Part shown: in pieces, positions 1 to 64,000 of the stretch
Layout of the letters: the number at the start of each line of letters is the position of its first letter
Position numbering within the stretch: position 1 is the first letter of the stretch
NCBI GenBank assembly: GCA_964561935.1
Contig: CAZLQX010000003.1
Location: 66,848 to 130,847, forward strand
Length of the DNA stretch: 64,000 nucleotides
Direction: 5' to 3'
DNA from: an uncultured Holophagales bacterium
GTDB taxonomy: Bacteria > Acidobacteriota > Thermoanaerobaculia > UBA5066
Notes under the pieces: generated by a model
Database searches by the model: none
What the model was told of the DNA's origin: nothing
Seen by the model: only the letters and a program-made list of their open reading frames with translations
Made by a program: the position numbers and the translations under genes

Positions 1-468
1 GCGCAGCGTCTCGAGGAGATCATCGAGCGGGCGGGCGTCGAGCCCTCCCTCGTCGAGTTCGAGCTGACGGAGACCGCGGTGATGTCCGACCCCGACATGG
101 CCCTCGCCGTCCTCGGACGGATCACGGCGACGGGAGCGCGGCTCTCGATCGACGACTTCGGGACCGGCTTCTTCTCCCTCGCCTACCTCAAGCAGTTCCC
201 GGTGAGCGGCATCAAGATCGACCGCTCCTTCGTCGCGGAGATCGCGCGGTTCGAGCGGAGCGCCGCGATCGTCCGCTCGAGCATCGACCTCGCCCGGAGC
301 CTCGGTCTCCGGGTCGTGGCGGAGGGAATCGAGGACCGCGCGACGGCGGACCGGCTCCTCGAGATGGGGTGCGGCCTCGGGCAGGGCTTCTACTTCGCGC
401 GTCCCGGCCCCGCCGACGTCGTCGACTCTCTCCTCGGGCGGTCGCTCCCGTCTCCCGGCGTGCCGTGA
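1..468 (+). CDS. EAL-domain c-di-GMP phosphodiesterase, C-terminal fragment; the 5' end lies upstream of the window
   Basis: The frame is open from base 1 and the given ORF covers 79-468. It shows EAL hallmark motifs (DDFGTGFSSLAYLK, KIDRSFV, EGIED, GQGFYF). Confidence 0.8.
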   Translation, partial: AQRLEEIIERAGVEPSLVEFELTETAVMSDPDMALAVLGRITATGARLSIDDFGTGFFSLAYLKQFPVSGIKIDRSFVAEIARFERSAAIVRSSIDLARSLGLRVVAEGIEDRATADRLLEMGCGLGQGFYFARPGPADVVDSLLGRSLPSPGVP

Positions 469-508
469 GGAGAAGGCGCGGGCCCGCGCCTCCTCCTCGC
501 GGCCATCC

Positions 509-2590
509 TCAGAACGTCGCCGAAGCCCCGAACGAGAACGTCCGGCCCAGGCCGGGGAAGCCCGCCTCGCTCTCGGTGTCCTCGTCGAGGAGGTTGCGGC
601 CCGAGACCCAGACGCGGATCCCCTTCGCGACCTCCTGCGTCACCTTCGCGCCGAAGAGGACGTCGCCGTCGACCTCCTTGACGGGATCCGTCGGGTAGGC
701 GACGGACGGGAGGCTCGAGTACGTCTTCCCGAGCCAGAGGGCGTCGAGGTCGAGGAGCGTCCCCGGGCCGGGAATCCGGAAGGAGGCGAGGAGGCCCGCC
801 TTGTGCCGCGCGACGGTCGTGACGTCGTCGGTGACCCGGAGGTCGCTCCGGTCCTTCGCGTCGACGAGCGTGTAGTCCGCGCGGAGCGTCAGACCGGGGA
901 GCGGCGTCACCTCGAGGACCGTCTCGAGGCCGGCCATGCGGACCTTCCCGACGTTCAGGTAGAGGTTCGTCGCGCTCGAGCCGTTCCGCGTGATCATGTC
1001 GCTCACGTCGTGGAGGAACCCGCCCGCCTCGAGCCTCACGTTCGCGCCGAGCGGGTGCGAGACGCTCGCCGTCGCGTTCATGCTCGTCTCCGAGGCGAGG
1101 GCGACGTTGCCGCTCTTCGACGAGTAGAGCTGCGAGAGGGTCGGGAAGCGGCTCTTCCGGGCGAGGGAGGCGTTCACGACGGTGCCCGAGGGCGAACGCC
1201 AGACGAGCCCCGCCATCGGGTTCACCTGGTCGTCGCTCGGCGTGGCGAGGGCGTCCTGCCTCACGAAGTCGCCCGTCGACCCGTCCGTGACGTTCCGCTC
1301 GGCGCACGAGACGTCGAACTCGTCGTACGAGACGCCCGCGACGGCGCTGAGCTGGCCCGTGAGGGTGAAGGAGCCCTCGAGGCCGACGGAGCCGGTCGTC
1401 GAGGAGGACTCCGCGAAGGGGAGGTAGGCGTCGTCGCGCTCGCGGTGCGTGTCGTCCTTGAGGTGGGCCGCGAGGCGGAAGGTGCCCCACGGGGCGGCCT
1501 CCCACTCGGCGAGGAGCGAGCCGCCCGTGAGGGAGTCGTCATAGCGGCTGATCGCGATCCGCTCGCGGTACGTCTGGTCCCGGTACGACTCGTAGTCGTC
1601 GACGTGCTCGTGGTGGAACGCCTTGGCCTTCAGGGTCAGCCCCCGCGCGATCTCGTGACGGCCGTCGAGGTCGAAGGCGAGGTCGCGGTAGGTCGGGATC
1701 CGCGAGAACTGCGAGAAGGCGGGGCGCTTGAGGAAGACCTGCACCGCGTCCGTGGCGGGCGGCGCCCCCTTGTCGCGGTCGAAGAGGTGGACGTTGAGGA
1801 AGAGCGCCGTCGCCTTCGACGGCTCCCAGCCGAGCTTCGCCCACGCGTTCCACTGCCTCGTGCCGGAGTTCTCGCGGCGCCCGCCGTCCTCGAGGACGGC
1901 CGGGGTGCTCTTCGTCGGGTTCCTCTGCTGGATCGTCCCGGTCCTCGGCTCGAAGGAGCCGGAGACGGGCGTCCCGCCGCTCGTCTGGCCCGAAACGTTG
2001 AGCCAGTAGCTGAGCGCGCCCGCCCTCGCGCCGTGCGTCGCGACGAAGCGGCCGGACGCGTAGTCGCCCCCTTCGACGGCGACCTCCGTGAAGGGCTTCG
2101 CGCCGGCCGTCCGGCTGATGATGTTGATCGTCCCGCCGAGCGCGTTCGCGCCGGAGAGGACGGAGGCGGCGCCCTTCGTCACCTCGATCCTCGCGATGTT
2201 GTCCGTCGGGATCTGGGCGAGGTCGAGCTTGCCGTAGTTCGCCTCGTAGTACGGAACGCCGTCGATGAGGACCTGGACGCGGCTCTGGTCGAAGCCGTGG
2301 AGGTAGACGGTCGGCTCGTTCTTCCGGCCCGTCGAGACGCGCAGACCCGCGACGCCGGCGAGCGCCTCGGCGACGTTCCTCGCGTTTCGGGCGGCGATCT
2401 CCTCGGCCGTCACGGCGACGGTGAGGGCGGTCTCGTCGACCGGCGCCGCTTCCGTGGTGACGGTGACGCGAGCGAGGGCGTAGGCTTCGTAGCCGGGCTT
2501 GGACGGCTGGGGCTCCTCTCCGCGGGCGGGAAGGGCGGCGAGCGCGGCGGCGCAGGCGCCGGCGAGGAAGAGGCGGGGCGTCTGGTTCAC
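509..2590 (-). CDS. TonB-dependent outer-membrane receptor
   Basis: 693 aa with an N-terminal signal peptide, plug-domain motifs (YLHGFDQSRVQVLIDGVP, GAASVLSG) and a C-terminal aromatic residue (…SATF) typical of TBDR beta-barrels. Confidence 0.85.
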   Translation of the reverse strand: MNQTPRLFLAGACAAALAALPARGEEPQPSKPGYEAYALARVTVTTEAAPVDETALTVAVTAEEIAARNARNVAEALAGVAGLRVSTGRKNEPTVYLHGFDQSRVQVLIDGVPYYEANYGKLDLAQIPTDNIARIEVTKGAASVLSGANALGGTINIISRTAGAKPFTEVAVEGGDYASGRFVATHGARAGALSYWLNVSGQTSGGTPVSGSFEPRTGTIQQRNPTKSTPAVLEDGGRRENSGTRQWNAWAKLGWEPSKATALFLNVHLFDRDKGAPPATDAVQVFLKRPAFSQFSRIPTYRDLAFDLDGRHEIARGLTLKAKAFHHEHVDDYESYRDQTYRERIAISRYDDSLTGGSLLAEWEAAPWGTFRLAAHLKDDTHRERDDAYLPFAESSSTTGSVGLEGSFTLTGQLSAVAGVSYDEFDVSCAERNVTDGSTGDFVRQDALATPSDDQVNPMAGLVWRSPSGTVVNASLARKSRFPTLSQLYSSKSGNVALASETSMNATASVSHPLGANVRLEAGGFLHDVSDMITRNGSSATNLYLNVGKVRMAGLETVLEVTPLPGLTLRADYTLVDAKDRSDLRVTDDVTTVARHKAGLLASFRIPGPGTLLDLDALWLGKTYSSLPSVAYPTDPVKEVDGDVLFGAKVTQEVAKGIRVWVSGRNLLDEDTESEAGFPGLGRTFSFGASATF

Positions 2591-2676
2591 GGGGCCTCCG
2601 TTCGGACTCTACAGTCGAGCGCGGTCTTCGGTTCCCGCCGGGAACCTGAGACACTCGGGGACGTCGGGGAGATGGC

Positions 2677-3063
2677 GTGAAGAAGGCGACACGGAGAGCG
2701 ACCGGGGCCGGCGCGCCGGGAACGGCGCAGCTGAGGCCGAGGCTCCGCGTCGTGCGGGACGGGGAGGTCCTCCTCGGACCGGGGATGGTCCGGCTCCTCG
2801 AGGAGATCGCCCGCACCGGCAGCCTCCGGGTCGCCGCGGGCGAGCTCGGGATGTCGTACATGCACGCGTGGCAGCTCGTCCGCATGATGAACTGCGCCTT
2901 CCGGGATCCGCTCGTCGCGCTCTCGCGCGGGGGCGCCGCCCACGGGGGTGCGCAGGTCACGGCGACGGGCCGCGAGGTCCTCTCCCTGTACGGGGAGATG
3001 GAGGCCGAGGCGAGGCGCGCGGCGGAAGGCCGCTGGAGGCGCCTGAAGCGCCTCCTCTCCTGA
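2677..3063 (+). CDS. ModE/LysR-type N-terminal winged-helix regulator (ModE N-domain-like)
   Basis: 128 aa with a GTG start. Contains GMSYMHAWQLVRMMNCAF…GGAAHGGAQVTATGREVL, which is typical of the ModE N-terminal HTH. It is divergent from the TonB-dependent receptor. Confidence 0.6.
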   Translation: MKKATRRATGAGAPGTAQLRPRLRVVRDGEVLLGPGMVRLLEEIARTGSLRVAAGELGMSYMHAWQLVRMMNCAFRDPLVALSRGGAAHGGAQVTATGREVLSLYGEMEAEARRAAEGRWRRLKRLLS

Positions 3064-3228
3064 GCTCCCGGGGAGCCTCGGCCTCTCCGCGACGTCGCCC
3101 AAACCGACCTATTTTACGGGATATGTCGACGGGGGCGCGAGACGGGCCGAGGGCGGCTCGAGGGGCTGGGGCGCGGGGCCGGGACCGGGCGGGACGCGCG
3201 GCGCGGCGCGCCCCGCCCCGTCGACGCG

Positions 3229-3732
3229 CTACTTCGCGGCGGCGAGCGCCTTCTCGTAGTCCGGGTGGTGGGTCATCTCGGGGACGACCTCGGCGTGCCG
3301 GACGACGCCGTCCTTCCCGACGACGAAGATCGCTCGGGCGAGGAGGCGGAGCTCCTTCACGAGGACGCCGTACGCCTGCCCGAACGAGGCGTCGCGGTGG
3401 TCGCTCAGCGTCGTCGCCTTCTCGATCCCGGCGACCGAGCAGAAGCGCTTGTTCGCGAACGGGAGGTCCATCGAGACGTTCAGGACGACGACGTCGTCGC
3501 CGAGCTTCGTCGCGGCCTCGTTGAACCGCCGGAGCTGCGCGTCGCAGACGGGGGTGTCGAGGGACGGGGTGACCGAGACGACGACGGTCTTCCCGGCGAA
3601 GTCGGCGAGCGTCTTCGGCGCCAGGCCGTTGTCGAGGACGGTGAAGCCGGGGGCCTTCTCGCCGGACCTGATCTCGGGGCCGACGAGGGTGAGCGGGTTG
3701 CCGAGGAACGTGACGACTCCGGTTCTCTCCAT
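3229..3732 (-). CDS. tpx: thiol peroxidase (atypical 2-Cys peroxiredoxin, Tpx)
   Basis: Start re-set to internal ATG (MERTGVV) with GGAGAA 6 nt upstream. Contains the Tpx motifs SLDTPVCDAQ and …FCSVAG. Confidence 0.85.
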   Translation of the reverse strand: MERTGVVTFLGNPLTLVGPEIRSGEKAPGFTVLDNGLAPKTLADFAGKTVVVSVTPSLDTPVCDAQLRRFNEAATKLGDDVVVLNVSMDLPFANKRFCSVAGIEKATTLSDHRDASFGQAYGVLVKELRLLARAIFVVGKDGVVRHAEVVPEMTHHPDYEKALAAAK

Positions 3733-3812
3733 GCGGGGTTCTCCCTTTCGTCCAGGCTGAGTCTCGCCCGGAGTATCGCTCCTCGCGGCCGGGACGAAGG
3801 GGGCCGTCCTGC

Positions 3813-4352
3813 TCAGGAGGAGAGCTTCGACGCGACGGCCCGCACCGTCGTGACGTTCCGGAAGGTCGCGAGGAGCCCGAGCGCCTTCTCGAGCCGCCCT
3901 CCCGAGACCTCGGAGTCGGACGAGCGGACGCGGCAGAGCCACCAGATCTCGCGCTCGCTCACGGCGAGCTCGTCGGACGGCGTCCGGAAGCCGTCGACGA
4001 GGGCGTGCCGGTCGGGAGCGAGCGGCTCCTTCAGGAAGCCGACGTAGACCCCGTGGGCCGTCGCGACGTCCTCGGCGGGGAACGGCTCGCGGGCGACGAG
4101 GGCCGCGAGCTCGGCGGGGGTCCTGAGGAACGCCGGGACCTCCCAGCCGAGCGCGGTCCCGAGCGAACGCTCGATCTTCGCCTCGAGCGTCGCGGCGCGC
4201 CCGCGCCCCGCCGTGAAGAGGACGTTCCCGCTCGCGACGTGGGTCGTGACCCCGGTGAAGCCCGTCTCCTCGAAGAGCTGCCGGAGGCGTTCCATCTTCA
4301 CGACCCGCCCGCCGACGTTCACGGCGCGGAGGAAGGCGGCGTAGCGGGGCAT
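3813..4352 (-). CDS. DUF1697 family protein
   Basis: 179 aa matching the DUF1697 signature (MPRYAAFLRAVNVGG…VxMxxL…ASGNVLF). Confidence 0.75.
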   Translation of the reverse strand: MPRYAAFLRAVNVGGRVVKMERLRQLFEETGFTGVTTHVASGNVLFTAGRGRAATLEAKIERSLGTALGWEVPAFLRTPAELAALVAREPFPAEDVATAHGVYVGFLKEPLAPDRHALVDGFRTPSDELAVSEREIWWLCRVRSSDSEVSGGRLEKALGLLATFRNVTTVRAVASKLSS

Positions 4353-4400
4353 CGGGAGATTATAGGGTCAGGTTTCGATTTTCCCGGGCCGCGCGGGGGC

Positions 4401-5123
4401 TCAGGCGGCGACGCCGAAGAGGGCGCCCGCGGCGGCCGTGACCGCCATCGCGAGCGCCCCCCAGAACGTGACGCGCCCCGCGCCGACGGGGACGGAGGCC
4501 CCGCCGATCCGGGCCGCGACGCCGCCGAGCAGGGCGAGGAGGCCGAGGGAGGCGCCGACGACGACGGGGACGAGCGCGCCGCGCGGCGTCGCGACGACCG
4601 CGAGGACGGGGAGGGCGGCTCCGACGGCGAAGCTCGCGGCGGAGGAGAGGGCGGCCTGCAGGGGGCGCGCGGCGGTCGCCTCGTGCATCCCGAGCTCGTC
4701 GCGGGCGTGGGCGCCGAGGGCGTCGTGGGCCATCAGCTGCTCGGCGACCCTCTCGGCGAGGCCGCGGTCGAGGCCGCGCGCGACGTAGATCCCGGCGAGC
4801 TCGGCGCGCTCGCCCGGCTCGTCCGTCGCGAGCTCGTGGCGCTCGCGCTCGAGGTCGGCCCGCTCGGTGTCCGCCTGCGAGCTGACCGAGACGAACTCAC
4901 CGGCCGCCATCGACATCGCCCCGGCGAGGAGCCCGGCGACGGCGGAGACGGCGATCGTCCCCGGCTCGGACCCCGCGCTCGCGACGCCGACGACGAGGCT
5001 CGCGGTCGAGATGAGGCCGTCGTTCGCGCCGAGGACGGAGGCGCGGAGCCAGCCGATCCGGTCCGTCCTGTGGAGCTCGAGGTGGCGCGAGAAGCGGGCG
5101 GGGGCGGAGGTCGAGGCGTGCAT
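4401..5123 (-). CDS. VIT1/CCC1 family iron/manganese transporter
   Basis: Start re-set to internal ATG (MHASTSA). VIT-family motifs are present (GANDGLISTASLVVGVA, AMSMAAGEFVSVSSQ) and the C-terminal half has 5 TM segments. Confidence 0.75.
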   Translation of the reverse strand: MHASTSAPARFSRHLELHRTDRIGWLRASVLGANDGLISTASLVVGVASAGSEPGTIAVSAVAGLLAGAMSMAAGEFVSVSSQADTERADLERERHELATDEPGERAELAGIYVARGLDRGLAERVAEQLMAHDALGAHARDELGMHEATAARPLQAALSSAASFAVGAALPVLAVVATPRGALVPVVVGASLGLLALLGGVAARIGGASVPVGAGRVTFWGALAMAVTAAAGALFGVAA

Positions 5124-5178
5124 GGCGGGACGATAGCGCCCGGCGGGGGCCCCGGGCCGGACTAGACTCGGAGAGGCC

Positions 5179-6690
5179 TTGCCGCCGTCCGCCGACGCCG
5201 ACCCGTCCCCCGTCGAGGGTCGTCTCTCGGAGGCCGAGGAGCGCTTCGAGAGGAGGCGGCGGAGCCTCGGCCTCCCCCTCGGTCCGGCGCTCTTCGCGCT
5301 TCTCCTCGCGTTCCCTCCGGAGGCCCTCGCCCCGTCCGCCGCGCGTCTCCTCGCCGTCGTCGCGTGGGTCCTCGCCTGGTGGGTCACGGAGGCCGTCCCT
5401 CTCCCCGCGACGGCCCTCCTCGGCCCCGCCCTCGCTGTCCTCCTCGGCGTCGTCCCCGCGAAGGAAGCGTTCGCGCCGTTCGGCGACCCGATCATCTTCC
5501 TCTTCCTCGGGTCGTTCCTCCTCGCGGGCGCGATGGCGGCCCACGGCCTCGACCGGCGGATCGCCCGCGCGATCCTCAGCGCCCGCGCGGCGAGCGCCTC
5601 GCCGTTCCGCGTCGTCGTGACCTTCGTCGGCCTCACGGCGGCGCTCTCGATGTGGCTCTCCAACTCGGCGACGACGGCGATGCTCGCGCCGGTCGCCCTC
5701 GGGGCGCTCGGGACGCTCGGCGGGGGAGAGAGCCGGCCCCGGCTCGCGCGCCCTCTCCTCCTCGCCTGCGCCTACGGGGCGTCGATCGGCGGGATCGGCA
5801 CTCCCGTCGGCTCGCCGCCGAACCTCGTCGCGATCGGCCAGCTCGAGGCGCTCGCGGGCGTCCGCGTCGGCTTCGTCCCGTGGCTCCTCGTCGCGTTCCC
5901 GGTGATGCTCGCGATGCTCGTGGGGACGGTCCTCGTCCTCGGGCTGCGGTTCGGACGGACGCGCGCCGCCGAGGCGACGACCGGCGCGGGGGCCGGCGCG
6001 CCCGCGCCGGAGCCCGCGGGCCCGGCGCAGAGAAGCGTCGCCTTCGCCGTCCTCCTGACGGTCGCGGGGTGGGTCGGACCGGGCGTCGTCTCCCTCGTCC
6101 TCGGCCCGGAGCACCCCTCCGCCGCGGCGCTCGCGCGGGCGCTCCCGGAGGGGGCCGTCGCCGTCCTCGGCGCGGGGCTCCTCTTCGTCCTCCCCGGCGG
6201 GCCGGGGCGTCGCGCCCTCACGTGGCCGGAGGCGGCGCGGATCGACTGGGGGACGCTCCTCCTCTTCGGCGGCGGCCTCTCGCTCGGAAGCGCGATGTTC
6301 CGCACGGGGCTCTCCGAGGCGCTCGGCCGCGGGATCGTCGACGCGACGGGAGTCACGACGCTCGCCGGCCTCACCGTCGTCTTCTCGGTCTTCTCGATCT
6401 ACTTCACCGAGGTGACGTCGAACACGGCCGCCGCGACGATGCTCGTCCCGCTCGCGATCGCGAGCGCGCGGGCGGCGGGGGTCTCGCCCCTCGAGCCGGC
6501 CCTCGGCTGCGCGCTCGGCTGCAGCATGGCCTTCATGCTCCCGGTCGCGACCCCGCCGAACGCGATCGTCTACGGCACGGGGCTCGTCCCTATGCCGTAC
6601 CTCGTGAGGAGCGGCTTCCTCCTGAACCTCGTCGCGAGCGTCGTCGTGCCGGCGGGCGTCCTCCTCCTCGTCCCTCTCGTCTTCCGGTAG
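5179..6690 (+). CDS. DASS/SLC13 family divalent anion:Na+ symporter (CitT/ArsB superfamily permease)
   Basis: 503 aa polytopic membrane protein. Contains the SNxATxAM motif twice (SNSATTAMLAP and TSNTAAATMLVP), which is typical of DASS permeases. Confidence 0.8.
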   Translation: MPPSADADPSPVEGRLSEAEERFERRRRSLGLPLGPALFALLLAFPPEALAPSAARLLAVVAWVLAWWVTEAVPLPATALLGPALAVLLGVVPAKEAFAPFGDPIIFLFLGSFLLAGAMAAHGLDRRIARAILSARAASASPFRVVVTFVGLTAALSMWLSNSATTAMLAPVALGALGTLGGGESRPRLARPLLLACAYGASIGGIGTPVGSPPNLVAIGQLEALAGVRVGFVPWLLVAFPVMLAMLVGTVLVLGLRFGRTRAAEATTGAGAGAPAPEPAGPAQRSVAFAVLLTVAGWVGPGVVSLVLGPEHPSAAALARALPEGAVAVLGAGLLFVLPGGPGRRALTWPEAARIDWGTLLLFGGGLSLGSAMFRTGLSEALGRGIVDATGVTTLAGLTVVFSVFSIYFTEVTSNTAAATMLVPLAIASARAAGVSPLEPALGCALGCSMAFMLPVATPPNAIVYGTGLVPMPYLVRSGFLLNLVASVVVPAGVLLLVPLVFR

Positions 6691-6738
6691 ACGGGATCGG
6701 CGCCGCGGGGGGATATCGTCGGCGTCGAGGTGCCGCCG

Positions 6739-7422
6739 ATGACCTCCCCTTGCCGCGCCGCGCGCGCTCTCTCCTTCGTTCCCTGCGTCGCTCTCGCCCT
6801 CGTCCTCGCGCACGGCGCCTCGGCGGGGTCCGCGGCCGCCGCTCCGCCCGCGACGCAGGCCGCGGCCGCCGTTTCGTCTGAGGCCACGTCACAGGCCGTT
6901 TCGCCGGGCGCCTCCCCTTCGCAGACCGCCGCGACGATCGCCGACCTCGCGTTCCTCGAAGGGGGATGGGTCGCGGACGACGGGGCGCGCCGCGTCGAGG
7001 AGCGGTGGCTCTGCGCCGGCCCCGACGGGATGCTCGGCGTGGGGCGGACGACGGACCTCGCGAAGGGGAAGACCGTCTTCTTCGAGTACCTGAGGATCGA
7101 GGCGCGTCGCGACGGCCTTTTCTACGTCGCTCAGCCGCGCGGCGGCCCGGCCACCGAGTTCCGCCTCGTCCGTATCGAGGAGGGGAGAGCCGTCTTCGAG
7201 AACCCCGCGCACGACTTCCCGAAGCGCGTCGTCTACTCGAGGCGAACTGACGGCGGGCTCACGGCCCGCGTCGAGGGGGACGCCGGGAGCGCCGGGCAGG
7301 CCGAGGAGTTCCGATATCGGCCCGCCGGGTCGTGCCCTCGCGAGACGACGGCTGCCGCGGGCGCGCGGGAGCGAGTCGGTCGTCTCTCGGGCGACGAGGA
7401 ACCGCCCGCCCCGCCGCGATAG
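6739..7422 (+). CDS. secreted DUF6265-like (lipocalin-like) protein
   Basis: ATG at 6739 with GAGG 8 nt upstream; the ORF track begins at GTG 6730. Has a signal peptide and the motifs FLEGGW…FENPAHDFPKRVVY. Confidence 0.6.
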   Translation: MTSPCRAARALSFVPCVALALVLAHGASAGSAAAAPPATQAAAAVSSEATSQAVSPGASPSQTAATIADLAFLEGGWVADDGARRVEERWLCAGPDGMLGVGRTTDLAKGKTVFFEYLRIEARRDGLFYVAQPRGGPATEFRLVRIEEGRAVFENPAHDFPKRVVYSRRTDGGLTARVEGDAGSAGQAEEFRYRPAGSCPRETTAAAGARERVGRLSGDEEPPAPPR

Positions 7423-7516
7423 GGAACGGAGTATGGCGAAGGGCGTCGCCAGGGGACGCGGGAGGCGCGAGCCTGGGCGGCTGTCCCGGCGCGGCGTCTT
7501 TCCGGGCACTCGACCC

Positions 7517-7545
7517 TTGACGCGCCATTTCATGGGACTCATATT
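7517..7545 (+). promoter_or_regulatory. putative sigma70-type promoter upstream of the TrmB-family gene, possibly giving a leaderless or short-leader mRNA
   Basis: TTGACG, then a 17-nt spacer, then CATATT, ending about 10 nt before ATG 7556. It sits in an unusually AT-rich stretch of this GC-rich DNA. Confidence 0.25.
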
Positions 7546-7555
7546 ACTAGTTGCG

Positions 7556-8428
7556 ATGGCTACTACTATTGACGAGAACATCGTCAAAGCGCTCCAGGAC
7601 ATAGGCTTGTCCGAAATTGAGGCGCTCGTCTACGCCTTCCTCGCGCAGGGCGAAGCGGCCACCGGGTACCGGATCAGCCACGCCATCGGGAAGCCGACCG
7701 CGAACACCTACAAGGCGATCGCCTCGCTCGTCCAGCAGGGGGCCGTCCAGGTCGACGAGGGGGGGAGCCGCCTGATCCGGGCGGTGCCCCCGGAGGAGCT
7801 CCTCTCCGGATTCGAGCGTCGGGCGAAGGAGAGGCGCGAGGCGGCGCGGGCCGCCCTCGCCCACCAGCTCCCCGCGACGGCCGACGAGAGGGTCTACTCG
7901 CTCCGCGCGCGGGACCAGGTCCTCGAGCGGGCCCGGGCGATGCTCGGGCGGGCGAAGGAGATCGTCCTCGGCGACCTCTTCCCGGGCCCTCTCGACCTCC
8001 TCGCCCCCGACCTCGAGGCGGCCGCCGCCGGCGGGGCGCGCGTCGTCGTGAAAACGTACGGCCGCAGGGATCTCGACGGCGTCTCCGAGGTCGTCGAGCC
8101 CGACGCGCGACGGGCGCTGACCGAGTGGCCGGGTCAGCAGCTCTCCCTCGTCGTCGACGCCGAGGAGCACCTCCTCGCTCTCTTCGACGCCCCGCTCGGG
8201 GCCGTCCACCAGGCGGTCTGGAGCCGGAGCACGTTCCTCTCCTGCCTCCACCACAACCACGTCGCGATGGAGCTCCTCCACACCGCCTGGAAGGCGCGCG
8301 ACTCGCTCACCGACTCCGACGCCCTCGTCGGCATCTCCCTCCTCTCGAGCCGTCCGTCCGGGCTGCGAAGGCTGAAGGAGAGGACCAGGCGAGGAGGCGG
8401 TGAGGAAGAGCCCGGAGAACCCGAATGA
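7556..8428 (+). CDS. TrmB-family transcriptional regulator
   Basis: N-terminal wHTH (IVKALQDIGLSEIEALVYAFLAQGEATGYRISHAIGKPTANTYKAIASLVQQGAV) plus a TrmB C-domain. An alternative start is ATG 7532. The stop overlaps the next gene's ATG (ATGA). Confidence 0.7.
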   Translation: MATTIDENIVKALQDIGLSEIEALVYAFLAQGEAATGYRISHAIGKPTANTYKAIASLVQQGAVQVDEGGSRLIRAVPPEELLSGFERRAKERREAARAALAHQLPATADERVYSLRARDQVLERARAMLGRAKEIVLGDLFPGPLDLLAPDLEAAAAGGARVVVKTYGRRDLDGVSEVVEPDARRALTEWPGQQLSLVVDAEEHLLALFDAPLGAVHQAVWSRSTFLSCLHHNHVAMELLHTAWKARDSLTDSDALVGISLLSSRPSGLRRLKERTRRGGGEEEPGEPE

Positions 8429-10296
8429 ACGCCAGCCTGAAGCGATTCCTCGCCACCCCCGTACTCCTCCTCGCCCCGCTCCTCTTCCCGGGCCGCCTCG
8501 CCGCGGGCCGGCCCGCCGGGCCGGCTGTCGCTCCCGACGCCGCCGCTCTCGTCGAGAAGCACGTGATGTGGCTCGGCGGGTGGGAGGCGCTCGACGGGAT
8601 GAAGGACCTCTCCCTCGACGGGACGATCCGCGTCGCCGGCCTCGAGGGCCGCCTCTCGGTCCGCACCCGGCGCGACGGCCGCCAGCGAACGGAGGTCGAC
8701 CTGAAGGTCGTCCGGAGCGTCGAGGTCCTCGCCGGGACCGAAGGCTGGGAGCGGAACGCGAGCGGCCAGGTCGAGCCGATGGGGCGCGACAAGGCGGTGC
8801 GACAGCGGCGCGCCCTCGAGAGGACGTTCGGCCGCCACCTCCGGGGGGAGGGAGTCGTCGTGAGCGCGGCGGGCGCCGAGACGCGCGGAGGCCGTTCCTG
8901 GTCCGTCCTCCGCTTCGCCTATCCCGACGGCGACACGTACGACCTCCTCGTCGACCCGGCGACCGGCGAGTCGCGCCACGAGCGGAGCGTCGAGGACGGC
9001 CGGACGACCTGGACGACCTCCTCCGACCTCCGCGTCGTGAACGGTCTTCGCATCGCCGGCCGGCAGGAGGTCGAGGGAGAGACGGCCCGGCAGGCGCAGA
9101 TCGTGACGTGGGAGACGGTCGCCGTGAACCGGGGGCTCGACGACGCCCTCTTCGCGCCGCCGGCCGCGGCGGGCTCGCTCGTCCGCCTGCCTTCCGGCCG
9201 GACGACGACGGAGTGGGTCCCGGTGGAGCTCTTCCGGAAGAGCTACGTCTACCTCGCGGGCGAGCTGAACGGCGTGGCGACCGACGTCGTCCTCGACTCG
9301 GGCGCCGGGATGACCGTCGTCGACCGCGCCTTCGCCGAAAGGCTGAAGCTCCGCCCCGAGGGGGAGCTCGAGGCGCGCGGCACGGGCGGCAACGTCGGCG
9401 CGGGCCTCGTCACGGGCCTCACGCTGAAGGTGGCGGGCGTCGAAATCGGCCCGGTCTCGGCCGCGGTCATCGACCTCTCCGACGTCGGGCGGAGGCTCGG
9501 CCGGCCGCTCCCGGTCATCCTCGGAAAGGAGCTCTTCCACGCCCTCGTCGTCGACCTCGACTACCCGGCCGCGCGCCTGCGTCTCCACGACGCGGCGACG
9601 TTCCGCTACGACGGGCCCGGCCGAAAGGTCGACCTCCTGCCGGGCGAAGAGGGGCACAAGAGCCTCCGGATCTCGATCGAGGGGGGCGAGCCGGTCGTCG
9701 TCGGCCTCGACACGGGCCAGGGAGGCGCCCTCTCGGTCTTCCGGCACTACTCGGACGCGCGTCGGCTCCTCGACGGGCGCCGCGTCTCCGAGAGCCGCAG
9801 CGGCGGCGTCGGAGGCGCGACCGTCTCGAAGCTCGCGACGCTCCGCGCCGTCTCGATCGCCGGCTACGACCTCCGGAACGTCCCGGCCACCTTCCAGGCG
9901 ACGGACGTCCGCGGCGCCTTCGACACGAAGCGCCAGGAGGGGAACCTCGGCGCGGGGATCCTCTCCCGCTTCCGGGTCCTCTTCGACTACTCGCGCTCCG
10001 CCCTCTGGCTCGAGCCGGGGCCGCGTCTCGACGCCCCGTTCCCGAAGGAGAAGACGGGCCTCGACCTCGACTGGGTCGACGGGGCCCTCGTCGTCGAGTT
10101 CGTCGCGCCCGGCAGCCCGGCCGCCGCGGCGGGCTGGAAGAAGGGCGAGCGCGTCACGGCGCTCGACGGAGAGCCGGCGGGGCCGGAGTCGTGGCGGACG
10201 GAGCTCCGCTGGGCCGAGGCGGAGGCCGGGACGAAGGTCCGCCTCACGCTCGCCGACGGGACGGAGCGGACGCTCACGCTCGCCGAGTACTACTAG
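8425..10296 (+). CDS. secreted retropepsin-like aspartic protease (two DSG/DTG lobes) with C-terminal PDZ domain
   Basis: Has a signal peptide. Motif VVLDSGAGMTVVD and a second lobe GLDTGQGGALSV. The C-terminal PDZ region reads VVEFVAPGSPAAAAGWKKGERVTALDG. GGAGAA lies 5 nt before the ATG. Confidence 0.75.
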   Translation: MNASLKRFLATPVLLLAPLLFPGRLAAGRPAGPAVAPDAAALVEKHVMWLGGWEALDGMKDLSLDGTIRVAGLEGRLSVRTRRDGRQRTEVDLKVVRSVEVLAGTEGWERNASGQVEPMGRDKAVRQRRALERTFGRHLRGEGVVVSAAGAETRGGRSWSVLRFAYPDGDTYDLLVDPATGESRHERSVEDGRTTWTTSSDLRVVNGLRIAGRQEVEGETARQAQIVTWETVAVNRGLDDALFAPPAAAGSLVRLPSGRTTTEWVPVELFRKSYVYLAGELNGVATDVVLDSGAGMTVVDRAFAERLKLRPEGELEARGTGGNVGAGLVTGLTLKVAGVEIGPVSAAVIDLSDVGRRLGRPLPVILGKELFHALVVDLDYPAARLRLHDAATFRYDGPGRKVDLLPGEEGHKSLRISIEGGEPVVVGLDTGQGGALSVFRHYSDARRLLDGRRVSESRSGGVGGATVSKLATLRAVSIAGYDLRNVPATFQATDVRGAFDTKRQEGNLGAGILSRFRVLFDYSRSALWLEPGPRLDAPFPKEKTGLDLDWVDGALVVEFVAPGSPAAAAGWKKGERVTALDGEPAGPESWRTELRWAEAEAGTKVRLTLADGTERTLTLAEYY

Positions 10297-10976
10297 CCGC
10301 GGTCCCGGGGCCCGGGGCCGCCCGCGCCGCGAGCGGGCGGCCCCTCCACGGCGCTCGCGTACGCGGCGGCGAGCTCCGCCTCGCCCGCCGCGGAGACGCC
10401 GAGGTCGCGGAGGAGCCCGTCGGCGAGGTCGTAGACCCAGCCGTGGACGGCGAGCGACTGCCCGCGTGCCCAGGCGTCCCGGACGACCGTCGTGTTGCAG
10501 ACGTTCCGGACCTGCTCGACGACGTTCAGCTCGCAGAGGCGCGCGAGCGCCTCGGCGTCGGAGCCGAGCCGGGCGAGCCGCTCGCGGTGCTTCTCCTTCA
10601 CGTCGCCGACGTGCCGGAGCCAGTTGTCGACGAGGCCGTGCCGCTCGCCCCGGAACGCGGCCCTCACGCCGCCGCAGCCGTAGTGGCCGCAGACGACGAC
10701 GTGCGAGACGCGGAGCACCTCCACGGCGAAGTGGATCGTCGAGAGGGCGTTCAGGTCGCTGTGGACGACGAGGTTCGCGACGTTCCGGTGGACGAACATC
10801 TCCCCGGGCATCAGCCCGACGATCTGGTTCGCCGGGACGCGGCTGTCGGAGCAGCCGATCCAGAGGTAGGAGGGGGACTGCTGCCGCGAGAGCCGCGCGA
10901 AGAACTCCGGGTCGGAACGGCTGACGCTCGCGGCCCACTCGCGGTTCTTCTCGAAGAGGTCGGGGAGGTAGCGCAT
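10293..10976 (-). CDS. can: beta-class carbonic anhydrase
   Basis: Contains CSDSRV…HxxCGG (VVCGHYGCGG), the Zn ligands of beta-carbonic anhydrases. Confidence 0.85.
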   Translation of the reverse strand: MRYLPDLFEKNREWAASVSRSDPEFFARLSRQQSPSYLWIGCSDSRVPANQIVGLMPGEMFVHRNVANLVVHSDLNALSTIHFAVEVLRVSHVVVCGHYGCGGVRAAFRGERHGLVDNWLRHVGDVKEKHRERLARLGSDAEALARLCELNVVEQVRNVCNTTVVRDAWARGQSLAVHGWVYDLADGLLRDLGVSAAGEAELAAAYASAVEGPPARGAGGPGPRDRG

Positions 10977-10992
10977 CGGGTCCTCCGGAGAG

Positions 10993-12030
10993 TCAGCCGT
11001 TCTCGAATCCGTCGAGGACGTTCACGGCGTTCACGCCGAGCTCCCGCGTCGCGTAGCCCCCCTCGAGGACGAGCACCGTCGGGAGCGCGATCCGCGCGAT
11101 CCGCGCGCCGAGACGGAGGAAGTCGTCGCCCGCGAGGGCGAACGTCGTGAGCGGGTCGCCCGCGAAGGTGTCGAGGCCGAGGGAGACGACGAGCGCCTCC
11201 GCCCCGTGGGTCCCGATCCTCGCGCAGGCCGTCTCGAGCGCCGCGAACCAGTCCGCCGCGCCCGTCCCGGCCGGGAGCGGGAGGTTCAGGTTGAAGCCCT
11301 CGCCCTCGCCCTCGCCCGTCTCGTCCGCGTGGCCGAGGTAGAAGGGGTACTCGAAGAGCGGGTCCGCGTGGAGGCTCGCGAAGAGGACGTCGGAGCGGCC
11401 GTAGAAGAGGCTCTGCGTGCCGTTCCCGTGGTGGTAGTCGACGTCGAGGATCGCGACGCGCGCGCACCCGCGGTCGCGGAGCGCCTCGGCGGCGACCGCG
11501 GCGTTGTTGAGGAAGCAGTAGCCCCCCATGAAGTCGCGGCCGGCGTGGTGGCCGGGGGGCCGCGTCGCCGAGAAGGCGCTCCGCGCGCCGGAGGCGACGA
11601 GGTCGGCGGCGCTCGCGGCGGCGTCCGCGGCGGCCTTCACGGCGGACCACGTCCCCGCGGCGAGGGGCGTCCCGTTGTCCATCGAGTAGAGGCCGAGGCG
11701 GGCGACGAAGTCGCGCGGCTCGACGTCGCTCCGGAGCGTCCGGACGGGCCAGACCGAGGGGAACGGCTGCAGGCCGGCGTTCCCGGGGTCGCGCGCGAGC
11801 CACTCCTCCCAGGCCGATTCGAGAAAGGCGAGGTAGAGGGGCGAGTGGACGCGCGCGAGGAGCGGCGCGGCGTCGGCGGACGGCTCGCGGAGCTCGTGCC
11901 CCCGCGCGGCGAGCTCCTCGCGGACGAACGAGGCGCGTGCGGGCGACTCGAAGCAGGGGACCCGCTCGCCCCGGAAGTACTCGAAGGCGGGGGCGTGGCC
12001 GGCGTGGAGCGGGGTGAAGAAGGAGATCAC
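10993..12030 (-). CDS. histone deacetylase-family (acetoin utilization/acetylpolyamine amidohydrolase-like) protein
   Basis: HDAC motifs are present: PPGHHA, ILDVDYHHGNGTQ, and …LEGGY. Confidence 0.85.
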   Translation of the reverse strand: MISFFTPLHAGHAPAFEYFRGERVPCFESPARASFVREELAARGHELREPSADAAPLLARVHSPLYLAFLESAWEEWLARDPGNAGLQPFPSVWPVRTLRSDVEPRDFVARLGLYSMDNGTPLAAGTWSAVKAAADAAASAADLVASGARSAFSATRPPGHHAGRDFMGGYCFLNNAAVAAEALRDRGCARVAILDVDYHHGNGTQSLFYGRSDVLFASLHADPLFEYPFYLGHADETGEGEGEGFNLNLPLPAGTGAADWFAALETACARIGTHGAEALVVSLGLDTFAGDPLTTFALAGDDFLRLGARIARIALPTVLVLEGGYATRELGVNAVNVLDGFENG

Positions 12031-12085
12031 GCCCCGATGTTATCCGGGCCGCGCCGCCGGCCGGGAAGGGCCGCGTCCGCCCCGC

Positions 12086-12568
12086 TCAGCGCCCGGCGCG
12101 CCGCGCCCGCTCCTCGGCCTCCTCGAGGCGCGCGAGCGCGCCGCGGAGGAAGGCGAACGCCTCCTCGCGCGTCGTGTAGCCGGGCTGCCGGGCCGCCGCG
12201 ACGCCGCCGGGACGGAAGACGACGATCGTCGGCAGCCCGGTGACGCGGAACGCCTCGACGAGCTTCTTCACCTCGGGCGTGTTCGCGCCGTCCTCCCGGG
12301 TCCGGTCGACGACCTCCACCGGCACGAACCGCTCCTCGAGGAGCCGCGCGATCCCGGCGTCGGCGTTCACCCCCTCCTTCAGATCGCGGCAGGACGGGCA
12401 CCAGTCCGCCGTGAAGAAGAGGAGGAGCGGCTTCCCGTTCGCGCGCGCCTCGGCCGTCCCGTCGGCAATCCCGCGAAAGAGGACCCCGGGCCCCTCGGCC
12501 CGGAGCCCGGGCGCCACGAGCGCGAGGAGAAGGGCTGCGAGGAGCTTCGGGGCGACGGCCTGCTTCAC
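12086..12568 (-). CDS. secreted thioredoxin-family protein (WCPSC active site), tandem paralog 2
   Basis: GTG start at 12568 overlaps the upstream stop (GTGA). Has a signal peptide, then FFTADWCPSC. Confidence 0.7.
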   Translation of the reverse strand: MKQAVAPKLLAALLLALVAPGLRAEGPGVLFRGIADGTAEARANGKPLLLFFTADWCPSCRDLKEGVNADAGIARLLEERFVPVEVVDRTREDGANTPEVKKLVEAFRVTGLPTIVVFRPGGVAAARQPGYTTREEAFAFLRGALARLEEAEERARRAGR

Positions 12569-13056
12569 CGCTCCTTCGACCGCCTCTTCTTCTTCTTCTC
12601 GGCGGCCTCGAGCCGCTGCACGGCCTCGCGCAGGAACGTGAGCGTGCTGACGTGCGAGGAGTAGCCGACGTTCCGGACGGCGGCCGCTCCCTCGGGGCGC
12701 ACCACGACGAGCGTCGGGAAGCCGGTGACCCCGGCGCTCTTGACGAGGCCTGCGACCTCCGGCGTGTTCCGGCCGTCCTCGCGCGTCCGGTCGATCACCT
12801 TCACGGGGACGAAGTCGGCCTCGATCTGCTCGACGAAGTGCGAGGAGGCGAAGACGTCGGACTCGAGGCTGTGGCACGGCGGGCACCAGTCCGCCGTGAA
12901 GAAGAGGAGGAGCGGCTTCCCGTTCGCGCGCGCCTCGGCGAAGCCGTCGTCGACTCTGCGGAACCGGACCCCGCGGGGACCGTCGGCGGCGGCCGGATCG
13001 GCGAAGACGACGAGGAGGGCGGCTCCGAGGAGGAGGGCGCGAAGCGGACGCGTCAC
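12565..13056 (-). CDS. secreted thioredoxin-family protein (WCPPC active site), tandem paralog 1
   Basis: GTG start with AAAGGAG 7 nt upstream. Has a signal peptide, then FFTADWCPPCH. Strongly similar to the downstream paralog. Confidence 0.7.
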   Translation of the reverse strand: MTRPLRALLLGAALLVVFADPAAADGPRGVRFRRVDDGFAEARANGKPLLLFFTADWCPPCHSLESDVFASSHFVEQIEADFVPVKVIDRTREDGRNTPEVAGLVKSAGVTGFPTLVVVRPEGAAAVRNVGYSSHVSTLTFLREAVQRLEAAEKKKKRRSKER

Positions 13057-13203
13057 GCGGGAGCTCCTTTCGTGAGGTCGCGGCGCCGGGACGGCCGCGA
13101 CCGGCGAGTCGGCGACGAGGCTCGCGGCTCCGGGTCCGGTGGAAGCGAGGGCGGTCGCGAGCGTTCGCGGGGAACGGCGTCCCATGCGCGGTCGCATCTT
13201 CCT

Positions 13204-13737
13204 CTAGTCCCGGCAGCCGCCCGAGTAGGAGACGACCGAGGCGCTCGCCGAGCCGATCTGGAACGCCGGGTCGTCGTCGAGCGCCTTCGGGATGGCGACC
13301 GAGAGCTCCCAGGGACTGCCGTGGCCGGGAGCGAGGTCGGGCGAGCGGGGCGGGCCGGTCGCGGAGCCGACGAGCCGGCCCCGGGCGTCGACGACGGAGA
13401 CGCGAATCGTGACGTCGCACGCCGCGTCGCCGCCGGCGTTCGTGAGCCAGCCGTTCACCGACACGACGCCGGCCGACCTCCGCCAGGTCGGCTGCGGGAA
13501 GGCGAAACGGGCCCCGGCCGGGGCGGAGGAGCCGAGCTTGCGACCGGAGGCGACGGAGGCGAGCCGCGGCGTCGGCACGGGGGTCGCCGCGGGAGGGACC
13601 GGCGTCGGCGTCGGCGTCGCCGTCGGCGTCGGGGTGAACGTCGGGATGGGAGGACGCCGCGGCGTCGCCTGAGGCGCCTGACCGGGTGAAGCCTGCGGGG
13701 CGAGGGCGAGGAGGAGTACGAGCGGGAGCGGCGTCAT
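13204..13737 (-). CDS. secreted hypothetical protein with Pro/Thr-rich linker
   Basis: Has a signal peptide (MTPLPLVLLLALAPQASPG), a PT-repeat linker and a globular C-terminal region. It lies upstream of the thioredoxin pair on the same strand. Confidence 0.5.
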   Translation of the reverse strand: MTPLPLVLLLALAPQASPGQAPQATPRRPPIPTFTPTPTATPTPTPVPPAATPVPTPRLASVASGRKLGSSAPAGARFAFPQPTWRRSAGVVSVNGWLTNAGGDAACDVTIRVSVVDARGRLVGSATGPPRSPDLAPGHGSPWELSVAIPKALDDDPAFQIGSASASVVSYSGGCRD

Positions 13738-13815
13738 CGGGTGTCCGTCTCCTCGCGCATGGCCGCGTTCATTCTCGGCGACGAGCGTCGGCCGTGGAAA
13801 GCCCCTCGCGCCGAC

Positions 13816-14838
13816 TCACGGGGCCGAATCCCGCAGTGGAAAGGCGATCCCCGCGCCCGGGGCCTCGTGCGAAGCTGGCCGAACGATGGAGTAGACGAAG
13901 GCGTCCTGGGTCCGTCCGTGGACGACGAAGCGGCAGCGGAGGCGCCCCTCGAGCGCCCCGCCCGCCTTCGCGGCGACGGCCTGGCTCGCGCGGTTCTCGA
14001 CGGCGACGAGGAGCTCGAGGCGTTGCAGGTCCGTGTTCGCGAAGGCCCACTCCGCCGCGAGGCGCGCGGCCCGCGTCGCGCGGCCGCGGCCGGTTGCGGA
14101 GGTGCGGATCCAGTAGCCGAGGTTCCCGAGCCGGAACCCCCGGTTGACCTGGTTGACCCCGCAGCAGCCGAGGATCCGGCCGCCGGCGTCGACGACGACG
14201 AACTCGAACGCGGTCCCCGCCTCGCGCGCCGCGGGCTGCTCCCCGACCCAGCGGGCGGCGTCGTCGAGGCCGTAGGTGAGAGGGCACCACGGGGCCCACG
14301 GGTGGAGCTCGGCGATCGACTCGCGGACGGCGTCGAAGAGCGGCACGGCGTCGGCGGGCTCGGGGAATCGAAGCGCGACGCCCGCCTCCGCTTCGGCGTC
14401 ATCGCCGTCGCGGGGGGTCCGGGCGGGCGGCCGCGCGAACGAGATCAGCTCGATCGGCGCGCCGTCGTGGGCGATCATCGCGGAGCGGACCCCCTCGGAC
14501 GGCGAGCCGGGAGGATGGAGGACCTGCTGCCCCGCGAGGGCGGCCTCGAGGTCGTCCACCTCGAAGGCGACGTGGGGAACGGTCCGGATGAGCTCGTGGA
14601 GGGCGCTGTCGGGGTCGAACCGCATCCACTCGACGCCGTACGGGCTCGAGCCGAAGCCCGAGACGTGGAGCCCGAACGCCTCGAGGAAGATCTCGCCGGG
14701 GCGGGCCGTGGCGGTCGGGACGCCGACGTGGTGGAAGCGCCACCCGAGCCGGGCGACGACGGGCGGGGGCTCGTGGTCCCGACGGCGGGTCCGTCGGAGC
14801 CCGCACGGGAGTGGCGAAGACACGGCTCGATTCGTCAT
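13816..14838 (-). CDS. fusion of VOC/glyoxalase-like domain and GNAT N-acetyltransferase (RimJ/RimL-like)
   Basis: The N-terminal half has VOC motifs (HHVGVP…HVAFEVDD). The C-terminal half has GNAT motifs (FVVVDAGGRILGCCG…GNLGYWIRTSATGRGRATRAARLAAEWAF). Confidence 0.7.
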   Translation of the reverse strand: MTNRAVSSPLPCGLRRTRRRDHEPPPVVARLGWRFHHVGVPTATARPGEIFLEAFGLHVSGFGSSPYGVEWMRFDPDSALHELIRTVPHVAFEVDDLEAALAGQQVLHPPGSPSEGVRSAMIAHDGAPIELISFARPPARTPRDGDDAEAEAGVALRFPEPADAVPLFDAVRESIAELHPWAPWCPLTYGLDDAARWVGEQPAAREAGTAFEFVVVDAGGRILGCCGVNQVNRGFRLGNLGYWIRTSATGRGRATRAARLAAEWAFANTDLQRLELLVAVENRASQAVAAKAGGALEGRLRCRFVVHGRTQDAFVYSIVRPASHEAPGAGIAFPLRDSAP

Positions 14839-15087
14839 GGGCGGAGAAGCCTTCGGGTCCCGTCAGGATACCGCCGGTGCGGGTGCCGGAGGACGGCCCG
14901 GCGTTCCCCGTCCGCGGCGAACGGCGCGAAGGAGGGCGAGGCGGCCGCGCGCCGACGCCGGGCCGTGACGGTGTCCTCCTGCGGACCCCGTGGGACGACC
15001 GGGCGAGATGGACGCGCGACGAGCGGCGGGCGGAGAATGGGGCACCGTGCAGGGAAGGGGCGGTGTCGTCGGAACGGAGTCGGCGGC

Positions 15088-16377
15088 GTGAACGAGTCCG
15101 CCGCGCGCGGTGAAGGACTCGCGCGCTTCAGCCGCGCGCTGACCGAGCTGACGAGCCGCCGCCTCCTCGGGGGCGGGCCGTTGGAGCCCCGGGTGCGCGG
15201 GTTCGCGGAGGTCGTCGCGGAGACGCTCGGCGTCCCCCGGGTCTCGCTCTGGCGGAAAGACGTGCGCCAGGGCCGTCTCGAGTGCGTCGACCTCTTCGAC
15301 GCGCGGACGGGACGGCACGAGTCGGGGCACTCCGTCGTCGCGTCGGACTACCCGGACTACTTCCGCGCGCTCGACGACGAACGGAACATCGCGGCCGCCG
15401 ACGCCCTCGCGGACGCGCGGACGAGGGAGTTCGGCCCGGGCTACCTCGCTCCGCTCGGGATCTCCTCGCTCCTCGACGTGCCGCTCCGGAGGGAGGGGAC
15501 GACGATCGGCGTCCTCTGCGTCGAGGCGACGGGGGCGCGCCGCGACTGGTCGACGGAAGAGGAGCTCTTCGCTCTCTCCGCCGCGAACCTCCTGAACCTC
15601 GCCCTCGAGAGCGACGAGCGGAGGCGGGCCGAGGAGGCGCTCGGGGCGGCGCGCGACCGGGCCGAGGAGGCGAGCCGCGCGAAGACGCGGTTCCTCCGCG
15701 CGATGAGCCACGAGCTCCGCACGCCCCTGAACGCGATCCTCGGGTACGCGGAGCTCCTCGCCGAGGAGGCGGGGGCGGCGGGCGAGCCGAAGATCGGCGA
15801 GGACGCGGGCCGGATCCGGAACGCACGGCAGAGACTCCTCGTCCTCGTCGACGAGGCGCTCAATCTCGCGGACCTCGACGCGGGCCGCCTCGCCGTCCGC
15901 CGGGAGAGGGTCGACGTCGCGGCGATCGCCGGGGAGGCCGTCGAGGCCGCCCGGCCCCTCGTGGAGGGACGGCCCGTCCGCCTCGAGGCGGAGCTCGGAG
16001 GGGCGGGCGAGGTCCTCGCGGACCCGTCGCGTCTCCGCCAGGTCCTCGCGAGCCTCCTCGACAACGCGGCGAAGTTCACGCGCGAGGGGACGGTCCGCGT
16101 CGTGGCGCGCCGCGCGACGCGCGGCGGACGGCGCTGGGCCGAGGTCGCGGTCTCCGACACGGGCTGCGGCCTCCCGGCGTCGCTCCAGGCCGAGCTCTTC
16201 ACGCCGTTCACGCCGGGCGAAGACGAGGCCGCGCGCCCCTTCACGGGGCGCGGCGTCGGCCTCGCGATCGCGCGGCGGCTCTGCACGCTCATGGAGGGGG
16301 AGATCGAGGTCGCGTCGGCGCCGGGCGCGGGGGCGACGTTCACGGTGCGTTTCCCGGAGCTTGGGCCCGCTCCCTGA
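15088..16377 (+). CDS. GAF-domain sensor histidine kinase (orphan)
   Basis: GTG start with GGAG 8 nt upstream. GAF region, then HisKA (MSHELRTPLNAILGY), then HATPase_c (DNAAKFT…DTGCGLP…GRGVGLAI). Confidence 0.8.
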   Translation: MNESAARGEGLARFSRALTELTSRRLLGGGPLEPRVRGFAEVVAETLGVPRVSLWRKDVRQGRLECVDLFDARTGRHESGHSVVASDYPDYFRALDDERNIAAADALADARTREFGPGYLAPLGISSLLDVPLRREGTTIGVLCVEATGARRDWSTEEELFALSAANLLNLALESDERRRAEEALGAARDRAEEASRAKTRFLRAMSHELRTPLNAILGYAELLAEEAGAAGEPKIGEDAGRIRNARQRLLVLVDEALNLADLDAGRLAVRRERVDVAAIAGEAVEAARPLVEGRPVRLEAELGGAGEVLADPSRLRQVLASLLDNAAKFTREGTVRVVARRATRGGRRWAEVAVSDTGCGLPASLQAELFTPFTPGEDEAARPFTGRGVGLAIARRLCTLMEGEIEVASAPGAGATFTVRFPELGPAP

Positions 16378-16396
16378 GCGGCCCTGCGGCGCGGCG

Positions 16397-17320
16397 TCAG
16401 CCGCGGCGGTAGACGTCGGTGCTCAGGTACTTCAGGCCGGTGTCGCAGGCGAGCGTGACGACTGTGGCGTCCGGCCCGAGCCGGGCGGCGACCGCGAGAG
16501 CCGCGACGACGTTCGCTCCGGTGGAGGTCCCGGCGAAGAGCGCCTCCTCGCGCGCGAGGCGCCGCGTCATCTCCTTCGCCTCCTCCGTCCCGACGGCGAG
16601 GACCTCGTCGGCGAGGGAAGGCTCCCAGAGCGGCGGCACGTAGCCGACGCCGACGCCCTCGATCTTGTGCGGGCCGGCCGGGCCCCCGAGGAGGACGGAC
16701 GACTCCGCCGGCTCGACGGCGACGATCCGCACGCCGGGGCGTCGACCCTTCAGGACGGTCGCGATGCCGCGCAGCGAGGCCGCCGTCCCGACGGAGTGGA
16801 CGAAGGCGTCGACCTTCCCGTCCGTCTGCCCGAGAAGCTCCTCGGCGAGGGGGAAGTAGCCCGCGATCGCGTCGGCGTTCTCGAGCTGGTTCGTGAAGAA
16901 CGTCCCCGGCTCCCGTGAGATCTTGCGGGCGGCCGCGACCATGTCGAGGATCAGCTTCTTCGTCGTCAGGCCCCCCTCGCTCGGGACGAGCGTCAGCCCG
17001 GCGCCGAGCGCGGCCATGTGATCGCGCTTCTCGCGGCTGAAGGCGTCGGAGGTCACGATCCGGATCCTGTAGCCCTTCGCGGAGGCGACGAACGCGAGCG
17101 AGGTGCCGGTGCTCCCGCCGGTGTACTCGACGACGGTGCCGCCGGGGGCGAGTCGGCCGTCCGCCTCGGCCCGCGAGATCACGGCGAGCGCCATCCGGTC
17201 CTTCATGCTCCCGGTCGGGTTCTCACCTTCGAGCTTGACGAGGACGCCCGCGGAGCCGGCGGGAACGACCTTCCGGAGACGGACGAGGGAGGTGTTGCCG
17301 ACGGCGTCGAGGACGTTCAT
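16397..17320 (-). CDS. cysK: cysteine synthase (PLP-dependent, CysK/CysM family)
   Basis: Start re-set to internal ATG (MNVLDAVGNT). Contains NPTGSMKDR (PLP lysine) and the glycine loop GTSTGAN. Confidence 0.85.
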   Translation of the reverse strand: MNVLDAVGNTSLVRLRKVVPAGSAGVLVKLEGENPTGSMKDRMALAVISRAEADGRLAPGGTVVEYTGGSTGTSLAFVASAKGYRIRIVTSDAFSREKRDHMAALGAGLTLVPSEGGLTTKKLILDMVAAARKISREPGTFFTNQLENADAIAGYFPLAEELLGQTDGKVDAFVHSVGTAASLRGIATVLKGRRPGVRIVAVEPAESSVLLGGPAGPHKIEGVGVGYVPPLWEPSLADEVLAVGTEEAKEMTRRLAREEALFAGTSTGANVVAALAVAARLGPDATVVTLACDTGLKYLSTDVYRRG

Positions 17321-17403
17321 GCGCGGAGCCTGCCTCCGCGCGAGGATAGCGCCGCGCGTGGAAGGGAGCGCTTCGAGGGGACGGCGGCCGCCCGGCCGGC
17401 GGC

Positions 17404-17856
17404 TCAGCGGGAGGCGGCTTCCTCGCAGATCTCCTTCAGCTTCGCGAGCGCCATCGGCCACGCGTCGTCCATGAACGCCTCGAAGTCGGGGGGCGTCTCC
17501 ACCTCGGCGGTCACCTCCGTCGCGCCGCCGACGTCGACGAACGTGTAGTTCTCGAACGAGGGGGGCCAGGCCGTGGCCTCGGGGCTCGTCGTGTCCTCGA
17601 CGCCGTCCTTGACGATCCCGAGGTGCTTGATCGAGACGAACTCCGGCGGGCGGCTCTCGGCGATGACCGAGGTCATCCCTCCGTCGCCGCCCGGCCCGAG
17701 GAAGCGGATCCGGTCCCCCGTGTTCCAGGAGCCCTCGTAGTACGAGCCTTCGCAGAACGGCGTCGTCCAGACCCGGTAGGTCTCCGGTCCGAGCATCGCG
17801 GCCCAGACGGCCTCGCGCGGCGCGCGGATGGTGATCGAGTGACGGACCTTCTTCAT
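17404..17856 (-). CDS. SRPBCC (Aha1/START-like) family protein
   Basis: Start re-set to ATG with GGAGG 5 nt upstream (MKKVRHSITIRAPREAVWAAM…). This N-terminus is typical of the AHSA1/SRPBCC fold. Confidence 0.7.
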   Translation of the reverse strand: MKKVRHSITIRAPREAVWAAMLGPETYRVWTTPFCEGSYYEGSWNTGDRIRFLGPGGDGGMTSVIAESRPPEFVSIKHLGIVKDGVEDTTSPEATAWPPSFENYTFVDVGGATEVTAEVETPPDFEAFMDDAWPMALAKLKEICEEAASR

Positions 17857-18031
17857 GGGCGCCTCCTTCCGGACGAATCGGACGGCGCCCGGTCGACGGA
17901 CATATCGGTCCACCGCGGGACGCACCGAGCTCCGGGACGGTTTGTGGCTCTCTCCGACGGTGGCGGGGCGGATGGATTCCGGGGAGGGGCGTTTTCGCCG
18001 CGATCGGCCGACTTTGCCGTCCGGGCCCCGG

Positions 18032-18472
18032 TCAGCAGGGAATGAGGCCGAGGGCACCCGCGCCGAGGAGCCCTGCGAGGTCGGTGGCGAACGACAGGGC
18101 GACGCCGCCGAGGCGCCAGAGGTGCTCCTTTCCGCTCCGACCGAGGAGGACGACCACTGCCGATCGCCCGCGCCCCGCGGCGAGCGCGCCGACGTACGAC
18201 CACTCCAGCCAGCGGAGGAGAGCGGAGCCGGCGAGCAGGGCGAGCGGCGGGACGCCGAGGCGGTTCTGCGCCGGGGCGAGGGTGGTGAGGCCGAGGAGGA
18301 GGAGCCACCCGAGGAGGAGGCCGAGCGCGAGGCGGAGGAGCGCGAGGAGCGCGGCCCGGCGGAGCGGCGATGCCGGCCGGGCCGGTGCGAGGAGCGCGAG
18401 GCCCAGCCGGCACCACGCCGTGTAGGCCAGGAGCTTGACGCCGAAGAACGCGAGGACGCCGAAGGCGCTCAC
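18032..18472 (-). CDS. hypothetical membrane protein (3-4 TM)
   Basis: Hydrophobic Leu/Ala-rich ORF downstream of ade on the same strand. The opposite-strand ORFs are Arg-rich junk. No recognisable domain. Confidence 0.4.
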   Translation of the reverse strand: MSAFGVLAFFGVKLLAYTAWCRLGLALLAPARPASPLRRAALLALLRLALGLLLGWLLLLGLTTLAPAQNRLGVPPLALLAGSALLRWLEWSYVGALAAGRGRSAVVVLLGRSGKEHLWRLGGVALSFATDLAGLLGAGALGLIPC

Positions 18473-18506
18473 GCCGGACCCCGCGTCCGGGACTCGTCCC
18501 CTGCGA

Positions 18507-20243
18507 TCACGCGAACGAGGAGACGTGCTCGAAGCGGCCGACGTCGACGAGCCCCCTGTCCGTCAGCTTCAGCTCGGGGATGACGGGGAGGGCGAGGAAG
18601 GCGAGCGTCATGAAGGGGTGGTCGACGGCGGTGCCGAGGGCGCGGGTCGCCTCGTTCGCCTTCCGCTCGGCGCGGTCGACCTCCTCCATGGGGGCGTTCG
18701 ACATGAGGCCCGCGACGGGGAGCGCGACCTCGGCGAGGACCTGGGCGCCGTGCGCGACGACGATGCCGCCGCCGAGCTCGGCGGCTCTCCGGACGGCCGT
18801 CTCCATGGAGGCGTCGTCGCAGCCGGCGACGACGACGTTGTGCGAGTCGTGCGCGACGGAGGAGGCGATCGCGCCGCGCGCGAGGCCGAAGCCCCGCGCG
18901 AAGGAGACGCCGACGTTGCCGGTGCCGCGGTGCCGCTCGACGACGGCGAGCTTCGCGAGGTCGCGCGCGGGGTCGGCGGCGGCGCCGCCGTCGACGACGC
19001 GCGCCTCCGCGGTCGAGGCGCCGGTCGCGAGGGAGCCGGGGCGGACCTCGATGACGCGGACCCGGGCGCCGGGCTCCGCGGCGAGGCGGAGGCGCGAGGC
19101 GTCGAAGCCGTCGATCCGGAACGACGGTCCCTCGGGGATGCCGCGCGACGGGACGTCGACGAGGAGCCTCCCGCCCTTCGCGACGCTCCTCCCGCCGAGG
19201 ACGACGAGGTCGGGGCGGACGTCGTCGAGGCTCTCGAACGTGATCAGGTCGGCGCGGTAGCCCGGTGCGATCGCGCCCCGGTCGCGGAAGCCGTAGTGGC
19301 GCGCGGCCGAGAGGGAGGCGAGGCGGAAGGCGAGGACCGGGTCGAGGCCGAGCGCGATGGCGCGGCGGACGTGGTGGTCGACGTGGCCGTGGGTCAGGAG
19401 GTCCCACGGATGACGGTCGTCGGTCGCGAAGGCGAAGCGCTCGGAGTTGCCGGCGTTCACGAGCGGGAGGAGGTCGTCGAGGTTCTTCGCGGCCGTCCCT
19501 TCGCGGATCCAGATCGACATGCCGCGGCGGACCTTCTCCGTCGCCTCCTCGCGGCCGAGGCACTCGTGGTCGGTCCGGATGCCGGCGCCGACGTAGGCGT
19601 TCAGGTCGAGGCCCGAAAGGAGCGGAGAGTGGCCGTCGATGGGGAGGCCGCGGGACGCGGCGTCCTCCACCTTCGCGCGGACGTTCGGGTCGCCGAAGAG
19701 GAAACCGGGGACGTTCATCATCTCGGCCAGGCCCAGCACGTCCTTCCGGCCGTAGAAGCGGGCGAGGTCGGCCGGGCCGAGGTCGGCGCCGGCCGTCTCG
19801 AGGTGCGTCGCCGGGACGCACGAGGGGAGCATGACGTGGAGCTCGACGGGGAGGCCCTCGGCCGAGGCGAGGAACGCCTCGAGCCCCTCGGCGCCGCGCA
19901 CGTTCGCGATCTCGTGCGGGTCGGTGACGACGGCGGCCGTGCCGTGCGCAGCGGCGAGCCGCGCGAAGACGGGGGGCGTCGTCATCGTCGACTCGACGTG
20001 GATGTGGGCGTCCCAGAAGGCGGGCGCGAGGAACGCGCCGTGGAGGTCGATCTCGTTCGCCGGGTCGGCGGCGCGGTACGGCCCGAAGCCGAGGACGCGG
20101 TCGCCCGCGACACCGACCGTCTCCTCGTGGATCTCGCCCGTCAGGACGTTGACGACGCGAGCGTTCCGGAAGACGAGGTCGGCGGGGACGGTGCCGCGCG
20201 CGGCGTCGACGAAGGCGGCGAGGGGGAGCGTTCCGACGGCCAT
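18507..20243 (-). CDS. ade: adenine deaminase
   Basis: Start re-set to ATG with GGAGG 5 nt upstream (MAVGTLPLAAF). Amidohydrolase metal motifs are present (DAHIHVES, DGHS, HECL), and there is an Ade-type C-terminal domain. Confidence 0.85.
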   Translation of the reverse strand: MAVGTLPLAAFVDAARGTVPADLVFRNARVVNVLTGEIHEETVGVAGDRVLGFGPYRAADPANEIDLHGAFLAPAFWDAHIHVESTMTTPPVFARLAAAHGTAAVVTDPHEIANVRGAEGLEAFLASAEGLPVELHVMLPSCVPATHLETAGADLGPADLARFYGRKDVLGLAEMMNVPGFLFGDPNVRAKVEDAASRGLPIDGHSPLLSGLDLNAYVGAGIRTDHECLGREEATEKVRRGMSIWIREGTAAKNLDDLLPLVNAGNSERFAFATDDRHPWDLLTHGHVDHHVRRAIALGLDPVLAFRLASLSAARHYGFRDRGAIAPGYRADLITFESLDDVRPDLVVLGGRSVAKGGRLLVDVPSRGIPEGPSFRIDGFDASRLRLAAEPGARVRVIEVRPGSLATGASTAEARVVDGGAAADPARDLAKLAVVERHRGTGNVGVSFARGFGLARGAIASSVAHDSHNVVVAGCDDASMETAVRRAAELGGGIVVAHGAQVLAEVALPVAGLMSNAPMEEVDRAERKANEATRALGTAVDHPFMTLAFLALPVIPELKLTDRGLVDVGRFEHVSSFA

Positions 20244-20360
20244 GGGAGCCTCCGGGCGGAGCGTAGACCGGGACGGGGCGGGAGGCGAGGGGCGCACGGG
20301 GAGGAGGGCTTCCGCGGCCGGATCGACTAGGATCCGTGCACTTCGAAAGGAGGGTTCCCC

Positions 20361-21158
20361 ATGTCCGAGCGCAAGGAGCTGCTGCCCGGCTCGTTCTGCT
20401 GGCCCGAGCTCGCCACGGCCGACCTCGCGAAGGCGAAGGCGTTCTTCTCCGCCCTCTTCGGCTGGGAGCCCGCCGACGTCCCGACGGCGGGAGGCACCTA
20501 CACGGTCTTCAAGCTCCGCGGCCTCGACGTGGCGGCGGCGCGGTCGTTCAGCCAGGAGGAGCGCGGGCAGGAGATCCCGCCGCACTTCATGAGCTACGTC
20601 TCGACGACGGCCGTCGACGCGGCGGCGGAGAAGGCGAAGGAGCTGGGCGGGAAGGTCCTCTACGGTCCGTTCGACGTCATGGGGATCGGACGGATGGCCG
20701 TCGTCTGCGACCCGGAGGGGCTCCCCTTCGCGCTCTGGGAGGCGCGCGGCCACGTCGGGATCCAGCTCGCGGGCGAGCCCGGCGCCCTCTCGTGGACGGA
20801 GATCGTCACGCGCGACGCCGACGGCGCGAAGGCCTTCTACGGCGGTCTCTTCGGCTGGACGTTCAGGGCCTCGGGGGAGGCGATGCCCGACTACGTCGAG
20901 ATCTACCGGGAGGAGCAGCCGATCGGCGGCGTCTTCCCGATGAAGGGCGACGAGTGGGCCGGCGTCCCGGGGCACTTCATGCCCTACTTCGCCGTGACCG
21001 ACGCGGACGCGGCCTTCGCGAGGGCGAAGGGGCTCGGCGGGACGGCGGTCGTCCCGCCGACCGACATCCCGAACGTCGGGCGCTTCTCGCTCCTCCGCGA
21101 CGACCAGGGGGCCCACTTCTCGGTGATCGCCTTCGCGCCGATGCCGCAGGAGGGCTGA
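20361..21158 (+). CDS. two-domain VOC (glyoxalase/bleomycin-resistance fold) family protein
   Basis: 265 aa with duplicated VOC modules (FCWPELATAD…FKL and WTEIVTRDADGAKAFY…). Confidence 0.75.
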   Translation: MSERKELLPGSFCWPELATADLAKAKAFFSALFGWEPADVPTAGGTYTVFKLRGLDVAAARSFSQEERGQEIPPHFMSYVSTTAVDAAAEKAKELGGKVLYGPFDVMGIGRMAVVCDPEGLPFALWEARGHVGIQLAGEPGALSWTEIVTRDADGAKAFYGGLFGWTFRASGEAMPDYVEIYREEQPIGGVFPMKGDEWAGVPGHFMPYFAVTDADAAFARAKGLGGTAVVPPTDIPNVGRFSLLRDDQGAHFSVIAFAPMPQEG

Positions 21159-21243
21159 GGGGGGAGGTCGGGCGGGCCGCGCGGTCCGCGACGGCCGCCC
21201 CGACACGATGCCGGTGCTACCGTCGTCCGGCGGAGGCCCGGCG

Positions 21244-22287
21244 ATGCGGACGATCGACCTGCGAAGCGACACGGTGACCCGGCCTTCGGCCGCGATGCGG
21301 GCGGCGATGGCGGAGGCGGTCGTCGGCGACGACGTCTTCGGGGACGACCCGACGGTGCGGGAGCTCGAGGAGCACGCGGCGTCGCTCCTCGGGAAGGCCG
21401 CGGGGCTCTTCCTCCCCTCGGGGACGATGTCGAACCAGGCGGCGCTCCTCGCCTGGACGGAGCGGGGCGACGAGGTCTTCGCCCACGCGCAGAGCCACGT
21501 CCTCCTCTACGAGCAGGGAGGCGCGGCCGTCCTCGGGTCGCTCCAGACGCGCTCCTTCTCCTCCGACGACGGGCTGCTCGACCCGGAGGAGATGGAGGAG
21601 TTCGTCCACACGGGGGAGGACCCGCACAACGCGCGGACGCGCCTCGTCGCCCTCGAGAACACGCACAACCACTGCGGCGGGCGGGTCCTCGACCCGCGCG
21701 GGGTCCTCGCGGTGCGGGCCTTCTGCGACCGGCACGGTCTCGTCCTCCACCTCGACGGGGCGCGGGTCGCGAACGCCGCGGTCGCGAGCGGCCGGCCCCT
21801 TCCCGAGCTCGCGGCCCCGTTCGACTCGGTGAGCTTCTGCCTCTCGAAGGGGCTCGGCGCGCCGGTCGGGTCGGTCCTCGCCGGACCGGCCGATTTCGTG
21901 CGGAGGGCCCGGCGCGCCCGGAAGCTCCTCGGCGGCGGGATGCGCCAGGCGGGGATCCTCGCCGCGGCGGGCCTTCACGCGCTGCGGAGCAACGTGCCGC
22001 GTCTCGCCGACGACCACCGCCGCTGCCGGACGCTCGCGGAAAGGATCGCGAAGGCTCCCGGGCTCCTCGTCGACCTCGGGCGCGTGGAGACGAACATGGT
22101 CTTCGCCTCGACGCGGCCCACGGGGCTGAGGGCCGCCGAGGTCGCGCGCCGGCTCGCGGAGGCGGGGGTCCTCGCGCTCGACGAGTCGCCCTGGCTCCTC
22201 CGTTTCGTGACGCACCTCGACGTCGACGACGCGGACGTCGAGGCGGCGGGCGAGGCCGTCGTCCGGACGATGTCGGCGCTCGCGTGA
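21244..22287 (+). CDS. ltaE: low-specificity L-threonine aldolase
   Basis: ATG with GGAGG 7 nt upstream. Contains LRSDTVTRP, GTMSNQ, and the PLP-lysine motif (FCLSKGLGAPVGS). Confidence 0.85.
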   Translation: MRTIDLRSDTVTRPSAAMRAAMAEAVVGDDVFGDDPTVRELEEHAASLLGKAAGLFLPSGTMSNQAALLAWTERGDEVFAHAQSHVLLYEQGGAAVLGSLQTRSFSSDDGLLDPEEMEEFVHTGEDPHNARTRLVALENTHNHCGGRVLDPRGVLAVRAFCDRHGLVLHLDGARVANAAVASGRPLPELAAPFDSVSFCLSKGLGAPVGSVLAGPADFVRRARRARKLLGGGMRQAGILAAAGLHALRSNVPRLADDHRRCRTLAERIAKAPGLLVDLGRVETNMVFASTRPTGLRAAEVARRLAEAGVLALDESPWLLRFVTHLDVDDADVEAAGEAVVRTMSALA

Positions 22288-22302
22288 CGACGAACGCGAG
22301 AG

Positions 22303-22357
22303 GCCCGGCGCGACGGCGGCCGGCCCGGGAGGGCCCGACCCGCGTCGCGGGCCGGGC
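22303..22357. terminator. GC-rich stem-loop between convergent ltaE and pip, a possible bidirectional terminator
   Basis: GCCCGGCGCGACG…CGTCGCGGGCCGGGC inverted repeat with an inner palindrome. No U-tract. Confidence 0.3.
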
Positions 22358-22363
22358 GCAGCG

Positions 22364-23317
22364 TCAGAAGGTCCCCGAGTCGACGTCGCGAAGGAAGCGG
22401 ATCAGCCCCTCGAAGTAGGCCTCGGGGTCGTCGTACATCGCGAGGTGGCTCCCGTTCGGGCAGTGGTGGTACCGGCCGCGCGGAAGCGTCCGCGCCATCC
22501 GCTCGAGGTGCGACGGGTCCATCGTGTCGTGCGTCGCCCCGATGACGAGCGTCGGCACCGCGATGCGCGCGAGGTCCGCCGTCCGGTCCCAGCCGGCGAG
22601 CTTCCCCGAGGCGCCGAGCTCACTCGGCCCCTGCATCGGGACGTAGACCTTCGGGTTGACGTGCGCGAAGGTCCGCTGGACGGGGTCGGGCCACTCCGCC
22701 TGCGGGAGGCGCAGGACGTGCTTCTCGTAGTGGTGCGGGACGAGGAGCTCCATGTAGCGCGGCTCCTCGTGGCGCCCCTCGGCCTCGAGGCGGAGCGCCT
22801 CGGCGAGGGCGTCCTGGTCCATCGCCGGCATGAGGACGTCCCGCGCGTAGGCGTTGTAGGCGGGGATCGACGCCATCATGTTCGAGACGACGAGCCCCTT
22901 CAGGTGCTCCGGGTGCGCGAGGGCGTACTCGATCGCGAGGATGCCGCCCCACGACTGCCCGAGGAGGAAGAACGAATCGCGGTCGAGGCCGAGGGCCTTC
23001 CGCACCTGCTCGACCTCGTCGACGAAGCGGGGGATCTCCCAGAGCGACGGGTCGTCGGGCTGGTCGCTGTGCCAGGAGCCGAGCTGGTCGTAGTAGACGT
23101 ACTCGATCCCGGCGGCGGGGAGCCAGTCGTCGCACGCCTCGTAGCACTCGTGCGTGGCGCCCGGTCCGCCGTGGAGGAGGAGGAGCTTCACGCGCGGGTT
23201 GTCGCCGACGCGTCGCGTGTAGACGCGGAAGCGGCCGGCCGGGGTCTCGACCGGGATCCTCCGGACCTCGCCGGCGCGCGCGTCGGACGCGTTCCCCTCC
23301 GTCCCGGTCGTCGTCAT
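22364..23317 (-). CDS. pip: proline iminopeptidase (alpha/beta hydrolase, S33)
   Basis: Contains HGGPG and the nucleophile elbow GQSWGG, and shows overall PIP similarity. Confidence 0.85.
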   Translation of the reverse strand: MTTTGTEGNASDARAGEVRRIPVETPAGRFRVYTRRVGDNPRVKLLLLHGGPGATHECYEACDDWLPAAGIEYVYYDQLGSWHSDQPDDPSLWEIPRFVDEVEQVRKALGLDRDSFFLLGQSWGGILAIEYALAHPEHLKGLVVSNMMASIPAYNAYARDVLMPAMDQDALAEALRLEAEGRHEEPRYMELLVPHHYEKHVLRLPQAEWPDPVQRTFAHVNPKVYVPMQGPSELGASGKLAGWDRTADLARIAVPTLVIGATHDTMDPSHLERMARTLPRGRYHHCPNGSHLAMYDDPEAYFEGLIRFLRDVDSGTF

Positions 23318-23499
23318 GGGCCCTCCTCGAACGGGCGGGCGACGCCCGCCGGTGCCGGGGGCCGCCGCTCGCGCTCGTGACGGATCGTCCCCCCGACGAT
23401 ACGGCAGGAACGCGCGGGAGGCGAGCGGAAGCTCCGTCCACTATCCTCCTCCGCCGGGAGCCGCGCGGTTCCAGCCGCCGCGGGGAGAGGGAGGACGCG

Positions 23500-24522
23500 A
23501 TGAGGAGAACCGCGGGAACGCTCGCGGCGGTCGTCGCCCTGGCGGCGGGCTGCGCGGGAGGGACCGGGGGGGCGCGGACGTTCGCCGAGGCCGTCCGCGT
23601 CCGGTCCGACGTGACGATCGTCGTGACGGACTCGGGCCTCGGCGGGATGTCCGTCGTCGCGGACCTCGCGAGCCGCCTCCCGGCGAGCGGCATCGCCCGC
23701 TCGGCGCGCGTCGTCTTCGTGAACGCCCTCCTCGACGACGCGATCGGCTACAACGACCTGAAGGACGAGGCGGACAAGGTCCGCGTCTTCGACGCGGCCC
23801 TCGACGCGATGGAGCGCCGGTACCGGCCCGATCTGATCCTCGTCGCCTGCAACACTCTCTCGGTCTTCTACGGGAAGACCGAGCACGCGCGACGCGGGAC
23901 GACCGAGACGGTGAGCATCGTCCCGATGGGAGCGGAGCTCGTCGCGGAAGCTCTGCGGGAGCGCCCGGGCGCGGTCGCGGTCCTCCTCGCGACCAAGGGG
24001 ACGATCGACTCGGGCGCCCACCGGAAGCTCCTCCTCGAGGCGGGGGTCGACGAGGGGCGGATCGTCGGCCAGGCGTGCCCGAGGCTGACCGGGGCGATCG
24101 AGCGAGGGGCGCACTCCGAGGAGACGCGCGGCCGCGTCCGGGGCTTCGTGGCGGAGGCGGCGGCGAAGCTGCCGAAGGGGACCGGGCCGCCCGTCGTGAG
24201 CCTGAACTGCACGCACTTCGGCTTCGCGCGGCCGCTCTGGGAGGAGGCGTTCGCCGAGCTCGGCTTCCCGCAGGTGACCGTCCTCGACCCGAACCCGCGG
24301 ATGACCGACCTCGTCCTGAGGGAGGCGGGCGCGCGGCGCTTCCCGTCGACCGCCGTGACCGTCGAGGTCGTCTCGAAGACGCCGATCACGGACACGGTGC
24401 GCGACGCGCTCGGCGCGCTCCTGCGGCCGACCTCCCCCGCGGCCGCCGACGCGCTCGCGCGCTGGAGGCACGTGCCCGACCTCTTTCACGCCGAGGTCGA
24501 CCCGTCGAAGGTCGCCCGGTGA
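23500..24522 (+). CDS. Asp/Glu racemase-family protein (MurI-like) with N-terminal signal peptide/lipobox
   Basis: Start re-set to ATG (MRRTAGTLAAVVALAAGC…) with GGGAGG upstream. MurI motifs are present: VTDSGLGG, LVACNT, CTHF. Both catalytic Cys residues are present. Confidence 0.7.
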   Translation: MRRTAGTLAAVVALAAGCAGGTGGARTFAEAVRVRSDVTIVVTDSGLGGMSVVADLASRLPASGIARSARVVFVNALLDDAIGYNDLKDEADKVRVFDAALDAMERRYRPDLILVACNTLSVFYGKTEHARRGTTETVSIVPMGAELVAEALRERPGAVAVLLATKGTIDSGAHRKLLLEAGVDEGRIVGQACPRLTGAIERGAHSEETRGRVRGFVAEAAAKLPKGTGPPVVSLNCTHFGFARPLWEEAFAELGFPQVTVLDPNPRMTDLVLREAGARRFPSTAVTVEVVSKTPITDTVRDALGALLRPTSPAAADALARWRHVPDLFHAEVDPSKVAR

Positions 24523-24598
24523 GCGAGCCCGCGCGTCGGCGGGAGCCGCGGACACCGCGCCGCGCGGGACGTGCCCGCTTCGGCTAACCTCACGGGAG

Positions 24599-25750
24599 AT
24601 GCGGATTTCCTCGCGGGCCGTCCTCGTCGCGGCGCTCCTCGGCCGCCCGCTCGCGGCTCAGGAAGCGCCGTTCGCGACGGAGCTCTCCTTCGGCTTCCGC
24701 TACGAGGGGAGCTCGACGGATCGCCCCCTCGTCGTCCTCGACGGGACGCCGACGGACGCCTACGTCTACTCCGCCGACGACCGCTCCCACGCCGTCGAGG
24801 TCGCGGCGACGCGCTGGCTCCGCCCCGTGCCGGACGACGGGACGACGCCGCTCGCCCTCCTCCCCTGGGCGGCGCGCGTCCCGGGGCTGACGGCCCGCTT
24901 CGCGCTGACGGGCGCGAGCCGCGACTCGGCCGGGAGCTTCGCCGGACAGGCGTCGTCCTACGAGGCGCGGCTCTCCGGCGACGGCTCCGTCCGGGACGCG
25001 GAGGTCGGCGCGGAATGGTTCCTCGGCCGCGTCCTCTCCCTTCGCGGGGCGCTCGCCTTCGCGAACGAGCGGGAGACGGCGGCGTCGACGTCCGTCGAGC
25101 GCCCGTCGGGGCGGACCGACGTCGCGACGGCGGCGACCCGCGCCTCGGGGCCCTCGGCCTCCCTCGGGGTCGCGCTGCGCCTCGGCGAGCACGAGCTGCG
25201 CTTCGAGGGCGGGTACGGCGCGACGGACCTCGTCCGCGAGGACGAGAGCGCCTTCACGGGCGGGACGCAGCCGTTCTCCTCGCGGCTCGAGACGGAGAGC
25301 CTCTCGCGGCGCGGGTCCGTCGCGGCGCGGCTCCCCTTTCTGGAGAGGCGGCTCCTCGTCGACGTCGAGGGGGAGTATTCGCTCGCGACCTCCTCCTCCG
25401 ACCTCGAGGGGCTCCTCTCCGGGCCGTACGCGAAGGGGCGCGCGATCTCCCGCCGGGCGTCGGCCGCGGTGACGTGGTTCCCGCGCCGGCGGCTCGGGGT
25501 GACCGCGTCGCTCGACTACGCGACGCGCGACGCATCCTCGGGGACGGGCGGCCCGCTCCGCCCCTCGAGCTCCGGGACGACGCGGACGCTCGGGCTCTCG
25601 GCGCGCTGGTTCGCGACGGAGAGGGTCTCCGTCTTCGCGGCAGCGGCGCGTGTCGCCTCGGACTCCGTGACGCCTCCCGGCTCGACGACCTACCAGCGCT
25701 TCGACGAGACGTCGGGGCGCGTGACGCTCGGCGCGGCGGCGAGGTTCTAG
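24599..25750 (+). CDS. putative outer-membrane beta-barrel protein
   Basis: Has a signal peptide and alternating beta-strand-like composition. The C-terminus …LGAAARF ends in Phe. It lies directly upstream of the Kef gene. Confidence 0.55.
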   Translation: MRISSRAVLVAALLGRPLAAQEAPFATELSFGFRYEGSSTDRPLVVLDGTPTDAYVYSADDRSHAVEVAATRWLRPVPDDGTTPLALLPWAARVPGLTARFALTGASRDSAGSFAGQASSYEARLSGDGSVRDAEVGAEWFLGRVLSLRGALAFANERETAASTSVERPSGRTDVATAATRASGPSASLGVALRLGEHELRFEGGYGATDLVREDESAFTGGTQPFSSRLETESLSRRGSVAARLPFLERRLLVDVEGEYSLATSSSDLEGLLSGPYAKGRAISRRASAAVTWFPRRRLGVTASLDYATRDASSGTGGPLRPSSSGTTRTLGLSARWFATERVSVFAAAARVASDSVTPPGSTTYQRFDETSGRVTLGAAARF

Positions 25751-25753
25751 GCG

Positions 25754-27748
25754 GTGGGGGAGAGCCCGTTTCTCCGCGACCTCGTCATCGTCCTCGCGGC
25801 GTCGCTGCCGGTCCTCTTCGTCTTCCAGAAGCTGCGCGTGCCGACGATCGTGGCGTTCCTCTTCACGGGGATCCTGATCGGGCCCTACGCGCTCGGGCTC
25901 GTCGGCGACCCCGACCAGGTCCGGAAGATCGCCGAGCTCGGCGTCGTCCTGATCCTGTTCTACGTCGGCCTCGGTTTCTCGCTCCCGCGGTTGAAGGAGC
26001 TGGGGAGGACGGCCGTCGTGAGCGGCGCCCTCCAGATGACGCTCGCCGTCCTCGCCACCGCGGGGGTCCTCCTCCTCCTCGGCCAGGATCTCCGGCCGGC
26101 GATCTTCGGCGGTCTCCTCGTCGCGGGCTCCTCGACGGCGGTCGTCCTGCCGGTCCTCTCCTCCCGGGACGAGATCGACGCCCCGTTCGCCCGCCAGTTC
26201 CTCGGGACCTCGCTCTTCCAGGACCTCGGCGTGATCCCGCTCATCCTCCTCCTCCCGGCGCTCGCCGGCGGGACGCAGGCGGGCGAAGCGCCGTCGCTCC
26301 TCTCCGTCCTCGGGCGGGTCGGCCTCGCGGCCGCGAGCGTCGCGGTCCTCGTCGTCGTGGCGCGCTTCGTCGTCCCGCCGCTCCTCGACCGGCTCGTCCG
26401 CGTCGCCGGCCGGGAGACGTTCACGGCCGGCGTCGTCGTCGTGATCCTCGGGATGGTCGCGATCGCCGTCGAGGCGGGCGTCTCGGCCGCCATGGGCGCG
26501 TTCGCCGCGGGGATCGTCGTCGCCGAGAGCGAGTCGATGGCCGACGTCAGCGCGACCTTCGCGCCGTTCCGCGACATCCTGACGAGCCTCTTCTTCGTCT
26601 CGATCGGGATGCTCCTCGACCCGGTGTTCGTCCTGTCGCGCCCGCTCCTCGTCCTCGGCGTCGTCGTCGCCGTCGTCCTGCTGAAGGTCGTGACGGCCTA
26701 CCCGGCGCTGCGGGCGGCCCGCGCCGTGCCGCGCGTCGCGATCCGGGCCGCCTTCTCGCTCGCGACCGTCGGGGAGTTCTCGTTCGTCCTCGCGCTCGCG
26801 GGGCTCGGCTACGGGCTCCTCCAGGAGGGGCCGCAGCAGCTCTTCGTCGCGGTGTCGGTCCTGACGATGCTCTCGGCGCCCCTCCTCGTCGCGGCGGGGG
26901 CGCGCCTCGTCGGCCTCTTCCCGGAGCGGCTGGAGGGGGCCGCCGAGGCGCCGAGCGCCTCCGTCCTCCGGTCGGGGCACGTCGTCGTCGTCGGCTACGG
27001 CCTGAACGGGAGCAACGTGGCGCAGGCGCTCGGCGAGATCGGGATCCCGTACGTCGTCCTCGACGCCGAGGCGGACCGCGTCTCCCGTGCGCGGGCGGCG
27101 GGGGTGGAGGTCCTCCTCGCCGACGCGACCTCCTCCGCCGCTCTCGAGATCGCCGGGATCGCACGGGCCCGGGCGCTCGTCGTCACGGTCCCCGACCCGG
27201 CCGCGAGCCGCAAGATCGTCCGCCTGGCCCGGTCGCGGAACCCCGGGGCGAGGACGATCGTGAGGACGCGCTACATCCGCGAGGTCGACGAGCTGAGGCG
27301 CGCCGGCGCCGACGAGGTGATCCCGGAGGAGTTCGAGACCTCGATCGAGATCGTCGCGAGGCTCCTGCGCTCCTTCCACGTCCCGGGGAACCTCGTCGCG
27401 ACGCAGGTGCGGGTCCTCCGCGACGAGGCGTACCGGAGGCTGCGCGACCCGCTCGCGCGGCCCGAGACGGGCCGCCGCCTCGCCGCGCTCGTCGCGGCGG
27501 GGACGTCGGACCTCGTCCTCGTCCTCCCGGAGATGTCCGCCGTCGGGAAGACGCTCGGCGAGCTGAACCTCGAGGCGGAGCACGTCGCCGTCCCGGCGCT
27601 CCTGCGCGACGGGGCGCCGATGGCGCCGCCCCCGCTCGACCTGCCGATCGAGCCGGGCGACACGCTCCTCCTGGTCGGCGCGCACGAGGACCTCGTCCAC
27701 GCGACGAAGCGCCTCGAGGGGAGCGGCGGAGGCGAGGCGGCAGGGTGA
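25754..27748 (+). CDS. Kef-type K+/H+ antiporter (CPA2) with TrkA-N (RCK) and TrkA-C domains
   Basis: A 13-TM Na_H exchanger domain is followed by the Rossmann motif VVVVGYGLNG and a TrkA-C domain. Confidence 0.85.
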   Translation: MGESPFLRDLVIVLAASLPVLFVFQKLRVPTIVAFLFTGILIGPYALGLVGDPDQVRKIAELGVVLILFYVGLGFSLPRLKELGRTAVVSGALQMTLAVLATAGVLLLLGQDLRPAIFGGLLVAGSSTAVVLPVLSSRDEIDAPFARQFLGTSLFQDLGVIPLILLLPALAGGTQAGEAPSLLSVLGRVGLAAASVAVLVVVARFVVPPLLDRLVRVAGRETFTAGVVVVILGMVAIAVEAGVSAAMGAFAAGIVVAESESMADVSATFAPFRDILTSLFFVSIGMLLDPVFVLSRPLLVLGVVVAVVLLKVVTAYPALRAARAVPRVAIRAAFSLATVGEFSFVLALAGLGYGLLQEGPQQLFVAVSVLTMLSAPLLVAAGARLVGLFPERLEGAAEAPSASVLRSGHVVVVGYGLNGSNVAQALGEIGIPYVVLDAEADRVSRARAAGVEVLLADATSSAALEIAGIARARALVVTVPDPAASRKIVRLARSRNPGARTIVRTRYIREVDELRRAGADEVIPEEFETSIEIVARLLRSFHVPGNLVATQVRVLRDEAYRRLRDPLARPETGRRLAALVAAGTSDLVLVLPEMSAVGKTLGELNLEAEHVAVPALLRDGAPMAPPPLDLPIEPGDTLLLVGAHEDLVHATKRLEGSGGGEAAG

Positions 27749-29808
27749 GACGGCCCCCGGCGACCCGCCCCGGACGCGCGTTCGGCGTCGCGGCGGCGGT
27801 GGCCCTCGTGGCCGCGTCGCTCTGGCTTCCGGCGGGGCTTCCCCTCGTCGCGCTGGCGGACTTCGACCACGACGACGCCCTCTACGTGAGGCTCGGGAGC
27901 CACCTGGCCCGGGCCGAATGGCTGGGGCCCTACGACGAGTCGACGCTCGCGAAGGGGCCCGGCTTTCCGCTCTTCGTCGCGGCGGCCTATCGTGCCGGCA
28001 TCCCGCTCCTCCTCGCGGGCCGGCTGCTGTTCGCGGCGGCGAGCGGGCTGCTCGTCCTCGCGCTGCTGCCCCTGTTCCGGGGAAGGACCGTGCCGCTCCT
28101 GCTCTTCGCCGCGCTCCTCTTCAACCCCGTCGTCGTCACGCGGGCGGCGAGAGAGGTCGTCTACCCGTCGCTCACCCTCCTGGCGCTGGCCGGCGCGGCG
28201 GGGCTCTACCTGGCGTTTCCAGCGTCCCGATCGCGGGCGGCCGCATGGGCGGCCCTGTGCGGCCTCGGGCTCGGCGCGCTCTGGCTGACGCGCGAAGAGG
28301 GGGTCTGGATCGCCCCGGCCGTCGGGACCCTCCTGGCGGCGACGGCCGTCCGAACGGCGGTCCTGCACGGAAGGACGCGCCCGCTGGGCGAAGCGGCGCT
28401 CCTGTCGCTGCTCCCTGCCGGGATCCTCGGAGCCGTCCTCCTCGCGGTGGCCCTCGTGAACCTTCGGGTCTACGGCTCTTTCGCGGTGCGCGAGTCGTCG
28501 GGCGGGCCGTTCCTGGCGGCCTACGGCTCACTCGCGCGCGTCCTCCCGCTCCGTCCCGTTCCGCGGGTCCCGGTCCCGCGCGAGGCGCGGCTCCGCGCCT
28601 ACGCCTGGAGCCCGGCCCTGAGGTCCCTCGAGCCGCACCTCGAGGGAGACGTCGGCCGAGCCTTCGCCGCCGCGAGCGAAGCGCTCATGCCCGAGGCGAA
28701 GGGCGAGATCGGTGCGGGGTGGCTCCAGTTCGCCCTCCGCGAGTCCGCGGCGAAGACGGGCCGGTACCGCGACGCCCGGACGGCCGCAGCGTTCTGGGAG
28801 CAGGTGCGGCGCGAGCTGGACGACGCCTGCGACCAGGGCCGGCTCGCGTGCGGGCCGAACCTCGGGTCGATGACGCCGCCGGACGCGGCGTCACAGCTCC
28901 CTGCCGTCCTCGCGGACCTCCCGCGCAGCCTCGGCGTTCTCGTCTCGTCGGTGGACTCGGCCCCTGCGTTGAGGGATCCGGGTGCGAGCCGCGGGCCGAA
29001 GGCCGGCCGCGTCCTCTTTGCCCGCCTGACGCGCGAGCGGCTCGCGCCGGCGCCGGACGAGCCGCGCTGGATCCGTCTCCACGGCTGGGCCTTCCGAAGG
29101 GGGATCGGACCCGTCGAGTGGAGAGTCCGGAACGCGAAGGGCGCGGCCGTTCCGTTCGGAGTCCGCCGCACGGCGAGCGAGGACGTCGCCGCCGCCCTGG
29201 GGGCGCCGGAGGCGCGGGACGCGAGGGTCGAGCTCCTGGCCTCCTGTCCGGGGCCCTGCGTCGTGGAAGTCACCGACTCCGGACGACCGCTCGTGTGGTT
29301 CGACCCTTCTTCGCCTGGAGTGCGGACGGGCAACCCTCCGTCTTCCCTTGCGTTGAGCGTCGACGGCGTCGAGATCGTCTCGCCGGCTGCTTCACCCGGG
29401 GACTACGAGAGGGACCAGTGGCGACGAGACGCCTTGCGACGGGTCGCGGCCGCCTACCGCACGATCCTGACGACCGCCTTTCCGGCCGCCGTGCTGCTCT
29501 TCGCGCTCGCGGCGGGGATCACGGTCGTGCGCCGCTGCGACGCCCGTGCCGTAGTCGTGACCGGCGCCCTGCTCGCGGGCGTCCTCTCGCGCGTGGTGCT
29601 GCTCGACCTCGTCGAGCGGACCGCTTTCCCCGCGCTCCACTGTCTCTATCTCTCGCCGGCCTATCCCCTGCTCTACGCGTTCGTCGTCCTCGCCGCGGTG
29701 GCGGCGGCCGCCTCGCTCCGCGGCCTCCCGGCGGCCGGCCGCCTCCGGCGCTACTTCTGGACGAAGGGGACGACCCTCGGCTTCACGAGACGCTCGAAGT
29801 CCGCGTAG
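27745..29808 (+). CDS. GT-C fold glycosyltransferase (ArnT/PMT-like, GT39/GT83-like) membrane protein
   Basis: GTG start overlaps the Kef stop (GTGA). The N-terminal loop DFDHDDALYVRLGSHLARAEWLGPYDESTLAKGPGFPLF resembles the ArnT/PMT DE-motif region. Multi-TM, with a large soluble domain. The family assignment is tentative. Confidence 0.55.
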   Translation: MRRPPATRPGRAFGVAAAVALVAASLWLPAGLPLVALADFDHDDALYVRLGSHLARAEWLGPYDESTLAKGPGFPLFVAAAYRAGIPLLLAGRLLFAAASGLLVLALLPLFRGRTVPLLLFAALLFNPVVVTRAAREVVYPSLTLLALAGAAGLYLAFPASRSRAAAWAALCGLGLGALWLTREEGVWIAPAVGTLLAATAVRTAVLHGRTRPLGEAALLSLLPAGILGAVLLAVALVNLRVYGSFAVRESSGGPFLAAYGSLARVLPLRPVPRVPVPREARLRAYAWSPALRSLEPHLEGDVGRAFAAASEALMPEAKGEIGAGWLQFALRESAAKTGRYRDARTAAAFWEQVRRELDDACDQGRLACGPNLGSMTPPDAASQLPAVLADLPRSLGVLVSSVDSAPALRDPGASRGPKAGRVLFARLTRERLAPAPDEPRWIRLHGWAFRRGIGPVEWRVRNAKGAAVPFGVRRTASEDVAAALGAPEARDARVELLASCPGPCVVEVTDSGRPLVWFDPSSPGVRTGNPPSSLALSVDGVEIVSPAASPGDYERDQWRRDALRRVAAAYRTILTTAFPAAVLLFALAAGITVVRRCDARAVVVTGALLAGVLSRVVLLDLVERTAFPALHCLYLSPAYPLLYAFVVLAAVAAAASLRGLPAAGRLRRYFWTKGTTLGFTRRSKSA

Positions 29809-30215
29809 CGGAGCTTCATCAGCTCCGTGTGCGTCCCCGCGTTGAAGGCGATCTCGTCGTCCTCGGCGAGCTTCGGGGCGACGTAGACGTCCATCCCGTA
29901 GAGGTTGCCGAACGGCGGCATCGCGCCCGCCTCGCAGTCGGGGAAGAGCTCACGGAACTCGGCCTCGCTCGAGAGGACGACCGTCGCGCCGCCGGTCACC
30001 TCGCGGAGGACCTGGAAGTCGACGCGCTGCGAGGCGGGGAGGACGACCATCACCGGCTTGCCGTCGACCTTCACCATGACGGTCTTCGCGAGGTCGCGCC
30101 CCTTCACGTGGGCCGAAGCGGCGATCTCCTGCGCCGTGTAGGCCGGCGAGTGGACGACGGAGACCCAGCGGACGCCGTTCTGGTCGAGGAACTCCTTCAG
30201 CTTCCGTACGGGCAT
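29751..30215 (-). CDS. YbaK/ProX-type aminoacyl-tRNA deacylase (tRNA_edit domain)
   Basis: 154 aa. Contains KTVMVKVDGKPVMVVLPAS…GAMPPFGNLYG, which is characteristic of PF04073. Confidence 0.75.
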   Translation of the reverse strand: MPVRKLKEFLDQNGVRWVSVVHSPAYTAQEIAASAHVKGRDLAKTVMVKVDGKPVMVVLPASQRVDFQVLREVTGGATVVLSSEAEFRELFPDCEAGAMPPFGNLYGMDVYVAPKLAEDDEIAFNAGTHTELMKLRYADFERLVKPRVVPFVQK

Positions 30216-30341
30216 GGGACCCTCCTTTCCGGCCGGTCGGGGCGCACCCCGTCCGGCCCGTTCGCGGGCGCTCGCGGGGAGCCGGTGTGGTGCGGCGCGC
30301 TCATGCCGTCACCTCCGAGCCTGGGCGGGTGCGAGGGAATT

Positions 30342-31556
30342 CTATGACGGGGCGCGAAGGGTCGCCGCGCTCCGGGCGAGCCGCTCGAGCTGGATCTCCT
30401 CGAGCGCCGCAGCGAGCTCGGGGCGCTGCGCGAGGAGGCCGAGGAGGTCCGCGGCGGGGAGCTGCAGGAGCTCGGTCTCGGAGACGGCCGTGACCGTCGC
30501 CGTCCGCGTCCGCGAGCGCGTCCCGGCGAGGTCGCCGAAGAAGTCGTGCGGCGTCAGGAGCGCGAGGGCGGCGTCCCTGCTGCCGCGCCGCACGGTGACG
30601 CGGACGGCGCCGCGCTTCACGAGGAAGAGCCCGGCGTCCGCCGCCCCCTCGCGGACGACGACCTCGCCGGCCCGGACGGCGAGGGGGCGGAGGCGGCGGG
30701 CGAGGGCGTCGCGGTCGGCGCGGGGGAGGCGGCCGAAGAGGCGTGATCGCGCGAGGACGCCGTCGAGGACCCGCTCGGCGAAGAGGCGCGAGAGGGCGTC
30801 GGCGACGTGGCGGTGCTTCCGGACGACCGGGGCGAGGGCGTTCCGGTCGAGCTCGAGGAGGTCGGAGCGGACACGGGCGGTGACGGTCGCCGTGCGCGGC
30901 ACTCCGCTCAGGAACGAGATCTCGCCGGCGACGTCGCCCGGACCGAGGAGCCCGAGGAGGACGGGAACGCCCGCGTCCCCCTTCGCCGAGACGAGGAGCT
31001 CGCCGGAGGCGACGAAGAGGAGCGTGCTGCCGGCGTCTCCCTCCGCGAAGAGGCGCTCGCCGGGCTCGAGCGCGAGGAGCCGGATCTTCTCGAGGACGAG
31101 CTCGAAGAGGAACGGCGGCACGTCCTTCAGGAGCGGGATCCCGCTCGTGACGTCCCGGACCTTCGCCGCCTTCCGGCGGCGGGCGGCGACCTCCTCGGGG
31201 GGCGGCCCGCCGAGGGGAGGCGGGGGCTCGGTCGAGGCCTTCGCGGTCGCCTCGAGGATCTTCTTCAGCTCGATGTGCGAGAGGAAGCTCGACGTCACCT
31301 CGGCCTTCGGGTCGAGCGCCTCGACCTTCTTGTAGACGGCGATCGCCTCGACGAGACGCCCTGCCTTCTGGAGACGCGGCCCCGCGCGGTTCAGGACCTG
31401 GACGGCCTCGTGCCGCTCGCCGGAGGCCGCCAGGGCGTCGGCGAGGCGAAGGACGGCCGCCGCGTCCCCCGGCTCCTCGCGCAGGCGCCTGCGGCACTCC
31501 TCGACCGTCGCCCGGAGCCGGGCGTCTCCGCCCGCGCGGCCCTCGAACAGCGGCAC
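30342..31556 (-). CDS. TPR-like N-terminus plus tandem cyclic-nucleotide-binding (cNMP) domain protein
   Basis: Two CAP-family cNMP domains are present (GDAGSTLLFVASGELLV…GPGDVAGEISFL and GAADAGLFLVKRGAVRV…FFGDLA). The start is uncertain: GTG 31556 is chosen here; the longer ATG 31670 would add a low-complexity extension. Confidence 0.65.
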   Translation of the reverse strand: MPLFEGRAGGDARLRATVEECRRRLREEPGDAAAVLRLADALAASGERHEAVQVLNRAGPRLQKAGRLVEAIAVYKKVEALDPKAEVTSSFLSHIELKKILEATAKASTEPPPPLGGPPPEEVAARRRKAAKVRDVTSGIPLLKDVPPFLFELVLEKIRLLALEPGERLFAEGDAGSTLLFVASGELLVSAKGDAGVPVLLGLLGPGDVAGEISFLSGVPRTATVTARVRSDLLELDRNALAPVVRKHRHVADALSRLFAERVLDGVLARSRLFGRLPRADRDALARRLRPLAVRAGEVVVREGAADAGLFLVKRGAVRVTVRRGSRDAALALLTPHDFFGDLAGTRSRTRTATVTAVSETELLQLPAADLLGLLAQRPELAAALEEIQLERLARSAATLRAPS

Positions 31557-31668
31557 GACGCCATCGTACGCCGGACCGGGAACGCGAGGCGTCTGCGCCG
31601 GTCGTGCTGCGGCGCAGTAAGATCGCGTCGGCGTCGTCCCCGGCCGGGGCGCGCCCGAGGAGGACGGC

Positions 31669-31860
31669 ATGAAAGCGGCGCTCCGTTCGACGGACCGGGA
31701 CTCGAAGCGCCCCGCCGTGCCCCCCGTCGGCGCCTGCTCGCGCTGCCCGGCCTGCGGGAGCGAGGAGTGCCGGGTCCTCGAGGAGCTCGGCACGTACTGC
31801 CAGACGATGGCGGCCGCGGGCGCGGTGCCGGGAAGCCGCGGAGCCCGGCGGAGGGTGTGA
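31669..31860 (+). CDS. small Cys-rich zinc-ribbon-like protein (63 aa)
   Basis: GGAGG lies 5 nt upstream of the ATG. Contains the CSRCPACG knuckle plus 2 further Cys. It lies upstream of the diguanylate cyclase on the same strand. Its ATG shares a CATG with the alternative cNMP-gene start. Confidence 0.3.
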   Translation: MKAALRSTDRDSKRPAVPPVGACSRCPACGSEECRVLEELGTYCQTMAAAGAVPGSRGARRRV

Positions 31861-31903
31861 GGCCCCGCCGGAGCCGGCCGGCCCGCGCCTATCATCGGAA
31901 GCG

Positions 31904-33112
31904 TTGAGCCTCACGCTTCTCCTCTCCCGGGCCGCTTCGCCGGACTCTGTGCAGGTCTTCGCGCCGGTCCTCACCTCCGAGCTCGCGGTCCCCGCGGCCT
32001 CCGCGGTGGCGATCGCCACGCTCGGCCTCGTCGCGCTCCTCTTCTGGGCGCGCGACCGCGTACGCCGGGACCTCCTCCTCTACGCGCTCCTCGCGGCGGG
32101 GCTCGCGGCGTACCTCCTCGCGTCGCTCCCGGTCTGGACGTCCCCGCCCGCGCGGGTCGCGGCGACTCTCGCCGTCCTCCTGCCGCCGCTCGCCTGGCTC
32201 CTCCTCCTCCTCTTCCTCGAGGTCCCCCGCTCGGCCGCGCGGCTCGCCCTCCTCGCGGTTCCTCTCGCGGGTCTCGTCGCGACGTTCGCGGGGCCCCGCA
32301 ACGCGCCGGCCGCCGCGTGGGCCGGCGCAGCCTCGCTCGTCGTCTTCGGCGGCGCGGCGCTCGTCGACCTCGCGAGGCTCCGTCGTCCGGACGGCGCGCT
32401 CCTCTTCGCCGCGACGGCGGCGCTCCTGCTCGCGGCGCTCTTCGACGCGGCGGCCGGGAGCGGCGTCCTCCTCCCGGGAGCCCGGGTGACGCCGCTCCTC
32501 GGGCCCGCCTTCCTCCTCTTCACCGCACTCCTCCTCGTGGCCGTCGCCGACCAGGGGCGGCGCCTCTTCGAGCGGGCGACGACGGACGCCCTCACGGGGC
32601 TGCCGAACCGCGCGACGTTCCTCGAGCGGGCGCGCCGCGAGCTCGCGCGCGCCGAGAGAAGCGGCGGCTCGCTCGCCCTCGCGATGCTCGACATCGACCA
32701 CTTCAAGCGGTTCAACGACCGCTACGGCCACCAGGCCGGGGACCGCGTCCTCGCCCAGGCGGGGCGCGCCGTCGCCGGCGCCGTCCGCGGGATCGACCTC
32801 GCGGGGCGCTACGGCGGGGAGGAGCTCGTCGTCCTCCTCGTCGACGTCGAGGGGGAGGCGGCGGTCGCCGCGGTGGACCGGGTGCGAGGGGCGATCTCCG
32901 AGGTGCGGATCCCCCACGTCCCGGACGCCGTGACGGCCTCGGCCGGGGTCGCGCTCCACAGCGGCGCGTTCGACAGGGCGGACGTCGCGGCGCTCATCCG
33001 CCGGGCCGACGCCGCGCTCTACCGGAGCAAGGAGGCGGGCCGGAACCGGACGACCGTCGAGCCGCGCGGCCCGGAGCGCCCCGCTTCCCCGGCCGAGGTC
33101 CTCTACCGCTGA
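31904..33112 (+). CDS. membrane-anchored diguanylate cyclase (GGDEF, GGEEL variant) with I-site
   Basis: A 6-7 TM N-terminal domain is followed by GGDEF (RYGGEEL), with an RGID I-site 5 residues upstream. Confidence 0.85.
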   Translation: MSLTLLLSRAASPDSVQVFAPVLTSELAVPAASAVAIATLGLVALLFWARDRVRRDLLLYALLAAGLAAYLLASLPVWTSPPARVAATLAVLLPPLAWLLLLLFLEVPRSAARLALLAVPLAGLVATFAGPRNAPAAAWAGAASLVVFGGAALVDLARLRRPDGALLFAATAALLLAALFDAAAGSGVLLPGARVTPLLGPAFLLFTALLLVAVADQGRRLFERATTDALTGLPNRATFLERARRELARAERSGGSLALAMLDIDHFKRFNDRYGHQAGDRVLAQAGRAVAGAVRGIDLAGRYGGEELVVLLVDVEGEAAVAAVDRVRGAISEVRIPHVPDAVTASAGVALHSGAFDRADVAALIRRADAALYRSKEAGRNRTTVEPRGPERPASPAEVLYR

Positions 33113-33170
33113 GGCGAGGAGCGGCCCGCGCGCGGTCCGCCCGCGGGCCCGCTGGTAAGATCGTCGTTCA

Positions 33171-33641
33171 ATGGCCGCCGACACCGGCATCCGGGACGTC
33201 GTGACCGGGCTCTACGTCCGCGAGTACTTCGACGACGTCATCGCCCGCGAGCTGGAGCGGTCGCGCCGCCACGGGATCGTGCTCTCGGTCGTCGCGGCCG
33301 TCCTCGCGAACCTCTCCGAGATCGGCGCCGCGGGCGAGGAGACGCGCGACGCGGTCCTCGGCGAGACGGCGAAGGAGCTCCAGCGGAACGTCCGCGAGAC
33401 GGACCACCTCTTCCGCTGGGAGGACGACGAGCTCCTCGTCCTCCTCTTCGGCGCGGACGCGGCCGCCTGCGCGCTCAAGGTGGAGCAGCTCGACGGGATC
33501 TTCCGGCCGTGGCGCGAAGGCGCCGGGCCCGTCGCCGTCCCCGTGAAGGTCCGGATCGGCGGGGCGACGCACGAAGAGGGGCTCGTCTTCGCCACGGTCC
33601 TTCAGGCCGCTCGAGAGACGGCCCGCGCGCCGCACCGCTGA
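33171..33641 (+). CDS. stand-alone degenerate GGDEF-like domain protein (RWEDDE in place of GGDEF; RxxD I-site retained)
   Basis: 156 aa with GGDEF-fold motifs (TGLYVREYFDD…RETDHLFRWEDDELLVLL). Confidence 0.65.
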   Translation: MAADTGIRDVVTGLYVREYFDDVIARELERSRRHGIVLSVVAAVLANLSEIGAAGEETRDAVLGETAKELQRNVRETDHLFRWEDDELLVLLFGADAAACALKVEQLDGIFRPWREGAGPVAVPVKVRIGGATHEEGLVFATVLQAARETARAPHR

Positions 33642-34220
33642 TCAGAGCGGGAAGCCGACGCGCGCCCCGAGCCGCCGGACGAGGCGGAACGGGAGGCCGA
33701 TGACGTTCGAGGGAGTCCCCCAGATCCGCTCGACGAAGAGCCCGCCGAGACCCTGGAGGGCGTAGGCACCCGCCTTGTCGGCCGGCTCGCCGGAGGCGAC
33801 GTAGGCGTCGACCTCCTCGTCCGTCATCGGCGCGAAGACGACCTCCGTCGTCTCGCGGCCCGAGACGATCTCGCCGTCCCGCGCGAGGGCGACGCCCGTC
33901 ACGACGTCGTGGGCGCGGCCGCGGAGGGCCCGGAGCATCCGGCGGGCGTCCTCGTCGTCGCGGGGCTTCCCGAGCGCGGCGCCGTCGAGGACGACGATCG
34001 TGTCGGCGGCGAGGACGACGGCGCCGGCCGGGGCCGTCGCCGCCACGGCGGCGGCCTTCGCGCGGGCGAGGCGCTCGGCGGCGTCGTGCGGGTCCTCTCC
34101 CGGGAGGAGCTCCTCGTCGACGTCCGCGGGACGGACCCGGGGCTCGAGGCCGAGGGCCCGGAGGAGGGCGAGGCGGCGCGGCGAGGCGGACGCGAGGAGG
34201 AGCGGTGGCCGGTGCGTCAC
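33642..34220 (-). CDS. maf: Maf-like nucleoside triphosphate pyrophosphatase
   Basis: GTG start (VTHRPPLLLASASPRR…). Maf motifs LASxSPRR and …GEPADKAGAYALQG are present. Confidence 0.75.
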   Translation of the reverse strand: MTHRPPLLLASASPRRLALLRALGLEPRVRPADVDEELLPGEDPHDAAERLARAKAAAVAATAPAGAVVLAADTIVVLDGAALGKPRDDEDARRMLRALRGRAHDVVTGVALARDGEIVSGRETTEVVFAPMTDEEVDAYVASGEPADKAGAYALQGLGGLFVERIWGTPSNVIGLPFRLVRRLGARVGFPL

Positions 34221-34249
34221 GGGGGCGAAGTCTACGAAAGGGGCGCGGC

Positions 34250-37200
34250 CTACGGGTAGTAGCCGCTGATCGTCCGCGCCTCGAGGTCTCCCGGCGAGAC
34301 CTTCACCTCGACCTTCCGCCACTTGTCCCCCTTGCGTGCCGGGGGGACGTAGGTGAGGAGGTACTGGCTCCGGAGCTCCTCGTCGATCTCCTTGTAGACG
34401 CCCGCGAGGGCCTTCGCCGAGTCGACGTAGTAGACGGTCCCGCCGGTCTCGCGCGCCATCCGGTTCATCTTCGTCCGGACGTCGAACTGCGTCCCGGGGA
34501 CCTTCAGGGCGATGAAGTAGATCGCGACGCCCGACTTGCGGGCGTAGTCGAGCGCGGCCTCGTAGGCGAACTTCGAGGCGCGGTCCGCGCCGTCCGTCAG
34601 GAGGACGTACGCCTTCCGCCCCTTCGTCCCCTGGTACTGGTAGAGGCCGTAGACGACGGCGTCCCAGAGCGACGTCGAGCCCTGGGCCCTGAGGCCCGCG
34701 AGCGCCTGCGCGAGGCGGTCCCGGTCCGTCGTGAAGCGGGCGGCGAGCTGCGGCTCGTTGTCGAACGTGACGAGGAAGCAGCGGTCGCGGGGCGTCATGA
34801 CGCTCCGCAGGAAGTCGTTCGCGGCCTTCTGCGCCTCGGGGAGCGTCTCCTCCATCGAGCCCGAGGTGTCGACGCCGAGGCCGAGCGCGAGGGGGAGGTT
34901 CGTGACGACCTCGAAGCCGTCGACGGCCTGCTCGACGCCGTCCTCGAAGACCCGGAAGCTCGAGCGCGCGAGCCCCGTGACGGGACGCCCCTTCTGGAAG
35001 ACCGAGGTGTAGAGCTCGACGGCCTGGACGTCGACCTCGGAGAGGTACTTCGGGGCGTTGAAGTAGCGGACGTCCTCGCTGACGCTCCCGTCCTCGAGCG
35101 TCGCGACGACGCGGAGGAAGCCGATCTCCTTCTGCCTCGGGACGTCGACGACCTGCTGGAAGGGGGGCTGGTAGAGCGTCGCGGCGCGCGTCTCGTTGAC
35201 GAAGAGCTCGAGCTTCTGGAGCTTCTTCGTCTCGGGGACGGCGAGGTCCGCGACGACGCGGACGGGCCCGGCGAGAGGCGCGCCCTTCTCCGGGGCGGTG
35301 ATCCGCACCCGGAAGGCCTCGCGCCCCTCGTTCAGGACGAGCTCGTCCTCGGAGAGGAGCCGCCCGTCCTTCGAGTAGCCGAGGACCTTCACGGTCCGCT
35401 TCCGCGGGAGCTCGCCGAGGTCGAGGTCGGCCTCGAAGGGGGGGCGGCGGTCCGTGACGACCTTTCGCCCGTCGAGGAAGAACTCCGCCGAGGCGACGTC
35501 GTCCGAGGTCGAGCGCGTCTCGAACCGGACGACGCCTGTCGCGAACTCCCTCGCGATCGGGAGGAGCGAGAGCGAGCCCCGCTCGTTCGGCTCGGCGACG
35601 AGGCGCGCGAGGGCCGCCTTCGCCGCCTCGCGGGCCGCCTTCTCCTCCGGCGTGAGGCTCTGGTCGGGCGACTCCGGGACGACGACCTTCTCGTCGAGGA
35701 GGGCGGCGGCATTGCGGTTCGCGTCCGCGATCTTCACCTTGAGCCGGTACTCGCCCGGGTAGAGGTAGCGCTCGATGTTGAGCGGGAGGAACGCCCCCGT
35801 CACCGTCGAGGACGGGAAGTCGAACCGGTACCGGAAGTTGTCGACGAGCTTCCCCCCCTTGACGACCTCGCCGACGACGTCGAGGTCGTAGAAGCTCTCC
35901 TCGCCGAGCACCTTCGTCCCGAGGGTCTCGCGCTCGAGGAGGACGGAGAGCTCGAGCCGGATCTTGCTCGCGACCATCTCGGGGAAGCGGAGGACCCGCT
36001 GCACGGGGAGCCGCGCGGCGGACGGGTCGAGGTCCGTCGTCATGAGAAGGATCTTGTCGACCCCCTCGACGTCGGGCTTCGGCCCCGTCTTCAGCTCGTC
36101 GATGAGCTTCTGCGCCCCCATCGTCCCGAAGATCCCGGCGGACGTCGCCATCGCGGCCTGGATCTCCCGCCACTCCTGGCAGCGGGTCGGGTCGACGGTC
36201 CGCGCCGTCCCGGCGCCGCCGAGGCCGGCGATGCCGCCGGCGATGAGCGCCTGGGGACCGTCGAGCGGGGTCCAGAGCCGGTAGTCGCCGATGCCGAACG
36301 GCTGGTAGAAGAGGAGGCTCACCTTGCTCATCCGGAGCGACTCGAGGCGCTCGTAGTACCAGATCTCGACGGGGTTGTAGATGTCCTGGCAGTCGATCTT
36401 CCGGAAGCCGTCCGGAGGGCCGTTGATCAGGAAGACCCGGCCCTGGTCGCTGTTGATCGACCGGTAGCGCTCCTTGACGGTCTGGAGCCGCAGCTCGTAG
36501 ACGTCGCGGAATGCGACGCGCTGGCCGTCCTCGTCGACGGAACGGCGTTTCCAGAAGTCCTCGACGAAGCGGTCCCGCTGGTAGTCGGAAGCGAGGCGGA
36601 GGAAGGTCGCCTCCTCGAGCTCCGTCAGGATCGGCTCCACGTCGGCGAGGAACTGCCGGTAGCGGTCCGGGAGCGCGTCGAGCGCCTGCTTTCGCTCCCG
36701 GGCCGACATCCGCTTCGCCCCCAGGACGAGCGGGGCGGGCGCGCCGGCCGGGGCGGAGGCCGTCGGGCCGGAGAGCGGGACCGCGAGGGCCGCCCTCTCG
36801 CGCAGGCCTCCCGTCGTGTCCCCCTGCCGCTTGCCGATCGAGCGGTAGGCGGCCTGGACGAGGCCGGTGTCCGCGCAGCCGAACGCTCCCTCGGCGAGGG
36901 CGTCGAGCGGCTTGTCGGCCTGTGACTTCGGCGCGAGGAGGGCCGATTCCCCCTCCAGGACCGTCCAGTAGCGGCCGATCCCGGTGCCGGGCTCGGGGAA
37001 GAAGATCATCCGCGCGTTCGATCCGAGGAGCCGGTGGGAGAGGTAGGTCCAGACCTCGATCCGGGCGAAGAGGTTCGGGCAGGAGACGATCCTGCGGGCA
37101 TCGGGACCGCCGCCGGAGGCGACCCAGACCGCGGCGCGGTCGTCGTCGAGGCGTCCGAAGAGCGTCATCGCCTCGGCGCGCAGCGCGCGCGCCGCGTCGG

Positions 37201-37378
37201 GTGCCTCGTCCGTGACGTCGACCCCCTTCGAGGGGTCCGCGGGCGGGGCAGGCCGCTCCGGGGCCGGAACGGGAGCCGGGGTCGGGGGCGGGCCGCCGGC
37301 GGGCGGCGTCTGCGCCGCCGAGCCGGCCGCGACGAGCGCTGCCAGCGCGAGCCATCGAGCGTTCGACCGGACCGTCAC
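34250..37378 (-). CDS. large secreted GWxQ-domain / von Willebrand factor A (VWA) protein
   Basis: GTG start with AAGGAGG 5 nt upstream, then a signal peptide. Central region has FWKRRxVDEDGQ…IWYY. The C-terminal VWA has MIDAS motifs DTSGSM…LLTDGAD. Confidence 0.75.
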   Translation of the reverse strand: MTVRSNARWLALAALVAAGSAAQTPPAGGPPPTPAPVPAPERPAPPADPSKGVDVTDEAPDAARALRAEAMTLFGRLDDDRAAVWVASGGGPDARRIVSCPNLFARIEVWTYLSHRLLGSNARMIFFPEPGTGIGRYWTVLEGESALLAPKSQADKPLDALAEGAFGCADTGLVQAAYRSIGKRQGDTTGGLRERAALAVPLSGPTASAPAGAPAPLVLGAKRMSARERKQALDALPDRYRQFLADVEPILTELEEATFLRLASDYQRDRFVEDFWKRRSVDEDGQRVAFRDVYELRLQTVKERYRSINSDQGRVFLINGPPDGFRKIDCQDIYNPVEIWYYERLESLRMSKVSLLFYQPFGIGDYRLWTPLDGPQALIAGGIAGLGGAGTARTVDPTRCQEWREIQAAMATSAGIFGTMGAQKLIDELKTGPKPDVEGVDKILLMTTDLDPSAARLPVQRVLRFPEMVASKIRLELSVLLERETLGTKVLGEESFYDLDVVGEVVKGGKLVDNFRYRFDFPSSTVTGAFLPLNIERYLYPGEYRLKVKIADANRNAAALLDEKVVVPESPDQSLTPEEKAAREAAKAALARLVAEPNERGSLSLLPIAREFATGVVRFETRSTSDDVASAEFFLDGRKVVTDRRPPFEADLDLGELPRKRTVKVLGYSKDGRLLSEDELVLNEGREAFRVRITAPEKGAPLAGPVRVVADLAVPETKKLQKLELFVNETRAATLYQPPFQQVVDVPRQKEIGFLRVVATLEDGSVSEDVRYFNAPKYLSEVDVQAVELYTSVFQKGRPVTGLARSSFRVFEDGVEQAVDGFEVVTNLPLALGLGVDTSGSMEETLPEAQKAANDFLRSVMTPRDRCFLVTFDNEPQLAARFTTDRDRLAQALAGLRAQGSTSLWDAVVYGLYQYQGTKGRKAYVLLTDGADRASKFAYEAALDYARKSGVAIYFIALKVPGTQFDVRTKMNRMARETGGTVYYVDSAKALAGVYKEIDEELRSQYLLTYVPPARKGDKWRKVEVKVSPGDLEARTISGYYP

Positions 37379-37509
37379 CCGAGCCTCCTTGGCCTCCGTC
37401 CGCCCGGGGCTGCAAGACGGGGGCCGCATCCGAGTGTACGGCGGGCGCGGGCGCGGGTTCGTGAGCGGAGCCACGGACCGCGCGGGACGCGCTTCCTAGA
37501 ATCGGGACG

Positions 37510-38679
37510 ATGCCGACGATCCGGGTCTACGCCGACCACCACGCGACGACACCGCTCCGGCCCGAAGCGCTCGAGGCGATGCGGCCCTGGCTGGAGGGAC
37601 TCGCGGCGAACCCCTCGTCGATCCACGGCCCGGGGCGGGAGGCGCGGAAGGCGGTCGAAGGGGCGCGGCGGGAGGTCGCGTCGATCCTCGGCGTCCACGC
37701 GGAGGAGGTCGTCTTCACGTCCGGAGGGACGGAGGCCGACGCCCTCGCCGTCGTCGGCGGGGCGCGCGCGGCGCGCGCCGCGGAGCCGGACCGGACACGG
37801 GTCGCCTTCTCGGCGGCGGAGCACGCCGCGGTTCGGGAGGCGGCGCTCTCCCTCGGCGGGCTCGGCTTCGAGCCGGTCGAGCTGCCCGTCGACGGATGCG
37901 GGCTCCCGCGGGCGGAGGCGCTCGCCAAAGCGATCGGCCCGCGGACCGCGCTCGTGTCGCTGATCCTCGCGAACAACGAGACGGGTGTCCTGAACGGCGC
38001 GCTCCCGGCGACCGCGCGGGCGGCCCGGAACGCGGGCGTCCTCGTCCACGCCGACGCCGTCCAGGCGGTCGGGAAGGTCCCCGTCTCGCCGGCCGGTCTC
38101 GGTGTCGACCTCCTGTCGTTCACCGCGCACAAGCTCGGCGGGCCGAGGGGAGCGGGGGTCCTCTGGGCCCGGGACGGCGTGCGGCTCGCGCCGCTCTTCG
38201 TCGGGGGCGGGCAGGAGCGGGGGCGCCGAGGCGGGACGGAGAACGTCGCGGCGATCGTCGGCCTCGCCGCCGCGCTCCGCGCGGCGACGACGCGCCTCGC
38301 CGAGGAGGCGGCGCGCGTCGCGGCGCTCCGCGACACCTTCGAGAGGGCGCTCGTCGCGAGGATTCCGGGAACGCGCGTGAACGGAGCGGGCGCGCCCGCT
38401 CCGGGGCGCCTTCCGACGGTGACGTCCGTCACGTTTCCGGGCGTCGACGGAGAGACGCTCCTCGCGGCGCTCGACCTCGAGGGGATCGCGGCGTCGTCCG
38501 GTTCGGCGTGCGCCTCGGGGACGCCGGCCCCGAGCCGGGTCCTCCTCGCCTGCGGCCTGCCCGTCGCGGACGTCCGCGCGACGCTCCGCTTCTCGTTCGG
38601 CTGGACGACGACTGCGGAGGACGCGGAGACGCTTGTCGAGGCGCTTCCGCCCCTCGTCGCCCGCTGTCGCGCGGCTTGA
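37510..38679 (+). CDS. cysteine desulfurase (class V aminotransferase, IscS/NifS-like)
   Basis: Contains the PLP-lysine motif SFTAHKLGGPRG and the catalytic-Cys loop SSGSACASG. Confidence 0.85.
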   Translation: MPTIRVYADHHATTPLRPEALEAMRPWLEGLAANPSSIHGPGREARKAVEGARREVASILGVHAEEVVFTSGGTEADALAVVGGARAARAAEPDRTRVAFSAAEHAAVREAALSLGGLGFEPVELPVDGCGLPRAEALAKAIGPRTALVSLILANNETGVLNGALPATARAARNAGVLVHADAVQAVGKVPVSPAGLGVDLLSFTAHKLGGPRGAGVLWARDGVRLAPLFVGGGQERGRRGGTENVAAIVGLAAALRAATTRLAEEAARVAALRDTFERALVARIPGTRVNGAGAPAPGRLPTVTSVTFPGVDGETLLAALDLEGIAASSGSACASGTPAPSRVLLACGLPVADVRATLRFSFGWTTTAEDAETLVEALPPLVARCRAA

Positions 38680-38702
38680 TCCCGCGGTCGCGGGAGTGTC
38701 TA

Positions 38703-39449
38703 ATGGCCGCGGCTTCCAGTCCGGGACTGGCCCGCGGGGGAGATGCGTTGATCATCCAGTGCTCTGCCTGCAAGACGCGCTATCACTACGACGAGGCCCG
38801 GTTCGCCGGCGCCCCGGCGAAGAAGATCCGCTGCACGAAGTGCGCGACGGTCTTCGAGATCCGGAATCCCGCCGCCGCCCCGCCCCCCGCCGGTTTCCAG
38901 CCGGAAGAGACGGCCTCGATCGGCGCGCCGATGCCCGGCGCCGACGACTTCAACTTCGACACGACGGTGATGGGGCCGCACCGCAAGCGCCCCGTCGTCG
39001 CGGCGCCGCCGACCTCCGCCGTCCCGCCGCCGACGACGTCGGCGCCGGCGCCCGCACCCGCCGCGCCGCCGCGCTCCGGGACCGCGGAGTTCGAGAAGCC
39101 CGCCCTGACCGGCGCCGCCGGGGCCGGTCGCCGCCTCCGCCTCCCGGACTGGGAGAAGCTCTCCCTCGCGTGCATCGCCGGCCCCGAGGCGGGCCGGATC
39201 TTCGAGATCGACAAGGCGCGCGTCGTGATCGGCCGGGCGGGCGCGGACGTCCTCCTGAACGACCCCGAGTGCTCGCGGCACCACGCGGCGATCGAGGTCT
39301 CCGACGAGAAGGTCTTCCTCGTCGACCTCGGCTCGACGAACGGGACCTACGTCGCGGACAAGCGGATCACGCAGACCGAGCTCGAGAACCGGTCGGAGTT
39401 CGACGTCGGCTCCTCGACGCTCATGCTGATCCGGACCCGCAAGGAATAG
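38703..39449 (+). CDS. MJ0042-type zinc-ribbon plus FHA domain protein
   Basis: N-terminal CxxC…CxxC (IQCSACKTRYHY…IRCTKCATVF), a Pro/Ala-rich linker, then a C-terminal FHA domain (VVIGRAGADVLLNDPECSRHHAAIE…LVDLGSTNGTYV). Confidence 0.75.
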   Translation: MAAASSPGLARGGDALIIQCSACKTRYHYDEARFAGAPAKKIRCTKCATVFEIRNPAAAPPPAGFQPEETASIGAPMPGADDFNFDTTVMGPHRKRPVVAAPPTSAVPPPTTSAPAPAPAAPPRSGTAEFEKPALTGAAGAGRRLRLPDWEKLSLACIAGPEAGRIFEIDKARVVIGRAGADVLLNDPECSRHHAAIEVSDEKVFLVDLGSTNGTYVADKRITQTELENRSEFDVGSSTLMLIRTRKE

Positions 39450-39576
39450 CCGGCCCGGGAGCGGACCGGAGGGAACCGGCGATCTGCCGGCTCGCCCAGG
39501 GCGCCTCTGCGGTCGGATCCCTGACGGGATCTCGACCGGATCCGGGAGGATTGCCGGCGCCCTCCCTCTCCGTGAG

Positions 39577-40881
39577 CTATCGACCCTCCAGCGCCGCGAC
39601 GACCGCCTCGAGGGAGGCGGGGAGGCTCCGGGCGGGGTTCGCGTAGCGCGCGCTGCTCCCGTGGTACCTCACGGCGGCTCCCGAGAACTTGATCGCGTGG
39701 GCCGTCGCGACGACGACGACGGTCTCGTCCCTTCCGATCGCCCCCTCGCGCCTCAGCTTCGCCGCGCCCGCGAGGGCGACGGCGGAGTTCGGGCAGATGG
39801 CGAGGCCGTGCCGGTTCGCGAGGGCCGCGGCCTCGAGGAGCTCGGCCTCGGTGACGCGCGTGACGGCGCCGTTCGAGAGCTCGATCTCTCGCCGCGCCTT
39901 CGGGTGCGAGACGGGCGCGCCGATCCGGATCGCCGAGGCCTCCGTCTCGTCCGCGGTCCGCGTGACCCGCTCGGCGAAGCCGGTGAGGAAGGAGCGGTAG
40001 AACGGGTCGGCCGCCTCGGCCTGAGCCCCGGCGATCCGCGGACGCTTCCCGATGACGCCGAGGTCGAGCCACTCGCGGATCCCCTTGCCGATCGCCGAGA
40101 CGTTGCCCGCGTTCCCGACCGGGACGACGAACCAGTCGGGGACCTCCCAGCCGAGGTCGTGGATCGCCTCCTGCCCGATCGTCTTCTGCCCCTCGATCCG
40201 CACCGGGTTTTTCGAGTTCAGCAGGTAGACGGGGCGCGTGCGTGCGAGGTCCGCGACGATCCGCATGCATCCGTCGAAGTCCGTCGCGAGTCCCAGGGTG
40301 AGAGCGCCGTGGTGGAGCGCCTGAGAGAGCTGCTCTCCCGTGATCTTCGCCTCGGGGAGGAGGACGACGGCGCGCATTCCCGGCACCTCGGCCGCGTAGG
40401 AGGCGAGGGCGGCGGAGGTGTCGCCCGTCGAGGCGCAGACGACGTCGCTGCGGCCGAGCTTCCGCGCCCAGGAGACGCCGACCGTCATGCCGCGGTCCTT
40501 GAACGAGAGGGTCGGGTTCTCCCCCTCGTGCTTGACGAAGAGGCGCGCGAGGTCGAGCTCTTTCCCGAGCTCGACGCAGCGGTAGAGACGCGTCCCGCCC
40601 TCGGGCTTGCTGACGATCTCCCCCGGCGCGAGCGCCGGGAAGACGTGCTCGCGGTAGCGCCAGACGCCGCTCCGCTCGAACGCCGGCGTCTCACCGCCCG
40701 GCAGCGCCGAGCGCCGCCGGTCGAAGAGGTCGCGCCACTCGCGGCCCGACATCCCGAACGAGGCGAGGTCGTGGAGGACCTCGAGGAGGCCGCCGCACGA
40801 GGGGCACTCGGTGAGGACCTCCTCGATGCCGTGGGGGGCCCCGCAGCCGAGACAGGCGAGGCGGGAGAGGGGCGCCGCCAC
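39577..40881 (-). CDS. thrC: threonine synthase
   Basis: Contains the PLP motif NPTLSFKDRG and shows overall ThrC similarity. Confidence 0.85.
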   Translation of the reverse strand: MAAPLSRLACLGCGAPHGIEEVLTECPSCGGLLEVLHDLASFGMSGREWRDLFDRRRSALPGGETPAFERSGVWRYREHVFPALAPGEIVSKPEGGTRLYRCVELGKELDLARLFVKHEGENPTLSFKDRGMTVGVSWARKLGRSDVVCASTGDTSAALASYAAEVPGMRAVVLLPEAKITGEQLSQALHHGALTLGLATDFDGCMRIVADLARTRPVYLLNSKNPVRIEGQKTIGQEAIHDLGWEVPDWFVVPVGNAGNVSAIGKGIREWLDLGVIGKRPRIAGAQAEAADPFYRSFLTGFAERVTRTADETEASAIRIGAPVSHPKARREIELSNGAVTRVTEAELLEAAALANRHGLAICPNSAVALAGAAKLRREGAIGRDETVVVVATAHAIKFSGAAVRYHGSSARYANPARSLPASLEAVVAALEGR

Positions 40882-40888
40882 GAGCCGC

Positions 40889-41845
40889 CTACGCCTCGCG
40901 CGCGCCCCGCGGCGAGACGGCGTGGACGCTCGCGTCGGCCTCGACGCCGAGCGCGCGGAAGGCCTTCTCGGCCGCCTTCGCGATCTTCGCGGGGGCGGGG
41001 CCCTCCTCCGACAGCGCGAGGATCGTCGGGCCCGCGCCGGCGAGGGTCCAGCCGAGGGCGCCCGCCTTCCGCATCGCTCCGGTGACCTCGTCCCACCCCG
41101 GGACGAGGGCGCGCCGGCGCGGCTCGGCGATCCGGTCGCGCCGCATCCAGGTCCCGGCGGCGCCGAGGTCGCCGCGGTGGAGCGCGTCGATGAGGGCGGC
41201 GAGCGCGGCGGCCTGCCGCGTCGCCTCCGCGAGCGGCACCTCCCGCGGCAGGACGCGCCGGGCGTCCTTCGTCTCGAGCTCGGCGTCCGGGTGGACGAGG
41301 ACGAGCCTCAGGCCCGGCGGGACGGGGAGCGGGACGGGCGGGACGTAGTCGGCCGGGTCGGACGACGGGACGAGGACGAGGCCGCCGAGGATCGAGGCGA
41401 AGCCGTTGTCGCCGTGCCAGGAGCCGTCCGCCGCGTTCTCTCCGCGGAGGACCGCCTCGAGGAGGACGCGCAGCCTTCGCTCGCCGAGGAGGAGCGCGGC
41501 CGCCTTCGCGCCCGCGGCCGCGGAGGCCGCCGAGGAGCCGAGGCCGCTCGCGAGCGGGAGCCCCTTCTCGAGCGCGAGCTCGATGCCGGTGCGGGCCGTC
41601 GCGCGTCCGGCGGCGACGGCGGCCTCGAGGACGAACGCGGCGGCGACGGAGGCGGTGTTCCGCTCCGCGTCGAGCGGGAGGCGGCCGCGGTCCCCCTTCA
41701 CCTCGACGAGCCGCACGCCGGGCCGCTTCGAGCGCCAGGCGGCGACGGTGTCGCCGGGGCCGTCGAGCGCCGCGGCGAGGACGTCGAAGCCCGGGCCGAG
41801 GTTCGCGACCGTCGCGGGGGCGAAGGCGCGGACGGGCGCGCTCAC
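40889..41845 (-). CDS. thrB: homoserine kinase
   Basis: GTG start overlaps the lysC stop (GTGA). Contains the GHMP kinase motifs ANLGPGFD and PLASGLGSSAA. Confidence 0.8.
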   Translation of the reverse strand: MSAPVRAFAPATVANLGPGFDVLAAALDGPGDTVAAWRSKRPGVRLVEVKGDRGRLPLDAERNTASVAAAFVLEAAVAAGRATARTGIELALEKGLPLASGLGSSAASAAAGAKAAALLLGERRLRVLLEAVLRGENAADGSWHGDNGFASILGGLVLVPSSDPADYVPPVPLPVPPGLRLVLVHPDAELETKDARRVLPREVPLAEATRQAAALAALIDALHRGDLGAAGTWMRRDRIAEPRRRALVPGWDEVTGAMRKAGALGWTLAGAGPTILALSEEGPAPAKIAKAAEKAFRALGVEADASVHAVSPRGAREA

Positions 41846-43248
41846 CGCGTCACCGCCGCGTGGAGCGCCTTCACGGAGGCCGCTCGGTCCCTCTCGTCGA
41901 CGACGAAGGAGATGTTGCACTCGGAGGAGCCCTGGGCGATCGCTTCCACGTTCACTCCCGCGCGCGCGACGGCGGCGAAGACCTTCGCCGCGATCCCGAC
42001 GGTGCCGCGCATCCCGTCCCCGACGGCCGCGACGACGGCGACGGGCGAACGCGCCGCCACGCCGTCGATCGAGCCGACGAGCTTCTCGTACCGGAACTCG
42101 TCCGCGAGCGCGGCCGCGACCCGCGCGCGGTCCGCCTCGGGGAGGACGAGGGCGATGTTCTGCTCGGAGGAGGCCTGGGAGATCATGACGACGGAGGCGC
42201 CGAGCCGCGCCGTCGTCTGGAAGACGCGCGCCGCGATCCCCGGGACGCCGCTCATCCCCTTCCCGTCGAGCGAGAGGAGGCAGAGGCCGGAGACGGAGGT
42301 CACGGCCCGGATGCCGGGACGCGGGTCCCCCTTCTCGGAGATCGTCGTCCCGGGGCCGTCCGGGGCGAACGAGTTCCGGATGACGAGAGGGATCCGGGCG
42401 GCGATCGCGGGGAGGACGGCGGGGAAGTGGAGGACCTTCGCGCCGAAGTAGGTCATCTCCGCCGCCTCGCGGTACGAAAGGCGCGTCAGGAGCCGCGCGC
42501 CCGGGACGATCCTCGGGTCGGCCGTCAGGACGCCGTCGACGTCGGTCCAGATGACGACCTCGCGCGCGGAGAGGGCCGCCCCGAGGAGCGCCGCCGTCGT
42601 GTCGGAGCCGGAGCGGCCGAGCGTCGTCGTCTCGCCCTCCGCGGAGCGCGCGACGAACCCGGTCACGACCGGGACGACCCCGCGCGCGAGGAGGCGCCGG
42701 AGGACGCGTCGGACGCGGGGGTCGGAGCGCTTCCGGTCGCACGTCGCCGCGCCGTGCCGCCCATCGGTGACGAGGAGCTCCCGCGCGTCGACGGGGCGGG
42801 CCGGGACGCCGAGAGCCGAAAGGGCCGCCGCGAGGAGCGGCGTGGAGAGCCGTTCGCCGAAGGAGGCGACGAGGTCGGTCACGCGGGGCGTCCGCTCGCG
42901 CAGGAGCGAGATGCCGGCGAGCGCGGTCTCGAGCTCGGCGAGCGGGGCGGGGTCGAAGCGGACGGCGGAGCCCGTGGCGGCGGCGACGCCCGCGGCCGCG
43001 GCGCGGTGCCGCTCGCCGAGGGCGGCGACGGCGCGGCGGGCCGGGGCGAGGCGTCCCCGCTCGGCGTCGTGCGCGGCGCCGAGGAGGACGTCGGTCACGC
43101 CTCCCATGGCCGAGGCGACGGCGACGAGGCGGCGCCGCCGCGCGGCCGCGGCGAGGAGGCCTGCGGCGCGGACGATCCTCTCCGCGTCGCCGAGCGACGT
43201 GCCGCCGAGCTTGTGGACGGCGACGGGGCGGTCACTCGCTCTCGGCAA
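41842..43248 (-). CDS. lysC: aspartate kinase with C-terminal ACT domains
   Basis: TTG start (…KLGGTSLGD). Has an AA_kinase fold and two ACT domains. It overlaps the upstream transposase-like gene by 17 nt. Confidence 0.85.
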   Translation of the reverse strand: MPRASDRPVAVHKLGGTSLGDAERIVRAAGLLAAAARRRRLVAVASAMGGVTDVLLGAAHDAERGRLAPARRAVAALGERHRAAAAGVAAATGSAVRFDPAPLAELETALAGISLLRERTPRVTDLVASFGERLSTPLLAAALSALGVPARPVDARELLVTDGRHGAATCDRKRSDPRVRRVLRRLLARGVVPVVTGFVARSAEGETTTLGRSGSDTTAALLGAALSAREVVIWTDVDGVLTADPRIVPGARLLTRLSYREAAEMTYFGAKVLHFPAVLPAIAARIPLVIRNSFAPDGPGTTISEKGDPRPGIRAVTSVSGLCLLSLDGKGMSGVPGIAARVFQTTARLGASVVMISQASSEQNIALVLPEADRARVAAALADEFRYEKLVGSIDGVAARSPVAVVAAVGDGMRGTVGIAAKVFAAVARAGVNVEAIAQGSSECNISFVVDERDRAASVKALHAAVTR

Positions 43249-44173
43249 GGAGCCTCTTCTCCAGCTCGTCGAGCGTCGGACGGAGCGCCTTCCAGCGCCC
43301 CTCCCTGACGTCGCCGAGGACGTTGCTGACGCGCGCCGGCCTCACGCCGAACGCCTCGCCGACCTCGCGGCCGGAGAGGCCGGTGAGCCGCCGCGAGAGC
43401 CAGATCGCGGCGACCTTCGCCGCGTGGGCGTCGGACCGCCCGAGGCCGGTCTCGGGGACGCCGAAGCGCGCCGAGACGGCCGACTTCACGCGCGAGAGCT
43501 CGACGGCGCCGGGCCGGGGACGGCCCGCGGCAGGCGGCGTGAGGAGGAGCGCGCGGGCCTCGCGGGCGAACTCGGGGCTCCCGACGACGAGACCCGGGAG
43601 GGCGCGCTCGCGAAGCGGCCGGATGTTGCGGGTCCCCGAGACGAGCCGCCGGTAGCGCTCGCGCGCCCGCGGCCGGGCCGGGGAGAGGCGCCGGAGCGTC
43701 GCGTCGACCGTGAGCCAGGCGGGCCGCTCGGAGAGCCCGGCGATGGCGGGGGCGCTCGAGTAGCGCCACTCGAGGGCGGCGCGCGCGAGGCGCGCCCTCA
43801 CGGGGGCGAGGGCGACGACGCGCGCCGCCTCGAGGAAGGCCGTCGCGGGGTCGACGAGGAGCGAGCGGAAGCGCCCGTCGAAGAGCGCCCCGGAGCGGCC
43901 GTGCCGGCGGTTGAAGGCCTGGGCGTAGCGCCCCCCGAGGGCGCGCATGCCGGCCGAGAGGTTCGGCGCAGGCGTCTCGAGGAGGAGCTCGACGGAGGAG
44001 CCGAGGAGGGCGTAGGCGTGGACGAGCCAGCCCCGCTCCTCGGCGGTCCGTCCGAGGTCGAGGAGGAAGCGGTCCCGGTCCGCGTCATCCCGGAAGAGCG
44101 GGCTCCGCTCCGGCGCGCGCCATGCGACGTGGTGCACCGCGCCTGCGAGCTCGAGACGGGGAGGGCGGGACAT
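43232..44173 (-). CDS. Y1 (IS200/RayT, COG1943-like) transposase-derived protein fused to DnaA-C-type HTH; HUH and Tyr motifs substituted
   Basis: N-terminus reads HHVAWRAPERSPLFRDDADRDRFLLDL…AYALLGSSVELLL…GGRYAQAFNRRHGRSGALFDGRFRS. The C-terminus reads …AAKVAAIWLSRRLTGLSGREVGEAFGVRPARVSNV (Bac_DnaA_C-like). Confidence 0.7.
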   Translation of the reverse strand: MSRPPRLELAGAVHHVAWRAPERSPLFRDDADRDRFLLDLGRTAEERGWLVHAYALLGSSVELLLETPAPNLSAGMRALGGRYAQAFNRRHGRSGALFDGRFRSLLVDPATAFLEAARVVALAPVRARLARAALEWRYSSAPAIAGLSERPAWLTVDATLRRLSPARPRARERYRRLVSGTRNIRPLRERALPGLVVGSPEFAREARALLLTPPAAGRPRPGAVELSRVKSAVSARFGVPETGLGRSDAHAAKVAAIWLSRRLTGLSGREVGEAFGVRPARVSNVLGDVREGRWKALRPTLDELEKRLLAESE

Positions 44174-44251
44174 GCGCGGCGATTCTAGTGGGAAGGGGCC
44201 GCCGGTCCCCCCGCGCGCCCGGCGGTACGATGCCCGCACCACGAGGGAACG

Positions 44252-46825
44252 ATGGACGACGGGACGCGCGCGCGAGGGGTGAGGTGCGAGGCGCCGCCCG
44301 GCTGGGCGGAGGCGACCGCGCGCCGCGGCGCCACGGACCCTCTCGCCGCGCGGCTCGCCGAGGGAGGGCGGCTCGCCCCGCTCCGCTCCCTCCGCCTCGA
44401 GCCGCGACGCGGAGCGGGAGCGGGGACGGCGCGCCTCCACCTCCCCGAAGGGTCGGGGGACGTCGTGGTCGTCCTTCGCCAGCCGTCGGGCGCGCTCTCG
44501 ATCCACCGTCCCGAGGCGGGTGGGGCGTCGCGGCGCGGGGGCGCGACCGTCGACCTCCCCCTCCTCGCGCCGCGGGCCCGGCGTGCCGGGGAGGCGCCCC
44601 GCGGAGCCGTCGTCCTCGTCCTGGCCGCCGCCGCGCGCGTCGAGGCGCGCGCCGCGCGAACGCTCGCCCGCGTCTTCGAGGAGGCCGCGTTCCGGAGGGC
44701 CGGGCTCGTCGAGGGGCTCGTCCACGCCACGCCCGAGGGCTTCCGCGAGGGCCGGCTCGCCGCCGCACCGAGGGACCTCCTCGCGGCGCCCCCCGCGCGG
44801 AACCTCCTTCTCCTCCACGGCACCTTCTCGTCCACGGCCGCCGCGTTCGCGGGCCTCGCCCGGAGCGGCGTCCTCCCGGCGCTCGCGCCCCGCTACGGCG
44901 GCCGCGTCGTCGGATTCGACCACTTCACCGTGAGCCGGACGCCCGGGGAGACCGCGCGGAGGCTCGCTTCCGCGCTGCCGGCCGGCGGGATCTTCCTTTT
45001 CGACGTCGTCGCCCACTCGCGCGGGGGCCTCGTTCTCCGGACGCTCGTCGAGAGCCCCGGCCGGGTCGGGCCGTGTGCCGGCCGGTTCACCGCGGGGAGC
45101 GTCGTTCTCGCCGGGGTCCCGAATCTCGGCACGCCCCTCGCCTCACCCGACCGCTGGGAGCTCGCGCTCGCGGGCTGGCTGAACCTCTTCGACCTCCTCC
45201 CTCCCGCTCCCGCGCCGCTCCTCGGCGCCTTCGTCGTGGAGGCGCTCCTCTGGCTCGCGCGTCGCGTCACGACGCTCCTCCCCGGCCTCGCCGCGATGGA
45301 CCCGCACGGCGGGACGATCGCGGAGCTCGGCCGGAGCGCCCGGCCGGAGGCCTACTCGGCGATCGCGGCGCGCCACGAGGCGCGCGGAGCGCTCGCGCTC
45401 CGGCTCCTCGACGCCGGCGTCGGCTGCTTCTTCGGAGAGCCGAACGACCTCGTCGTCCCGACGGACGGCTGCGCGTCGCTCTCGCGGGACGGCACCGCAC
45501 GCGTCGCCGACGATCGGGTCGCGCTCCTCGGAACGAGCGGGGCGCCGGCGAGCCACTTCGACCTCCTCTCCTGCGAGGAGGGGGCGGCGTTCGTCGTCGC
45601 CGCGCTCGGCGGCGGGGGCGGGCCGGGCGGTCGCCGGGGAGCGCGGAGGTCGGCTCCCGGCGAGGACCGGGCGGTGCGGCAGGCGCGGCGAAGGCCGGCC
45701 TCCGCGGCTCGCGGCGGCGCGTCGCCCGCGCGTCTCGGCGAGCCGCGGCGCGAGGCGCTGGAGCTGACCCTCCTCCCCGGAGACCGGCGCGACGCGACCG
45801 CCCTCCTGTTCGCCAGATTCGGCGCGGCGCGCGCCGTTGCGGAGGTTCCGCGGAAGGGAGAGGCGTGGAGGGAGATCATCCGGGGACACGAGCGCCTCCG
45901 CGCCCACTACGACGGCGACGGGCGGCCGCTCCCGCCGGCGGCCGCGCTCGAGCGCTGGGGGGCGCTCCTCTTCGAGACCCTCTTCCCCGGCGAGGTGCGG
46001 AGGCTCTGGGACGCCGCGCGCGGGGCCGCGGGGGGCGTCCCGACGGACGTCGTCTTCACGTCGCTCCTCGACTGGGTCGCCGACAAGCCGTGGGAGCTCG
46101 CGTTCGACCCTCACCGCCGCGCGTGGCTCGCCGCGACCGAGGCGTGCTTCGTGAGGAACGTCGTCACGGCGATCCCGTGCGAGGCGCGGCCGCGCCGCCG
46201 CGGGAAGCTCGCGATCGTCGTCGCGGCGGCGCAGCCGGCGGGCCTGACGCCCCTCTCCTGGGAGGAGGAGGCCGAGGCGGTCCGGGCGGGGCTCGCGCCG
46301 CTCTCCGCCGCCGGCCTCGCCCGGATCCGCGTCGAGCGGGCCGTGACCGTCGAGGCGCTCCACCGTCTCGTCGCGGACGGGCCGTGCGACGTCCTCCACT
46401 TCGTCGGCCACGGCGCGTGGGACGCGGAGCGGAGGGTCGGGGCGCTCCTCTTGGAGTCCGCCTCCGGAGGCGCGGCGCCCGTCGAGGCGCCCGTCCTCCG
46501 ATCGCTTCTCGCGGGACGGGGTCTTTCGCTCGTCGTCCTGAACGCCTGCCAGAGCGCCCGCGGGAGCCGGTCCGACCTCGCCCGGGGGGTCGCGCCCGCG
46601 CTCGTCGCCGCGGGGGTACCGGCCGTCGTCGCGAACCAGTTCAGCGTCCTCGACGCCGCTGCGCTCGTCTTCGCGCGGGAGCTCTACCGGTCGCTCGCCC
46701 TCGGGCGGGCGCTCGGCGACGCGGCGCGCGAGGCGCGGCTCGCGGTGAGGTGCGACGCCGCGTGCGGGCCTCTCGACTGGGCCGTGCCGGTCGTCTACGC
46801 GCGAGACCCCGGCGCCGTCCTCTGA
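44252..46825 (+). CDS. fusion protein: N-terminal alpha/beta-hydrolase (lipase/PGAP1/DUF676-like, AHSRGG nucleophile elbow) plus C-terminal CHAT (caspase-like His-Cys) domain
   Basis: ATG with GAGGG upstream. N-terminal region has LLLLHGTFSST…DVVAHSRGGLV. C-terminal region has KLAIVVAAAQP…LHFVGHGAWD…LVVLNACQSA. Confidence 0.75.
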   Translation: MDDGTRARGVRCEAPPGWAEATARRGATDPLAARLAEGGRLAPLRSLRLEPRRGAGAGTARLHLPEGSGDVVVVLRQPSGALSIHRPEAGGASRRGGATVDLPLLAPRARRAGEAPRGAVVLVLAAAARVEARAARTLARVFEEAAFRRAGLVEGLVHATPEGFREGRLAAAPRDLLAAPPARNLLLLHGTFSSTAAAFAGLARSGVLPALAPRYGGRVVGFDHFTVSRTPGETARRLASALPAGGIFLFDVVAHSRGGLVLRTLVESPGRVGPCAGRFTAGSVVLAGVPNLGTPLASPDRWELALAGWLNLFDLLPPAPAPLLGAFVVEALLWLARRVTTLLPGLAAMDPHGGTIAELGRSARPEAYSAIAARHEARGALALRLLDAGVGCFFGEPNDLVVPTDGCASLSRDGTARVADDRVALLGTSGAPASHFDLLSCEEGAAFVVAALGGGGGPGGRRGARRSAPGEDRAVRQARRRPASAARGGASPARLGEPRREALELTLLPGDRRDATALLFARFGAARAVAEVPRKGEAWREIIRGHERLRAHYDGDGRPLPPAAALERWGALLFETLFPGEVRRLWDAARGAAGGVPTDVVFTSLLDWVADKPWELAFDPHRRAWLAATEACFVRNVVTAIPCEARPRRRGKLAIVVAAAQPAGLTPLSWEEEAEAVRAGLAPLSAAGLARIRVERAVTVEALHRLVADGPCDVLHFVGHGAWDAERRVGALLLESASGGAAPVEAPVLRSLLAGRGLSLVVLNACQSARGSRSDLARGVAPALVAAGVPAVVANQFSVLDAAALVFARELYRSLALGRALGDAAREARLAVRCDAACGPLDWAVPVVYARDPGAVL

Positions 46826-46834
46826 CTGCGAGCC

Positions 46835-47467
46835 TCAGGCGCCGAGGGAGCCCTTGAGCGCCGCGAGCTCGGCCTCGACGGAGGCGAGCCTCTCCTCGAG
46901 CGCGAGGAGACGGGCCTCGATCGCCGAAGGGCCCGCGGGAGGGAGGGGTCGGCCCGCGGCCGCGACCTCGGGCGCGCCGGAGACGAGGTGGGCCCAGCGC
47001 GCCTCCTTCTGCCCGGGCCGGCGCGGCAGCTCCACCACGAGCGGCTCGGGGTGCGCCGCCATCCCGCGGAGGATCTCCTCGGCCGCCGTGGCGGACGGGA
47101 AAGCGTGCATCCGCTCCGCCCGCGCGCGCAGCTCGGCCGCGGTCTGCGGGCCGCGGAGGAGGAGGAGGGCGAGGAGCGCCTTCTCGGGGCGCCCCGCCTG
47201 CCACTTCTGGTCGAGGTTGTGCTCCCACTTTTCGACCCGCCCGCCCGTCACCTTCCAGGCGAGGACGAGCTCGCGGAGGCGGTCGAGAGCGGCCGTCACG
47301 GCTTCCGCCGACAGCTCCGTGACCGGCTCGCGCGACGTCTTCTGGTTGCAGGCGGCTAGGAGCGCGGGGAGCGTGAGCGGGTAGAGGTCGGGCGTCAGCT
47401 GCTCCTTCTCGAGGAGCGCGCCGAGGACGCGGACCTCGTCGGCATCGAGGAGGCGGGGGAGCCGCAC
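46835..47467 (-). CDS. YceH/DUF480 (UPF0502) family protein
   Basis: N-terminus LDADEVRVLGALLEKEQLTPDLYPLTL is typical of YceH. Has a C-terminal coiled coil. Confidence 0.75.
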   Translation of the reverse strand: MRLPRLLDADEVRVLGALLEKEQLTPDLYPLTLPALLAACNQKTSREPVTELSAEAVTAALDRLRELVLAWKVTGGRVEKWEHNLDQKWQAGRPEKALLALLLLRGPQTAAELRARAERMHAFPSATAAEEILRGMAAHPEPLVVELPRRPGQKEARWAHLVSGAPEVAAAGRPLPPAGPSAIEARLLALEERLASVEAELAALKGSLGA

Positions 47468-47471
47468 CCCT

Positions 47472-48626
47472 TCAGCCCTTCCGCGCCGCGACGGCCGAGA
47501 TGAAGAAGCTCGGGTAGCCCTTCGCGATCTCCTCGGCGTCGGGGAGGAACGTCACGTCGACGAAGCCGGCCCTCCGGAGCGACTCGCGCCAGGCGGCGGG
47601 CGTCAGGAAGCCGTGGGTCGGGCGGGCGACGGGGTCGAGCGTGACCCGCGTGAAGCTCTCGAGGAGGTCGAAGACGAGCTCGACGTAGATCGGCTGGTCG
47701 TTCCCGAGGGGCCGCACGCACTCGGAGACGACGAGCCAGCCGCCCGGCGCGAGCGCCTCCCGGGCCTCGCCGAGGACCGAGGCGAGGTCGGGGGCGACGT
47801 GGAAGCAGTTCACGGAGTAGACGGCGTCGAACGCGCCGGCCCCGGCCCCCTGCGCGGCCCAGGGCTTCGTCATGTCGAGCTTCGCGGCCTCGACGGCGAC
47901 GCCCGGGGCCGCCGCGGCGCGGGCCGCGCGCTCGCCGCGCCGGAGGAAGGTCGGGACGACCTCGGTGAAGAGGTAGCGCGCGGGGCGCGCGCCGAGCCGC
48001 GCGAGGGCCGCCTCGGCGGCGCTCCCGGCGCCGCCGCCGATCTCGAGGACCCGCCCGCCCGACTCCGGGAGGACGCGCGAGAGGGCGAGCGCGCCGAGCG
48101 TGTTGTTGATCGCGTAGAGGAGGTTGCGGTTCGAGAAGTAGCGGAACCAGAGCGGGAGCCGGTCCGGCCGGAAGAGGATCTCCTCTCCCGTCCTTTCCCC
48201 CGAGAGGAACGCGGGGCACTCCTCGACGAGGATCCGGACGGCCTCTCCCGCGACGGCCGAGTCGGGGTCCGTCGCGGCGAGCTCCGCCTCGAGGGCGGCG
48301 AGGTCGCCCGGGTCGGAAGGCCCTGGGAAGTACGCGTCCTCCTCCGCGCGGAGGTGCCCGGCGGCGGCGAGCTTGCGGTGGACGAAGGCGACGAGCGGGA
48401 GGCTCCTCGGCGCCCAGCCGCGCGAGGCGTGGAGCGCCGCGGGGACCGTGCCGGGCGCGACGGGCCAGGCCCCGGCCCGCCGCAGGACCTCGGCGCAGGC
48501 GGCGTCCGCGAGCTCGTCGAAGACCTCGCTCGCGCGAAGGAACGGCAGCGTGAAGAGGGCGCGCGCCTCGGCGTCCGGGATGCGCGCGGAGAGGGCGGGG
48601 AAATGCTCCTCGGGCGTCCTCGACAT
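47472..48626 (-). CDS. class I SAM-dependent methyltransferase
   Basis: Contains motif I VLEIGGGAGSAA plus downstream MTase motifs. It is 5 nt from the YceH gene. Confidence 0.75.
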   Translation of the reverse strand: MSRTPEEHFPALSARIPDAEARALFTLPFLRASEVFDELADAACAEVLRRAGAWPVAPGTVPAALHASRGWAPRSLPLVAFVHRKLAAAGHLRAEEDAYFPGPSDPGDLAALEAELAATDPDSAVAGEAVRILVEECPAFLSGERTGEEILFRPDRLPLWFRYFSNRNLLYAINNTLGALALSRVLPESGGRVLEIGGGAGSAAEAALARLGARPARYLFTEVVPTFLRRGERAARAAAAPGVAVEAAKLDMTKPWAAQGAGAGAFDAVYSVNCFHVAPDLASVLGEAREALAPGGWLVVSECVRPLGNDQPIYVELVFDLLESFTRVTLDPVARPTHGFLTPAAWRESLRRAGFVDVTFLPDAEEIAKGYPSFFISAVAARKG

Positions 48627-48661
48627 CGGGCGGCATGATACGGATTCGTAGAATCGCGGGA

Positions 48662-49315
48662 ATGAAGATCTTCCTCGTCCGCCACGGCGAGAGCGAAGGG
48701 AACCTCGGCGGGACGCTCCAGGGGTGCCGGCTCGACACGCCGCTGACGCGTCGCGGGCGGCGGCAGGCGGAGGCCCTCGCCGTCCGCCTCGCGGAGGCGG
48801 AGATCGACGACGTCGTCGCGAGCCCGATGGCCCGAGCCCGGGAGACGGCCGAGATCTGCGCGGCGCCCCACGGGCTCGCGGTCCGGCTCGACCTCGAGCT
48901 CGTCGAGTTCGACTGGGGCGTCTGGACCGGACTGCCGCTCGACGACGAGATGGACCGAAGCGTCGCGGAGCTCCGCGCGAAGTGGCGCTCGGGCGACGTC
49001 GACGCGGCTCCGCCGCGCGGCGAGAGCCCGCTCCTCGCGGGAGGGCGCGCCGCGCGGGTCCTTGCGCGACTCAGGGCCGTCCGGCCCGCGGCGCCCCTCG
49101 TCGTCGCGCACGGCCGCTTCAACAGGATCCTGATGGCGACGCTCCTCGGGCGCGATCTCTCCCGGATGGACGAGGTCCGCCAGAGGAACGGGTCGATCTC
49201 CGTCTTCGAATGGGACGGCGACGGCGCCGCGCGGCCCGTCGTCCTCGACGACGTCTCGCACCTCGGGGGCGACGTCTCGACGCCGACCGGGAAGGTCGAC
49301 TGGGTGAGGGCCTGA
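48662..49315 (+). CDS. histidine phosphatase (phosphoglycerate mutase-like) family protein
   Basis: Start re-set to MKIFLVRHGESEGN (the RHG catalytic motif). An alternative start is ATG 48635. Confidence 0.75.
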   Translation: MKIFLVRHGESEGNLGGTLQGCRLDTPLTRRGRRQAEALAVRLAEAEIDDVVASPMARARETAEICAAPHGLAVRLDLELVEFDWGVWTGLPLDDEMDRSVAELRAKWRSGDVDAAPPRGESPLLAGGRAARVLARLRAVRPAAPLVVAHGRFNRILMATLLGRDLSRMDEVRQRNGSISVFEWDGDGAARPVVLDDVSHLGGDVSTPTGKVDWVRA

Positions 49316-49337
49316 CGCGCCGCGGCGATCTACGGGA

Positions 49338-49518
49338 CGCGCCGCATGCCGCGGGGAGGCTCGTGGCGAGCCTCCCCGATCCGCTCCGGCTTCCCGATCG
49401 AGGGGAGGCGCCGGAGGCGCCGCGGGGAGGCTCGTGGCGAGCCTCCCCGATCCGCTTCGGGGTTCCCGATCGAGGGGAGGCGCCGGAGGCGCCGCGGGGA
49501 CGCTCGTGGCGAGCCTCC
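49338..49518. repeat. REP-like tandem repeat array: about 2.5 copies of a 71-72 bp unit, each with a perfect 11-bp stem / 3-nt loop hairpin
   Basis: Unit: GCCGCGGGGAGGCTCGTGGCGAGCCTCCCCGATCCGCT(C/T)CGG(C/GG)TTCCCGATCGAGGGGAGGCGCCGGAGGC. Copies start at 49338, 49409 and 49481, and the third is partial with one stem mismatch. The array lies between convergent genes. Confidence 0.7.
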
Positions 49519-49528
49519 CCGATCCGCT

Positions 49529-50854
49529 CTATGCCGAGAGCCGCGGGTTCAGGGCGATCGCCTTGTTGAGCGCCTCGACCGCCGCCTCGAACTTCTTGAG
49601 CCCCTCGTAGGTCGTCTTCATCGCGTACCACGCCTCGGCGTAGTCGCTCTTGAGGGCGACGGCCTTCTTCAGGTGCCCGAGCGCCTCGTCGAAGGCGAGC
49701 TCCCGGTTCGCGGCGAGGCCGAGCCCGTAGTGCGCTTCCGCGCAGGAGGCGTCGCCGTCGAGCGCCGCCCGGAATGCCTCGGCGGCCTCGGGGAGCTTCC
49801 CTTCCTCCAGGAGCGCCATCCCGTGCGCGGCGTGGACGGGGGCGCTCTTCGGGTCGATCTCGACGGCCCTCTCGAACGTCTTCTGGGCGTCGCGGAACTT
49901 CTTCATCCGCCCGTAGGCGAGGATCGCGCACGCGGGGAGGAGCGGGTCCTTCGGGAACTTGCGCGAGGCCGCCTGGGTGGTCTCGACCGTTCCCTGGAAG
50001 TCGCCCGACTCGAGGAGCGCCCGGGCCGTCTTCAGGTGGAGCTCCGGGTCGTCCTTGTGCTGCTCGAGCGCCGTCCGGAGCGGCTTCACCGCCGAGGCGA
50101 AGTCCTTCGCTTCGTAGAGGGCAAGGCCGAGCTTCCGGTGGACGGGAGAGGTGTCGGGCGCCGTCTTCGCCGAGATCTTGTAGTTCTCGAGGGCGGTCTT
50201 CAGCTTCCCGCCGAGCTTCATGAGGTCGCCGAGGTTCTCGAAGAGGAGAGGGTCCGTCGAGGTGCGCGCCGCCTTCCTCAGGCGGAGCCGGGCCCGCTCC
50301 GCGTCGCCGCGCGAGTAGTCGACGAGGGCGAGCATGTGAAGGAGAGGCGCGTCCTCCACACCTCCCTGCTCGGCCCACGACTCGACGTCCTTCAGGATCT
50401 TCCGCGCCTCCTCGGTGAGGGTCTTCGGGTGGTCCCCGGCGAGCTCCTCGAGCCGCTCGGGGAAGCCGTCGGCGGCGAGGCGCTGGCGGAGCGTCTCGAA
50501 GGCCTCCCGGGCCTTCCGGCCGAAGAAGAAGCGCTGGGTCGTCTGCTCCCGTTTCGCCCTGTCGGCGAGGGAGTCCCTCTCGGCCGTGGCCGCCGCGAGC
50601 TGCTCCTCGGCAGCGGCGAGGCGGGCCTCGAGGTCCGCGGACCTCTCGGCGAGGGCGGTCCGTTCCGCAGAGACGGTCTCCAGCTCGCGCGCGATCCGCG
50701 CCCTTTCGGTCTCGACCTCGGCGAGACCTTCCCGGAGCTTCGAGGCTTCCTCGGTCGAGGAGGTCTTCAGGGCGGAGAGGGAGCGGAAGAGGACGACGGC
50801 GGTGACGACGGCCACGGCCGCGAGGGCGAGGGCGACGAGCAGTCCTGTCGACAA
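49529..50854 (-). CDS. membrane-anchored coiled-coil / TPR-repeat protein
   Basis: TTG start with GGAGG 6 nt upstream. Has an N-terminal TM segment, a coiled coil, then 6 or more TPR units. Confidence 0.65.
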   Translation of the reverse strand: MSTGLLVALALAAVAVVTAVVLFRSLSALKTSSTEEASKLREGLAEVETERARIARELETVSAERTALAERSADLEARLAAAEEQLAAATAERDSLADRAKREQTTQRFFFGRKAREAFETLRQRLAADGFPERLEELAGDHPKTLTEEARKILKDVESWAEQGGVEDAPLLHMLALVDYSRGDAERARLRLRKAARTSTDPLLFENLGDLMKLGGKLKTALENYKISAKTAPDTSPVHRKLGLALYEAKDFASAVKPLRTALEQHKDDPELHLKTARALLESGDFQGTVETTQAASRKFPKDPLLPACAILAYGRMKKFRDAQKTFERAVEIDPKSAPVHAAHGMALLEEGKLPEAAEAFRAALDGDASCAEAHYGLGLAANRELAFDEALGHLKKAVALKSDYAEAWYAMKTTYEGLKKFEAAVEALNKAIALNPRLSA

Positions 50855-51053
50855 GGGGCTCCTCCGCGCGAAAGGAACGGCGCGACTCGGGATGTTACCT
50901 CCGGGAGCGCCCTCTGCGGAACGGAGAAGCCCTGTCCGGGCGGAGGGTCGTGCGGCGCGGTCGAGCGCTCCGCCGCGCCCGGCGGCGAACCGGCGCCAGG
51001 GGGCAGGTGGCGGCCGGAGGCCGCCGTTAGAATGCGGCGTGGCTCGCACCAGG

Positions 51054-53198
51054 ATGTCGCCCCGCTGCCTCGCCGTCGCCCTCGCCGCCCCGCTCGCGCT
51101 CCTCGCCCCGGCCCTGGCCGCCCAGGAGGTCAAGGGACGGGTCGTCGTCCTCGGCTTCGACGGGGCCGACCACCGTCTCGTCTCCCAGTACATCGCGGAG
51201 GGGAAGCTCCCGAACCTCGCGCGGCTCGCCCGGGAGGGAAGCTTCTCGCCCCTCCGGCCGACGATCCCCGCCCAGACGCCGGTCTCCTGGTCGACCTTCT
51301 CGACCGGGCTCTCCCCGGGCCGGACGCAGATCTTCGACTTCCTGAAGAGGGACCCGAAGACCTACCGGCCCGAGTTCGCCGTCGCGACGGAGGGGAAGAG
51401 GCGCTTCCTCCTCGGGAGCGGGAACCGGGCCGGCGCCGCGGCCCTCGGGGCGCTCCTCGCGTTCCTCCTCGTCTTCCTCCTCGGCCGCTTCACGGTGAAG
51501 CGGACGAAGCCCGCGGCCCTCGTCGCACTCGTCCTCGCGGCGCCCGCCGGCTTCTTCTCCTACCGCTTCGGCGGCCTCCTCCCCGAGTCGCTCCAGACCG
51601 TCCACAACAACCGGAAGGGGACGCCGTTCTGGGAGGTCGCCGGTAAGAGCGGGATCCGGTCGGTGGTCCTCCATGTCCCGGTCACCTTCCCGGCCGTCGA
51701 CTTCGACGAGGGGCGGCTCCTCTCCGGGCTCGGCGTCCCCGACGTGCGGGGGCGGATCGGCACGCCGAGCTACTACACGTCCGACCCGTTCTTCTCGCCC
51801 CGGAACAAGAACGAGTTCTCCGTGGAGCTCGTCCGCCTCGAGTCGAACGTCGGGACGATCCGGACGGAGGTCTTCGGCCCCTACAACAAGCTCTTCGGCG
51901 AGCCCCCGGTCATCAGGACGCCGATGACGCTGACGGTCCTCCCGGACGGCGGGCGCCTGAGGATCGAGCCGAAGGGGAGCGAGCCGGTGACGCTGAAGCC
52001 GGGCGAGTGGTCCCCCTGGGTCACCTTCACGTTCGAGTTCAACCCGGTCGTCAAGCTCTCCGGCATCGGGCGCTTCCACCTCGCGAAGCTCGCGCCGGAG
52101 ATCGAGCTCTACCTCTCGCCGATCCACTTCAACCCGGCGAAGCTCCCGCCGGGCGTCAAGATCACGGCCCCCGGCGGCCTCGCGAAGGACCTCGCGAAGC
52201 GCTTCGGCCTCTACAAGACGATGGGCTGGTCGATCGACACCTGGTCGATGAGCGAGGAGACGATCGACGAGCCGACGTTCCTCGACGACGTCACCTTCAC
52301 GGTGCAGCAGTACCGGAAGATGATGGACGGGCTCCTCGCCGAGAAGGACGTGAAGCTCTACGTCCAGGTCTACGAGTTCACGGACCGGGTCGGCCACGTC
52401 ATGTGGCGCTTCCTCGACCCGACGCACCCGGCGTACGACGCGGAGAAGGCGGCGATGTTCGGTCCCTCCGTGGAGCGGAACTACGTCCAGATGGACGAGA
52501 TCGTCGGCGACGCGCTGAAGGAGCTCGGGCCGGACGACCTCCTCCTCGTCTGCTCCGACCACGGCTTCTCGAGCTGGAGGCGGTCGATCAACTACAACAC
52601 CTGGCTCGTCGAGCACGGCTACCTCGCGCTCAAGGGGGGCGACGAGAAGCAGGCGGACCTCGAGCAGCTCTTCGGCCAGGGGGAGTTCTGGCCGAACGTC
52701 GACTGGTCGCGGACCAAGGCCTACTCGATGGGCCTCGGCGAGATCTACGTGAACCTGAGGGGCCGCGAGTCGCAGGGGATCGTCGAGCCGGGGGCCGAGT
52801 ACGACGCTCTCCGGCAGGAGATCCGGGTGGGGCTGATGGCGATCGTCGACGAGGCGACCGGGCGCCGCCCCGTCGAGCGCGTCTACACCCGCGAGGAGGC
52901 CTACGGCTCGTTCGACCCGAACGTCATCCCGGACATCTTCGTGACGAACAGCGAGGGCTACCGGGTCTCGTGGCAGGCGAGCCTCGGCGTCGTCACGCCG
53001 GAGCTCTACGAGGAGAACGTCCAGGTCTGGTCGGGCGACCACTGCTCGGTCGACCCCGACGTCGTCCCCGGGATCCTCCTCTCGAGCCGGCCGCTCCGGA
53101 AGGAGCCCCGACCGAACATGGCCGACGTCCCCGCGACGATCTACAAGGCGCTCGGCCTGACGCCGCCCGAGCCGCTCGACGGGGAACCGCTCTTCTGA
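51054..53198 (+). CDS. secreted alkaline-phosphatase-superfamily protein (type I phosphodiesterase/nucleotide pyrophosphatase-like) with internal hydrophobic insertion
   Basis: Has a signal peptide. AP-superfamily metal and nucleophile motifs are present: VVLGFDGADH, PTIPAQTPVSWSTFSTG, LLVCSDHGF. Confidence 0.75.
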   Translation: MSPRCLAVALAAPLALLAPALAAQEVKGRVVVLGFDGADHRLVSQYIAEGKLPNLARLAREGSFSPLRPTIPAQTPVSWSTFSTGLSPGRTQIFDFLKRDPKTYRPEFAVATEGKRRFLLGSGNRAGAAALGALLAFLLVFLLGRFTVKRTKPAALVALVLAAPAGFFSYRFGGLLPESLQTVHNNRKGTPFWEVAGKSGIRSVVLHVPVTFPAVDFDEGRLLSGLGVPDVRGRIGTPSYYTSDPFFSPRNKNEFSVELVRLESNVGTIRTEVFGPYNKLFGEPPVIRTPMTLTVLPDGGRLRIEPKGSEPVTLKPGEWSPWVTFTFEFNPVVKLSGIGRFHLAKLAPEIELYLSPIHFNPAKLPPGVKITAPGGLAKDLAKRFGLYKTMGWSIDTWSMSEETIDEPTFLDDVTFTVQQYRKMMDGLLAEKDVKLYVQVYEFTDRVGHVMWRFLDPTHPAYDAEKAAMFGPSVERNYVQMDEIVGDALKELGPDDLLLVCSDHGFSSWRRSINYNTWLVEHGYLALKGGDEKQADLEQLFGQGEFWPNVDWSRTKAYSMGLGEIYVNLRGRESQGIVEPGAEYDALRQEIRVGLMAIVDEATGRRPVERVYTREEAYGSFDPNVIPDIFVTNSEGYRVSWQASLGVVTPELYEENVQVWSGDHCSVDPDVVPGILLSSRPLRKEPRPNMADVPATIYKALGLTPPEPLDGEPLF

Positions 53199-53284
53199 GG
53201 CTCCGCGCGGCCCTCCTCCTGGCGCTCCTCGCGGCCCCGCCGGCCGGGGCGCAGGAGGAGGGGGCGCGCCCGCCGGCCCGGGAG

Positions 53285-54364
53285 ATGGGCGGGGCGGAGC
53301 GGCGGCGGGAGCTCGAGCTCCTCCGGCAGCGTCTCGCCCTCCTGAAATCCCGCTACGAGACGACCCGCCGGAAGGCGGTCGACACCCGCGAGCAGCTCGA
53401 GGCGGCCGAGGCGAACCTCGAGCTGAGGACCGCCGAGAGGCGGCTCCTCGAGCTCCGGGCCGCCGAAGCCGAGCGCGCCGCAGTGCAGGCGCAGTCCGAC
53501 CGGGACGTGGCCGTTCGCAAGAGCGGCGCGCTCCGGGCCGACGTCGCCGTGCGGCTCCAGGCCCTCTACCGGATGGGGCGGCTCGGATACCTCCAGACGC
53601 TCGCCTCTGCCGACTCGGGAGAGTCCTTCCTTCGCGGGCTCCAGCTCCTCTCATTCCTCGCGGCCCGGGACGTGCGCCTCCTGCGCGCCTACGAGGGCTC
53701 CCTCGCCGAGCTCGCCGCGAAGGAGAGGAGCCTCGCGGCCCTCCGCGCCGCGATCGCGAACGTCGCCGCCGAGGCGCGAGCGGCGGAGCGGGAGCTGGCG
53801 CGGGCGCGGGCCGAGAAGGCGGCGCTCCTCGCGCGGCTCGAGCGGACCGCGGAGTCGCAGCGGACGCGGGTCGCGGCGCTCGAGGAGAAGACCGACCGCC
53901 TCGCGGCCCTCCTCGAGCTCCTCGAGACGCGGGGGAGGTCGCTCCCGGCCGGCTCGGCCTCCATCCGGCGGTACAAGGGGGCCCTCGACTGGCCCGCCGA
54001 GGGGGAGGTCGTCGTCCCCTTCGGCCGGATCGCGAACCCCCGCTTCCCGAAGACGTTCCTGAGGTCGAGCGGCTGGACGATCGACGTCCCCACGGGCACT
54101 CCGGTGCGGGCGGTCTTCGCGGGCGACGTCGTCTACGCCCAGTGGCTGAAGGGCTACGGGAACCTCGTCGTCCTCGACCACGGGGACGGGGTCTTCACCC
54201 TCTACGGGCACCTGATGACGGGGACCGCGGCCCGGGGGACGCGGGTCTCGCTCGGCGAGGTCGTGGGCAGGGTCGCCGATCCGCCCGAGGAGGAGGTCGC
54301 CGGCGTCTACTTCGAGATCCGCGAGAGCCGGGCCTCCGTCGACCCCCGCTCGTGGCTCAGGTAG
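53285..54364 (+). CDS. EnvC-like murein hydrolase activator (coiled coil plus degenerate M23/LytM domain)
   Basis: Coordinates start at the first in-frame ATG. A signal-peptide-like segment from 53195 has no ATG/GTG/TTG start. The LytM region VVLDHGDGVFTLYGHL is present and the HxH motif is replaced (VYFEIRE). Confidence 0.7.
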   Translation: MGGAERRRELELLRQRLALLKSRYETTRRKAVDTREQLEAAEANLELRTAERRLLELRAAEAERAAVQAQSDRDVAVRKSGALRADVAVRLQALYRMGRLGYLQTLASADSGESFLRGLQLLSFLAARDVRLLRAYEGSLAELAAKERSLAALRAAIANVAAEARAAERELARARAEKAALLARLERTAESQRTRVAALEEKTDRLAALLELLETRGRSLPAGSASIRRYKGALDWPAEGEVVVPFGRIANPRFPKTFLRSSGWTIDVPTGTPVRAVFAGDVVYAQWLKGYGNLVVLDHGDGVFTLYGHLMTGTAARGTRVSLGEVVGRVADPPEEEVAGVYFEIRESRASVDPRSWLR

Positions 54365-54437
54365 GTGGCGTCCGGGGCCTTCGCCCGGCGGGCCGGGCCC
54401 GTGCAACCGGCCCGGCGCGATCCCGTATCATCGTCGC

Positions 54438-55757
54438 GTGACGAAGTCCCGGCTCGCGTCGTTCCTCGGCTCGCTCGCCCTCCTCGGCACCCTCTTCCTC
54501 GTCCTCCCCGGGCTCGGCGCGGACGAGAAGAAGGAGAAGGGGGGGAAGGACGGCCTCTACCGACCGCTCGGCCTCTTCGCGGAGGTCCTCTCGCTCGTCA
54601 AGGGGAACTACGTCGAGCCGGTCGAGGTGACGCCCCTGCTCCAGGGCGCGTTCGCCGGGATGACCGAGGCGATGGACCCGTTCTCGGAGTACGTTCCGCC
54701 CGGCAGGATGGCCGCCTTCGAGGCGGCGAGGGCGGCCCGCGGGAAGGCCGACCACGTCGAGTCGGGCCTCGTCCTCGCCCGTCGCGGCGGGTACCCCGTC
54801 GTCGTGACGGCCGTCCCAGGGAGCCCCGCCGCCGTGGCAGGGATCCGGACGGACGACGTCCTCGAGAAGGTCGGGGGCGTCTCGGCGCGGGGCCTCGCCC
54901 TCTGGGAAGTGGAGGCGGCCCTCTCGGGCAAGCCGGGCGGCCGCGCGAGCCTCCTCGTCGTGAGGGATGCGAAGCCGCGGCGGCAGACCGTCGAGATCGT
55001 GCGCGCCTCGTGGACGCCCGCCCTTCCGTCGGCCGAGCGCGTCTCCGGGGAGCTCGTCGTCCGGATCCCGGCTTTCGTGCCCGGGACGACGGACGCGCTC
55101 GCGAAGCTCCTCGCCCCTCTCGACCGGACGAAGCCGCTCGTCCTCGACCTTCGCGGCAACGCCCGGGGCGAGTGGGACGAGGCGGCGCTCGCCGTCTCGC
55201 TCCTCGGCCCGGCCGGCCCGGTCGGAGACCTGAAGGGGCGGAAGGTCGCGACGAGGAGCTGGAAGGCCGAGCCGGGTCGACGCGTCCACGAGGGCGGGCT
55301 CGTCCTCCTCGTCGACAGCGGCACGGGAGGTCCTGCCGAGCTCTTCGTCGCGGCGCTCCGCGAGGCCGCGGCGAAGGAAGCGGGCTTCGACGTCGCCGCG
55401 GCGGTTCGGCGCGAGGAGAGGAAGGCCGAGAGCGGTCTCGACGACGATCCGGGCGCGGCTCCGGCCCCGGCCGTCGAGAAGGGGAAGCTCCGGGTCCGCG
55501 TCGTGGGCGAGCCGACGTTCGGGATGGGGATCACGCAGGAGGTCGTCCGCCTCGCGAGCGGCGGCGCGCTCCGCATCACCGTCGGCAAGGTGAGGACCGC
55601 AGCCGGCCGGACACTCTCGCCGCGCGGCGTCGCTCCCGACGACCGCGTCTTCCACGTCCTTCCCGAGGAGGGGGAGGAGGGGAAGCTCCCGGATCCCTTC
55701 CTCGAGCGCGCCCTGAAGGTCGTCACCGAGCTTCCCGCCGCTCCGCGCGCCTCGTGA
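54438..55757 (+). CDS. S41 family C-terminal processing peptidase homolog (CtpA-like) with PDZ; catalytic Ser/Lys motifs substituted
   Basis: GTG start, signal peptide and PDZ domain. The S41 core reads LVDSGTGGPAELF (canonical GSASAAE) and GEPTFGMGITQ (canonical TFGKG). Confidence 0.75.
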   Translation: MTKSRLASFLGSLALLGTLFLVLPGLGADEKKEKGGKDGLYRPLGLFAEVLSLVKGNYVEPVEVTPLLQGAFAGMTEAMDPFSEYVPPGRMAAFEAARAARGKADHVESGLVLARRGGYPVVVTAVPGSPAAVAGIRTDDVLEKVGGVSARGLALWEVEAALSGKPGGRASLLVVRDAKPRRQTVEIVRASWTPALPSAERVSGELVVRIPAFVPGTTDALAKLLAPLDRTKPLVLDLRGNARGEWDEAALAVSLLGPAGPVGDLKGRKVATRSWKAEPGRRVHEGGLVLLVDSGTGGPAELFVAALREAAAKEAGFDVAAAVRREERKAESGLDDDPGAAPAPAVEKGKLRVRVVGEPTFGMGITQEVVRLASGGALRITVGKVRTAAGRTLSPRGVAPDDRVFHVLPEEGEEGKLPDPFLERALKVVTELPAAPRAS

Positions 55758-56680
55758 CGGCGGCCCGCCGGCGCGGCGGCTGCGGTCGGTCGCTCGGCCT
55801 CCTCGTCGGCCTCGCGGTCCTCCTCGCGCTCGCAGCGGGCGCCGTCCGGCTCCTGCGCTCCCGCGCCGAGGCGCCTGTCGCCGGTCCGACCGGGGAGCGC
55901 CCGGGGGCGACGCCGTCGCCGACGCCCTCGCCGACGCCCCGGCCGACGCCTCGCCCGCGGACCGTGGCCGTCCCCGCCGATTTCGAGCCGGCGGCTGGCG
56001 AGGGAAGGGGGGCCGTCGCCGTCGTCATCGACGACGTCGGGAACGCCGACGGCTCGATCGAGCGACTCGCACGCCTCGAGGGACCGCTCGCGATCGCGGT
56101 CCTCCCCGGGGCGCCGCGGGCCCGCGAGGCGGCCGCCCTCGCGCGGCGGAAGGGCTGGGACCTCCTCGTCCACCTCCCGATGGCCGGCGTGCGAGGCCCC
56201 GCGGAGCCGGGGACGATCTCCTCGGACGACGACGACGCGGCGATCGCGCGGCGGGTCGAGGAGGCGATCGCGTCCGTCCCCGGTGCCGTCGGCCTCAACA
56301 ACCACCAGGGTTCCCTCGCGACGGCCGACGAGCGTGTCATGCGCGTCGTCCTGACCGTCGTCCGCGACCGTGGCCTCTTCTTCCTCGATTCCAAGACCTC
56401 CGCCGCGAGCGTCGCCGAGGCCGAGGCACGCGCCCTCGGCCTCGCGACGATCCCGCGGGACGTCTTCCTCGACGACGCCCGGGCCGAGGCGGCGGCGGGA
56501 GGGGCGCCCGAGGCGCGCGCGGCGGCGTGGACGCGCGCTCTCGCGATCGCGGCCTCGGGCGGGCACGCCGTCGTCATCGGTCACCCGAACGCGGCGACGG
56601 TCGACTTCCTCGGGAAGGCGCTTCCCGAGCTCGGGCGGAAGGGCGTCCTCCGGGCGCGCATCTCCGAGCTCGTCGACTGA
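55754..56680 (+). CDS. divergent polysaccharide deacetylase family protein (YibQ-like)
   Basis: GTG start overlaps the ctpA-like stop (GTGA). Has an N-terminal TM segment and PT-rich linker, then the YibQ core (AVVIDDVGN…LNNHQGS…VIGHP). Confidence 0.75.
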   Translation: MTAARRRGGCGRSLGLLVGLAVLLALAAGAVRLLRSRAEAPVAGPTGERPGATPSPTPSPTPRPTPRPRTVAVPADFEPAAGEGRGAVAVVIDDVGNADGSIERLARLEGPLAIAVLPGAPRAREAAALARRKGWDLLVHLPMAGVRGPAEPGTISSDDDDAAIARRVEEAIASVPGAVGLNNHQGSLATADERVMRVVLTVVRDRGLFFLDSKTSAASVAEAEARALGLATIPRDVFLDDARAEAAAGGAPEARAAAWTRALAIAASGGHAVVIGHPNAATVDFLGKALPELGRKGVLRARISELVD

Positions 56681-56791
56681 CGGGCGCTCCCGCGCGGGAC
56701 CCGGGAGGGGCGCGCGACCTCGCCCCGCCGGGCGTCGCGGGCTATCATCACGGCGCTCCAGCGCACGGAAGAGACGACGGGGGTTGCCGCG

Positions 56792-57211
56792 ATGGAACTT
56801 TTCGACGAGATCGAGCTGACGGACGACGAGGCGCGCGCGATCGGGCGGGCGATGCTCGCCGTGGCGCGGGCCGACGGCGCGGCCGAGCCCCGCGAGGTCG
56901 CGCTCATCGAGCAGCTCGCGCCGGTCGACCCGGCGGCTCCGGCCCCGCAGGCGGCGGAGCTCGCGGCGGCGATCCCGCGTGCGGACGCCCGGGAGCTCCT
57001 CCTCCGTTCCGCCCTCCTCGTCGCCCTCGTGGACGGCGACTACAGCGAGGCGGAGAAGGCGCTCGTCGCCGACTGGGCCGGGGCGTTCGGCGTGGCGCCC
57101 GCGCGGCTCGAGGAGCTCGCGAGCTCGGTCAAGGCGTTCCTGATGTCCCCGCTCGTCCCGCTCTCGAACAGCCCCGCGGTCGCCGAGGTCTCGAGGAAGC
57201 TGAGGGTCTGA
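56792..57211 (+). CDS. TerB-like / DjlA N-domain-like protein
   Basis: 139 aa acidic helical protein with the TerB-like repeats (ELTDDEARAIGRAMLAVARADGAAEPREVALIEQL … DGDYSEAEKALVADWAGAFGV). Confidence 0.55.
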   Translation: MELFDEIELTDDEARAIGRAMLAVARADGAAEPREVALIEQLAPVDPAAPAPQAAELAAAIPRADARELLLRSALLVALVDGDYSEAEKALVADWAGAFGVAPARLEELASSVKAFLMSPLVPLSNSPAVAEVSRKLRV

Positions 57212-57310
57212 ACCGGCGCCCCGGCGCGCGCCGGGCGGGCCGGGGGCGCCTCCCGCGCACGGGCTCCGGCCGCCTTTCGTCCGCGACCGCCGCGCGTAGA
57301 CTCCCGGGCC

Positions 57311-59824
57311 ATGCGTGGCCGCCCGTTCGCCCCGGCGCTCTTCCTCGCCCTGATCGCCCCGGCCGCCGTCGCGGCCCCGCCGTCGCCGTCGGCCTTCCTG
57401 CGGAAGCCGGTCGGCGCGGACCGGACCCTCGCCGACTGGCGCGAGGTCGTCTCCTACTTCCGGGCGCTCGACGCCGCCTCCGACCGTGTCGAGGTCTCGA
57501 CGATCGGGCGGTCGACGCGCGGGGAGGAGATGGTCCTCGCCGCGATCTCGAGCCCGGAGAACCTCGCGGGGAAGGAGCGGATCCGCGCGATCGCGCGGAG
57601 GCTCGCGGACCCGCGCGGCCTTTCCGACGCCGACGCGCGGGCCCTCGTCGCCGAGGGGAAGGTCGTCCTCCTCGTGACCTGCGGCATCCACGCGAGCGAG
57701 ATCGGCGCCTCGCAGATGGCGATGGAGTGGGCGCACGCCCTCGCGACGGCCCAGGACGCGGAGACGAAGCGCCGCCTGTCGGAGGTCGTCCTCCTCCTCG
57801 TCCCGTCGCTGAACCCCGACGGCCACGCGATGGAGGTCGACTGGTACCGGAAGAACCTCGGCACGCGGTGGGAGGGGAGCCGGATGCCCTGGCTCTACCA
57901 CCACTACGTCGGCCACGACAACAACCGCGACTTCACCCAGCTCACGCAGGCCGAGACGAAGGCGATCAGCCGCGTCCTCTACCACGACTGGTTCCCGCAG
58001 GTCTTCCTCGACGAGCACCAGATGGGGACGAACGGGCCGCGCATGTTCGTGCCGCCGTACGCCGACCCGCTCGACCCCGACATCGACCCGCTCGTCATCC
58101 GCGAGGTGAACCTCATCGGGTCGCTCATGTCGATGCGGCTCGAGCAGGCGGGAAAGGCGGGCGTCATCTCGGCGTGGGCCTTCGACGCCTCCTGGCCCGG
58201 CGGGTCGAAGAACACGGCCTGGTGGAAGAACGTGACGGGAGTCCTGACCGAGGTCGCCTCGGTCAGGGTCGCGACGCCCGTCGAGGTCCCCCCGTCCGAG
58301 CTTCGCGGCGGCGGGAAGGGGCTCGTCACCTACGGGACGCAGTCGAACTTCCCGAACCCCTGGCGGGGCGGGACGTGGCGGCTGCGCGACGTCATGGACT
58401 ACGAACGGGTCGCCTCGGACGCGATCCTCGAGTTCTGCGCGACGCACCGGCCGGACGTCCTCTCGAACATGCTCGCGAAGGCCCGCGCCTCGATCGGAGC
58501 CGCGGCCCCGGGCGAGACGTACCGGATCCCGAGGGCGCAGCGCGACCCGGCGGCCGCCCGCGCGCTCGCGGCGCTCCTCGTCGAACACGGCGTCGAGGTG
58601 TTGGCCGACGCGAACGGGGACGCCTGGGTCCCCCTCGCGCAGCCGTACGGGCGCTTCGTCCGCGAGATGCTCGAGCCGCAGCGCTTCCCCGAGGTGAAGC
58701 TCGTGCCGGGGAAGGAGATCGTCGCCCCGTACGACGTCACGGCCTGGAGCCTCCCGCTCTCGATGGGCGTGACCGTCGGGAAGGGGACGCTCCCCGAAGG
58801 GCTGGCCCCCTGGAAGGCGCCGGCGACGCCGGCCCTTCCCGCCGCGGAGACGTATGCGCTGGGCCCTGGGAGCCCGGAACGCTGGAAGGTCGTCGCCGCG
58901 GCCCGGAAGGGGGGCGAGGTCTCGCTCCTCCCGGCGGCCGCGGGAAGCCTCCCGGCCGGGACGCTCCTCCTCGACGCGGGGGCGGCGAAGGCCGGCGCGG
59001 CCGTCGCGGGCGAGCTCGGTCTCGCCCTCGAGCCCCTCGCGGCGGCCCCCGCCGGCGCAGCGAGGCTGCGCACCCCGCGCGTCGGCCTCTACAAGCCGTG
59101 GCTCGCGTCGATGGACGAGGGGTGGACGCGGTTCCTCCTCGAGCGGTACGGCTTCGCGCCGGTGACCCTCGACAACGCGGGCCTCCGAGCCGGGAAGCTC
59201 GGCACGCGCTTCGACGTGATCGTCCTTCCCGACGTCGAGAAGGAGGTCCTCGCCGGCGGGAAGCCGAAGCGCGACGAAGGCGAGATGCGCTACTTCCCCG
59301 AGCCGCGGCCCGAATACGCGGGCGGGCTCGGGAAGGAAGGGTCCGCGGCGCTGAAGGAGTTCGTCGAGGGAGGCGGGACGCTCGTCGCCCTCGCCTCCTC
59401 CTCCGAGTACCTGATCGACGAGCTCGCCCTCCCCGTGAGGAACGCCCTCGCGCACGTCCCCTCCTCGGAGTTCCTCTGCCCGGGCGGCCTCGTGAGGATC
59501 GAGCTCGGCCCGGCGCACCCGGTCACGTTCGGCCTTCCCGAGTCGCTCCCGGCGTTCCTCGACGGGCCGCTCGCCTTCCAGACCGCGATCCCGGGGGCGG
59601 AGATGACGCGGACCGTCCTCGCCTCGTACCCGGAGCAGGCTCGCGACGTCCTCGTCTCGGGCTGGATCCGCGGCGAGGAACGGCTCGCGCGGAACGCCGC
59701 GGCTGTCGCCCTGACGCTCGGGACGGGAAAGGTCGTCCTCCTCGGCTTCCGGGCCCAGCACCGCGCGCAGACGCTCGCGACGTTCCCGTTCCTCTTCAAC
59801 GCCCTCGTCTGGTCCGTGCTCTGA
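57311..59824 (+). CDS. secreted M14-family zinc carboxypeptidase-like protein with large C-terminal extension
   Basis: Has a signal peptide. M14 Zn-binding motifs are present: CGIHASEIG (HxxE), SLNPDGH, …HQMG. Confidence 0.8.
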   Translation: MRGRPFAPALFLALIAPAAVAAPPSPSAFLRKPVGADRTLADWREVVSYFRALDAASDRVEVSTIGRSTRGEEMVLAAISSPENLAGKERIRAIARRLADPRGLSDADARALVAEGKVVLLVTCGIHASEIGASQMAMEWAHALATAQDAETKRRLSEVVLLLVPSLNPDGHAMEVDWYRKNLGTRWEGSRMPWLYHHYVGHDNNRDFTQLTQAETKAISRVLYHDWFPQVFLDEHQMGTNGPRMFVPPYADPLDPDIDPLVIREVNLIGSLMSMRLEQAGKAGVISAWAFDASWPGGSKNTAWWKNVTGVLTEVASVRVATPVEVPPSELRGGGKGLVTYGTQSNFPNPWRGGTWRLRDVMDYERVASDAILEFCATHRPDVLSNMLAKARASIGAAAPGETYRIPRAQRDPAAARALAALLVEHGVEVLADANGDAWVPLAQPYGRFVREMLEPQRFPEVKLVPGKEIVAPYDVTAWSLPLSMGVTVGKGTLPEGLAPWKAPATPALPAAETYALGPGSPERWKVVAAARKGGEVSLLPAAAGSLPAGTLLLDAGAAKAGAAVAGELGLALEPLAAAPAGAARLRTPRVGLYKPWLASMDEGWTRFLLERYGFAPVTLDNAGLRAGKLGTRFDVIVLPDVEKEVLAGGKPKRDEGEMRYFPEPRPEYAGGLGKEGSAALKEFVEGGGTLVALASSSEYLIDELALPVRNALAHVPSSEFLCPGGLVRIELGPAHPVTFGLPESLPAFLDGPLAFQTAIPGAEMTRTVLASYPEQARDVLVSGWIRGEERLARNAAAVALTLGTGKVVLLGFRAQHRAQTLATFPFLFNALVWSVL

Positions 59825-59989
59825 CGCGCGCCCCCCCCCGGGCGGGATCGGGCGCCGCGGGCGCCCGTTCCCGCCGGGGACCCGGGGCTCGCGACCTCGG
59901 CCGAGGGGACAGTGCCGTGTCTTGCGTCACGGTCTCGGCGCCGCGTCGGACCTATCTTCCCGGGATACCAGTCTTACCGGGAGGTCGAG

Positions 59990-60763
59990 ATGAGCTATCC
60001 GCTTCTCCGAGAGAGAGATCTGCTCCCCGCCGTCGGAGTGCTCCAGAAGCTGCTGCAGAGAACGGGCGCGTCGATCGACGCCGACGGCGACTTCGGTCCG
60101 AGGACGAAGGCGGCCGTCGTCGCGTTCCAGCGGCCGCGTGGGCTGGTCCCCGATGGCGCCGTCGGGGAGAACACGTGGCCGCGGCTCGCCGCCGGGGCCC
60201 CGGGTCTTCGGGTCGTCGACTGCGTCGACGTCTTCGACCCGTCGCTCGCGAGGCTCGAGGAGCGGGACATCCGGCGGGCCGGCGGGAACCCGATCGTCAT
60301 CGGCGGGATGAGCGGCGGCGTCGAGCAGGCCGTCAGCGACATCCTTCGGACGGCGGCCCCGGGCTCCGTCTTCCTTCTGAGGTTCCACGGCCACGGCGCG
60401 CCCGGAGTGGCCGGGATCTCCGACGGCCACGGGGTCGCGGGCGAGCACCACTCGAGCCTCAGCGCCGGGAACCTCGCCGCGCTGCGCCCCGTCATCGCGA
60501 GGCTGCGCCCGATCTTCGGCCCCTGGGGCTGCGTCCAGTTCATGCACTGCTCGACGGGACGCGGCCCGAGCGGCCGCGCGATGCTCCGCAACATCGCGAA
60601 CGAGCTCGGCGTGCCCGCGTCGGCCGGCGTCGTCGACCAGCTCGGCGGAGGGCTGACGACGTTCCGGTTCGAGGGCCCGACGTTCACGGCCGTTCCGGGA
60701 GGCGGGGCGCTTCGCGACTGGAGCCGCGGCCTCCCGGACTTCGTGCAGATGTCCGTGGCCTAG
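59990..60763 (+). CDS. peptidoglycan-binding (PG_binding_1) domain protein with uncharacterised C-terminal His/Cys-containing domain
   Basis: GGGAGG lies 5 nt before the ATG. PG_binding_1 signature DGDFGPRTKAAVVAFQRPRGLVPDGAVGENTW. The C-terminal region has …LRFHGHG… and …VQFMHCSTG. The stop codon abuts the IS end. Confidence 0.65.
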   Translation: MSYPLLRERDLLPAVGVLQKLLQRTGASIDADGDFGPRTKAAVVAFQRPRGLVPDGAVGENTWPRLAAGAPGLRVVDCVDVFDPSLARLEERDIRRAGGNPIVIGGMSGGVEQAVSDILRTAAPGSVFLLRFHGHGAPGVAGISDGHGVAGEHHSSLSAGNLAALRPVIARLRPIFGPWGCVQFMHCSTGRGPSGRAMLRNIANELGVPASAGVVDQLGGGLTTFRFEGPTFTAVPGGGALRDWSRGLPDFVQMSVA

Positions 60764-62227
60764 TACTACTGTGTTGCGAAAGTCGGTGGTTTCGTGCGAG
60801 CGGGGGGGCGATCCGTGATGGCTCTCTGGCGGCAGGGACATCGGGGAATCCCCTCCAGAAGTACGAGAGCGATTCGTACGCGCATGGTCTCGATCGACTC
60901 CGGGACGTGTCGCTGCGGACGGATCGGGAGCACCCCTCGGGCGGAAACCTCCGGGTACGGCAGCGACCTGGAACGGGAGTCCGAGGAGCGAAACGCCTGA
61001 GGGGGAAGAAAGGCCCCGTTCCACGGCGAGGAAAGCGTATGCGGCTATGCAGAGCGTCGCGTGATGGTGGAAGCCCCGCCATCCACGGCCTTCGTAGTGG
61101 TCCAGTCCGATCTCGTCCTTCAGTTCCTCGTAGTCGCGCTCGGTGCGCCACCGCAGCTTTGCCGTCCGCACGAGCGTTGCGAGCGGCGTGTTCGGCGGCA
61201 GGGTCGACAGGAAGTACTTCGTGGGCTCCTTCTGGCCCGAGGGCCACTCGATCAGAAGCCATTCCTCGGGGCGGGCCTCGGCTCGCCAGTAGTCGCGAAG
61301 AGCGGGCCGGACGCGGACCGCATGGAAGCGCGACGTGAGCGGGGCTTTCGTGCCCTGCCGCCAGGTCACGGATCGGAAACGCGCGCGCCCGATTCGCTGC
61401 GCGAGCGCCTCGACGGAGATCGGCTGATGGGTCGCGTCTCGAGAGAGAAGCCTGGGGGGGCGTCCCTTGCCGGAAGAGGCAGGGGCAGGCAGAGGGCCCT
61501 CGCCCGGAGGCCAGACAGTCGTCGCAGCCTGGATTCCGACGGCGTATTCGAGGCCGAGCGCGGTGACGTCGTCACGGAAGGGCGTGCTGTCGCCGTATCC
61601 GGCATCGGCCAGGAGAACCCCTTTGGGGACCCCATCCTCGACCGCGGTTCGAAGCTGGGCCGTGGCGATCTCGAGCTTCGTCCGGAAAGGGACTTCGTCA
61701 GGGACACCCGCCTTCATTCGCCGCTCCCGGTCGGCCGCCCAGACCTCCGGCAGATAGAGCTCGTAGGCGATGGGCAGGCTGAGGCGCTCGTTGGCCACGG
61801 AGAGGCTTACGGCGACCTGGCAGTTCTCCTGCTTTCCGAGAACACCGCAGTGCTGACGCGTGACTCCCACCGAATGGCGTCCCTTCTTCGGAATGCCCGT
61901 GTCGTCCACGATCCACGCCTTCACACCGCCGTGCGCCTGGAACACGGGCAGGGCGTAATCCCGGATCGCCGCCAGAAGCCTGCGGTCGCTCCAGGGCGAA
62001 TCCGCCACCAGGTGGTGCATGCGCTGATGGACCGAGCGCACGTCGCCAGGCGCGAGCCGCGCGGCCATCGGCTCCACACTCTTCCGCTCCCCGGGCAGAA
62101 GAAGCCCGGCGCAGTAGAGCCGAAGCGGCTCAGCGCGATCCGAATGCCCGACCGCCCTCATCAAGACCGACGTGCAGTTTTCGAACCGTTCGCTCGGCGA
62201 CGGGGCGAAGCCGGCGCTTGTGGCCAT
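60764..62227 (-). CDS. IS701-family DDE transposase; no in-frame stop inside the element
   Basis: N-terminus MATSAGFAPSPSERFENCTSVLMR…WIVDDTGIPKKG…LLADAGYGD…GWRGFHHHATLCIAAYAFLAVERG. The ORF stays open to 59927 and runs antisense through the PG-binding gene. The 3' end given here is the putative IS boundary. Confidence 0.55.
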
Positions 62228-62280
62228 GGCCGACTGAACCGCACCGCCGCCTCAGCGTCAAGCCTCATAACACAGCAGCA
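60764..62280 (-). mobile_element. IS701-family insertion sequence (about 1.5 kb); the boundaries are approximate
   Basis: Has a DDE transposase. Imperfect terminal inverted repeats TACTACTGTGTT (60764-60775) and AACACAGCAGCA (62269-62280) match at 10 of 12 positions. It is inserted between the stop codons of the flanking genes. Confidence 0.45.
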
Positions 62281-62309
62281 CGAGCCGCCCGGGCGCGGAG
62301 GCGGCCGGG

Positions 62310-63083
62310 TCAGAACCTCAAGGAGAGACAGCTGAGGCCGCCGTCGAGCTTCCGGAACTCGGACATCCCGAGGGCGACCGTCGGGAGGCCGCGGGAGCGG
62401 AGCGCGGCCTCGAAGCGGGGGAAGCCCTCCGCGAGGAGGACGGTGCCGTTCACGAGGACGGCGTTCGCGGCGTACTCCTCGCCGTCGGGGACGCGGAGGA
62501 GGTCCCATCCGGCGAGCTCGCGGCGGGACGCGAAGGGGGCCGAGACGGCGAGCGTCCGCCCCCCGAGCCAGGCGATCCCGCTCTTGAGGTGCAGGAGGCC
62601 GGGAATCCTGCGGACGTCGACGAGGGTCGCGCCGAGGCCGCGGCTCGCGAGGTGCCCGGCGAGCTGCCGTGCCCCCTCCGCGTTCGTCCGCTCCGATACG
62701 CCGACGAAGACGTGGTCGCCCGCCTCGCAGACGTCGCCGCCGTCGACGGTCCCGGGAGCCTCGATGGCGGCGACGTCGGGGAAGAAGGGCTCGATCGCCG
62801 GCCGGACCGCCTCGACCTCGCCGGCGCGGCTCGGCGCGCCGGGCCGGCAGAGGACGGCGAGGCCGCGCGCGAGGACGGCCGTGTCCTCGACGAACGTCGA
62901 GTCGGGGAAGCGGTCGTCCGGGGGAAGGGCGGTGACGGCGAGCCCGAGCGCCTCGAGCGCGCGGACGTAGGCCCCGTGCTGGTCGCGGGCGAGCGCGAGG
63001 TCGGGAAGGCCGAGGCCGGCGGTCGTGAGACCCTCGGCGAAACGGCCGCACGGCGGCCGGACGATCGCGCGCGCGAAGCTCAC
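62310..63083 (-). CDS. N(G),N(G)-dimethylarginine dimethylaminohydrolase (DDAH) / amidinotransferase-superfamily protein
   Basis: GTG start overlaps the mazG stop (GTGA). Contains VSFARAIVRPP… and a C-terminal catalytic-Cys motif (KLDGGLSCLSLRF). Confidence 0.75.
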   Translation of the reverse strand: MSFARAIVRPPCGRFAEGLTTAGLGLPDLALARDQHGAYVRALEALGLAVTALPPDDRFPDSTFVEDTAVLARGLAVLCRPGAPSRAGEVEAVRPAIEPFFPDVAAIEAPGTVDGGDVCEAGDHVFVGVSERTNAEGARQLAGHLASRGLGATLVDVRRIPGLLHLKSGIAWLGGRTLAVSAPFASRRELAGWDLLRVPDGEEYAANAVLVNGTVLLAEGFPRFEAALRSRGLPTVALGMSEFRKLDGGLSCLSLRF

Positions 63084-63910
63084 GGCGCCTCCTCGCGCTT
63101 CACCGCGTCCCACGTCGCGTCGAGCTCGGAGAGGGACGTGTCGCGCACCTCGCGGCCGGCCGCGCGGACGCGCCGCGCGACCTCCTCGAAGCGCCTCACG
63201 AACTTCCCGTTCGTCGCCTGGAGCGCCGCCTCCGGGTCGACCCCGTGCCGCCTCGCGACGTTCACGACGGTGAAGAGGATGTCGCCGATCTCGTGGGCGA
63301 TCGAGTCCTTCGTCGCCCCCTCCGCGAGGAGCTCGGCCTTGAACTCGGCGACCTCCTCGTCGAGCTTGACGAGGACGTCCGCGTCGCGCTCCCAGTCGAA
63401 GCCGAGGTCGGCCGCACGGGACGTGACGCGGACGGCCTTCAGGAGGGCGGGGAGCGTCCTCGGGAGGCCCTCGAACGGAGAGGGGACCGCCCCGGCATCG
63501 CCGCGGGCGGCGCGCTCCCCCTCCTTGAGCTTCTCCCACTGGACCTTCACGGCCTCGGCGTCCGCGACCTCCTTCTCGCCGAAGACGTGCGGGTGGCGGG
63601 CGACCATCTTCGCGTGGACCCGCTCCGCGAGCGAGGCGAGGTCGAAGGCGCCCGCCTCGCGCCCGAGCTCCGCGAGGAAGACGATCTCGAAGAGGAGGTC
63701 GCCGAGCTCGCCTTCGAGCGCGTCGAGGTCCCGCCGCGCGAGGGCGTCGAGCGCCTCGTGGCACTCCTCGAGGAGGTAGCCCGAGAGGTCGGCGAAGGTC
63801 TGCTTCCGGTCCCAGGGGCACTCGGCCCGGAGGCGGGCCATGAGCCGGACGAGGGCGGCGGCGGCCTCTCCGGCGGCCTCGGGGCGCAGGGAGCTCGGCG
63901 GAATCGTCAC
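63080..63910 (-). CDS. mazG: nucleoside triphosphate pyrophosphohydrolase MazG
   Basis: Has two MazG EExxE repeats (LLEECHEALDA…, LDEEVAEFKAE…) and WEKLK. Confidence 0.85.
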   Translation of the reverse strand: MTIPPSSLRPEAAGEAAAALVRLMARLRAECPWDRKQTFADLSGYLLEECHEALDALARRDLDALEGELGDLLFEIVFLAELGREAGAFDLASLAERVHAKMVARHPHVFGEKEVADAEAVKVQWEKLKEGERAARGDAGAVPSPFEGLPRTLPALLKAVRVTSRAADLGFDWERDADVLVKLDEEVAEFKAELLAEGATKDSIAHEIGDILFTVVNVARRHGVDPEAALQATNGKFVRRFEEVARRVRAAGREVRDTSLSELDATWDAVKREEAP

Positions 63911-64000
63911 GGGAGCCTCCTCGTCGCGGCGCCGGGGAGAAGATCCCCTAGAATGAAGCGCCCGAACGAGGCCTTATGGCAGAAGCAACCAGGACGATCA

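Follow-up and report, generated by a model that had tools for sequence, protein, structure and literature searches.

A DUF7379-CHAT hydrolase-protease fusion and a degenerate Y1-transposase-like gene are probably unrelated neighbors beside lysC in an uncultured Holophagales bacterium

LcCaspase from Lysobacter capsici AZ78 cuts LcHydrolase, an approximately 295-aa protein from the same source, at two conserved Arg-Gly sites that apparently lie inside the hydrolase fold, and the fragments kill E. coli when co-expressed (Evans et al., 2025, bioRxiv, PMC12642450). The pairing of an alpha/beta-hydrolase with a caspase was first noted in conflict systems by Kaur, Burroughs, Iyer, and Aravind (2020, PMC7159879). 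In the present study, we analyzed a locus within 64 kb of DNA from an uncultured Holophagales bacterium (hereafter the window), for which a divergent gene pair had been proposed as a candidate conflict or defense locus. The ORF analysis bore out the coordinates and strands of two divergent ORFs separated by a 78-bp intergenic region (44174-44251): a Y1-like gene on the minus strand (43232-44173, 313 aa), taken from the ORF list, and a DUF7379-CHAT fusion gene on the plus strand (44252-46825, 857 aa), which was supported by Pfam, homologs, an AF2 model, and Foldseek against the PDB. The flanks were also as described, with thrC, thrB, and lysC on one side and DUF480 (YceH) and methyltransferase genes on the other. 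Neither a cas nor a cyclase gene was found within approximately 8 kb. A TPR protein gene is located 2.7 kb off (49529-51193) as part of the conserved backbone. The neighborhood is a housekeeping one and not a defense island.

The 857-aa protein, all features of which are on the plus strand, starts with a beta-rich domain assigned from the predicted secondary structure (aa 11-126, 44282-44629), followed by an alpha/beta-hydrolase domain supported by Pfam, invariant columns, and Foldseek (aa 128-452, 44633-45607), a disordered linker with pLDDT <50 (aa 457-498, 45620-45745), and a middle region with a CHAT protease domain supported by Pfam, an invariant dyad, and Foldseek (aa 503-857, 45758-46822). 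Both Pfam matches were well above the cut-offs, namely, DUF7379 at aa 185-359 (E 1.4e-36, 126.7 bits, cut-off 33) and CHAT at aa 595-847 (E 6.3e-31, 108.3 bits, cut-off 24). In the hydrolase, the oxyanion motif H189-G190 (44816-44821), the nucleophile S256 in the AHSRGG elbow (45014-45028), D399 in NDLVVP (45443-45460), and H435 (45548-45562) were invariant in 51 homologs, as was, in the homolog alignment, the CHAT dyad of His720 (VGHGA, 46403-46417) and Cys766 (NACQS, 46541-46555). The catalytic residues of both active sites are intact. With the AF2 model (pLDDT 82), the hydrolase part matched thioesterases and RutD in Foldseek, while the CHAT part matched Csx29, SAVED-CHAT, DdvA, and separase, with E values of ~1e-10 to ~3e-10. 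The original prediction of a lipase-like serine hydrolase and a CHAT domain in one protein was thus confirmed, and its resemblance to the effector modules of conflict systems was supported. No described system had been recognized, and this also stood; a full-text literature search for DUF7379 returned no match, and no experimental description of the DUF7379-CHAT family was found.

The loops of the N-terminal domain carry the conserved motifs R25-G26, R53-G54, R95-G96, and R117-G118, and the linker carries RRG (461-463) and R487-G488; all of these sites are in predicted loops or disordered segments of the AF2 model, in which the loops have low pLDDT. RRG was observed 112 times in the N-terminal region against 11.7 expected (~10-fold enrichment) and 26 times in the linker against 6.4 expected (~4-fold), with no enrichment within the hydrolase core, these counts being from related sequences such that the figures overstate independence. 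The linker contained R-G in 40 and RRG in 25 of the 51 homologs. In the wider family, 198 of 223 members had an R-G placed 60-100 aa ahead of the HG motif, peaking at -79 to -75, and three discrete R-G peaks preceded the hydrolase core at -150/-140, -105, and -80/-75 relative to this motif; site 3 of the window protein is slightly shifted and reads RRAG and PRG, not RRG. Among clan CD proteases, separase, metacaspases, clostripain, and gingipain R as a rule cleave with Arg at P1; a similar specificity may be presumed here, which makes cleavage at Arg-Gly plausible. The N-terminal and linker motifs are candidate protease cleavage sites that match the Arg-Gly sites at which caspase-like proteases are reported to cut alpha/beta-hydrolase zymogens (Evans et al., 2025), and the linker is a candidate site at which cleavage would part the hydrolase from the protease; these motifs could instead be structural or binding motifs.

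Besides the CHAT fusion, DUF7379 occurs in Peptidase_C14-DUF7379 and WD40-DUF7379-CHAT fusions, and each of the three stand-alone DUF7379 genes that were examined follows immediately, on the same strand, after a CHAT gene or, in its place, a CHAT-like C-terminal fragment. Since DUF7379 and a caspase-fold protease recur in fused form, in fused form with the protease family swapped, and in split but co-oriented genes, comparative genomics establishes a coupling of the hydrolase to the protease. The conserved partnership is inside the long ORF and not between the two divergent genes. The DUF7379-CHAT family has a patchy phyletic spread over many phyla, and relatives of ~1450 aa bear TPR-S sensor tails.

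Taken together, we consider it reasonably probable that the locus comprises two unrelated neighbors, one a dead Y1-like gene of an operon and the other a self-contained, sensor-less, single-chain hydrolase-CHAT protease-effector module with Arg-Gly self-cleavage. In such a module, the hydrolase would be held latent before cleavage, and the CHAT protease would cut after Arg at (R)R-G sites in the N-terminal loops and linker, either in cis or between protomers. Cleavage would then release or activate the hydrolase, which may attack an ester substrate, possibly a lipid; the outcome may be suicide of the cell as a defense against phage or a stress response of some other kind. No sensor domain was recognizable in the 857-aa protein of the window, and this copy would accordingly operate without the WD40 or TPR-S domains of its longer relatives. 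The DUF7379-CHAT gene resides in a stable housekeeping neighborhood that is syntenic across the clade down to 70% identity, and this runs against an effector role because clade-wide synteny among housekeeping genes is unusual for defense genes.

The strongest alternative, which we regard as possible but clearly less likely, is that the DUF7379-CHAT protein is a housekeeping or regulatory enzyme, for example, in phospholipid or lipoprotein turnover or the processing of cellular substrates, whose RRG motifs have a structural role or bind membranes or partners and do not direct self-cleavage. Stable vertical inheritance amid housekeeping genes in the clade of the window and in Nitrospira, the lack of a sensor domain and of a defense-island context, and the existence of non-defense CHAT proteins (separase, HetF, and the DdvA anti-sigma factor) are consistent with this role. 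In 8 genomes, one of them from an outgroup, a glycerophosphodiester phosphodiesterase (GDPD) gene also adjoins the CHAT gene, which would fit a lipid-catabolic theme, although this linkage is confined to one clade. On the other hand, the patchy distribution over many phyla, the relatives with WD40 and TPR-S sensor domains, and the repeated coupling of the hydrolase to caspase-fold proteases, both fused and split, mirror the effector modules of conflict systems and argue against this alternative.

Regarding the minus-strand gene, the alignment shows that its product, a Y1-transposase-like (RAYT-like) protein that ends in a helix-turn-helix (HTH) region similar to DnaA domain IV, is catalytically dead. 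Its own HMM scores are weak: NCBIfam REP_Tyr_transpos gave 34.7 bits (cut-off 80), Pfam Bac_DnaA_C gave 15.6 bits (E 0.017, cut-off 31.5), and Pfam Y1_Tnp did not match the 313-aa protein itself. However, PF01797 and PF08299 are both present in homologs that are 37-46% identical to it, and alignment with intact relatives showed that the two metal-binding His residues are gone (NHYHLL to SSVELL) from the degenerate HUH motif GSSVELL (aa 58-64, 43982-44002, minus strand; GNHYHLL in intact relatives). The catalytic Tyr is replaced by Val119 in the degenerate motif ARVVALAPVRARL (aa 117-129, 43787-43825, minus strand), which is (S/C)RY(V/I)xLNPVRAGL in intact relatives. The DnaA-C-like HTH region (aa 229-278, 43340-43489, minus strand), while below the Bac_DnaA_C gathering score, is conserved in the PF08299-bearing homologs. 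The domains of the homologs combined with the alignment therefore uphold the earlier identification of a Y1 transposase that has lost its activity and carries a DnaA-type HTH, and the protein is probably a domesticated DNA-binding one. The stop of this gene overlaps the TTG start of lysC (43248) by 17 nt, and an overlap is also present in relatives, with 8 nt in their called genes. Based on this overlap and the conserved gene order, the Y1-like gene is probably the first, co-transcribed gene of the lysC-thrB-thrC operon, the 5' end of which it may have joined in this Acidobacteriota clade.

The 78-bp region between the two genes, as aligned in 7 relatives, contains a conserved ATTCTA at 44182-44187, which reads TAGAAT in the direction of the Y1-like gene and is placed 8 nt ahead of its ATG, a conserved TACGAT on the side of the CHAT gene (44226-44231), and a Shine-Dalgarno-like GAGGGA (44243-44248) preceding the CHAT-gene ATG, and a consensus sigma-70 scan of the region returned no match. 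The arrangement of these elements suggests two separate back-to-back promoters. It is improbable, in our view, that the Y1-like HTH protein is a local transcription factor of this lineage only, with putative control of the thr operon and the CHAT gene through the shared 78 bp, which would represent a regulatory link and not a conserved system. The retention of the HTH while catalysis was lost, the short conserved elements, and the frequency with which divergent regulator-target gene pairs occur in bacteria are compatible with such a factor; however, these elements resemble -10 hexamers and a ribosome-binding site and not an operator palindrome, and the Y1-like gene does not adjoin the CHAT promoter in the GDPD-bearing relatives.

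The proposal that the divergent pair is one conflict or defense system, in which the Y1-like HTH protein senses DNA or regulates and the hydrolase-CHAT protein is the effector, is largely refuted and very improbable. The divergent arrangement with 78-bp spacing, the presence of both genes in all close relatives, and the operation of CHAT proteins in defense systems speak in its favor. Nevertheless, the check on co-inheritance in other genomes revealed no recurrent co-occurrence beyond the close clade: Y1-like homologs were detected near DUF7379-CHAT genes by tblastn, in agreement with a profile HMM, at 15 of 86 CHAT loci, all from the close clade (CHAT at least 70% identical), in which the whole 15-kb region is syntenic. 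No Y1-like homolog was present at ~60 distant CHAT loci with an upstream flank long enough to be informative, and no CHAT gene was found near distant Y1_Tnp+DnaA_C homologs at 3 loci. At the corresponding position in one outgroup genome (locus L020), lysC, GDPD, and CHAT leave no space for a Y1-like gene. At least 8 relatives have GDPD inserted between the Y1-like and CHAT genes, and the overlapping codons tie the Y1-like gene to lysC. The Pfam-annotated neighborhoods of distant CHAT homologs were each different, and neighbor clustering of the CHAT loci yielded no partner family spanning clades. The two genes are probably functionally unrelated neighbors.

The original prediction also described the pair as an insertion into a conserved backbone, which was weakly supported: the GC content was 0.78-0.79 at the locus and 0.75-0.78 in the flanks, with no shift, and no terminal inverted or direct repeats flanked the locus. 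In a sister clade (lysC ~75% identical), both genes are missing upstream of lysC; since its entire upstream side differs, no insertion boundaries can be drawn, and the difference is a synteny breakpoint and not a clean two-gene insertion. That the two genes are what remains of a mobile element, or of a horizontally acquired island, inserted beside lysC is very improbable. One gene is of transposase-family descent, the sister clade has neither gene at this position, and the CHAT family is patchily spread, but this explanation is opposed by the uniform composition, the lack of repeats, of a tRNA, and of an integrase at the locus, the different arrival times of the two genes, and the missing boundaries.

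Among known systems, the Y1-like protein shares its fold family and architecture with RAYT/IS200-IS605 TnpA (Y1 HUH) enzymes fused to a DnaA domain-IV HTH, from which it differs in the replaced HUH His and catalytic Tyr residues; unlike RAYT genes, it is present as a single copy in the 64-kb window, has no REP-like repeats around it, and sits in an amino acid biosynthesis operon. The DUF7379-CHAT protein has the CHAT/caspase-hemoglobinase fold of separase and the Arg-cleaving clan CD proteases, with unrelated context and substrates and a presumptive Arg specificity. It shares a CHAT domain with SAVED-CHAT, a protease of the type III CRISPR/CBASS-linked cascade (PDB 8tl0 as a structural match; PADLOC SAVED_CHAT, E 1.6e-12), but the PADLOC match is weak and confined to the CHAT portion (profile positions 101-270 of 498), and the SAVED domain is missing, as are cyclase and CRISPR neighbors. 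The best structural match was to TPR-CHAT/Csx29 of type III-E CRISPR (Craspase; Foldseek E 3e-10), with a common CHAT fold and His-Cys dyad; the TPR arm is missing, as are gRAMP/Cas7-11 and genes for the Csx30/Csx31 substrates, and the protease is joined instead to an alpha/beta-hydrolase. In comparison with LcHydrolase/LcCaspase, the window protein is one fused polypeptide with the hydrolase first and a protease of the CHAT type, its 3-4 candidate sites precede the hydrolase core or fall in the linker, versus two within the 295-aa hydrolase, and the window copy is devoid of a sensor and a defense-island context. The parallel, which was drawn from the published description, may be one of logic only: in both, an alpha/beta-hydrolase that bears conserved Arg-Gly motifs on its side is obligately coupled to a cysteine protease of the caspase fold, and relatives add WD40/beta-transducin and TPR-S sensors.

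The two open reading frames on which the original prediction was based were both found: a minus-strand gene at 43232-44173, which encodes a Y1-like protein of 313 aa, and a plus-strand gene at 44252-46825, which encodes a DUF7379-CHAT protein of 857 aa, with a divergent intergenic gap of 78 bp (44174-44251) between them. The long protein had been expected to combine a serine hydrolase with a CHAT protease, and Pfam searches bore out both assignments, with DUF7379 (PF24096) at aa 185-359 (E value of 1.4e-36, 126.7 bits against a cut-off of 33) and CHAT (PF12770) at aa 595-847 (E value of 6.3e-31, 108.3 bits against a cut-off of 24). In an alignment of 51 homologues, the CHAT dyad H720 and C766 (GHG ... 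NAC) was invariant, as were the oxyanion motif H189-G190, S256 in AHSRGG, D399, and H435. Based on the order of these motifs and the predicted structure, S256, D399, and H435 probably constitute a Ser-Asp-His triad in the canonical order.

The AlphaFold2 model of the 857-aa protein (mean pLDDT 82, pTM 0.48) divided it into four parts: a beta-rich domain at the N terminus (aa 11-126), the alpha/beta-hydrolase (aa 128-452), a disordered linker (aa 457-498), and a C-terminal region (aa 503-857). In Foldseek searches with this predicted model, the C-terminal region resembled Csx29, SAVED-CHAT, DdvA, and separase (E values of 3e-10 to 1e-9), and the hydrolase resembled thioesterases and RutD (1e-4 to 1e-3). 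A sequence search of the PDB returned only a chance match to a methyltransferase (E value of 0.06). Neither Pfam nor PADLOC revealed a sensor domain in the 857-aa protein. In the comparison with PADLOC, the match to the SAVED_CHAT profile was limited to the CHAT part, in which aa 660-853 aligned with positions 101-270 of the 498 of the profile, and the matches of the neighbors were generic; the methyltransferase, for example, matched mad2, the partner genes of which were absent.

When aa 1-460 were used as the query against 1.84 billion cluster representatives, 1,873 clusters, counted at 50% identity, were retrieved at E values of 1e-3 or less, and 1,126 at 1e-10 or less, and relatives of the long protein were confirmed at at least 551 loci of a one-genome-per-species collection. 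This large family, which occurs in the environmentally important Nitrospira, Acidobacteriota, and Bradyrhizobium, is catalogued in Pfam and experimentally untouched; a literature search for DUF7379 found no papers. Several architectures were observed in the family, including a WD40 propeller followed by DUF7379 and CHAT in a single protein (P0286), an N-terminal Peptidase_C14 (caspase) domain with DUF7379 at the C terminus (P0322), forms of approximately 1,450 aa in which DUF7379-CHAT is followed by a C-terminal TPR-S sensor (P0191, P0196, P0201, and P0216), and DUF7379 proteins of approximately 500 aa that lack a protease. In all three of the protease-less proteins examined, the gene directly upstream, on the same strand, was a CHAT gene or a fragment of one. 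At the first of these loci (L177:9-3588), a 692-aa PF12770 protein ended 13 nt upstream of the DUF7379 gene; at the second (L175:2-1988), a partial ORF overlapped it by 8 nt and carried HFAVHG and LNACQ motifs, with a blastp match to CHAT domains of the family at an E value of 5e-13; and at the third (L176:1-1831), a partial ORF located 4 nt upstream had no blastp match and resembled the C termini of the other two by eye. The obligate linkage of an alpha/beta-hydrolase to a caspase-superfamily protease, as in the modules of Evans et al. (2025) and Kaur et al. (2020), was seen in the DUF7379-CHAT proteins, the P0322 fusion, and the L175-L177 pairs. Since fused and split forms both occur, the conserved functional dyad is that of DUF7379 and a caspase-fold protease, and in the window it is contained within the single 857-aa ORF.

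Further variation was noted among the relatives. Most of the DUF7379-CHAT proteins of approximately 1150 aa, which are homologues of the Nitrospira type, carried a conserved C-terminal extension of approximately 280 aa (e.g., aa ~870-1151 of P0058, encoded at L091:6001-9456). This extension, which the window protein lacks, had no match in Pfam and might act as a sensor or as a regulatory domain. At a locus from a Pirellulaceae MAG, the end of a separate Peptidase_C14 (caspase) gene (L093:5131-5943, plus strand) was followed after 58 nt by a same-strand gene for a DUF7379-CHAT protein of 1211 aa, and the two might form a protease cascade. Seven ORFs, located upstream on the same strand at seven of the loci L007-L086, clustered with DUF7379-CHAT genes and are possibly tandem paralogues or split gene calls.

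The N-terminal region, which is poorly conserved in the family, contains recurrent (R)RG motifs, as does the linker. RRG was observed 112 times in the N-terminal region versus 11.7 expected from composition, 26 versus 6.4 times in the linker, and 6 versus 10.2 times in the hydrolase core, figures that overstate independence because the sequences counted for RRG and R-G are related to each other. R-G dipeptides accumulated at positions -150/-140, -105, and -80/-75 relative to the HG oxyanion motif. An R-G was located 60-100 aa upstream of HG in 198 of 223 family members, among which it lay at -79 to -75 in 148 and was preceded by Arg at P2 in 137, with a hydrophobic helix following. The Arg-Gly motifs were also retained ahead of the core in the split-form hydrolases of approximately 500 aa (L175-L177). 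In the window protein, the candidate sites are R25-G26, R53-G54, R95-G96, and R117-G118 in the N-terminal region and R462-G463 and R487-G488 in the linker, and the AlphaFold2 model placed every R-G motif position in a loop or a disordered segment.

An arginine at P1 is common for proteases of clan CD, such as separase and the metacaspases. [quoted passage not shown] Taking these precedents and the P1 preference together with the conservation of the motifs, we propose that the CHAT domain most likely cuts its own polypeptide at the Arg-Gly sites, either in cis or between protomers, and that these cuts would free or activate a hydrolase that is presumably held as a zymogen. If this mechanism holds, the 857-aa polypeptide carries both the zymogen substrate and the cleavage sites alongside the caspase-like protease that acts on them, and would represent a very compact model of protease-gated effector activation in bacteria.

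The history of the locus was examined through states that were defined by a lysC-anchored metagenome scan and marker searches. In a sister clade (lysC 72-78% identical), the order Aminotran_5-FHA-thrC-thrB-lysC was retained, and the genes upstream of lysC were unrelated ones of housekeeping type, either those for an SH3 protein, YidB, and an HHH protein together with carB or that for a prolyl oligopeptidase together with carB. At the outgroup locus L020 (lysC 78% and CHAT 53% identical), lysC was followed at a distance of 135 nt by a gene for glycerophosphodiester phosphodiesterase (GDPD) and then by the divergent CHAT gene, with no space for a Y1-like gene. The order was lysC, Y1-like, GDPD, and divergent CHAT at L004-L006, L010-L015, and L095, and lysC, Y1-like, divergent CHAT, and a GNAT-like gene at L001-L003, L007-L009, and L135, as well as on the partial contig L097. 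The window carries neither the GDPD gene nor the GNAT-like gene. These states indicate that the CHAT gene occupied this site earlier than the Y1-like gene did, and that the two genes adjoin each other in the window only because GDPD is absent. The GNAT-like gene, which encodes an acetyltransferase of 314 aa, was located 3' of CHAT in nearly all close relatives (L001:10633-11577, plus strand, and 13 others).

The GDPD gene adjoined the CHAT gene divergently in eight distinct relatives (e.g., L004:7046-7939, minus strand), including the outgroup without the Y1-like gene (L020:8962-9744), and this neighbor may point to a lipid as the substrate of the hydrolase. A non-defence role of DUF7379-CHAT linked to lipid metabolism is in keeping with the presence of GDPD beside the CHAT gene in this one clade and with the stable housekeeping neighborhood, which is unusual for defence genes. 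The conflict-system flavor that had been attributed to the CHAT protein was itself upheld, and we regard the lipid-related role as possible, if rather unlikely. A more elaborate proposal, which we consider doubtful, is that DUF7379-CHAT is an autonomous, sensor-less, self-processing enzyme and a stable chromosomal gene with a role unrelated to phages. The CHAT domain would cut the N-terminal Arg-Gly loops and the linker and thereby unleash a phospholipase-like hydrolase, the ancestral GDPD neighbor would process the deacylated lipid products, and the role in Acidobacteriota and Nitrospira would be, for example, stress-triggered membrane remodeling or programmed cell death. If true, this proposal would describe a single-polypeptide "caspase plus executioner" that differs from the two-gene, sensor-coupled modules known to date.

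The original prediction further regarded the divergent genes as a candidate two-gene conflict or defence locus, a reading that did not hold. Among 86 loci with relatives of the long protein (6 from exact-protein look-ups and 80 from the one-genome-per-species scan), tblastn detected Y1-like matches at only 15, all with a CHAT protein that was at least 70% identical, and a profile HMM from diverse Y1_Tnp/DnaA_C homologues recovered exactly the same 15 loci. These loci were fully syntenic throughout Aminotran_5, FHA, thrC, thrB, lysC, Y1-like, CHAT, DUF480, methyltransferase, His_Phos, and Phosphodiest, and since the whole region is shared, the co-occurrence of the two genes reflects common ancestry and nothing more. 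Neither tblastn nor the profile HMM found the Y1-like gene at approximately 60 distant CHAT loci with an adequate upstream flank, which included those of Nitrospira, Bradyrhizobium, Verrucomicrobiota, Planctomycetota, Gemmatimonas, and other Acidobacteriota. Three distant Y1_Tnp+DnaA_C homologues had unrelated neighbors, with neither CHAT nor lysC, and the Pfam-annotated neighborhoods of four distant CHAT homologues all differed. An all-against-all BLAST clustering of GC3-filtered six-frame ORFs, in which some antisense ORFs were kept since the filter is imperfect in DNA of 74-79% G+C, yielded no neighbor family that spanned clades, and the largest clusters from distant loci reached 14 loci. 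A functional two-gene system is very improbable, and the resemblance to a two-gene locus is a coincidence of gene order, which provides a useful caution when divergent pairs are read from a single genome.

The flanking genes were confirmed as thrC, thrB, and lysC on one side and DUF480/YceH with a methyltransferase on the other, the stop codons of the CHAT gene and the convergent DUF480 gene being 9 nt apart (46826-46834). An insertion into this conserved backbone, as had been suggested, cannot be delineated because there were no flanking repeats, tRNA, or shift in composition at the locus, and because the sister clade differs; a clean island insertion was rejected since the whole side upstream of lysC is different in that clade. 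The G+C content was approximately 74-79% across the DNA, and a composition scan showed no break at the Y1-like/CHAT locus. No Rfam families or tRNAs were found across the whole window, the repeat search gave only GC-rich chance matches and neither terminal inverted repeats nor REP-like elements, and neither gene had a second copy within the window. The neighbors within approximately 8 kb were thrC, thrB, lysC, DUF480, methyltransferase, His_Phos, and similar genes. The wider window, with genes for a vWA protein, for proteins of the GGDEF and cNMP-binding types, for an antiporter, and for peptidases, is ordinary chromosome. It belongs to a 252-kb contig of an uncultured Acidobacteriota bacterium, and the close homologues with names were from MAGs of Thermoanaerobaculia and Holophagales. 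The vWA gene (34253-37495, minus strand), the 1081-aa product of which also carries Ig-like domains, keeps its synteny in relatives, and near it lies a divergent pair for a cNMP-binding/TPR protein and a GGDEF diguanylate cyclase (30345-33109). A class-V aminotransferase (cysteine desulfurase) at 37510-38679 on the plus strand matched SspA and DndA of PADLOC (E values of approximately 1e-107 to 1e-110); no Dnd/Ssp partner was seen among its tested neighbors, and it is most likely a housekeeping IscS/NifS-type enzyme.

The intergenic segment 44174-44251 carries short conserved elements, among them TAGAAT on the minus strand 8 nt 5' of the Y1-like ATG, which would suit a leaderless mRNA, and TACGAT and a GAGGGA ribosome-binding site ahead of the ATG of the CHAT gene. 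The segment showed no operator-like palindrome. A consensus scan found no promoter and two terminator-like hairpins, both inside the CHAT ORF and at chance level.

The short protein had been described as an inactivated Y1 protein with a DnaA-type HTH, which agrees with the alignment. The window clade has SSVELL where intact relatives have NHYHLL and RVVALAPVRARL where they have RY(V/I)xLNPVRAGL; the HUH histidines are lost, V119 replaces the catalytic Tyr, and the predicted HTH at the C terminus is retained. In the HMM searches, the 313-aa protein itself scored below the cut-offs for NCBIfam REP_Tyr_transpos (34.7 bits against 80) and Bac_DnaA_C (PF08299; 15.6 bits against a gathering score of 31.5) and had no match to Pfam Y1_Tnp at E values of up to 0.1, but homologues at 37-46% identity carried both PF01797 and PF08299, the latter in P0152, P0159, P0160, and P0161. 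Its Y1 homology is supported through these intermediate homologues only. An active Y1 HUH transposase (IS200/IS605 TnpA or RAYT) was ruled out by the lost HUH motif and Tyr and the HMM scores below the cut-off. The stop codon of the Y1-like gene overlaps the start of lysC by 17 nt in the window and 8 nt in the called genes of relatives, which ties this gene to the lysC-thrB-thrC operon and not to the CHAT gene; the short protein is RAYT-like, with a predicted HTH and no remaining catalytic residues, and its gene is attached to the threonine operon. Two 304-aa Y1_Tnp+DnaA_C genes were located 5.5 kb apart on one 1.4-Mb contig (L088:501-1415 and 6001-6915), which indicates that some members of the family are multi-copy; these are possibly still mobile or recently duplicated.

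The concept of a hydrolase-caspase effector is already in the literature, and no new principle is shown here. Csx29 of Craspase (type III-E CRISPR) is accompanied by gRAMP/Cas7-11, Csx30/31, and a CRISPR array and has N-terminal TPRs, whereas none of these was seen among the neighbors within approximately 8 kb or in the window protein, and SAVED-CHAT has an N-terminal SAVED nucleotide-sensor domain, which the window protein lacks. LcHydrolase, the alpha/beta-hydrolase of Lysobacter capsici AZ78, is a possible parallel to DUF7379 and is much smaller. In the modules of Evans et al. (2025) and Kaur et al. (2020), the protease is fused or linked to a sensor, such as STAND or WD40, whereas the window protein has none and is best described as a variant of this known hydrolase-caspase kind of protease-effector that consists of a single chain and lacks a sensor.

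Follow-up and report, generated by a model that had tools for sequence, protein, structure and literature searches.

A conserved Y1 transposase derivative with replaced catalytic residues at the head of the ask-thrB-thrC cluster in Holophagales

In the genome of an uncultured Holophagales bacterium, a gene for a transposase-like protein with replaced catalytic residues stands directly before an aspartokinase gene, and the locus raises the question of what such a protein is kept for. The window, which is the whole stretch of 64 kb analysed here, contains the complete gene at positions 43232–44173. This and all other features described below are located on the minus strand. The gene consists of 313 codons and a TGA stop and starts with MSRPPRLELAG, and this start codon agrees with the N-termini seen when orthologues and relatives are aligned as well as with a conserved −10-like box just upstream. 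The initial annotation had placed the reading frame correctly, and all the peptide strings that it quoted are present. It described a RayT/IS200-like Y1 domain with substituted HUH and tyrosine residues, fused to a DnaA-like helix-turn-helix (HTH), and regarded the protein as a domesticated, catalytically dead transposase. Approximately 30 clusters of orthologues were found (77–87% identity), all from Holophagales/Thermoanaerobaculia MAGs, which are abundant in wastewater and anaerobic digesters. Most of these encode proteins of 299–315 aa, and the few shorter ones derive from short contigs.

Domains and lost catalytic residues

The N-terminal domain (aa 1–145; 43739–44173) has a Y1/HUH fold. 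The NCBIfam model REP_Tyr_transpos (NF047646) matched aa 5–139 with E = 1.4e-8, at 34.7 bits and hence below the curated cut-off of 80, while the Pfam Y1_Tnp model (PF01797) gave no match to the protein at E ≤ 1. A profile of the family found the E. coli TnpAREP/RayT (YafM) structure 4ER8 with E = 5.6e-6 to 8e-6, and this was the sole match among solved structures that was not DnaA. The AlphaFold model of the protein had a pLDDT of 88.4, and its top Foldseek match was again 4ER8 (E = 4e-7, TM 0.77), followed by the TnpA proteins of IS608 and ISDra2. The Y1 domain proposed by the initial annotation is thereby borne out by family model, profile and structure, with an identity to RayT of only about 14% over the structural alignment.

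The C-terminal 88 residues (aa 226–313; 43235–43498) share the fold of DnaA domain IV. The family profile matched the DnaA domain IV structure 1J1V with E = 2.3e-6, and Foldseek aligned this part of the model with 3PVP and 1J1V at a TM of 0.81 and an rmsd of 1.9–2.3 Å. Pfam Bac_DnaA_C was found below threshold (E = 0.017), and the match to the DnaA model TIGR00362 was limited to aa 224–278 (E = 0.31). No AAA+ domain was matched in the Pfam search, and the protein has no other domain of DnaA. Both the N-terminal Y1/HUH fold and the DnaA-domain-IV-type HTH are thus retained, and the structure prediction that had been proposed as a check agrees with the fusion described from the sequence, a fusion which is in itself not new. 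Between the two domains lies a middle region (aa 146–225; 43499–43738), helical according to secondary structure and pLDDT, whose N-terminal edge carries a conserved W-x-W/Y-S-S motif. Bromodomain matches to aa 157–207 in a single-sequence PDB search (E ~ 0.008) were dismissed as chance similarity of a low-complexity linker.

The catalytic residues of E. coli TnpAREP are those given by Messing et al. 2012 (PMC3479197). When the protein is aligned to 4ER8 with HMMER, a different residue stands at each of the four catalytic or metal-binding positions: S60 for H59, E62 for H61, V119 for Y115 and A123 for N119. The former HUH motif, aligned with H59-M60-H61 of TnpAREP and with NHYH of intact relatives, now reads S60-V61-E62 (codons tcc gtc gag; 43988–43996). 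The former class-2 motif 'Y---NP' now reads V119-V-A-L-A123 (43805–43819) followed by P124, so that the proline alone is retained. Intact relatives show NHYHLL and RYIVLNPVRAG in exactly the replaced columns. A wrong motif register, which would have undone the initial annotation, can be ruled out since 4ER8 and more than 130 intact relatives fix the columns of the alignment; the loss of the metal-ligand asparagine is an addition to what was noticed before. The same four residues are lost in all of the approximately 30 orthologue clusters, where the former tyrosine position is occupied by V, S or A. With the HUH histidines, the nucleophilic tyrosine of helix alpha-D and the metal-ligand asparagine all exchanged, the protein would be unable to cleave and ligate DNA by the known Y1 mechanism, and the alignments support the view that the protein, here termed the dead Y1 protein, is catalytically inactive.

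It is extremely improbable that the protein has remained an active nuclease or transposase by employing other residues, for example E62 and another histidine as metal ligands and another tyrosine as nucleophile. E62, kept in all the full-length orthologues listed, might in principle act as a metal ligand, and Y54, Y83, H14, H15 and H52 are present. These tyrosines and histidines are, however, also found in relatives with canonical HUH and Tyr motifs, and are therefore structural and not replacements. Further against an active enzyme, the residue at the former tyrosine position differs between orthologues, Pfam Y1_Tnp misses the dead domain yet finds the intact relatives, and the gene has a fixed position with neither terminal inverted repeats (TIRs) nor second copies.

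Many family residues outside the catalytic positions are conserved in the inactive protein, such as R3, R6, R19, D32, N88, R90, H91, R93, G95, G100, R101, R118 and P124–A127, and the HTH helix 'ARVSNV' is identical to that of the nearest intact relatives. From these residues and the conserved HTH we infer that DNA binding is retained. The protein is probably reused for binding DNA without cutting it; the HUH-fold domain would then recognise a hairpin or single strand and the HTH would recognise duplex DNA. In the HMMER alignment, 'PARVS' of the dead protein stands opposite 'DHTTV' of E. coli DnaA, a segment which is reported from the work on 1J1V to make the base contacts with the DnaA box. 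These putative contact residues appear not to be conserved, and the specificity of the HTH would on that basis be expected to differ from that of DnaA.

Relation to TIRYT and RAYT proteins

The combination of a Y1 domain with a DnaA_C domain has been published as subclass 2.1.2 of TnpAREP, or TIRYT (TIR-associated tyrosine transposases; Quentin, Siguier, Chandler and Fichant 2018, PMC6006769; Di Nocera et al. 2013, PMC3733652), and the published set includes a group specific to Acidobacteria (PMC6006769, PMC3733652). The dead protein shares with the TIRYTs the class-2 Y1 core, the W-x-W-S-S serine motif, the C-terminal Bac_DnaA_C-like HTH and the total length of about 310–325 aa. It differs from them by the replacement of the HuH, the Tyr and the Asn of 'Y---NP', and by the location of its gene, which has no flanking TIRs and occupies one vertically inherited, fixed site in every locus examined. 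The survey retained only proteins with both the HuH and the Y motif and presumed the rest to be non-functional (PMC6006769). Judged by its sequence, the dead protein appears to descend from the TIRYT subclass while falling outside the published inclusion criterion of a conserved HuH and Y. What is new is thus a conserved dead derivative of a known architecture, and our search of the literature for inactive RAYT or TIRYT derivatives found only descriptions of the intact family.

The nearest relatives, P0032, P0067 and P0068, are 42–47% identical to the dead protein and have kept the HUH, the Tyr and the Asn. These three and the further intact relative P0039 pass the Pfam Y1_Tnp threshold. The intact relatives lie in unrelated gene contexts and behave as mobile elements: P0039 occurs twice, with 5.5 kb between its copies and TIRs around each, and the terminal repeats of P0032 and P0034 carry an extended −10. 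Such repeats, present at the loci of relatives L008, L009 and L081, are lacking at the dead gene. Around the dead gene no inverted repeat was found above the GC-rich background and no end of the GGGGWSAS type, and no REP or TIR-like sequences were found within 5 kb of it. The terminal repeat of the closest intact relatives (GGGGYCAKRTCT...) does not occur in full in the window, and its short form occurs once, which is no more than expected by chance.

The best structural match, RayT (4ER8; Messing et al. 2012, PMC3479197), is encoded by a gene that is inherited vertically and behaves like a housekeeping gene (Bertels et al. 2017, PMC5581495), as is the dead protein, whose gene is single-copy with shared synteny and a dN/dS equal to that of its aspartokinase neighbour. 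RayT keeps H59, H61, Y115 and N119 and cleaves REPs, is flanked by REPs in a REPtron and has no DnaA-like HTH, and in each of these respects the dead protein and its gene are different. Taken together, the gene has probably been exapted from a TIR-associated Y1 transposase (TnpAREP subclass 2.1.2/TIRYT) and has lost its mobility.

Locus and selection

Every orthologue locus examined is one and the same syntenic site, at which the dead gene is the first gene of the ask-thrB-thrC cluster. In the window, the end of the gene overlaps at 43232–43248 with the aspartokinase gene ask (41842–43248), which starts with TTG, and the orthologous loci display an 8-nt overlap and the same order of ask, GHMP kinase and PALP genes. 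The overlap with the ask start indicates that the gene is co-transcribed with ask-thrB-thrC and translationally coupled to it. The −10-like hexamer TAGAAT (44182–44187), which is TACAAT in orthologues, is conserved 8 nt before the ATG and implies a separate promoter for the gene and an mRNA with no leader or a very short one, which would start at about 44173–44176. An alignment of the upstream regions of four orthologous loci revealed this box as the sole conserved A/T-rich block and, further upstream, little conserved sequence that might act as an operator. The box is retained even where another gene stands upstream. A scan for sigma-70 promoter and intrinsic terminator consensus sequences found none, so the promoter function of the box is putative. 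The orthologues are only about 80% identical and synteny is expected from their descent, so that synteny is no proof of a functional connection with the thr genes. It was also considered whether the gene and its CHAT neighbour belong to a defence system. This was rejected: PADLOC gave no match for the gene, and at some of the orthologous loci another gene lies between the two.

The dN/dS values, obtained by the Nei-Gojobori method, are approximate at 75–78% GC and are read only relative to ask as the control: they were 0.17–0.29 for the dead gene and 0.21–0.28 for the adjoining ask. For the separate parts of the protein, dN/dS was 0.12–0.27 in the Y1 domain, 0.17–0.35 in the middle region and 0.18–0.27 in the HTH, with weaker constraint on the middle region than on both flanking domains. 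Purifying selection thus acts on the Y1 and HTH domains alike. All the orthologue genes translated (the window, L001–L007 and L069) have an uninterrupted reading frame of full length, and these frames together with the dN/dS values rule out a pseudogene. Domestication, as first suggested from the sequence, is supported by this selection, by the fixed synteny, by the lack of flanking TIRs or REPs and by the intact state of the nearest relatives.

A different explanation would be a decaying relic of a TIRtron, in which the DNA is kept only for the promoter and the translational coupling of ask-thrB-thrC and the protein has no function. The gene does overlap the ask start, and the conserved upstream element is limited to the −10-like box. 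Moreover, among the closest relatives retrieved, approximately 10% of the long representatives of 50%-identity clusters have lost at least three catalytic residues, apparently in independent lineages (further dead representatives are P0035, P0073, P0079, P0102 and P0174), as would be expected were many of them pseudogenes, and such proteins were treated as non-functional by Quentin et al. (PMC6006769). A decaying gene would not, however, be expected to have intact full-length frames in all the translated orthologues, a dN/dS matching that of a housekeeping neighbour and low in both domains, many invariant non-catalytic family residues and a confident, well-folded AlphaFold model, and we consider the relic very improbable.

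RAYT-type transposases are regarded as domesticated, with the benefit to the host given as unknown (Bertels et al. 2017, PMC5581495). The dead protein has lost the four catalytic residues yet is constrained like a core biosynthetic gene, which argues that selection can maintain recognition, through the HUH fold together with the HTH, where no DNA is cut. To our knowledge, RAYT-type transposases keep the nuclease residues in every case studied so far. An analogy is offered by the TldR proteins, nuclease-dead derivatives of TnpB that act as RNA-guided transcription factors and whose regulatory function was demonstrated experimentally. The concept is shared with that proposed for the dead protein: a protein from an IS200/IS605-type element loses the catalytic residues, is selected at a fixed locus and would keep target recognition. 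They are of the RuvC-fold TnpB type and RNA-guided, whereas the dead protein is of the HUH-fold TnpA type, and a regulatory role is demonstrated for TldR only.

Candidate targets and other dead Y1 proteins

One candidate target of the exapted protein is its own promoter region. It is possible, as a tentative reading, that the protein is an autoregulator or a regulator of the ask-thrB-thrC transcript headed by its gene, and such binding would have been inherited from a transposase that bound the promoter-carrying end of its element.

The other candidate is a family of REP-like hairpins dispersed across the Holophagales/Thermoanaerobaculia MAGs. In the window, three tandem units of about 72 nt are located at 49326–49529, each with the hairpin GGGGAGGCTCG-CCA-CGAGCCTCCCC. 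An nhmmer search of the 64 kb window with a REP model found no copy outside this array, which lies at a distance of 5.2 kb from the gene, and sequences matching an 11-mer of the hairpin with one mismatch occurred elsewhere in the window at chance level. No REP copies were found by nhmmer beside the orthologues in L001–L007. The elements sit 1–4 nt after stop codons and are always oriented with the upstream gene. Across genomes, 91 of 120 hairpin units were exact and the remainder had 1–2 uncompensated changes, a uniformity which is inflated by the exact matching through which the sample was gathered.

The dead protein might thus be a dedicated binding partner of these REP-like elements, an end point of RAYT domestication in which recognition was kept and cleavage lost, and might for instance mark or organise the hairpin arrays just after stop codons. 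We regard this as unlikely. The gene and the hairpins occur in the same lineage and together in at least four genomes (that of the window, CALBDV01, JADJVF01 and JASNYI01), RAYT and TIRYT relatives recognise REPs or TIRs (PMC3479197, PMC3733652), and the hairpin stem starts with GGGGAGGC, which matches the TIRYT TIR motif GGGGWSAS at 7 of 8 positions. Approximately 570 kb of REP-adjacent DNA from about 17 MAGs contained no intact REP-flanked Y1 gene and no Y1 ORF other than the dead gene, which was found there in JADJVF01 (L065) and CALBDV01 (L069). This search covered REP-adjacent DNA, however, and an intact RAYT may exist elsewhere in the genomes; a profile search of the protein database for intact Y1 proteins of the lineage gave mostly Nitrospirota as top matches. 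Occurrence in one lineage, in itself weak evidence, is the sole tie between the hairpins and the dead protein. The gene has no flanking REPs, the high uniformity of the hairpins owes part of its weight to the sampling, and their strict position and orientation after stop codons fit a role at the RNA level that needs no such protein.

The further step, that the dead protein and the REP-like arrays form one domesticated system in which the protein persists by binding the arrays and has given up cleavage, is quite doubtful. Binding of the arrays could then serve termination, the formation of mRNA 3′-ends or the handling of conflicts between replication and transcription, and REP binding alone could, if this were true, be the 'housekeeping' role that has long been sought for RAYT-like proteins. 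Beside its own promoter region and the REP-like hairpins, the larger part of the probability falls to another DNA target or to an architectural role of the protein. For finding the binding targets of such proteins, the dead clade offers a clean system.

A second, independent family of dead Y1 proteins was detected in the Burkholderiales, in the fixed gene order aroK-aroB-dgt-[gene]-gltB. This gltB-adjoining family shows that the stable retention of dead Y1 proteins occurs more than once. Together with the approximately 10% of dead cluster representatives among the relatives, it indicates that non-catalytic reuse of Y1 proteins may be common and, if so, has escaped notice because sequences of this kind are left out of surveys.

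Domain architecture and active site

The catalytically dead Y1 gene is located at 43232-44173 on the minus strand and encodes a protein of 313 aa (MSRPPRLELAG...LLAESE*). A longer mechanical ORF (to 45016) was rejected as an artefact of GC content, the window having a G+C of 70-79%. The start at MxRPxR is supported by the orthologues and relatives, all of which begin there, and by a conserved A/T-rich hexamer shortly before it.

As a single sequence the protein had no Pfam match to Y1_Tnp and only a sub-threshold match to Bac_DnaA_C (E=0.017, aa 229-278), and REP_Tyr_transpos of NCBIfam was matched under its cut-off (E=1.4e-8). Profile and structure searches settled the domain composition. The family profile matched both E. 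coli TnpAREP 4ER8 (E=5.6e-6) and DnaA domain IV 1J1V (E=2.3e-6). The confident AlphaFold model (pLDDT 88.4) had 4ER8 as its best PDB match (E=4e-7, TM 0.77), followed by the TnpA of ISDra2, IS608 and IS200, and the C-terminal domain was superposed on DnaA domain IV with a TM of 0.81 and an rmsd of 1.9-2.3 Å. The protein is a Y1 fold joined to a DnaA-IV-type HTH, as the initial annotation had proposed in describing a RayT-like domain fused to a DnaA-like HTH.

The active site of TnpAREP consists of Y115, H59-M60-H61, N119, H123 and E161 (Messing et al. 2012, PMC3479197), and 'Y---NP' is the class-2 signature (Quentin et al. 2018, PMC6006769). When the N-terminal profile was aligned to 4ER8 with HMMER, H59, M60 and H61 corresponded to S60, V61 and E62 of the dead Y1 protein, Y115 to V119 and N119 to A123, while P124 was kept. 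The motif register from which the replacement of HUH and tyrosine had first been read is correct, since the intact relatives carry NHYHLL and RYIVLNPVRAG in these columns. The loss goes further than stated there, as the equivalent of N119 is replaced too, and judged by the alignment the catalytic tetrad is lost.

In an exhaustive HMMER search, which returned 19,903 cluster representatives (E<=1e-3), the dead clade formed one 50%-identity cluster (519 bits) and the next match, at 212 bits and 42% identity, was intact. The combination of a Y1 core and a Bac_DnaA_C-like HTH is already published as TnpAREP subclass 2.1.2 (PMC6006769), which is identified with the TIRYTs described by Di Nocera et al. 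2013 (PMC3733652) and includes an Acidobacteria-specific group. The dead clade shares this architecture but differs in having lost the catalytic residues. Full-text literature searches found no description of a conserved inactive RAYT or TIRYT. While the domain fusion was known, a vertically inherited and selectively maintained derivative without catalytic residues is new.

A conserved gene in a fixed position

Orthologues with 77-87% identity were found in about 30 clusters, all from Holophagales, Thermoanaerobaculia or Acidobacteriota MAGs or from metagenomes. In every cluster the HUH position read S/T-x-x-E and the tyrosine was replaced by V, S or A. Many of the non-catalytic family residues were invariant or nearly so, among them R3, R6, R19, D32, N88, R93, G95, G100, R101, R118 and P124-A127. 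The dN/dS of the gene was 0.17-0.29 (Nei-Gojobori, four orthologues), compared to 0.21-0.28 for the adjoining aspartokinase gene, chosen as internal control because the GC bias is extreme. Both domains were constrained (Y1 0.12-0.27; HTH 0.18-0.27). The gene is thus conserved and under selection on both domains, and is not a wreck.

The context was identical in all orthologous loci examined. The stop of the dead Y1 gene overlaps the aspartokinase start, by 8 nt in the orthologues and 17 nt in the window, and is followed downstream of aspartokinase by a GHMP-family kinase (thrB-like) and a PALP enzyme (thrC-like). Upstream lies a divergent DUF7379-CHAT gene, in some genomes with a GDPD gene in between. 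In the window this neighbour (44252-46825, plus strand) encodes 857 aa with DUF7379 (alpha/beta-hydrolase-like) and a CHAT protease domain, and has a weak PADLOC match to SAVED_CHAT. No terminal inverted repeats were found beside the dead Y1 gene, which is immobile and in an operon-like position. The observations of the initial annotation were confirmed, and the core of its interpretation as a domesticated transposase is supported by the single syntenic context, the missing TIRs and a dN/dS like that of aspartokinase.

In an alignment of four orthologous loci, the sole conserved upstream block was CTA(C/G)AATCG.GGC.C, followed by the start codon. It contains a -10-like hexamer, TACAAT/TAGAAT, at 44182-44187 of the window, 8 nt before the ATG, which was kept in all four loci within a region of about 78% GC, also where the upstream neighbour is a different one. 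This suggests that the gene may be transcribed from a promoter of its own, with little or no leader and with the transcript running on into ask-thrB-thrC; a scan detected neither a consensus sigma-70 promoter nor an intrinsic terminator.

Intact relatives, REP-like repeats and possible targets

The intact relatives look like TIRtrons, genes flanked by TIRs. P0039 was present in two copies within 5.5 kb (366-1428 and 5866-6928 of locus L008), each bounded by a TIR of 17-20 nt. P0032 and P0034 were bounded by repeats of 22-24 nt with the ends GGGG(T/G)CA(G/T) and the extended -10 TGTATAAT inside. The terminal repeats at L009 5960-6990 and L081 5970-6990 read TGTATAAT..AGA..TG.CCCC (22-24 nt, with the extended -10 promoter), and the two in L009 are direct, not inverted. 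The gene neighbourhoods of these intact relatives were all unrelated.

As the end of the ancestral element bore a promoter, immobilisation upstream of ask would have given a ready-made regulator-promoter module. The protein's own promoter or operon is one of two plausible targets, although its probability is rather low.

The REP-like hairpins, named initially as a possible target, form an array of three units of about 72 nt at 49326-49529, between convergent genes, to which the hairpin GGGGAGGCTCG-NNN-CGAGCCTCCCC is confined within the window. An exact-match scan with one genome per species gave 70 loci (L010-L079), nearly all in Holophagales/Thermoanaerobaculia MAGs and numerous within single genomes. 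Arrays comprise 1 to at least 14 units, often in tandem with a spacing of 65-73 nt, and the consensus unit, tGGATC-GGGGAGGCTCG-CCA-CGAGCCTCCCC-GC-GGCGCC-ttc-GGCGCC-TCCCCTCga, contains two hairpins. A stop codon of the upstream gene (TGA or TAG) lay 1-4 nt before GGATC in 56 of the 61 array-first units (roughly 15% expected from base composition alone), with many different genes involved and the unit invariably oriented as the upstream gene. The repeat is a genuine REP/BIME-like family. A full-consensus unit including flanks was also present in a contig labelled as a Gammaproteobacteria MAG (L015, CAWDOO010000004.1), which may reflect mis-binning, misclassification or transfer.

The link between this family and the dead Y1 protein is circumstantial. 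They share a lineage and are found together in at least four genomes; the REP stem start matches the TIRYT motif GGGGWSAS in 7 of 8 positions, and about 570 kb of REP-adjacent DNA contained no other Y1 ORFs. The dead Y1 gene, however, is without flanking REPs. The REP-like elements are the other plausible target of the protein, at a slightly lower probability than its own promoter or operon. Should the connection hold, the finding would be of greater interest.

We infer binding of nucleic acid without cleavage: a hairpin or single strand would be recognised through the HUH-fold domain, as it is by 4ER8, and duplex DNA through the HTH. In the HMMER alignment 'PARVS' faces 'DHTTV' of DnaA, a segment whose residues we take to be DNA contacts, and the specificity should for this reason differ from that of DnaA. 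It was probably inherited from the ancestral element, since the recognition-helix sequence is common to the dead Y1 protein and its closest intact relatives.

Other inactive Y1 proteins

The dead clade is apparently one of several such lineages. Among 136 long sequences (the window protein and 135 long relatives), 14 retained no more than one of the four residues: the window protein itself and 13 of the relatives (about 10%). The nearest neighbours of each were intact proteins, so that the losses look independent in this comparison of sequences. Where the second HUH histidine was lost, E or Q was the most frequent substitute (11 of 17 cases; proteins P0067-P0214). In the same set a lost tyrosine was most commonly replaced by His (10 cases), and in the full census seven sequences had only the tyrosine changed, with HUH and Asn kept.

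A second dead Y1-like family, separate from the dead clade, was found in Burkholderiales (L083-L090, proteins P0043-P0065). Its members, annotated 'transposase', have 219-230 aa without an HTH and have lost HUH, Tyr and Asn. Around the gene, the order aroK-aroB-dgt(HD)-[gene]-gltB was conserved in four diverged members.

Follow-up and report, generated by a model that had tools for sequence, protein, structure and literature searches.

Introduction

Why should a single bacterial gene encode both a lipase-like alpha/beta-hydrolase and a caspase-fold protease of the CHAT type? The question is raised by a gene at positions 44252-46825 of the window, a stretch of 64,000 nucleotides from an uncultured Holophagales bacterium (GCA_964561935.1 CAZLQX010000003.1:66848-130847). 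A reading made from the DNA sequence alone (here, the sequence-only reading) had noticed a hydrolase and a CHAT domain in this one gene, had called the fusion unusual, and had proposed either a two-headed effector or a self-processing toxin. Our analysis confirms the observation as a whole, and the gene is real. The interpretation is partly supported: the domain identities stand, whereas the claim of an unusual fusion does not. All coordinates below are those of the window and refer to its plus strand.

The gene and its product

The open reading frame at 44252..46825 is a complete gene of 857 amino acids (aa) plus a stop codon, and its product consists of an Ig-like N-domain, a DUF7379 hydrolase, a disordered linker, and a CHAT protease, as judged from third-position GC, frame plot, translation, Pfam, homologues, and an AF2 model. 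The third-position GC content (0.93) and a continuous frame plot mark it as the coding frame. An overlapping open reading frame in a different frame is longer (44122-46857, 911 aa), but its product is Arg/Pro-rich, for which reason it was dismissed as an artefact of high GC. Direct reading of the sequence places a Shine-Dalgarno-like GAGGGA (44243..44248) shortly 5' of the ATG, and a promoter scan found no sigma-70-like promoter. Alignments with homologues 856-871 aa long cover 99-100% of the protein, so that the start codon is correct. The mean pLDDT of the AF2 model is 87.2, although the inter-domain arrangement is uncertain because the pTM is 0.59. The 857-aa protein is predicted to be cytoplasmic. 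It has neither a signal peptide nor a transmembrane segment: its N-terminus is charged, and hydropathy over 19 residues peaks at 1.72, within the CHAT core. Pfam detects no trafficking domain in it.

The two enzyme domains

The motifs quoted in the sequence-only reading are all present, namely LLLLHGTFSST, AHSRGG (residues 254-259), HFVGHG (716-721), and LNACQS (763-768), and Pfam matches above the cut-offs for both halves, DUF7379 and CHAT, show that the domains had been rightly identified. The alpha/beta-hydrolase (DUF7379) domain occupies residues 183-456 (44798..45619), with a helical cap or lid at about residues 299-361. The Pfam match (PF24096) lies at residues 185-359, with an E value of 1.4e-36 and 126.7 bits against a cut-off of 33, and covers profile positions 1-190 of 191. 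A hydrolase core had earlier been placed at residues 190-290, which names the right fold but draws its boundary too narrowly, the fold spanning about residues 183-456. The predicted catalytic residues are Ser256, within the nucleophile elbow AHSRGG (45011..45028), Asp399, within an NDLVVPT motif (45443..45451), and His435 (45551..45559). Among 61 sequences, S256, R257, and G258 of the elbow, D399, V401, and P403 of the second motif, and H435 are all invariant. The Ser256-Asp399-His435 triad and the elbow are thus kept without change in every phylum sampled, as is the HG oxyanion motif. The order Ser, Asp, His is canonical for the alpha/beta-hydrolase fold, and the DUF7379 domain has this fold.

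The top structural neighbours of the hydrolase are true lipases and phospholipases, and the earlier guess of a lipase or phospholipase agrees well with the presence of BlEst2, a Streptomyces lipase, PlaB, Tle4, and RavL among them; RsbQ and KAI2 are also found there. The best structural neighbour is BlEst2 (6wpx), at a sequence identity of 14%. A profile match to PlaB (E 6.5e-4) extends over only about 125 residues, comprising the elbow and oxyanion region. Here the AHSRGG elbow falls opposite THSTGG of PlaB, the motif that contains the catalytic S85 of that enzyme (bioRxiv 10.1101/2020.09.01.246603).

The CHAT caspase-fold protease domain occupies residues 503-857 (45758..46822), and Pfam places PF12770 on residues 595-847, scoring 108.3 bits where the cut-off is 24 (E 6.3e-31). 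The assignment of the C-terminal 250 aa to CHAT thus holds in identity, whereas the length does not, the fold taking up about 355 aa. The HFVGHG motif (46397..46414) contains the predicted catalytic His720, with H716, G719, H720, and G721 invariant in the 61 sequences, and the LNACQ motif (46538..46552) contains the predicted catalytic Cys766, with L763, N764, and C766 invariant. The dyad, His720 followed by Cys766, is conserved without exception in these 61 sequences from several phyla, and the domain has the caspase-haemoglobinase fold. It should be mentioned that a single-sequence search of the CHAT half against the PDB returned noise only, so that a profile search is needed for this comparison. 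The conserved Arg motifs described below and published bacterial caspases suggest that the CHAT domain may be specific for Arg at P1.

Between the two enzymes lies a disordered linker, residues 457-498 (45620..45745), with a pLDDT of 32-38. Its mean identity among relatives is 17.6%, against 34% for the N-terminal domain and 49-52% for the enzyme domains, so that the N-terminal domain and the linker are the fastest-evolving parts of the protein.

The N-terminal domain and the Arg-Gly motifs

The sequence-only reading does not describe residues 1-182, which make up a conserved N-terminal module of their own. Within it, a beta-sandwich (Ig-like) domain at residues 8-130 (44273..44641), designated Ndom, is proposed to be a pro-domain or regulatory domain. 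The strongest-conserved motif of Ndom, R76-x-x-S79-G80-A81-x-x-x-H85, lies in a beta-hairpin (44477..44506); in the Ndom alignment R76 and S79 never vary, whereas conservation is at least 90% for G80, A81, and H85. A conserved helix at residues 132-149 (44645..44698), recognised from the AF2 secondary structure and the alignment and carrying an invariant E143, links Ndom to the hydrolase.

Four loops of Ndom and the linker carry Arg motifs. Loop 1, R24 R25 G26 (44321..44329), is in coil with a flank conservation of 0.44, and Arg is found at R24 in 56 and at R25 in 44 of the 61 sequences. Loop 2, R52 R53 G54 (44405..44413), lies between strands 41-51 and 58-64 (R53 56/61, G54 49/61). Loop 3, R94 R95 G96 (44531..44539), is in coil with a pLDDT of about 70-84; the aligned Arg occurs in 50/61 sequences and in 73/80, usually followed by Gly. 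Loop 4, R110 R111 A112 (44579..44587), precedes strand 119-126 and helix 132-149. Here R111 is conserved in 57/61 sequences and in all 80 of a wider set, and it is the only motif kept as R-G or R-S in all of the split-gene and CHAT-less relatives examined. Position 112 is Gly in 46/61 relatives; that site 4 of the 857-aa protein reads R-R-A rather than R-R-G counts against Arg-Gly cleavage. The fifth motif, R461 R462 G463 A R465 R466 (45632..45649), lies in the linker; the R465 column holds Arg in 56/61 sequences and in 75/80 of the wider set, with Gly as the next residue in 35/61, and its flank conservation, 0.33, is the lowest of any conserved Arg.

R24, R53, R94, R111, and R465 are the only Arg residues conserved in at least 80% that lie in coil with the lowest flanking conservation (0.33-0.44), and these motifs are kept even though Ndom and the linker evolve fastest. 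In the N-terminal region, Arg-Gly is the most over-represented Arg-X dipeptide (292 observed, 128 expected). Because the longest relatives have T/S/V-R-G in place of R-R-G, the conserved core is Arg-Gly. Ndom is found only with the DUF7379 hydrolase and always alongside it, even when CHAT is a separate gene; the sole apparent fusion of Ndom to another effector, P0309, was rejected as a frameshifted sequence. Alternatively, the conserved Arg-Gly loops could be structural or could bind an anionic ligand.

A widespread family

Within its family, the fusion is not unusual. DUF7379 followed by CHAT is the standard architecture there, and relatives are present in at least 430 species-representative genomes, mainly of Acidobacteriota, Nitrospira, Planctomycetota, and Verrucomicrobiota. 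Both domains occur in the first 120 homologue clusters listed (165 in all), except for one partial entry and one CHAT-only entry. The best match among the species-representative genomes is 72% identical to the 857-aa protein, which is a typical member of a widespread bacterial DUF7379-CHAT family. Our literature search found no papers on DUF7379.

Longer relatives carry TPR-S, WD40, or unclassified C-terminal domains, whereas Pfam recognises no sensor domain in the 857-aa protein, the minimal form of the family. In two relatives the genes are split: a CHAT gene (TCAD7-CHAT in L011) adjoins an Ndom-hydrolase gene in L011 and L094. The caspase-superfamily protease and the alpha/beta-hydrolase are thus genetically coupled, in one open reading frame here and as adjacent genes there. 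A hydrolase-only gene with no CHAT gene nearby is found in L095; several further candidates of this kind, among them L009 and L010, were rejected as assembly truncations or frameshifts. P0152 hints that Arg-Gly may be less well kept in hydrolase-only genes without a CHAT neighbour.

Genomic neighbourhood

The neighbours of the gene are of housekeeping character (a threonine operon, DUF480, a methyltransferase, and a phosphoglycerate-mutase-like gene), and the synteny is conserved in a related genome, where the protein is 76% identical overall and 89% in CHAT. No mobile or known defence gene lies near it, there are no CRISPR array-like repeats in the 30-60 kb part of the window, and no cas genes are nearby. 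PADLOC recognised no known system, giving only weak partial CHAT matches, of which the SAVED_CHAT match covers model positions 101-270 of 498 in the CHAT part only. A sub-threshold NCBIfam match to HetF (E 0.0011, 17 bits against a cut-off of 1200) is likewise confined to the CHAT core.

Six contexts from different phyla share no neighbouring gene, and hence no conserved partner, nor do these six contexts hold secretion-system or immunity genes nearby. A downstream methyltransferase, seemingly shared by the window and Nitrospira, was rejected as a conserved partner, the two being non-homologous. The relatives are patchily spread across phyla in unrelated neighbourhoods. In Ruegeria pomeroyi, the homologue (SPO_RS20450, WP_051420469.1 in strain DSS-3) lies on a megaplasmid, flanked by an IS5 element and a gene for SIR2+AAA_21; a relative on an Azotobacter plasmid has Fic genes and a type I restriction-modification system beside it; and in a planctomycete the neighbour is a helicase/DUF559 gene. 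This patchy spread, the plasmid locations beside restriction-modification, SIR2-ATPase, and IS genes, and the TPR-S, WD40, and TCAD7-type fusions are together typical of conflict systems rather than of core physiology.

Proposed mechanism and its alternatives

We propose, at what we judge to be about an even chance, that the product of this gene is a cytoplasmic single-chain protease-effector module in which CHAT cuts the Arg-Gly loops and thereby frees an active lipase. The hydrolase would be kept inactive as a zymogen by Ndom and by its tether to CHAT. Activation of CHAT would probably need oligomerisation, by analogy with other caspase-fold enzymes, and in the longer relatives would probably come about through the appended TPR-S, WD40, or unclassified C-terminal sensor domains. 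Active CHAT, working on its own chain or on another copy, would then cut on the C-terminal side of the conserved arginines, taking off Ndom and releasing the hydrolase, which would attack an ester substrate, most likely a membrane phospholipid. The outcome would be growth arrest or cell death, as in abortive-infection and conflict systems. In favour of this proposal count the invariant catalytic residues of both enzymes, the retention of the Arg motifs in fast-evolving segments, the restriction of Ndom to this hydrolase, the modularity of the fused and split relatives, the defence-like or mobile surroundings of some relatives, the published caspase and hydrolase work discussed below, and the inhibited propeptide form of BlEst2.

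The earlier idea of a self-processing toxin gains support here in that five conserved Arg-Gly-type motifs, in exposed loops and in the linker, match the R|G motif at which a caspase-activated hydrolase zymogen is cleaved, and the family is probably a self-contained protease-triggered switch for cell death or defence. Its most far-reaching form, a one-chain suicide switch of CHAT and a lipase zymogen, is put forward more tentatively, as falling somewhat short of even: autoproteolysis at the four Ndom loops and the linker motif would set free a phospholipase resembling PlaB, which would go on to destroy the membrane of its own cell. Such a switch would be a bacterial counterpart, within a single protein, to the caspase-plus-executioner cascade, with a licensing geometry of its own. 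In the sensor-less form, the exposed loops themselves might be the sensor, as a tripwire for a foreign or stress-activated protease; alternatively, concentration or oligomerisation alone might suffice for activation. Against the proposed module count the housekeeping neighbours, the conserved synteny, the lack of mobile or defence genes nearby, the failure of PADLOC to recognise a known system, the lack of a partner shared across phyla, the lack of an identifiable sensor, and putative cut sites placed otherwise than in LcHydrolase.

Several other explanations must be weighed against this. The protein may carry two independent warheads, with CHAT as a promiscuous Arg-specific executioner, the hydrolase as a second competent toxin or accessory, and the Arg-Gly loops serving structure or ligand binding. 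This would match the two-headed effector of the sequence-only reading and the conservation of both active sites; moreover, killing by a bacterial caspase-like protease that cuts indiscriminately after Arg is on record (bioRxiv 10.1101/2024.10.24.620036), and effector-less caspases can defend against phage (PMC12642450). We nevertheless regard it as rather unlikely, in that it leaves unexplained both the conserved Arg in a disordered linker and the fast-evolving Ndom whose Arg-Gly islands always stand beside the hydrolase, even where CHAT is separate, and in that an unregulated cytoplasmic phospholipase would be self-toxic. At the opposite extreme, the gene may serve housekeeping or development, for example by linking a processing protease to the regulated remodelling of lipids or membranes, in the manner of HetF, a CHAT protein with a role in cyanobacterial cell division and differentiation. 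The chromosomal site among biosynthetic genes, the conserved synteny and high identity, the lack of mobile elements, CRISPR arrays, or known defence genes nearby, and the weak similarity to HetF all point this way; the HetF match, however, is far under the cut-off and touches the CHAT core only, and the patchy relatives, plasmid contexts, and domain fusions fit conflict systems, which leaves such a role with a small probability in our estimate.

It is also conceivable, if improbable, that the hydrolase is a ligand-sensing or regulatory module, similar to a pseudo-enzyme, that controls CHAT as the only effector. RsbQ and KAI2 among the structural neighbours would fit this, as would a minimal form without any other sensor domain, and some alpha/beta-fold receptors retain the triad; on the other side stand a complete set of triad, oxyanion motif, and elbow that is invariant across phyla, and top neighbours that are true lipases and phospholipases. 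Least credible, and to our mind very improbable, is a lipase toxin of the T6SS Tle, PlaB, or RavL kind, secreted or injected against bacteria or eukaryotes, with CHAT serving maturation or autoprocessing after delivery: the protein lacks any signal peptide, transmembrane segment, or trafficking domain, the six contexts lack secretion-system and immunity genes, and the likeness to Tle4 is one of fold only.

Implications

Proteolysis-gated effectors are an emerging major logic of bacterial immunity, parallel to caspase-driven cell death in animals. To these the family would contribute a form in which protease and lipase or phospholipase warhead are fused in one gene, together with a pro-domain of their own, and it is widespread in the rarely studied soil and water phyla named above. 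If the proposed release of the lipase by CHAT is true, both Pfam DUF7379 and a new family of N-terminal domains would gain a function, and the site at which a CHAT protease cleaves would be defined. Should the mechanism prove false, the conserved Arg-Gly loops would nevertheless point to a functional surface in need of explanation. The gene also lends itself to clean tests: three elements, of active site or cleavage, can be mutated within it, and the culturable model Ruegeria pomeroyi DSS-3 has a homologue.

Comparison with known systems

The pairing of a caspase-superfamily peptidase with an alpha/beta-hydrolase was predicted in conflict systems by Kaur et al. in 2020 (PMC7159879), and a 2025 preprint by Evans et al. 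reported that the LcHydrolase zymogen of Lysobacter capsici has two conserved R|G sites, that LcCaspase cuts it there, and that the resulting fragments are toxic (PMC12642450). The window protein resembles this system in coupling a caspase-superfamily Cys protease to an alpha/beta-hydrolase of lipase-like look, in the conserved Arg-Gly motifs of the hydrolase-bearing polypeptide, and in having relatives whose protease is joined to diverse sensors, including TPR-S and WD40 (beta-transducin repeats). It differs in being one polypeptide with a CHAT-type protease and with DUF7379 preceded by an Ig-like domain, in having no sensor domain, and in its taxa (Acidobacteriota, Nitrospira, and Planctomycetota, versus Actinobacteria and Pseudomonadota). 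Its Arg-Gly motifs flank the hydrolase fold, four before and one after, whereas those of LcHydrolase lie within the fold; because the putative cuts would fall before and after the fold here and inside it there, the licensing geometry would be unlike the published internal double cut.

Compared with TPR-CHAT/Csx29 (Craspase) and SAVED-CHAT, the window protein is missing TPR and SAVED domains, neither cas genes nor a CRISPR array lies near its gene, and its proposed substrate is the protein itself. The caspase-like protease of type IV Thoeris and PCaspase share with it clan CD membership, and their role in bacterial immunity and strict preference for P1 Arg fit the Arg motifs seen here; a bacterial caspase-like protease has been found to require P1 Arg strictly (bioRxiv 10.1101/2024.10.24.620036). 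These proteases are, however, Peptidase_C14-like rather than CHAT, have no hydrolase fused to them, and show promiscuous action once switched on by a small-molecule signal or by another protease upstream.

On the hydrolase side, only the N-terminal half of Legionella pneumophila PlaB (6zth) aligns by sequence. The C-terminal bilobed beta-sandwich that PlaB needs for activity and tetramerisation is absent here, where the linker and CHAT follow the hydrolase instead; absent too is control by an NAD(H)-bound tetramer, and PlaB is surface-exposed whereas the window protein is predicted to be cytoplasmic. BlEst2 of Bacillus licheniformis (6wpx) is a lipase deposited in its propeptide form and, according to the title of the deposit, inhibited by beta-sandwich domains (title cited in PMC10816834). 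Its beta-sandwich is C-terminal and it has no fused protease. Any likeness to Ndom is at most generically Ig-like.

The gene and its domains

Because the GC content of the window is ~75%, it contains many long spurious open reading frames (ORFs). The coding frame of the DUF7379-CHAT gene is 44252-46825 (+), as indicated by a third-position GC of 0.93 and a sliding frame plot. A 911-aa ORF in another frame, 44122-46857 (+), overlaps the real gene and was rejected as a high-GC artefact with an Arg/Pro-rich product; similar shadow ORFs are common throughout the window. The sequence GAGGGA lies directly 5' of the ATG, and the start codon is correct, since homologues of 856-871 aa align over their full length.

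All the motifs quoted in the sequence-only reading are present in the 857-aa translation, and both halves that it proposed, an alpha/beta-hydrolase and a CHAT protease, are recovered by Pfam far above the curated cut-offs: DUF7379 (residues 185-359; E 1.4e-36) and CHAT (residues 595-847; E 6.3e-31). The AlphaFold2 model (61 homologues; mean pLDDT 87) contains an Ig-like beta-sandwich (Ndom, residues 8-130) that was absent from that description, a conserved helix (132-149), an alpha/beta-hydrolase fold (183-456, with a helical cap at ~299-361), a disordered linker (457-498; pLDDT 32-38), and the caspase-type fold of CHAT (503-857). Ser256, Asp399, and His435 of the hydrolase and His720 and Cys766 of CHAT are invariant in 61 sequences from several phyla, which suggests that both enzymes are active. 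We regard these domain and active-site assignments as close to certain. The sequence profile of the hydrolase domain matches PlaB (E 6.5e-4) and RavL/7x2p (E 0.004), with alignment of the HG motif and nucleophile elbow. In PlaB, the catalytic Ser85 lies within THSTG (bioRxiv 10.1101/2020.09.01.246603), compared with THSRGG in the consensus of the present family and AHSRGG in the window protein.

Fused and split members of the family

The fusion itself had been called unusual, and this is not supported: only two of the first 120 homologue clusters do not have both Pfam domains, and the others belong to Thermoanaerobaculia/Holophagales, Vicinamibacteria, Nitrospira, and Planctomycetes. Because clusters with both domains dominate, and because several "hydrolase-only" ones are assemblies with a frameshift or truncation, fusion is the norm of the family. 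With each species represented by a single genome, relatives were detected in at least 430 genomes.

Purpose-built domain HMMs were used to assign classes to the best 80 loci. The fused proteins among them are ~860 aa (Ndom-hydrolase-CHAT; the class of the window protein, in Holophagales and Thermoanaerobaculia), ~1150 aa (with an additional ~220-aa C-terminal domain that has no Pfam match), or ~1450-1550 aa (with a TPR-S "sensor" domain at the C-terminus). The ~1150-aa class is found in Nitrospira, Opitutae, and many Acidobacteriota; its extra domain, exemplified by residues ~930-1150 of the relative P0054 and by the gene at 8001-11468 of locus L003, has a conserved Cys-rich motif, CP-L/F-FYNE ... 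FC..CR, and may be a sensor or metal-binding domain. One representative carries an N-terminal WD40 propeller. Split forms also exist: an Ndom-hydrolase gene is directly preceded by a pair of CHAT genes in locus L011 (one of the pair encodes a TCAD7 domain) and by a single CHAT gene in locus L094. TPR-S and TCAD7 are Pfam families typical of ternary conflict systems, and they were reportedly derived from the analysis of Kaur et al.

The N-terminal domain and its Arg-Gly motifs

The Ndom profile matched only 338 clusters when 1.84 billion representative proteins were searched. In the best 150 of these 338 clusters, every sequence of judgeable length has Ndom followed by the hydrolase and then usually by CHAT, the lone exception being a frameshifted sequence. 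Ndom is fast-evolving (mean identity 34%), and the best-conserved positions of its region are a hairpin motif (residues 76-85), E143, and four Arg-Arg-Gly/Ala motifs. The hairpin, R76-x-x-S79-G80-A81-x-x-x-H85 (window 44477-44506), is the most conserved part of Ndom, with R76 and S79 invariant, and might be in contact with the active site of the hydrolase or of CHAT.

The four motifs are R24 R25 G26 (site 1; R24 in 56/61 sequences), R52 R53 G54 (site 2; R53 in 56/61 and G54 in 49/61), R94 R95 G96 (site 3; aligned Arg in 73/80), and R110 R111 A112 (site 4; R111 in 80/80, with Gly at position 112 in 46/61). Site 5 is a conserved Arg in the disordered linker, usually Arg-Gly (56/61 and 75/80 sequences). 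Among the Arg residues conserved in at least 80% of the sequences, only these five sites combine coil with weakly conserved flanks (0.33-0.44). Because the longest relatives have T/S/V-R-G in place of Arg-Arg-Gly, the constant core of the motif is Arg-Gly. It is also the most over-represented Arg-X dipeptide of the N-terminal regions (292 observed versus 128 expected, with a z-score inflated by the relatedness of the sequences). No CHAT gene lies within 7 kb of the Ndom-hydrolase gene at 6871-8274 of locus L095, whose product, P0152, retains Arg at all four positions but no longer has Gly after it (R-S, R-H, R-A, and R-S); this single case would fit a loosening of selection on cleavage sites where the protease is missing.

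Genomic neighbourhoods

Around the gene in the window are genes for a threonine-synthase-like protein, a GHMP kinase, and an aspartate kinase; a divergent gene of unknown type; and genes for a DUF480 protein, a methyltransferase, and a histidine phosphatase. The gene order is conserved in locus L001 (protein 76% identical), save one added gene, which encodes a 314-aa acetyltransferase-like protein (10633-11577) between the DUF7379-CHAT and DUF480 genes. Because the gap there is only ~10 nt in the window (46826-46835), this is a one-gene insertion or deletion within otherwise conserved synteny. The divergent upstream gene, 43232-44173 (-), 313 aa, is conserved in L001 and overlaps the end of the aspartate-kinase gene. 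Its product matches no Pfam family above the cut-off and has a weak match to a DnaA-type helix-turn-helix (E 0.017); inspection by eye suggests similarity of its N-terminus (AVHHVAWR...YALLGSSVELLLETP) to IS200/REP-associated tyrosine-transposase-like proteins. An intergenic 72-nt tandem repeat after the histidine-phosphatase gene (49348-49528; 2.5 copies, 96% identical) contains inverted-repeat-like GGGGAGGC/GCCTCCCC elements, and no CRISPR-resembling repeat array was found near the DUF7379-CHAT gene.

No neighbour is conserved across phyla among the relatives' loci compared, and some relatives have defence-like or mobile surroundings. On the megaplasmid of Ruegeria pomeroyi DSS-3 (NC_006569.1; L092, 6362-13166), SPO_RS20450, a 966-aa DUF7379+CHAT homologue, adjoins an IS5 transposase and is followed by genes for a 986-aa SIR2_2+AAA_21 protein and a hypothetical protein, in what looks like a defence islet; in this culturable model bacterium it offers a practical experimental entry point. 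On a plasmid of Azotobacter chroococcum HR1 (L093, 6479-11866), the gene for a 1795-aa protein with CHAT and two alpha/beta-hydrolase regions (DUF7379 and LCAT/PGAP1-like) adjoins a type I restriction-modification system, Fic genes, and transposases. The gene of a planctomycete relative has a helicase/DUF559 gene and several peptidase genes beside it. A gene for a 270-aa Peptidase_C14 (caspase) at 5131-5943 of a Pirellulaceae locus (L006) lies 58 nt 5' of the fused gene, a hint that some members use a cascade of two proteases.

Proposed mechanism and alternatives

The protein unites three folds and intact active sites with Arg-Gly islands in exposed loops and the linker; Ndom is associated exclusively with the hydrolase, and the fused and split architectures are modular, with sensor-type domains. 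We give about an even chance to the reading that it is a one-chain, proteolysis-gated protease-effector module. CHAT would cleave after the conserved arginines and thereby strip off the Ig-like domain and tether; their loss would yield an active lipase or phospholipase, and membrane damage with cell death or arrest might follow in a conflict setting. Several points weigh against this proteolysis-gated reading: site 4 of the window protein reads Arg-Ala, a sensor is lacking from the minimal form, and the neighbourhood in the window's lineage is a housekeeping one, unexpected for a defence gene.

The two enzymes could also be independent warheads, without self-cleavage, which we consider unlikely. 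A physiological or developmental role, to be set beside the housekeeping neighbours, is less likely still, and it is improbable that the hydrolase serves as the sensor for CHAT. The N-terminus is charged and the protein has no hydrophobic segment of the signal-peptide or membrane-span type, which points to a cytoplasmic location; that it is a secreted toxin seems highly improbable. The proteolysis-gated reading is directly testable, and R. pomeroyi provides a culturable host.

Comparison with known systems

Kaur et al. (2020) described the caspase-superfamily domain of their ternary conflict systems as "always" found with a neighbouring alpha/beta-hydrolase gene (PMC7159879); the names TPR-S and TCAD7 are absent from the main text of that paper. 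In Lysobacter capsici, Evans et al. (2025) showed that a caspase-like protease, LcCaspase, cuts its partner LcHydrolase at Arg73 and Arg117, both conserved Arg|Gly, and that the cleaved fragments are lethal to E. coli; LcHydrolase, which has no known substrate, was placed closest to lipases and oligopeptidases by HHpred (PMC12642450). A caspase-like protease of type IV Thoeris strictly requires a P1 Arg (bioRxiv 10.1101/2024.10.24.620036). Compared by description, LcHydrolase is cut inside its fold, whereas the putative sites of the window protein flank the fold, a further point against the proteolysis-gated reading. The best structural neighbour of the hydrolase is BlEst2, whose deposit title describes a propeptide form inhibited by beta-sandwich domains (PMC10816834); we cite it solely as an analogue of sandwich-domain inhibition.

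We found no mention of DUF7379 in the literature. Within its family, which is known to databases and unstudied, the gene is ordinary, and the coupling of a caspase with an alpha/beta-hydrolase is already known in principle. What is new is the fused form, the lipase-like DUF7379 warhead, the dedicated Ig-like N-terminal domain, and the five conserved Arg-Gly motifs around, not within, the hydrolase.
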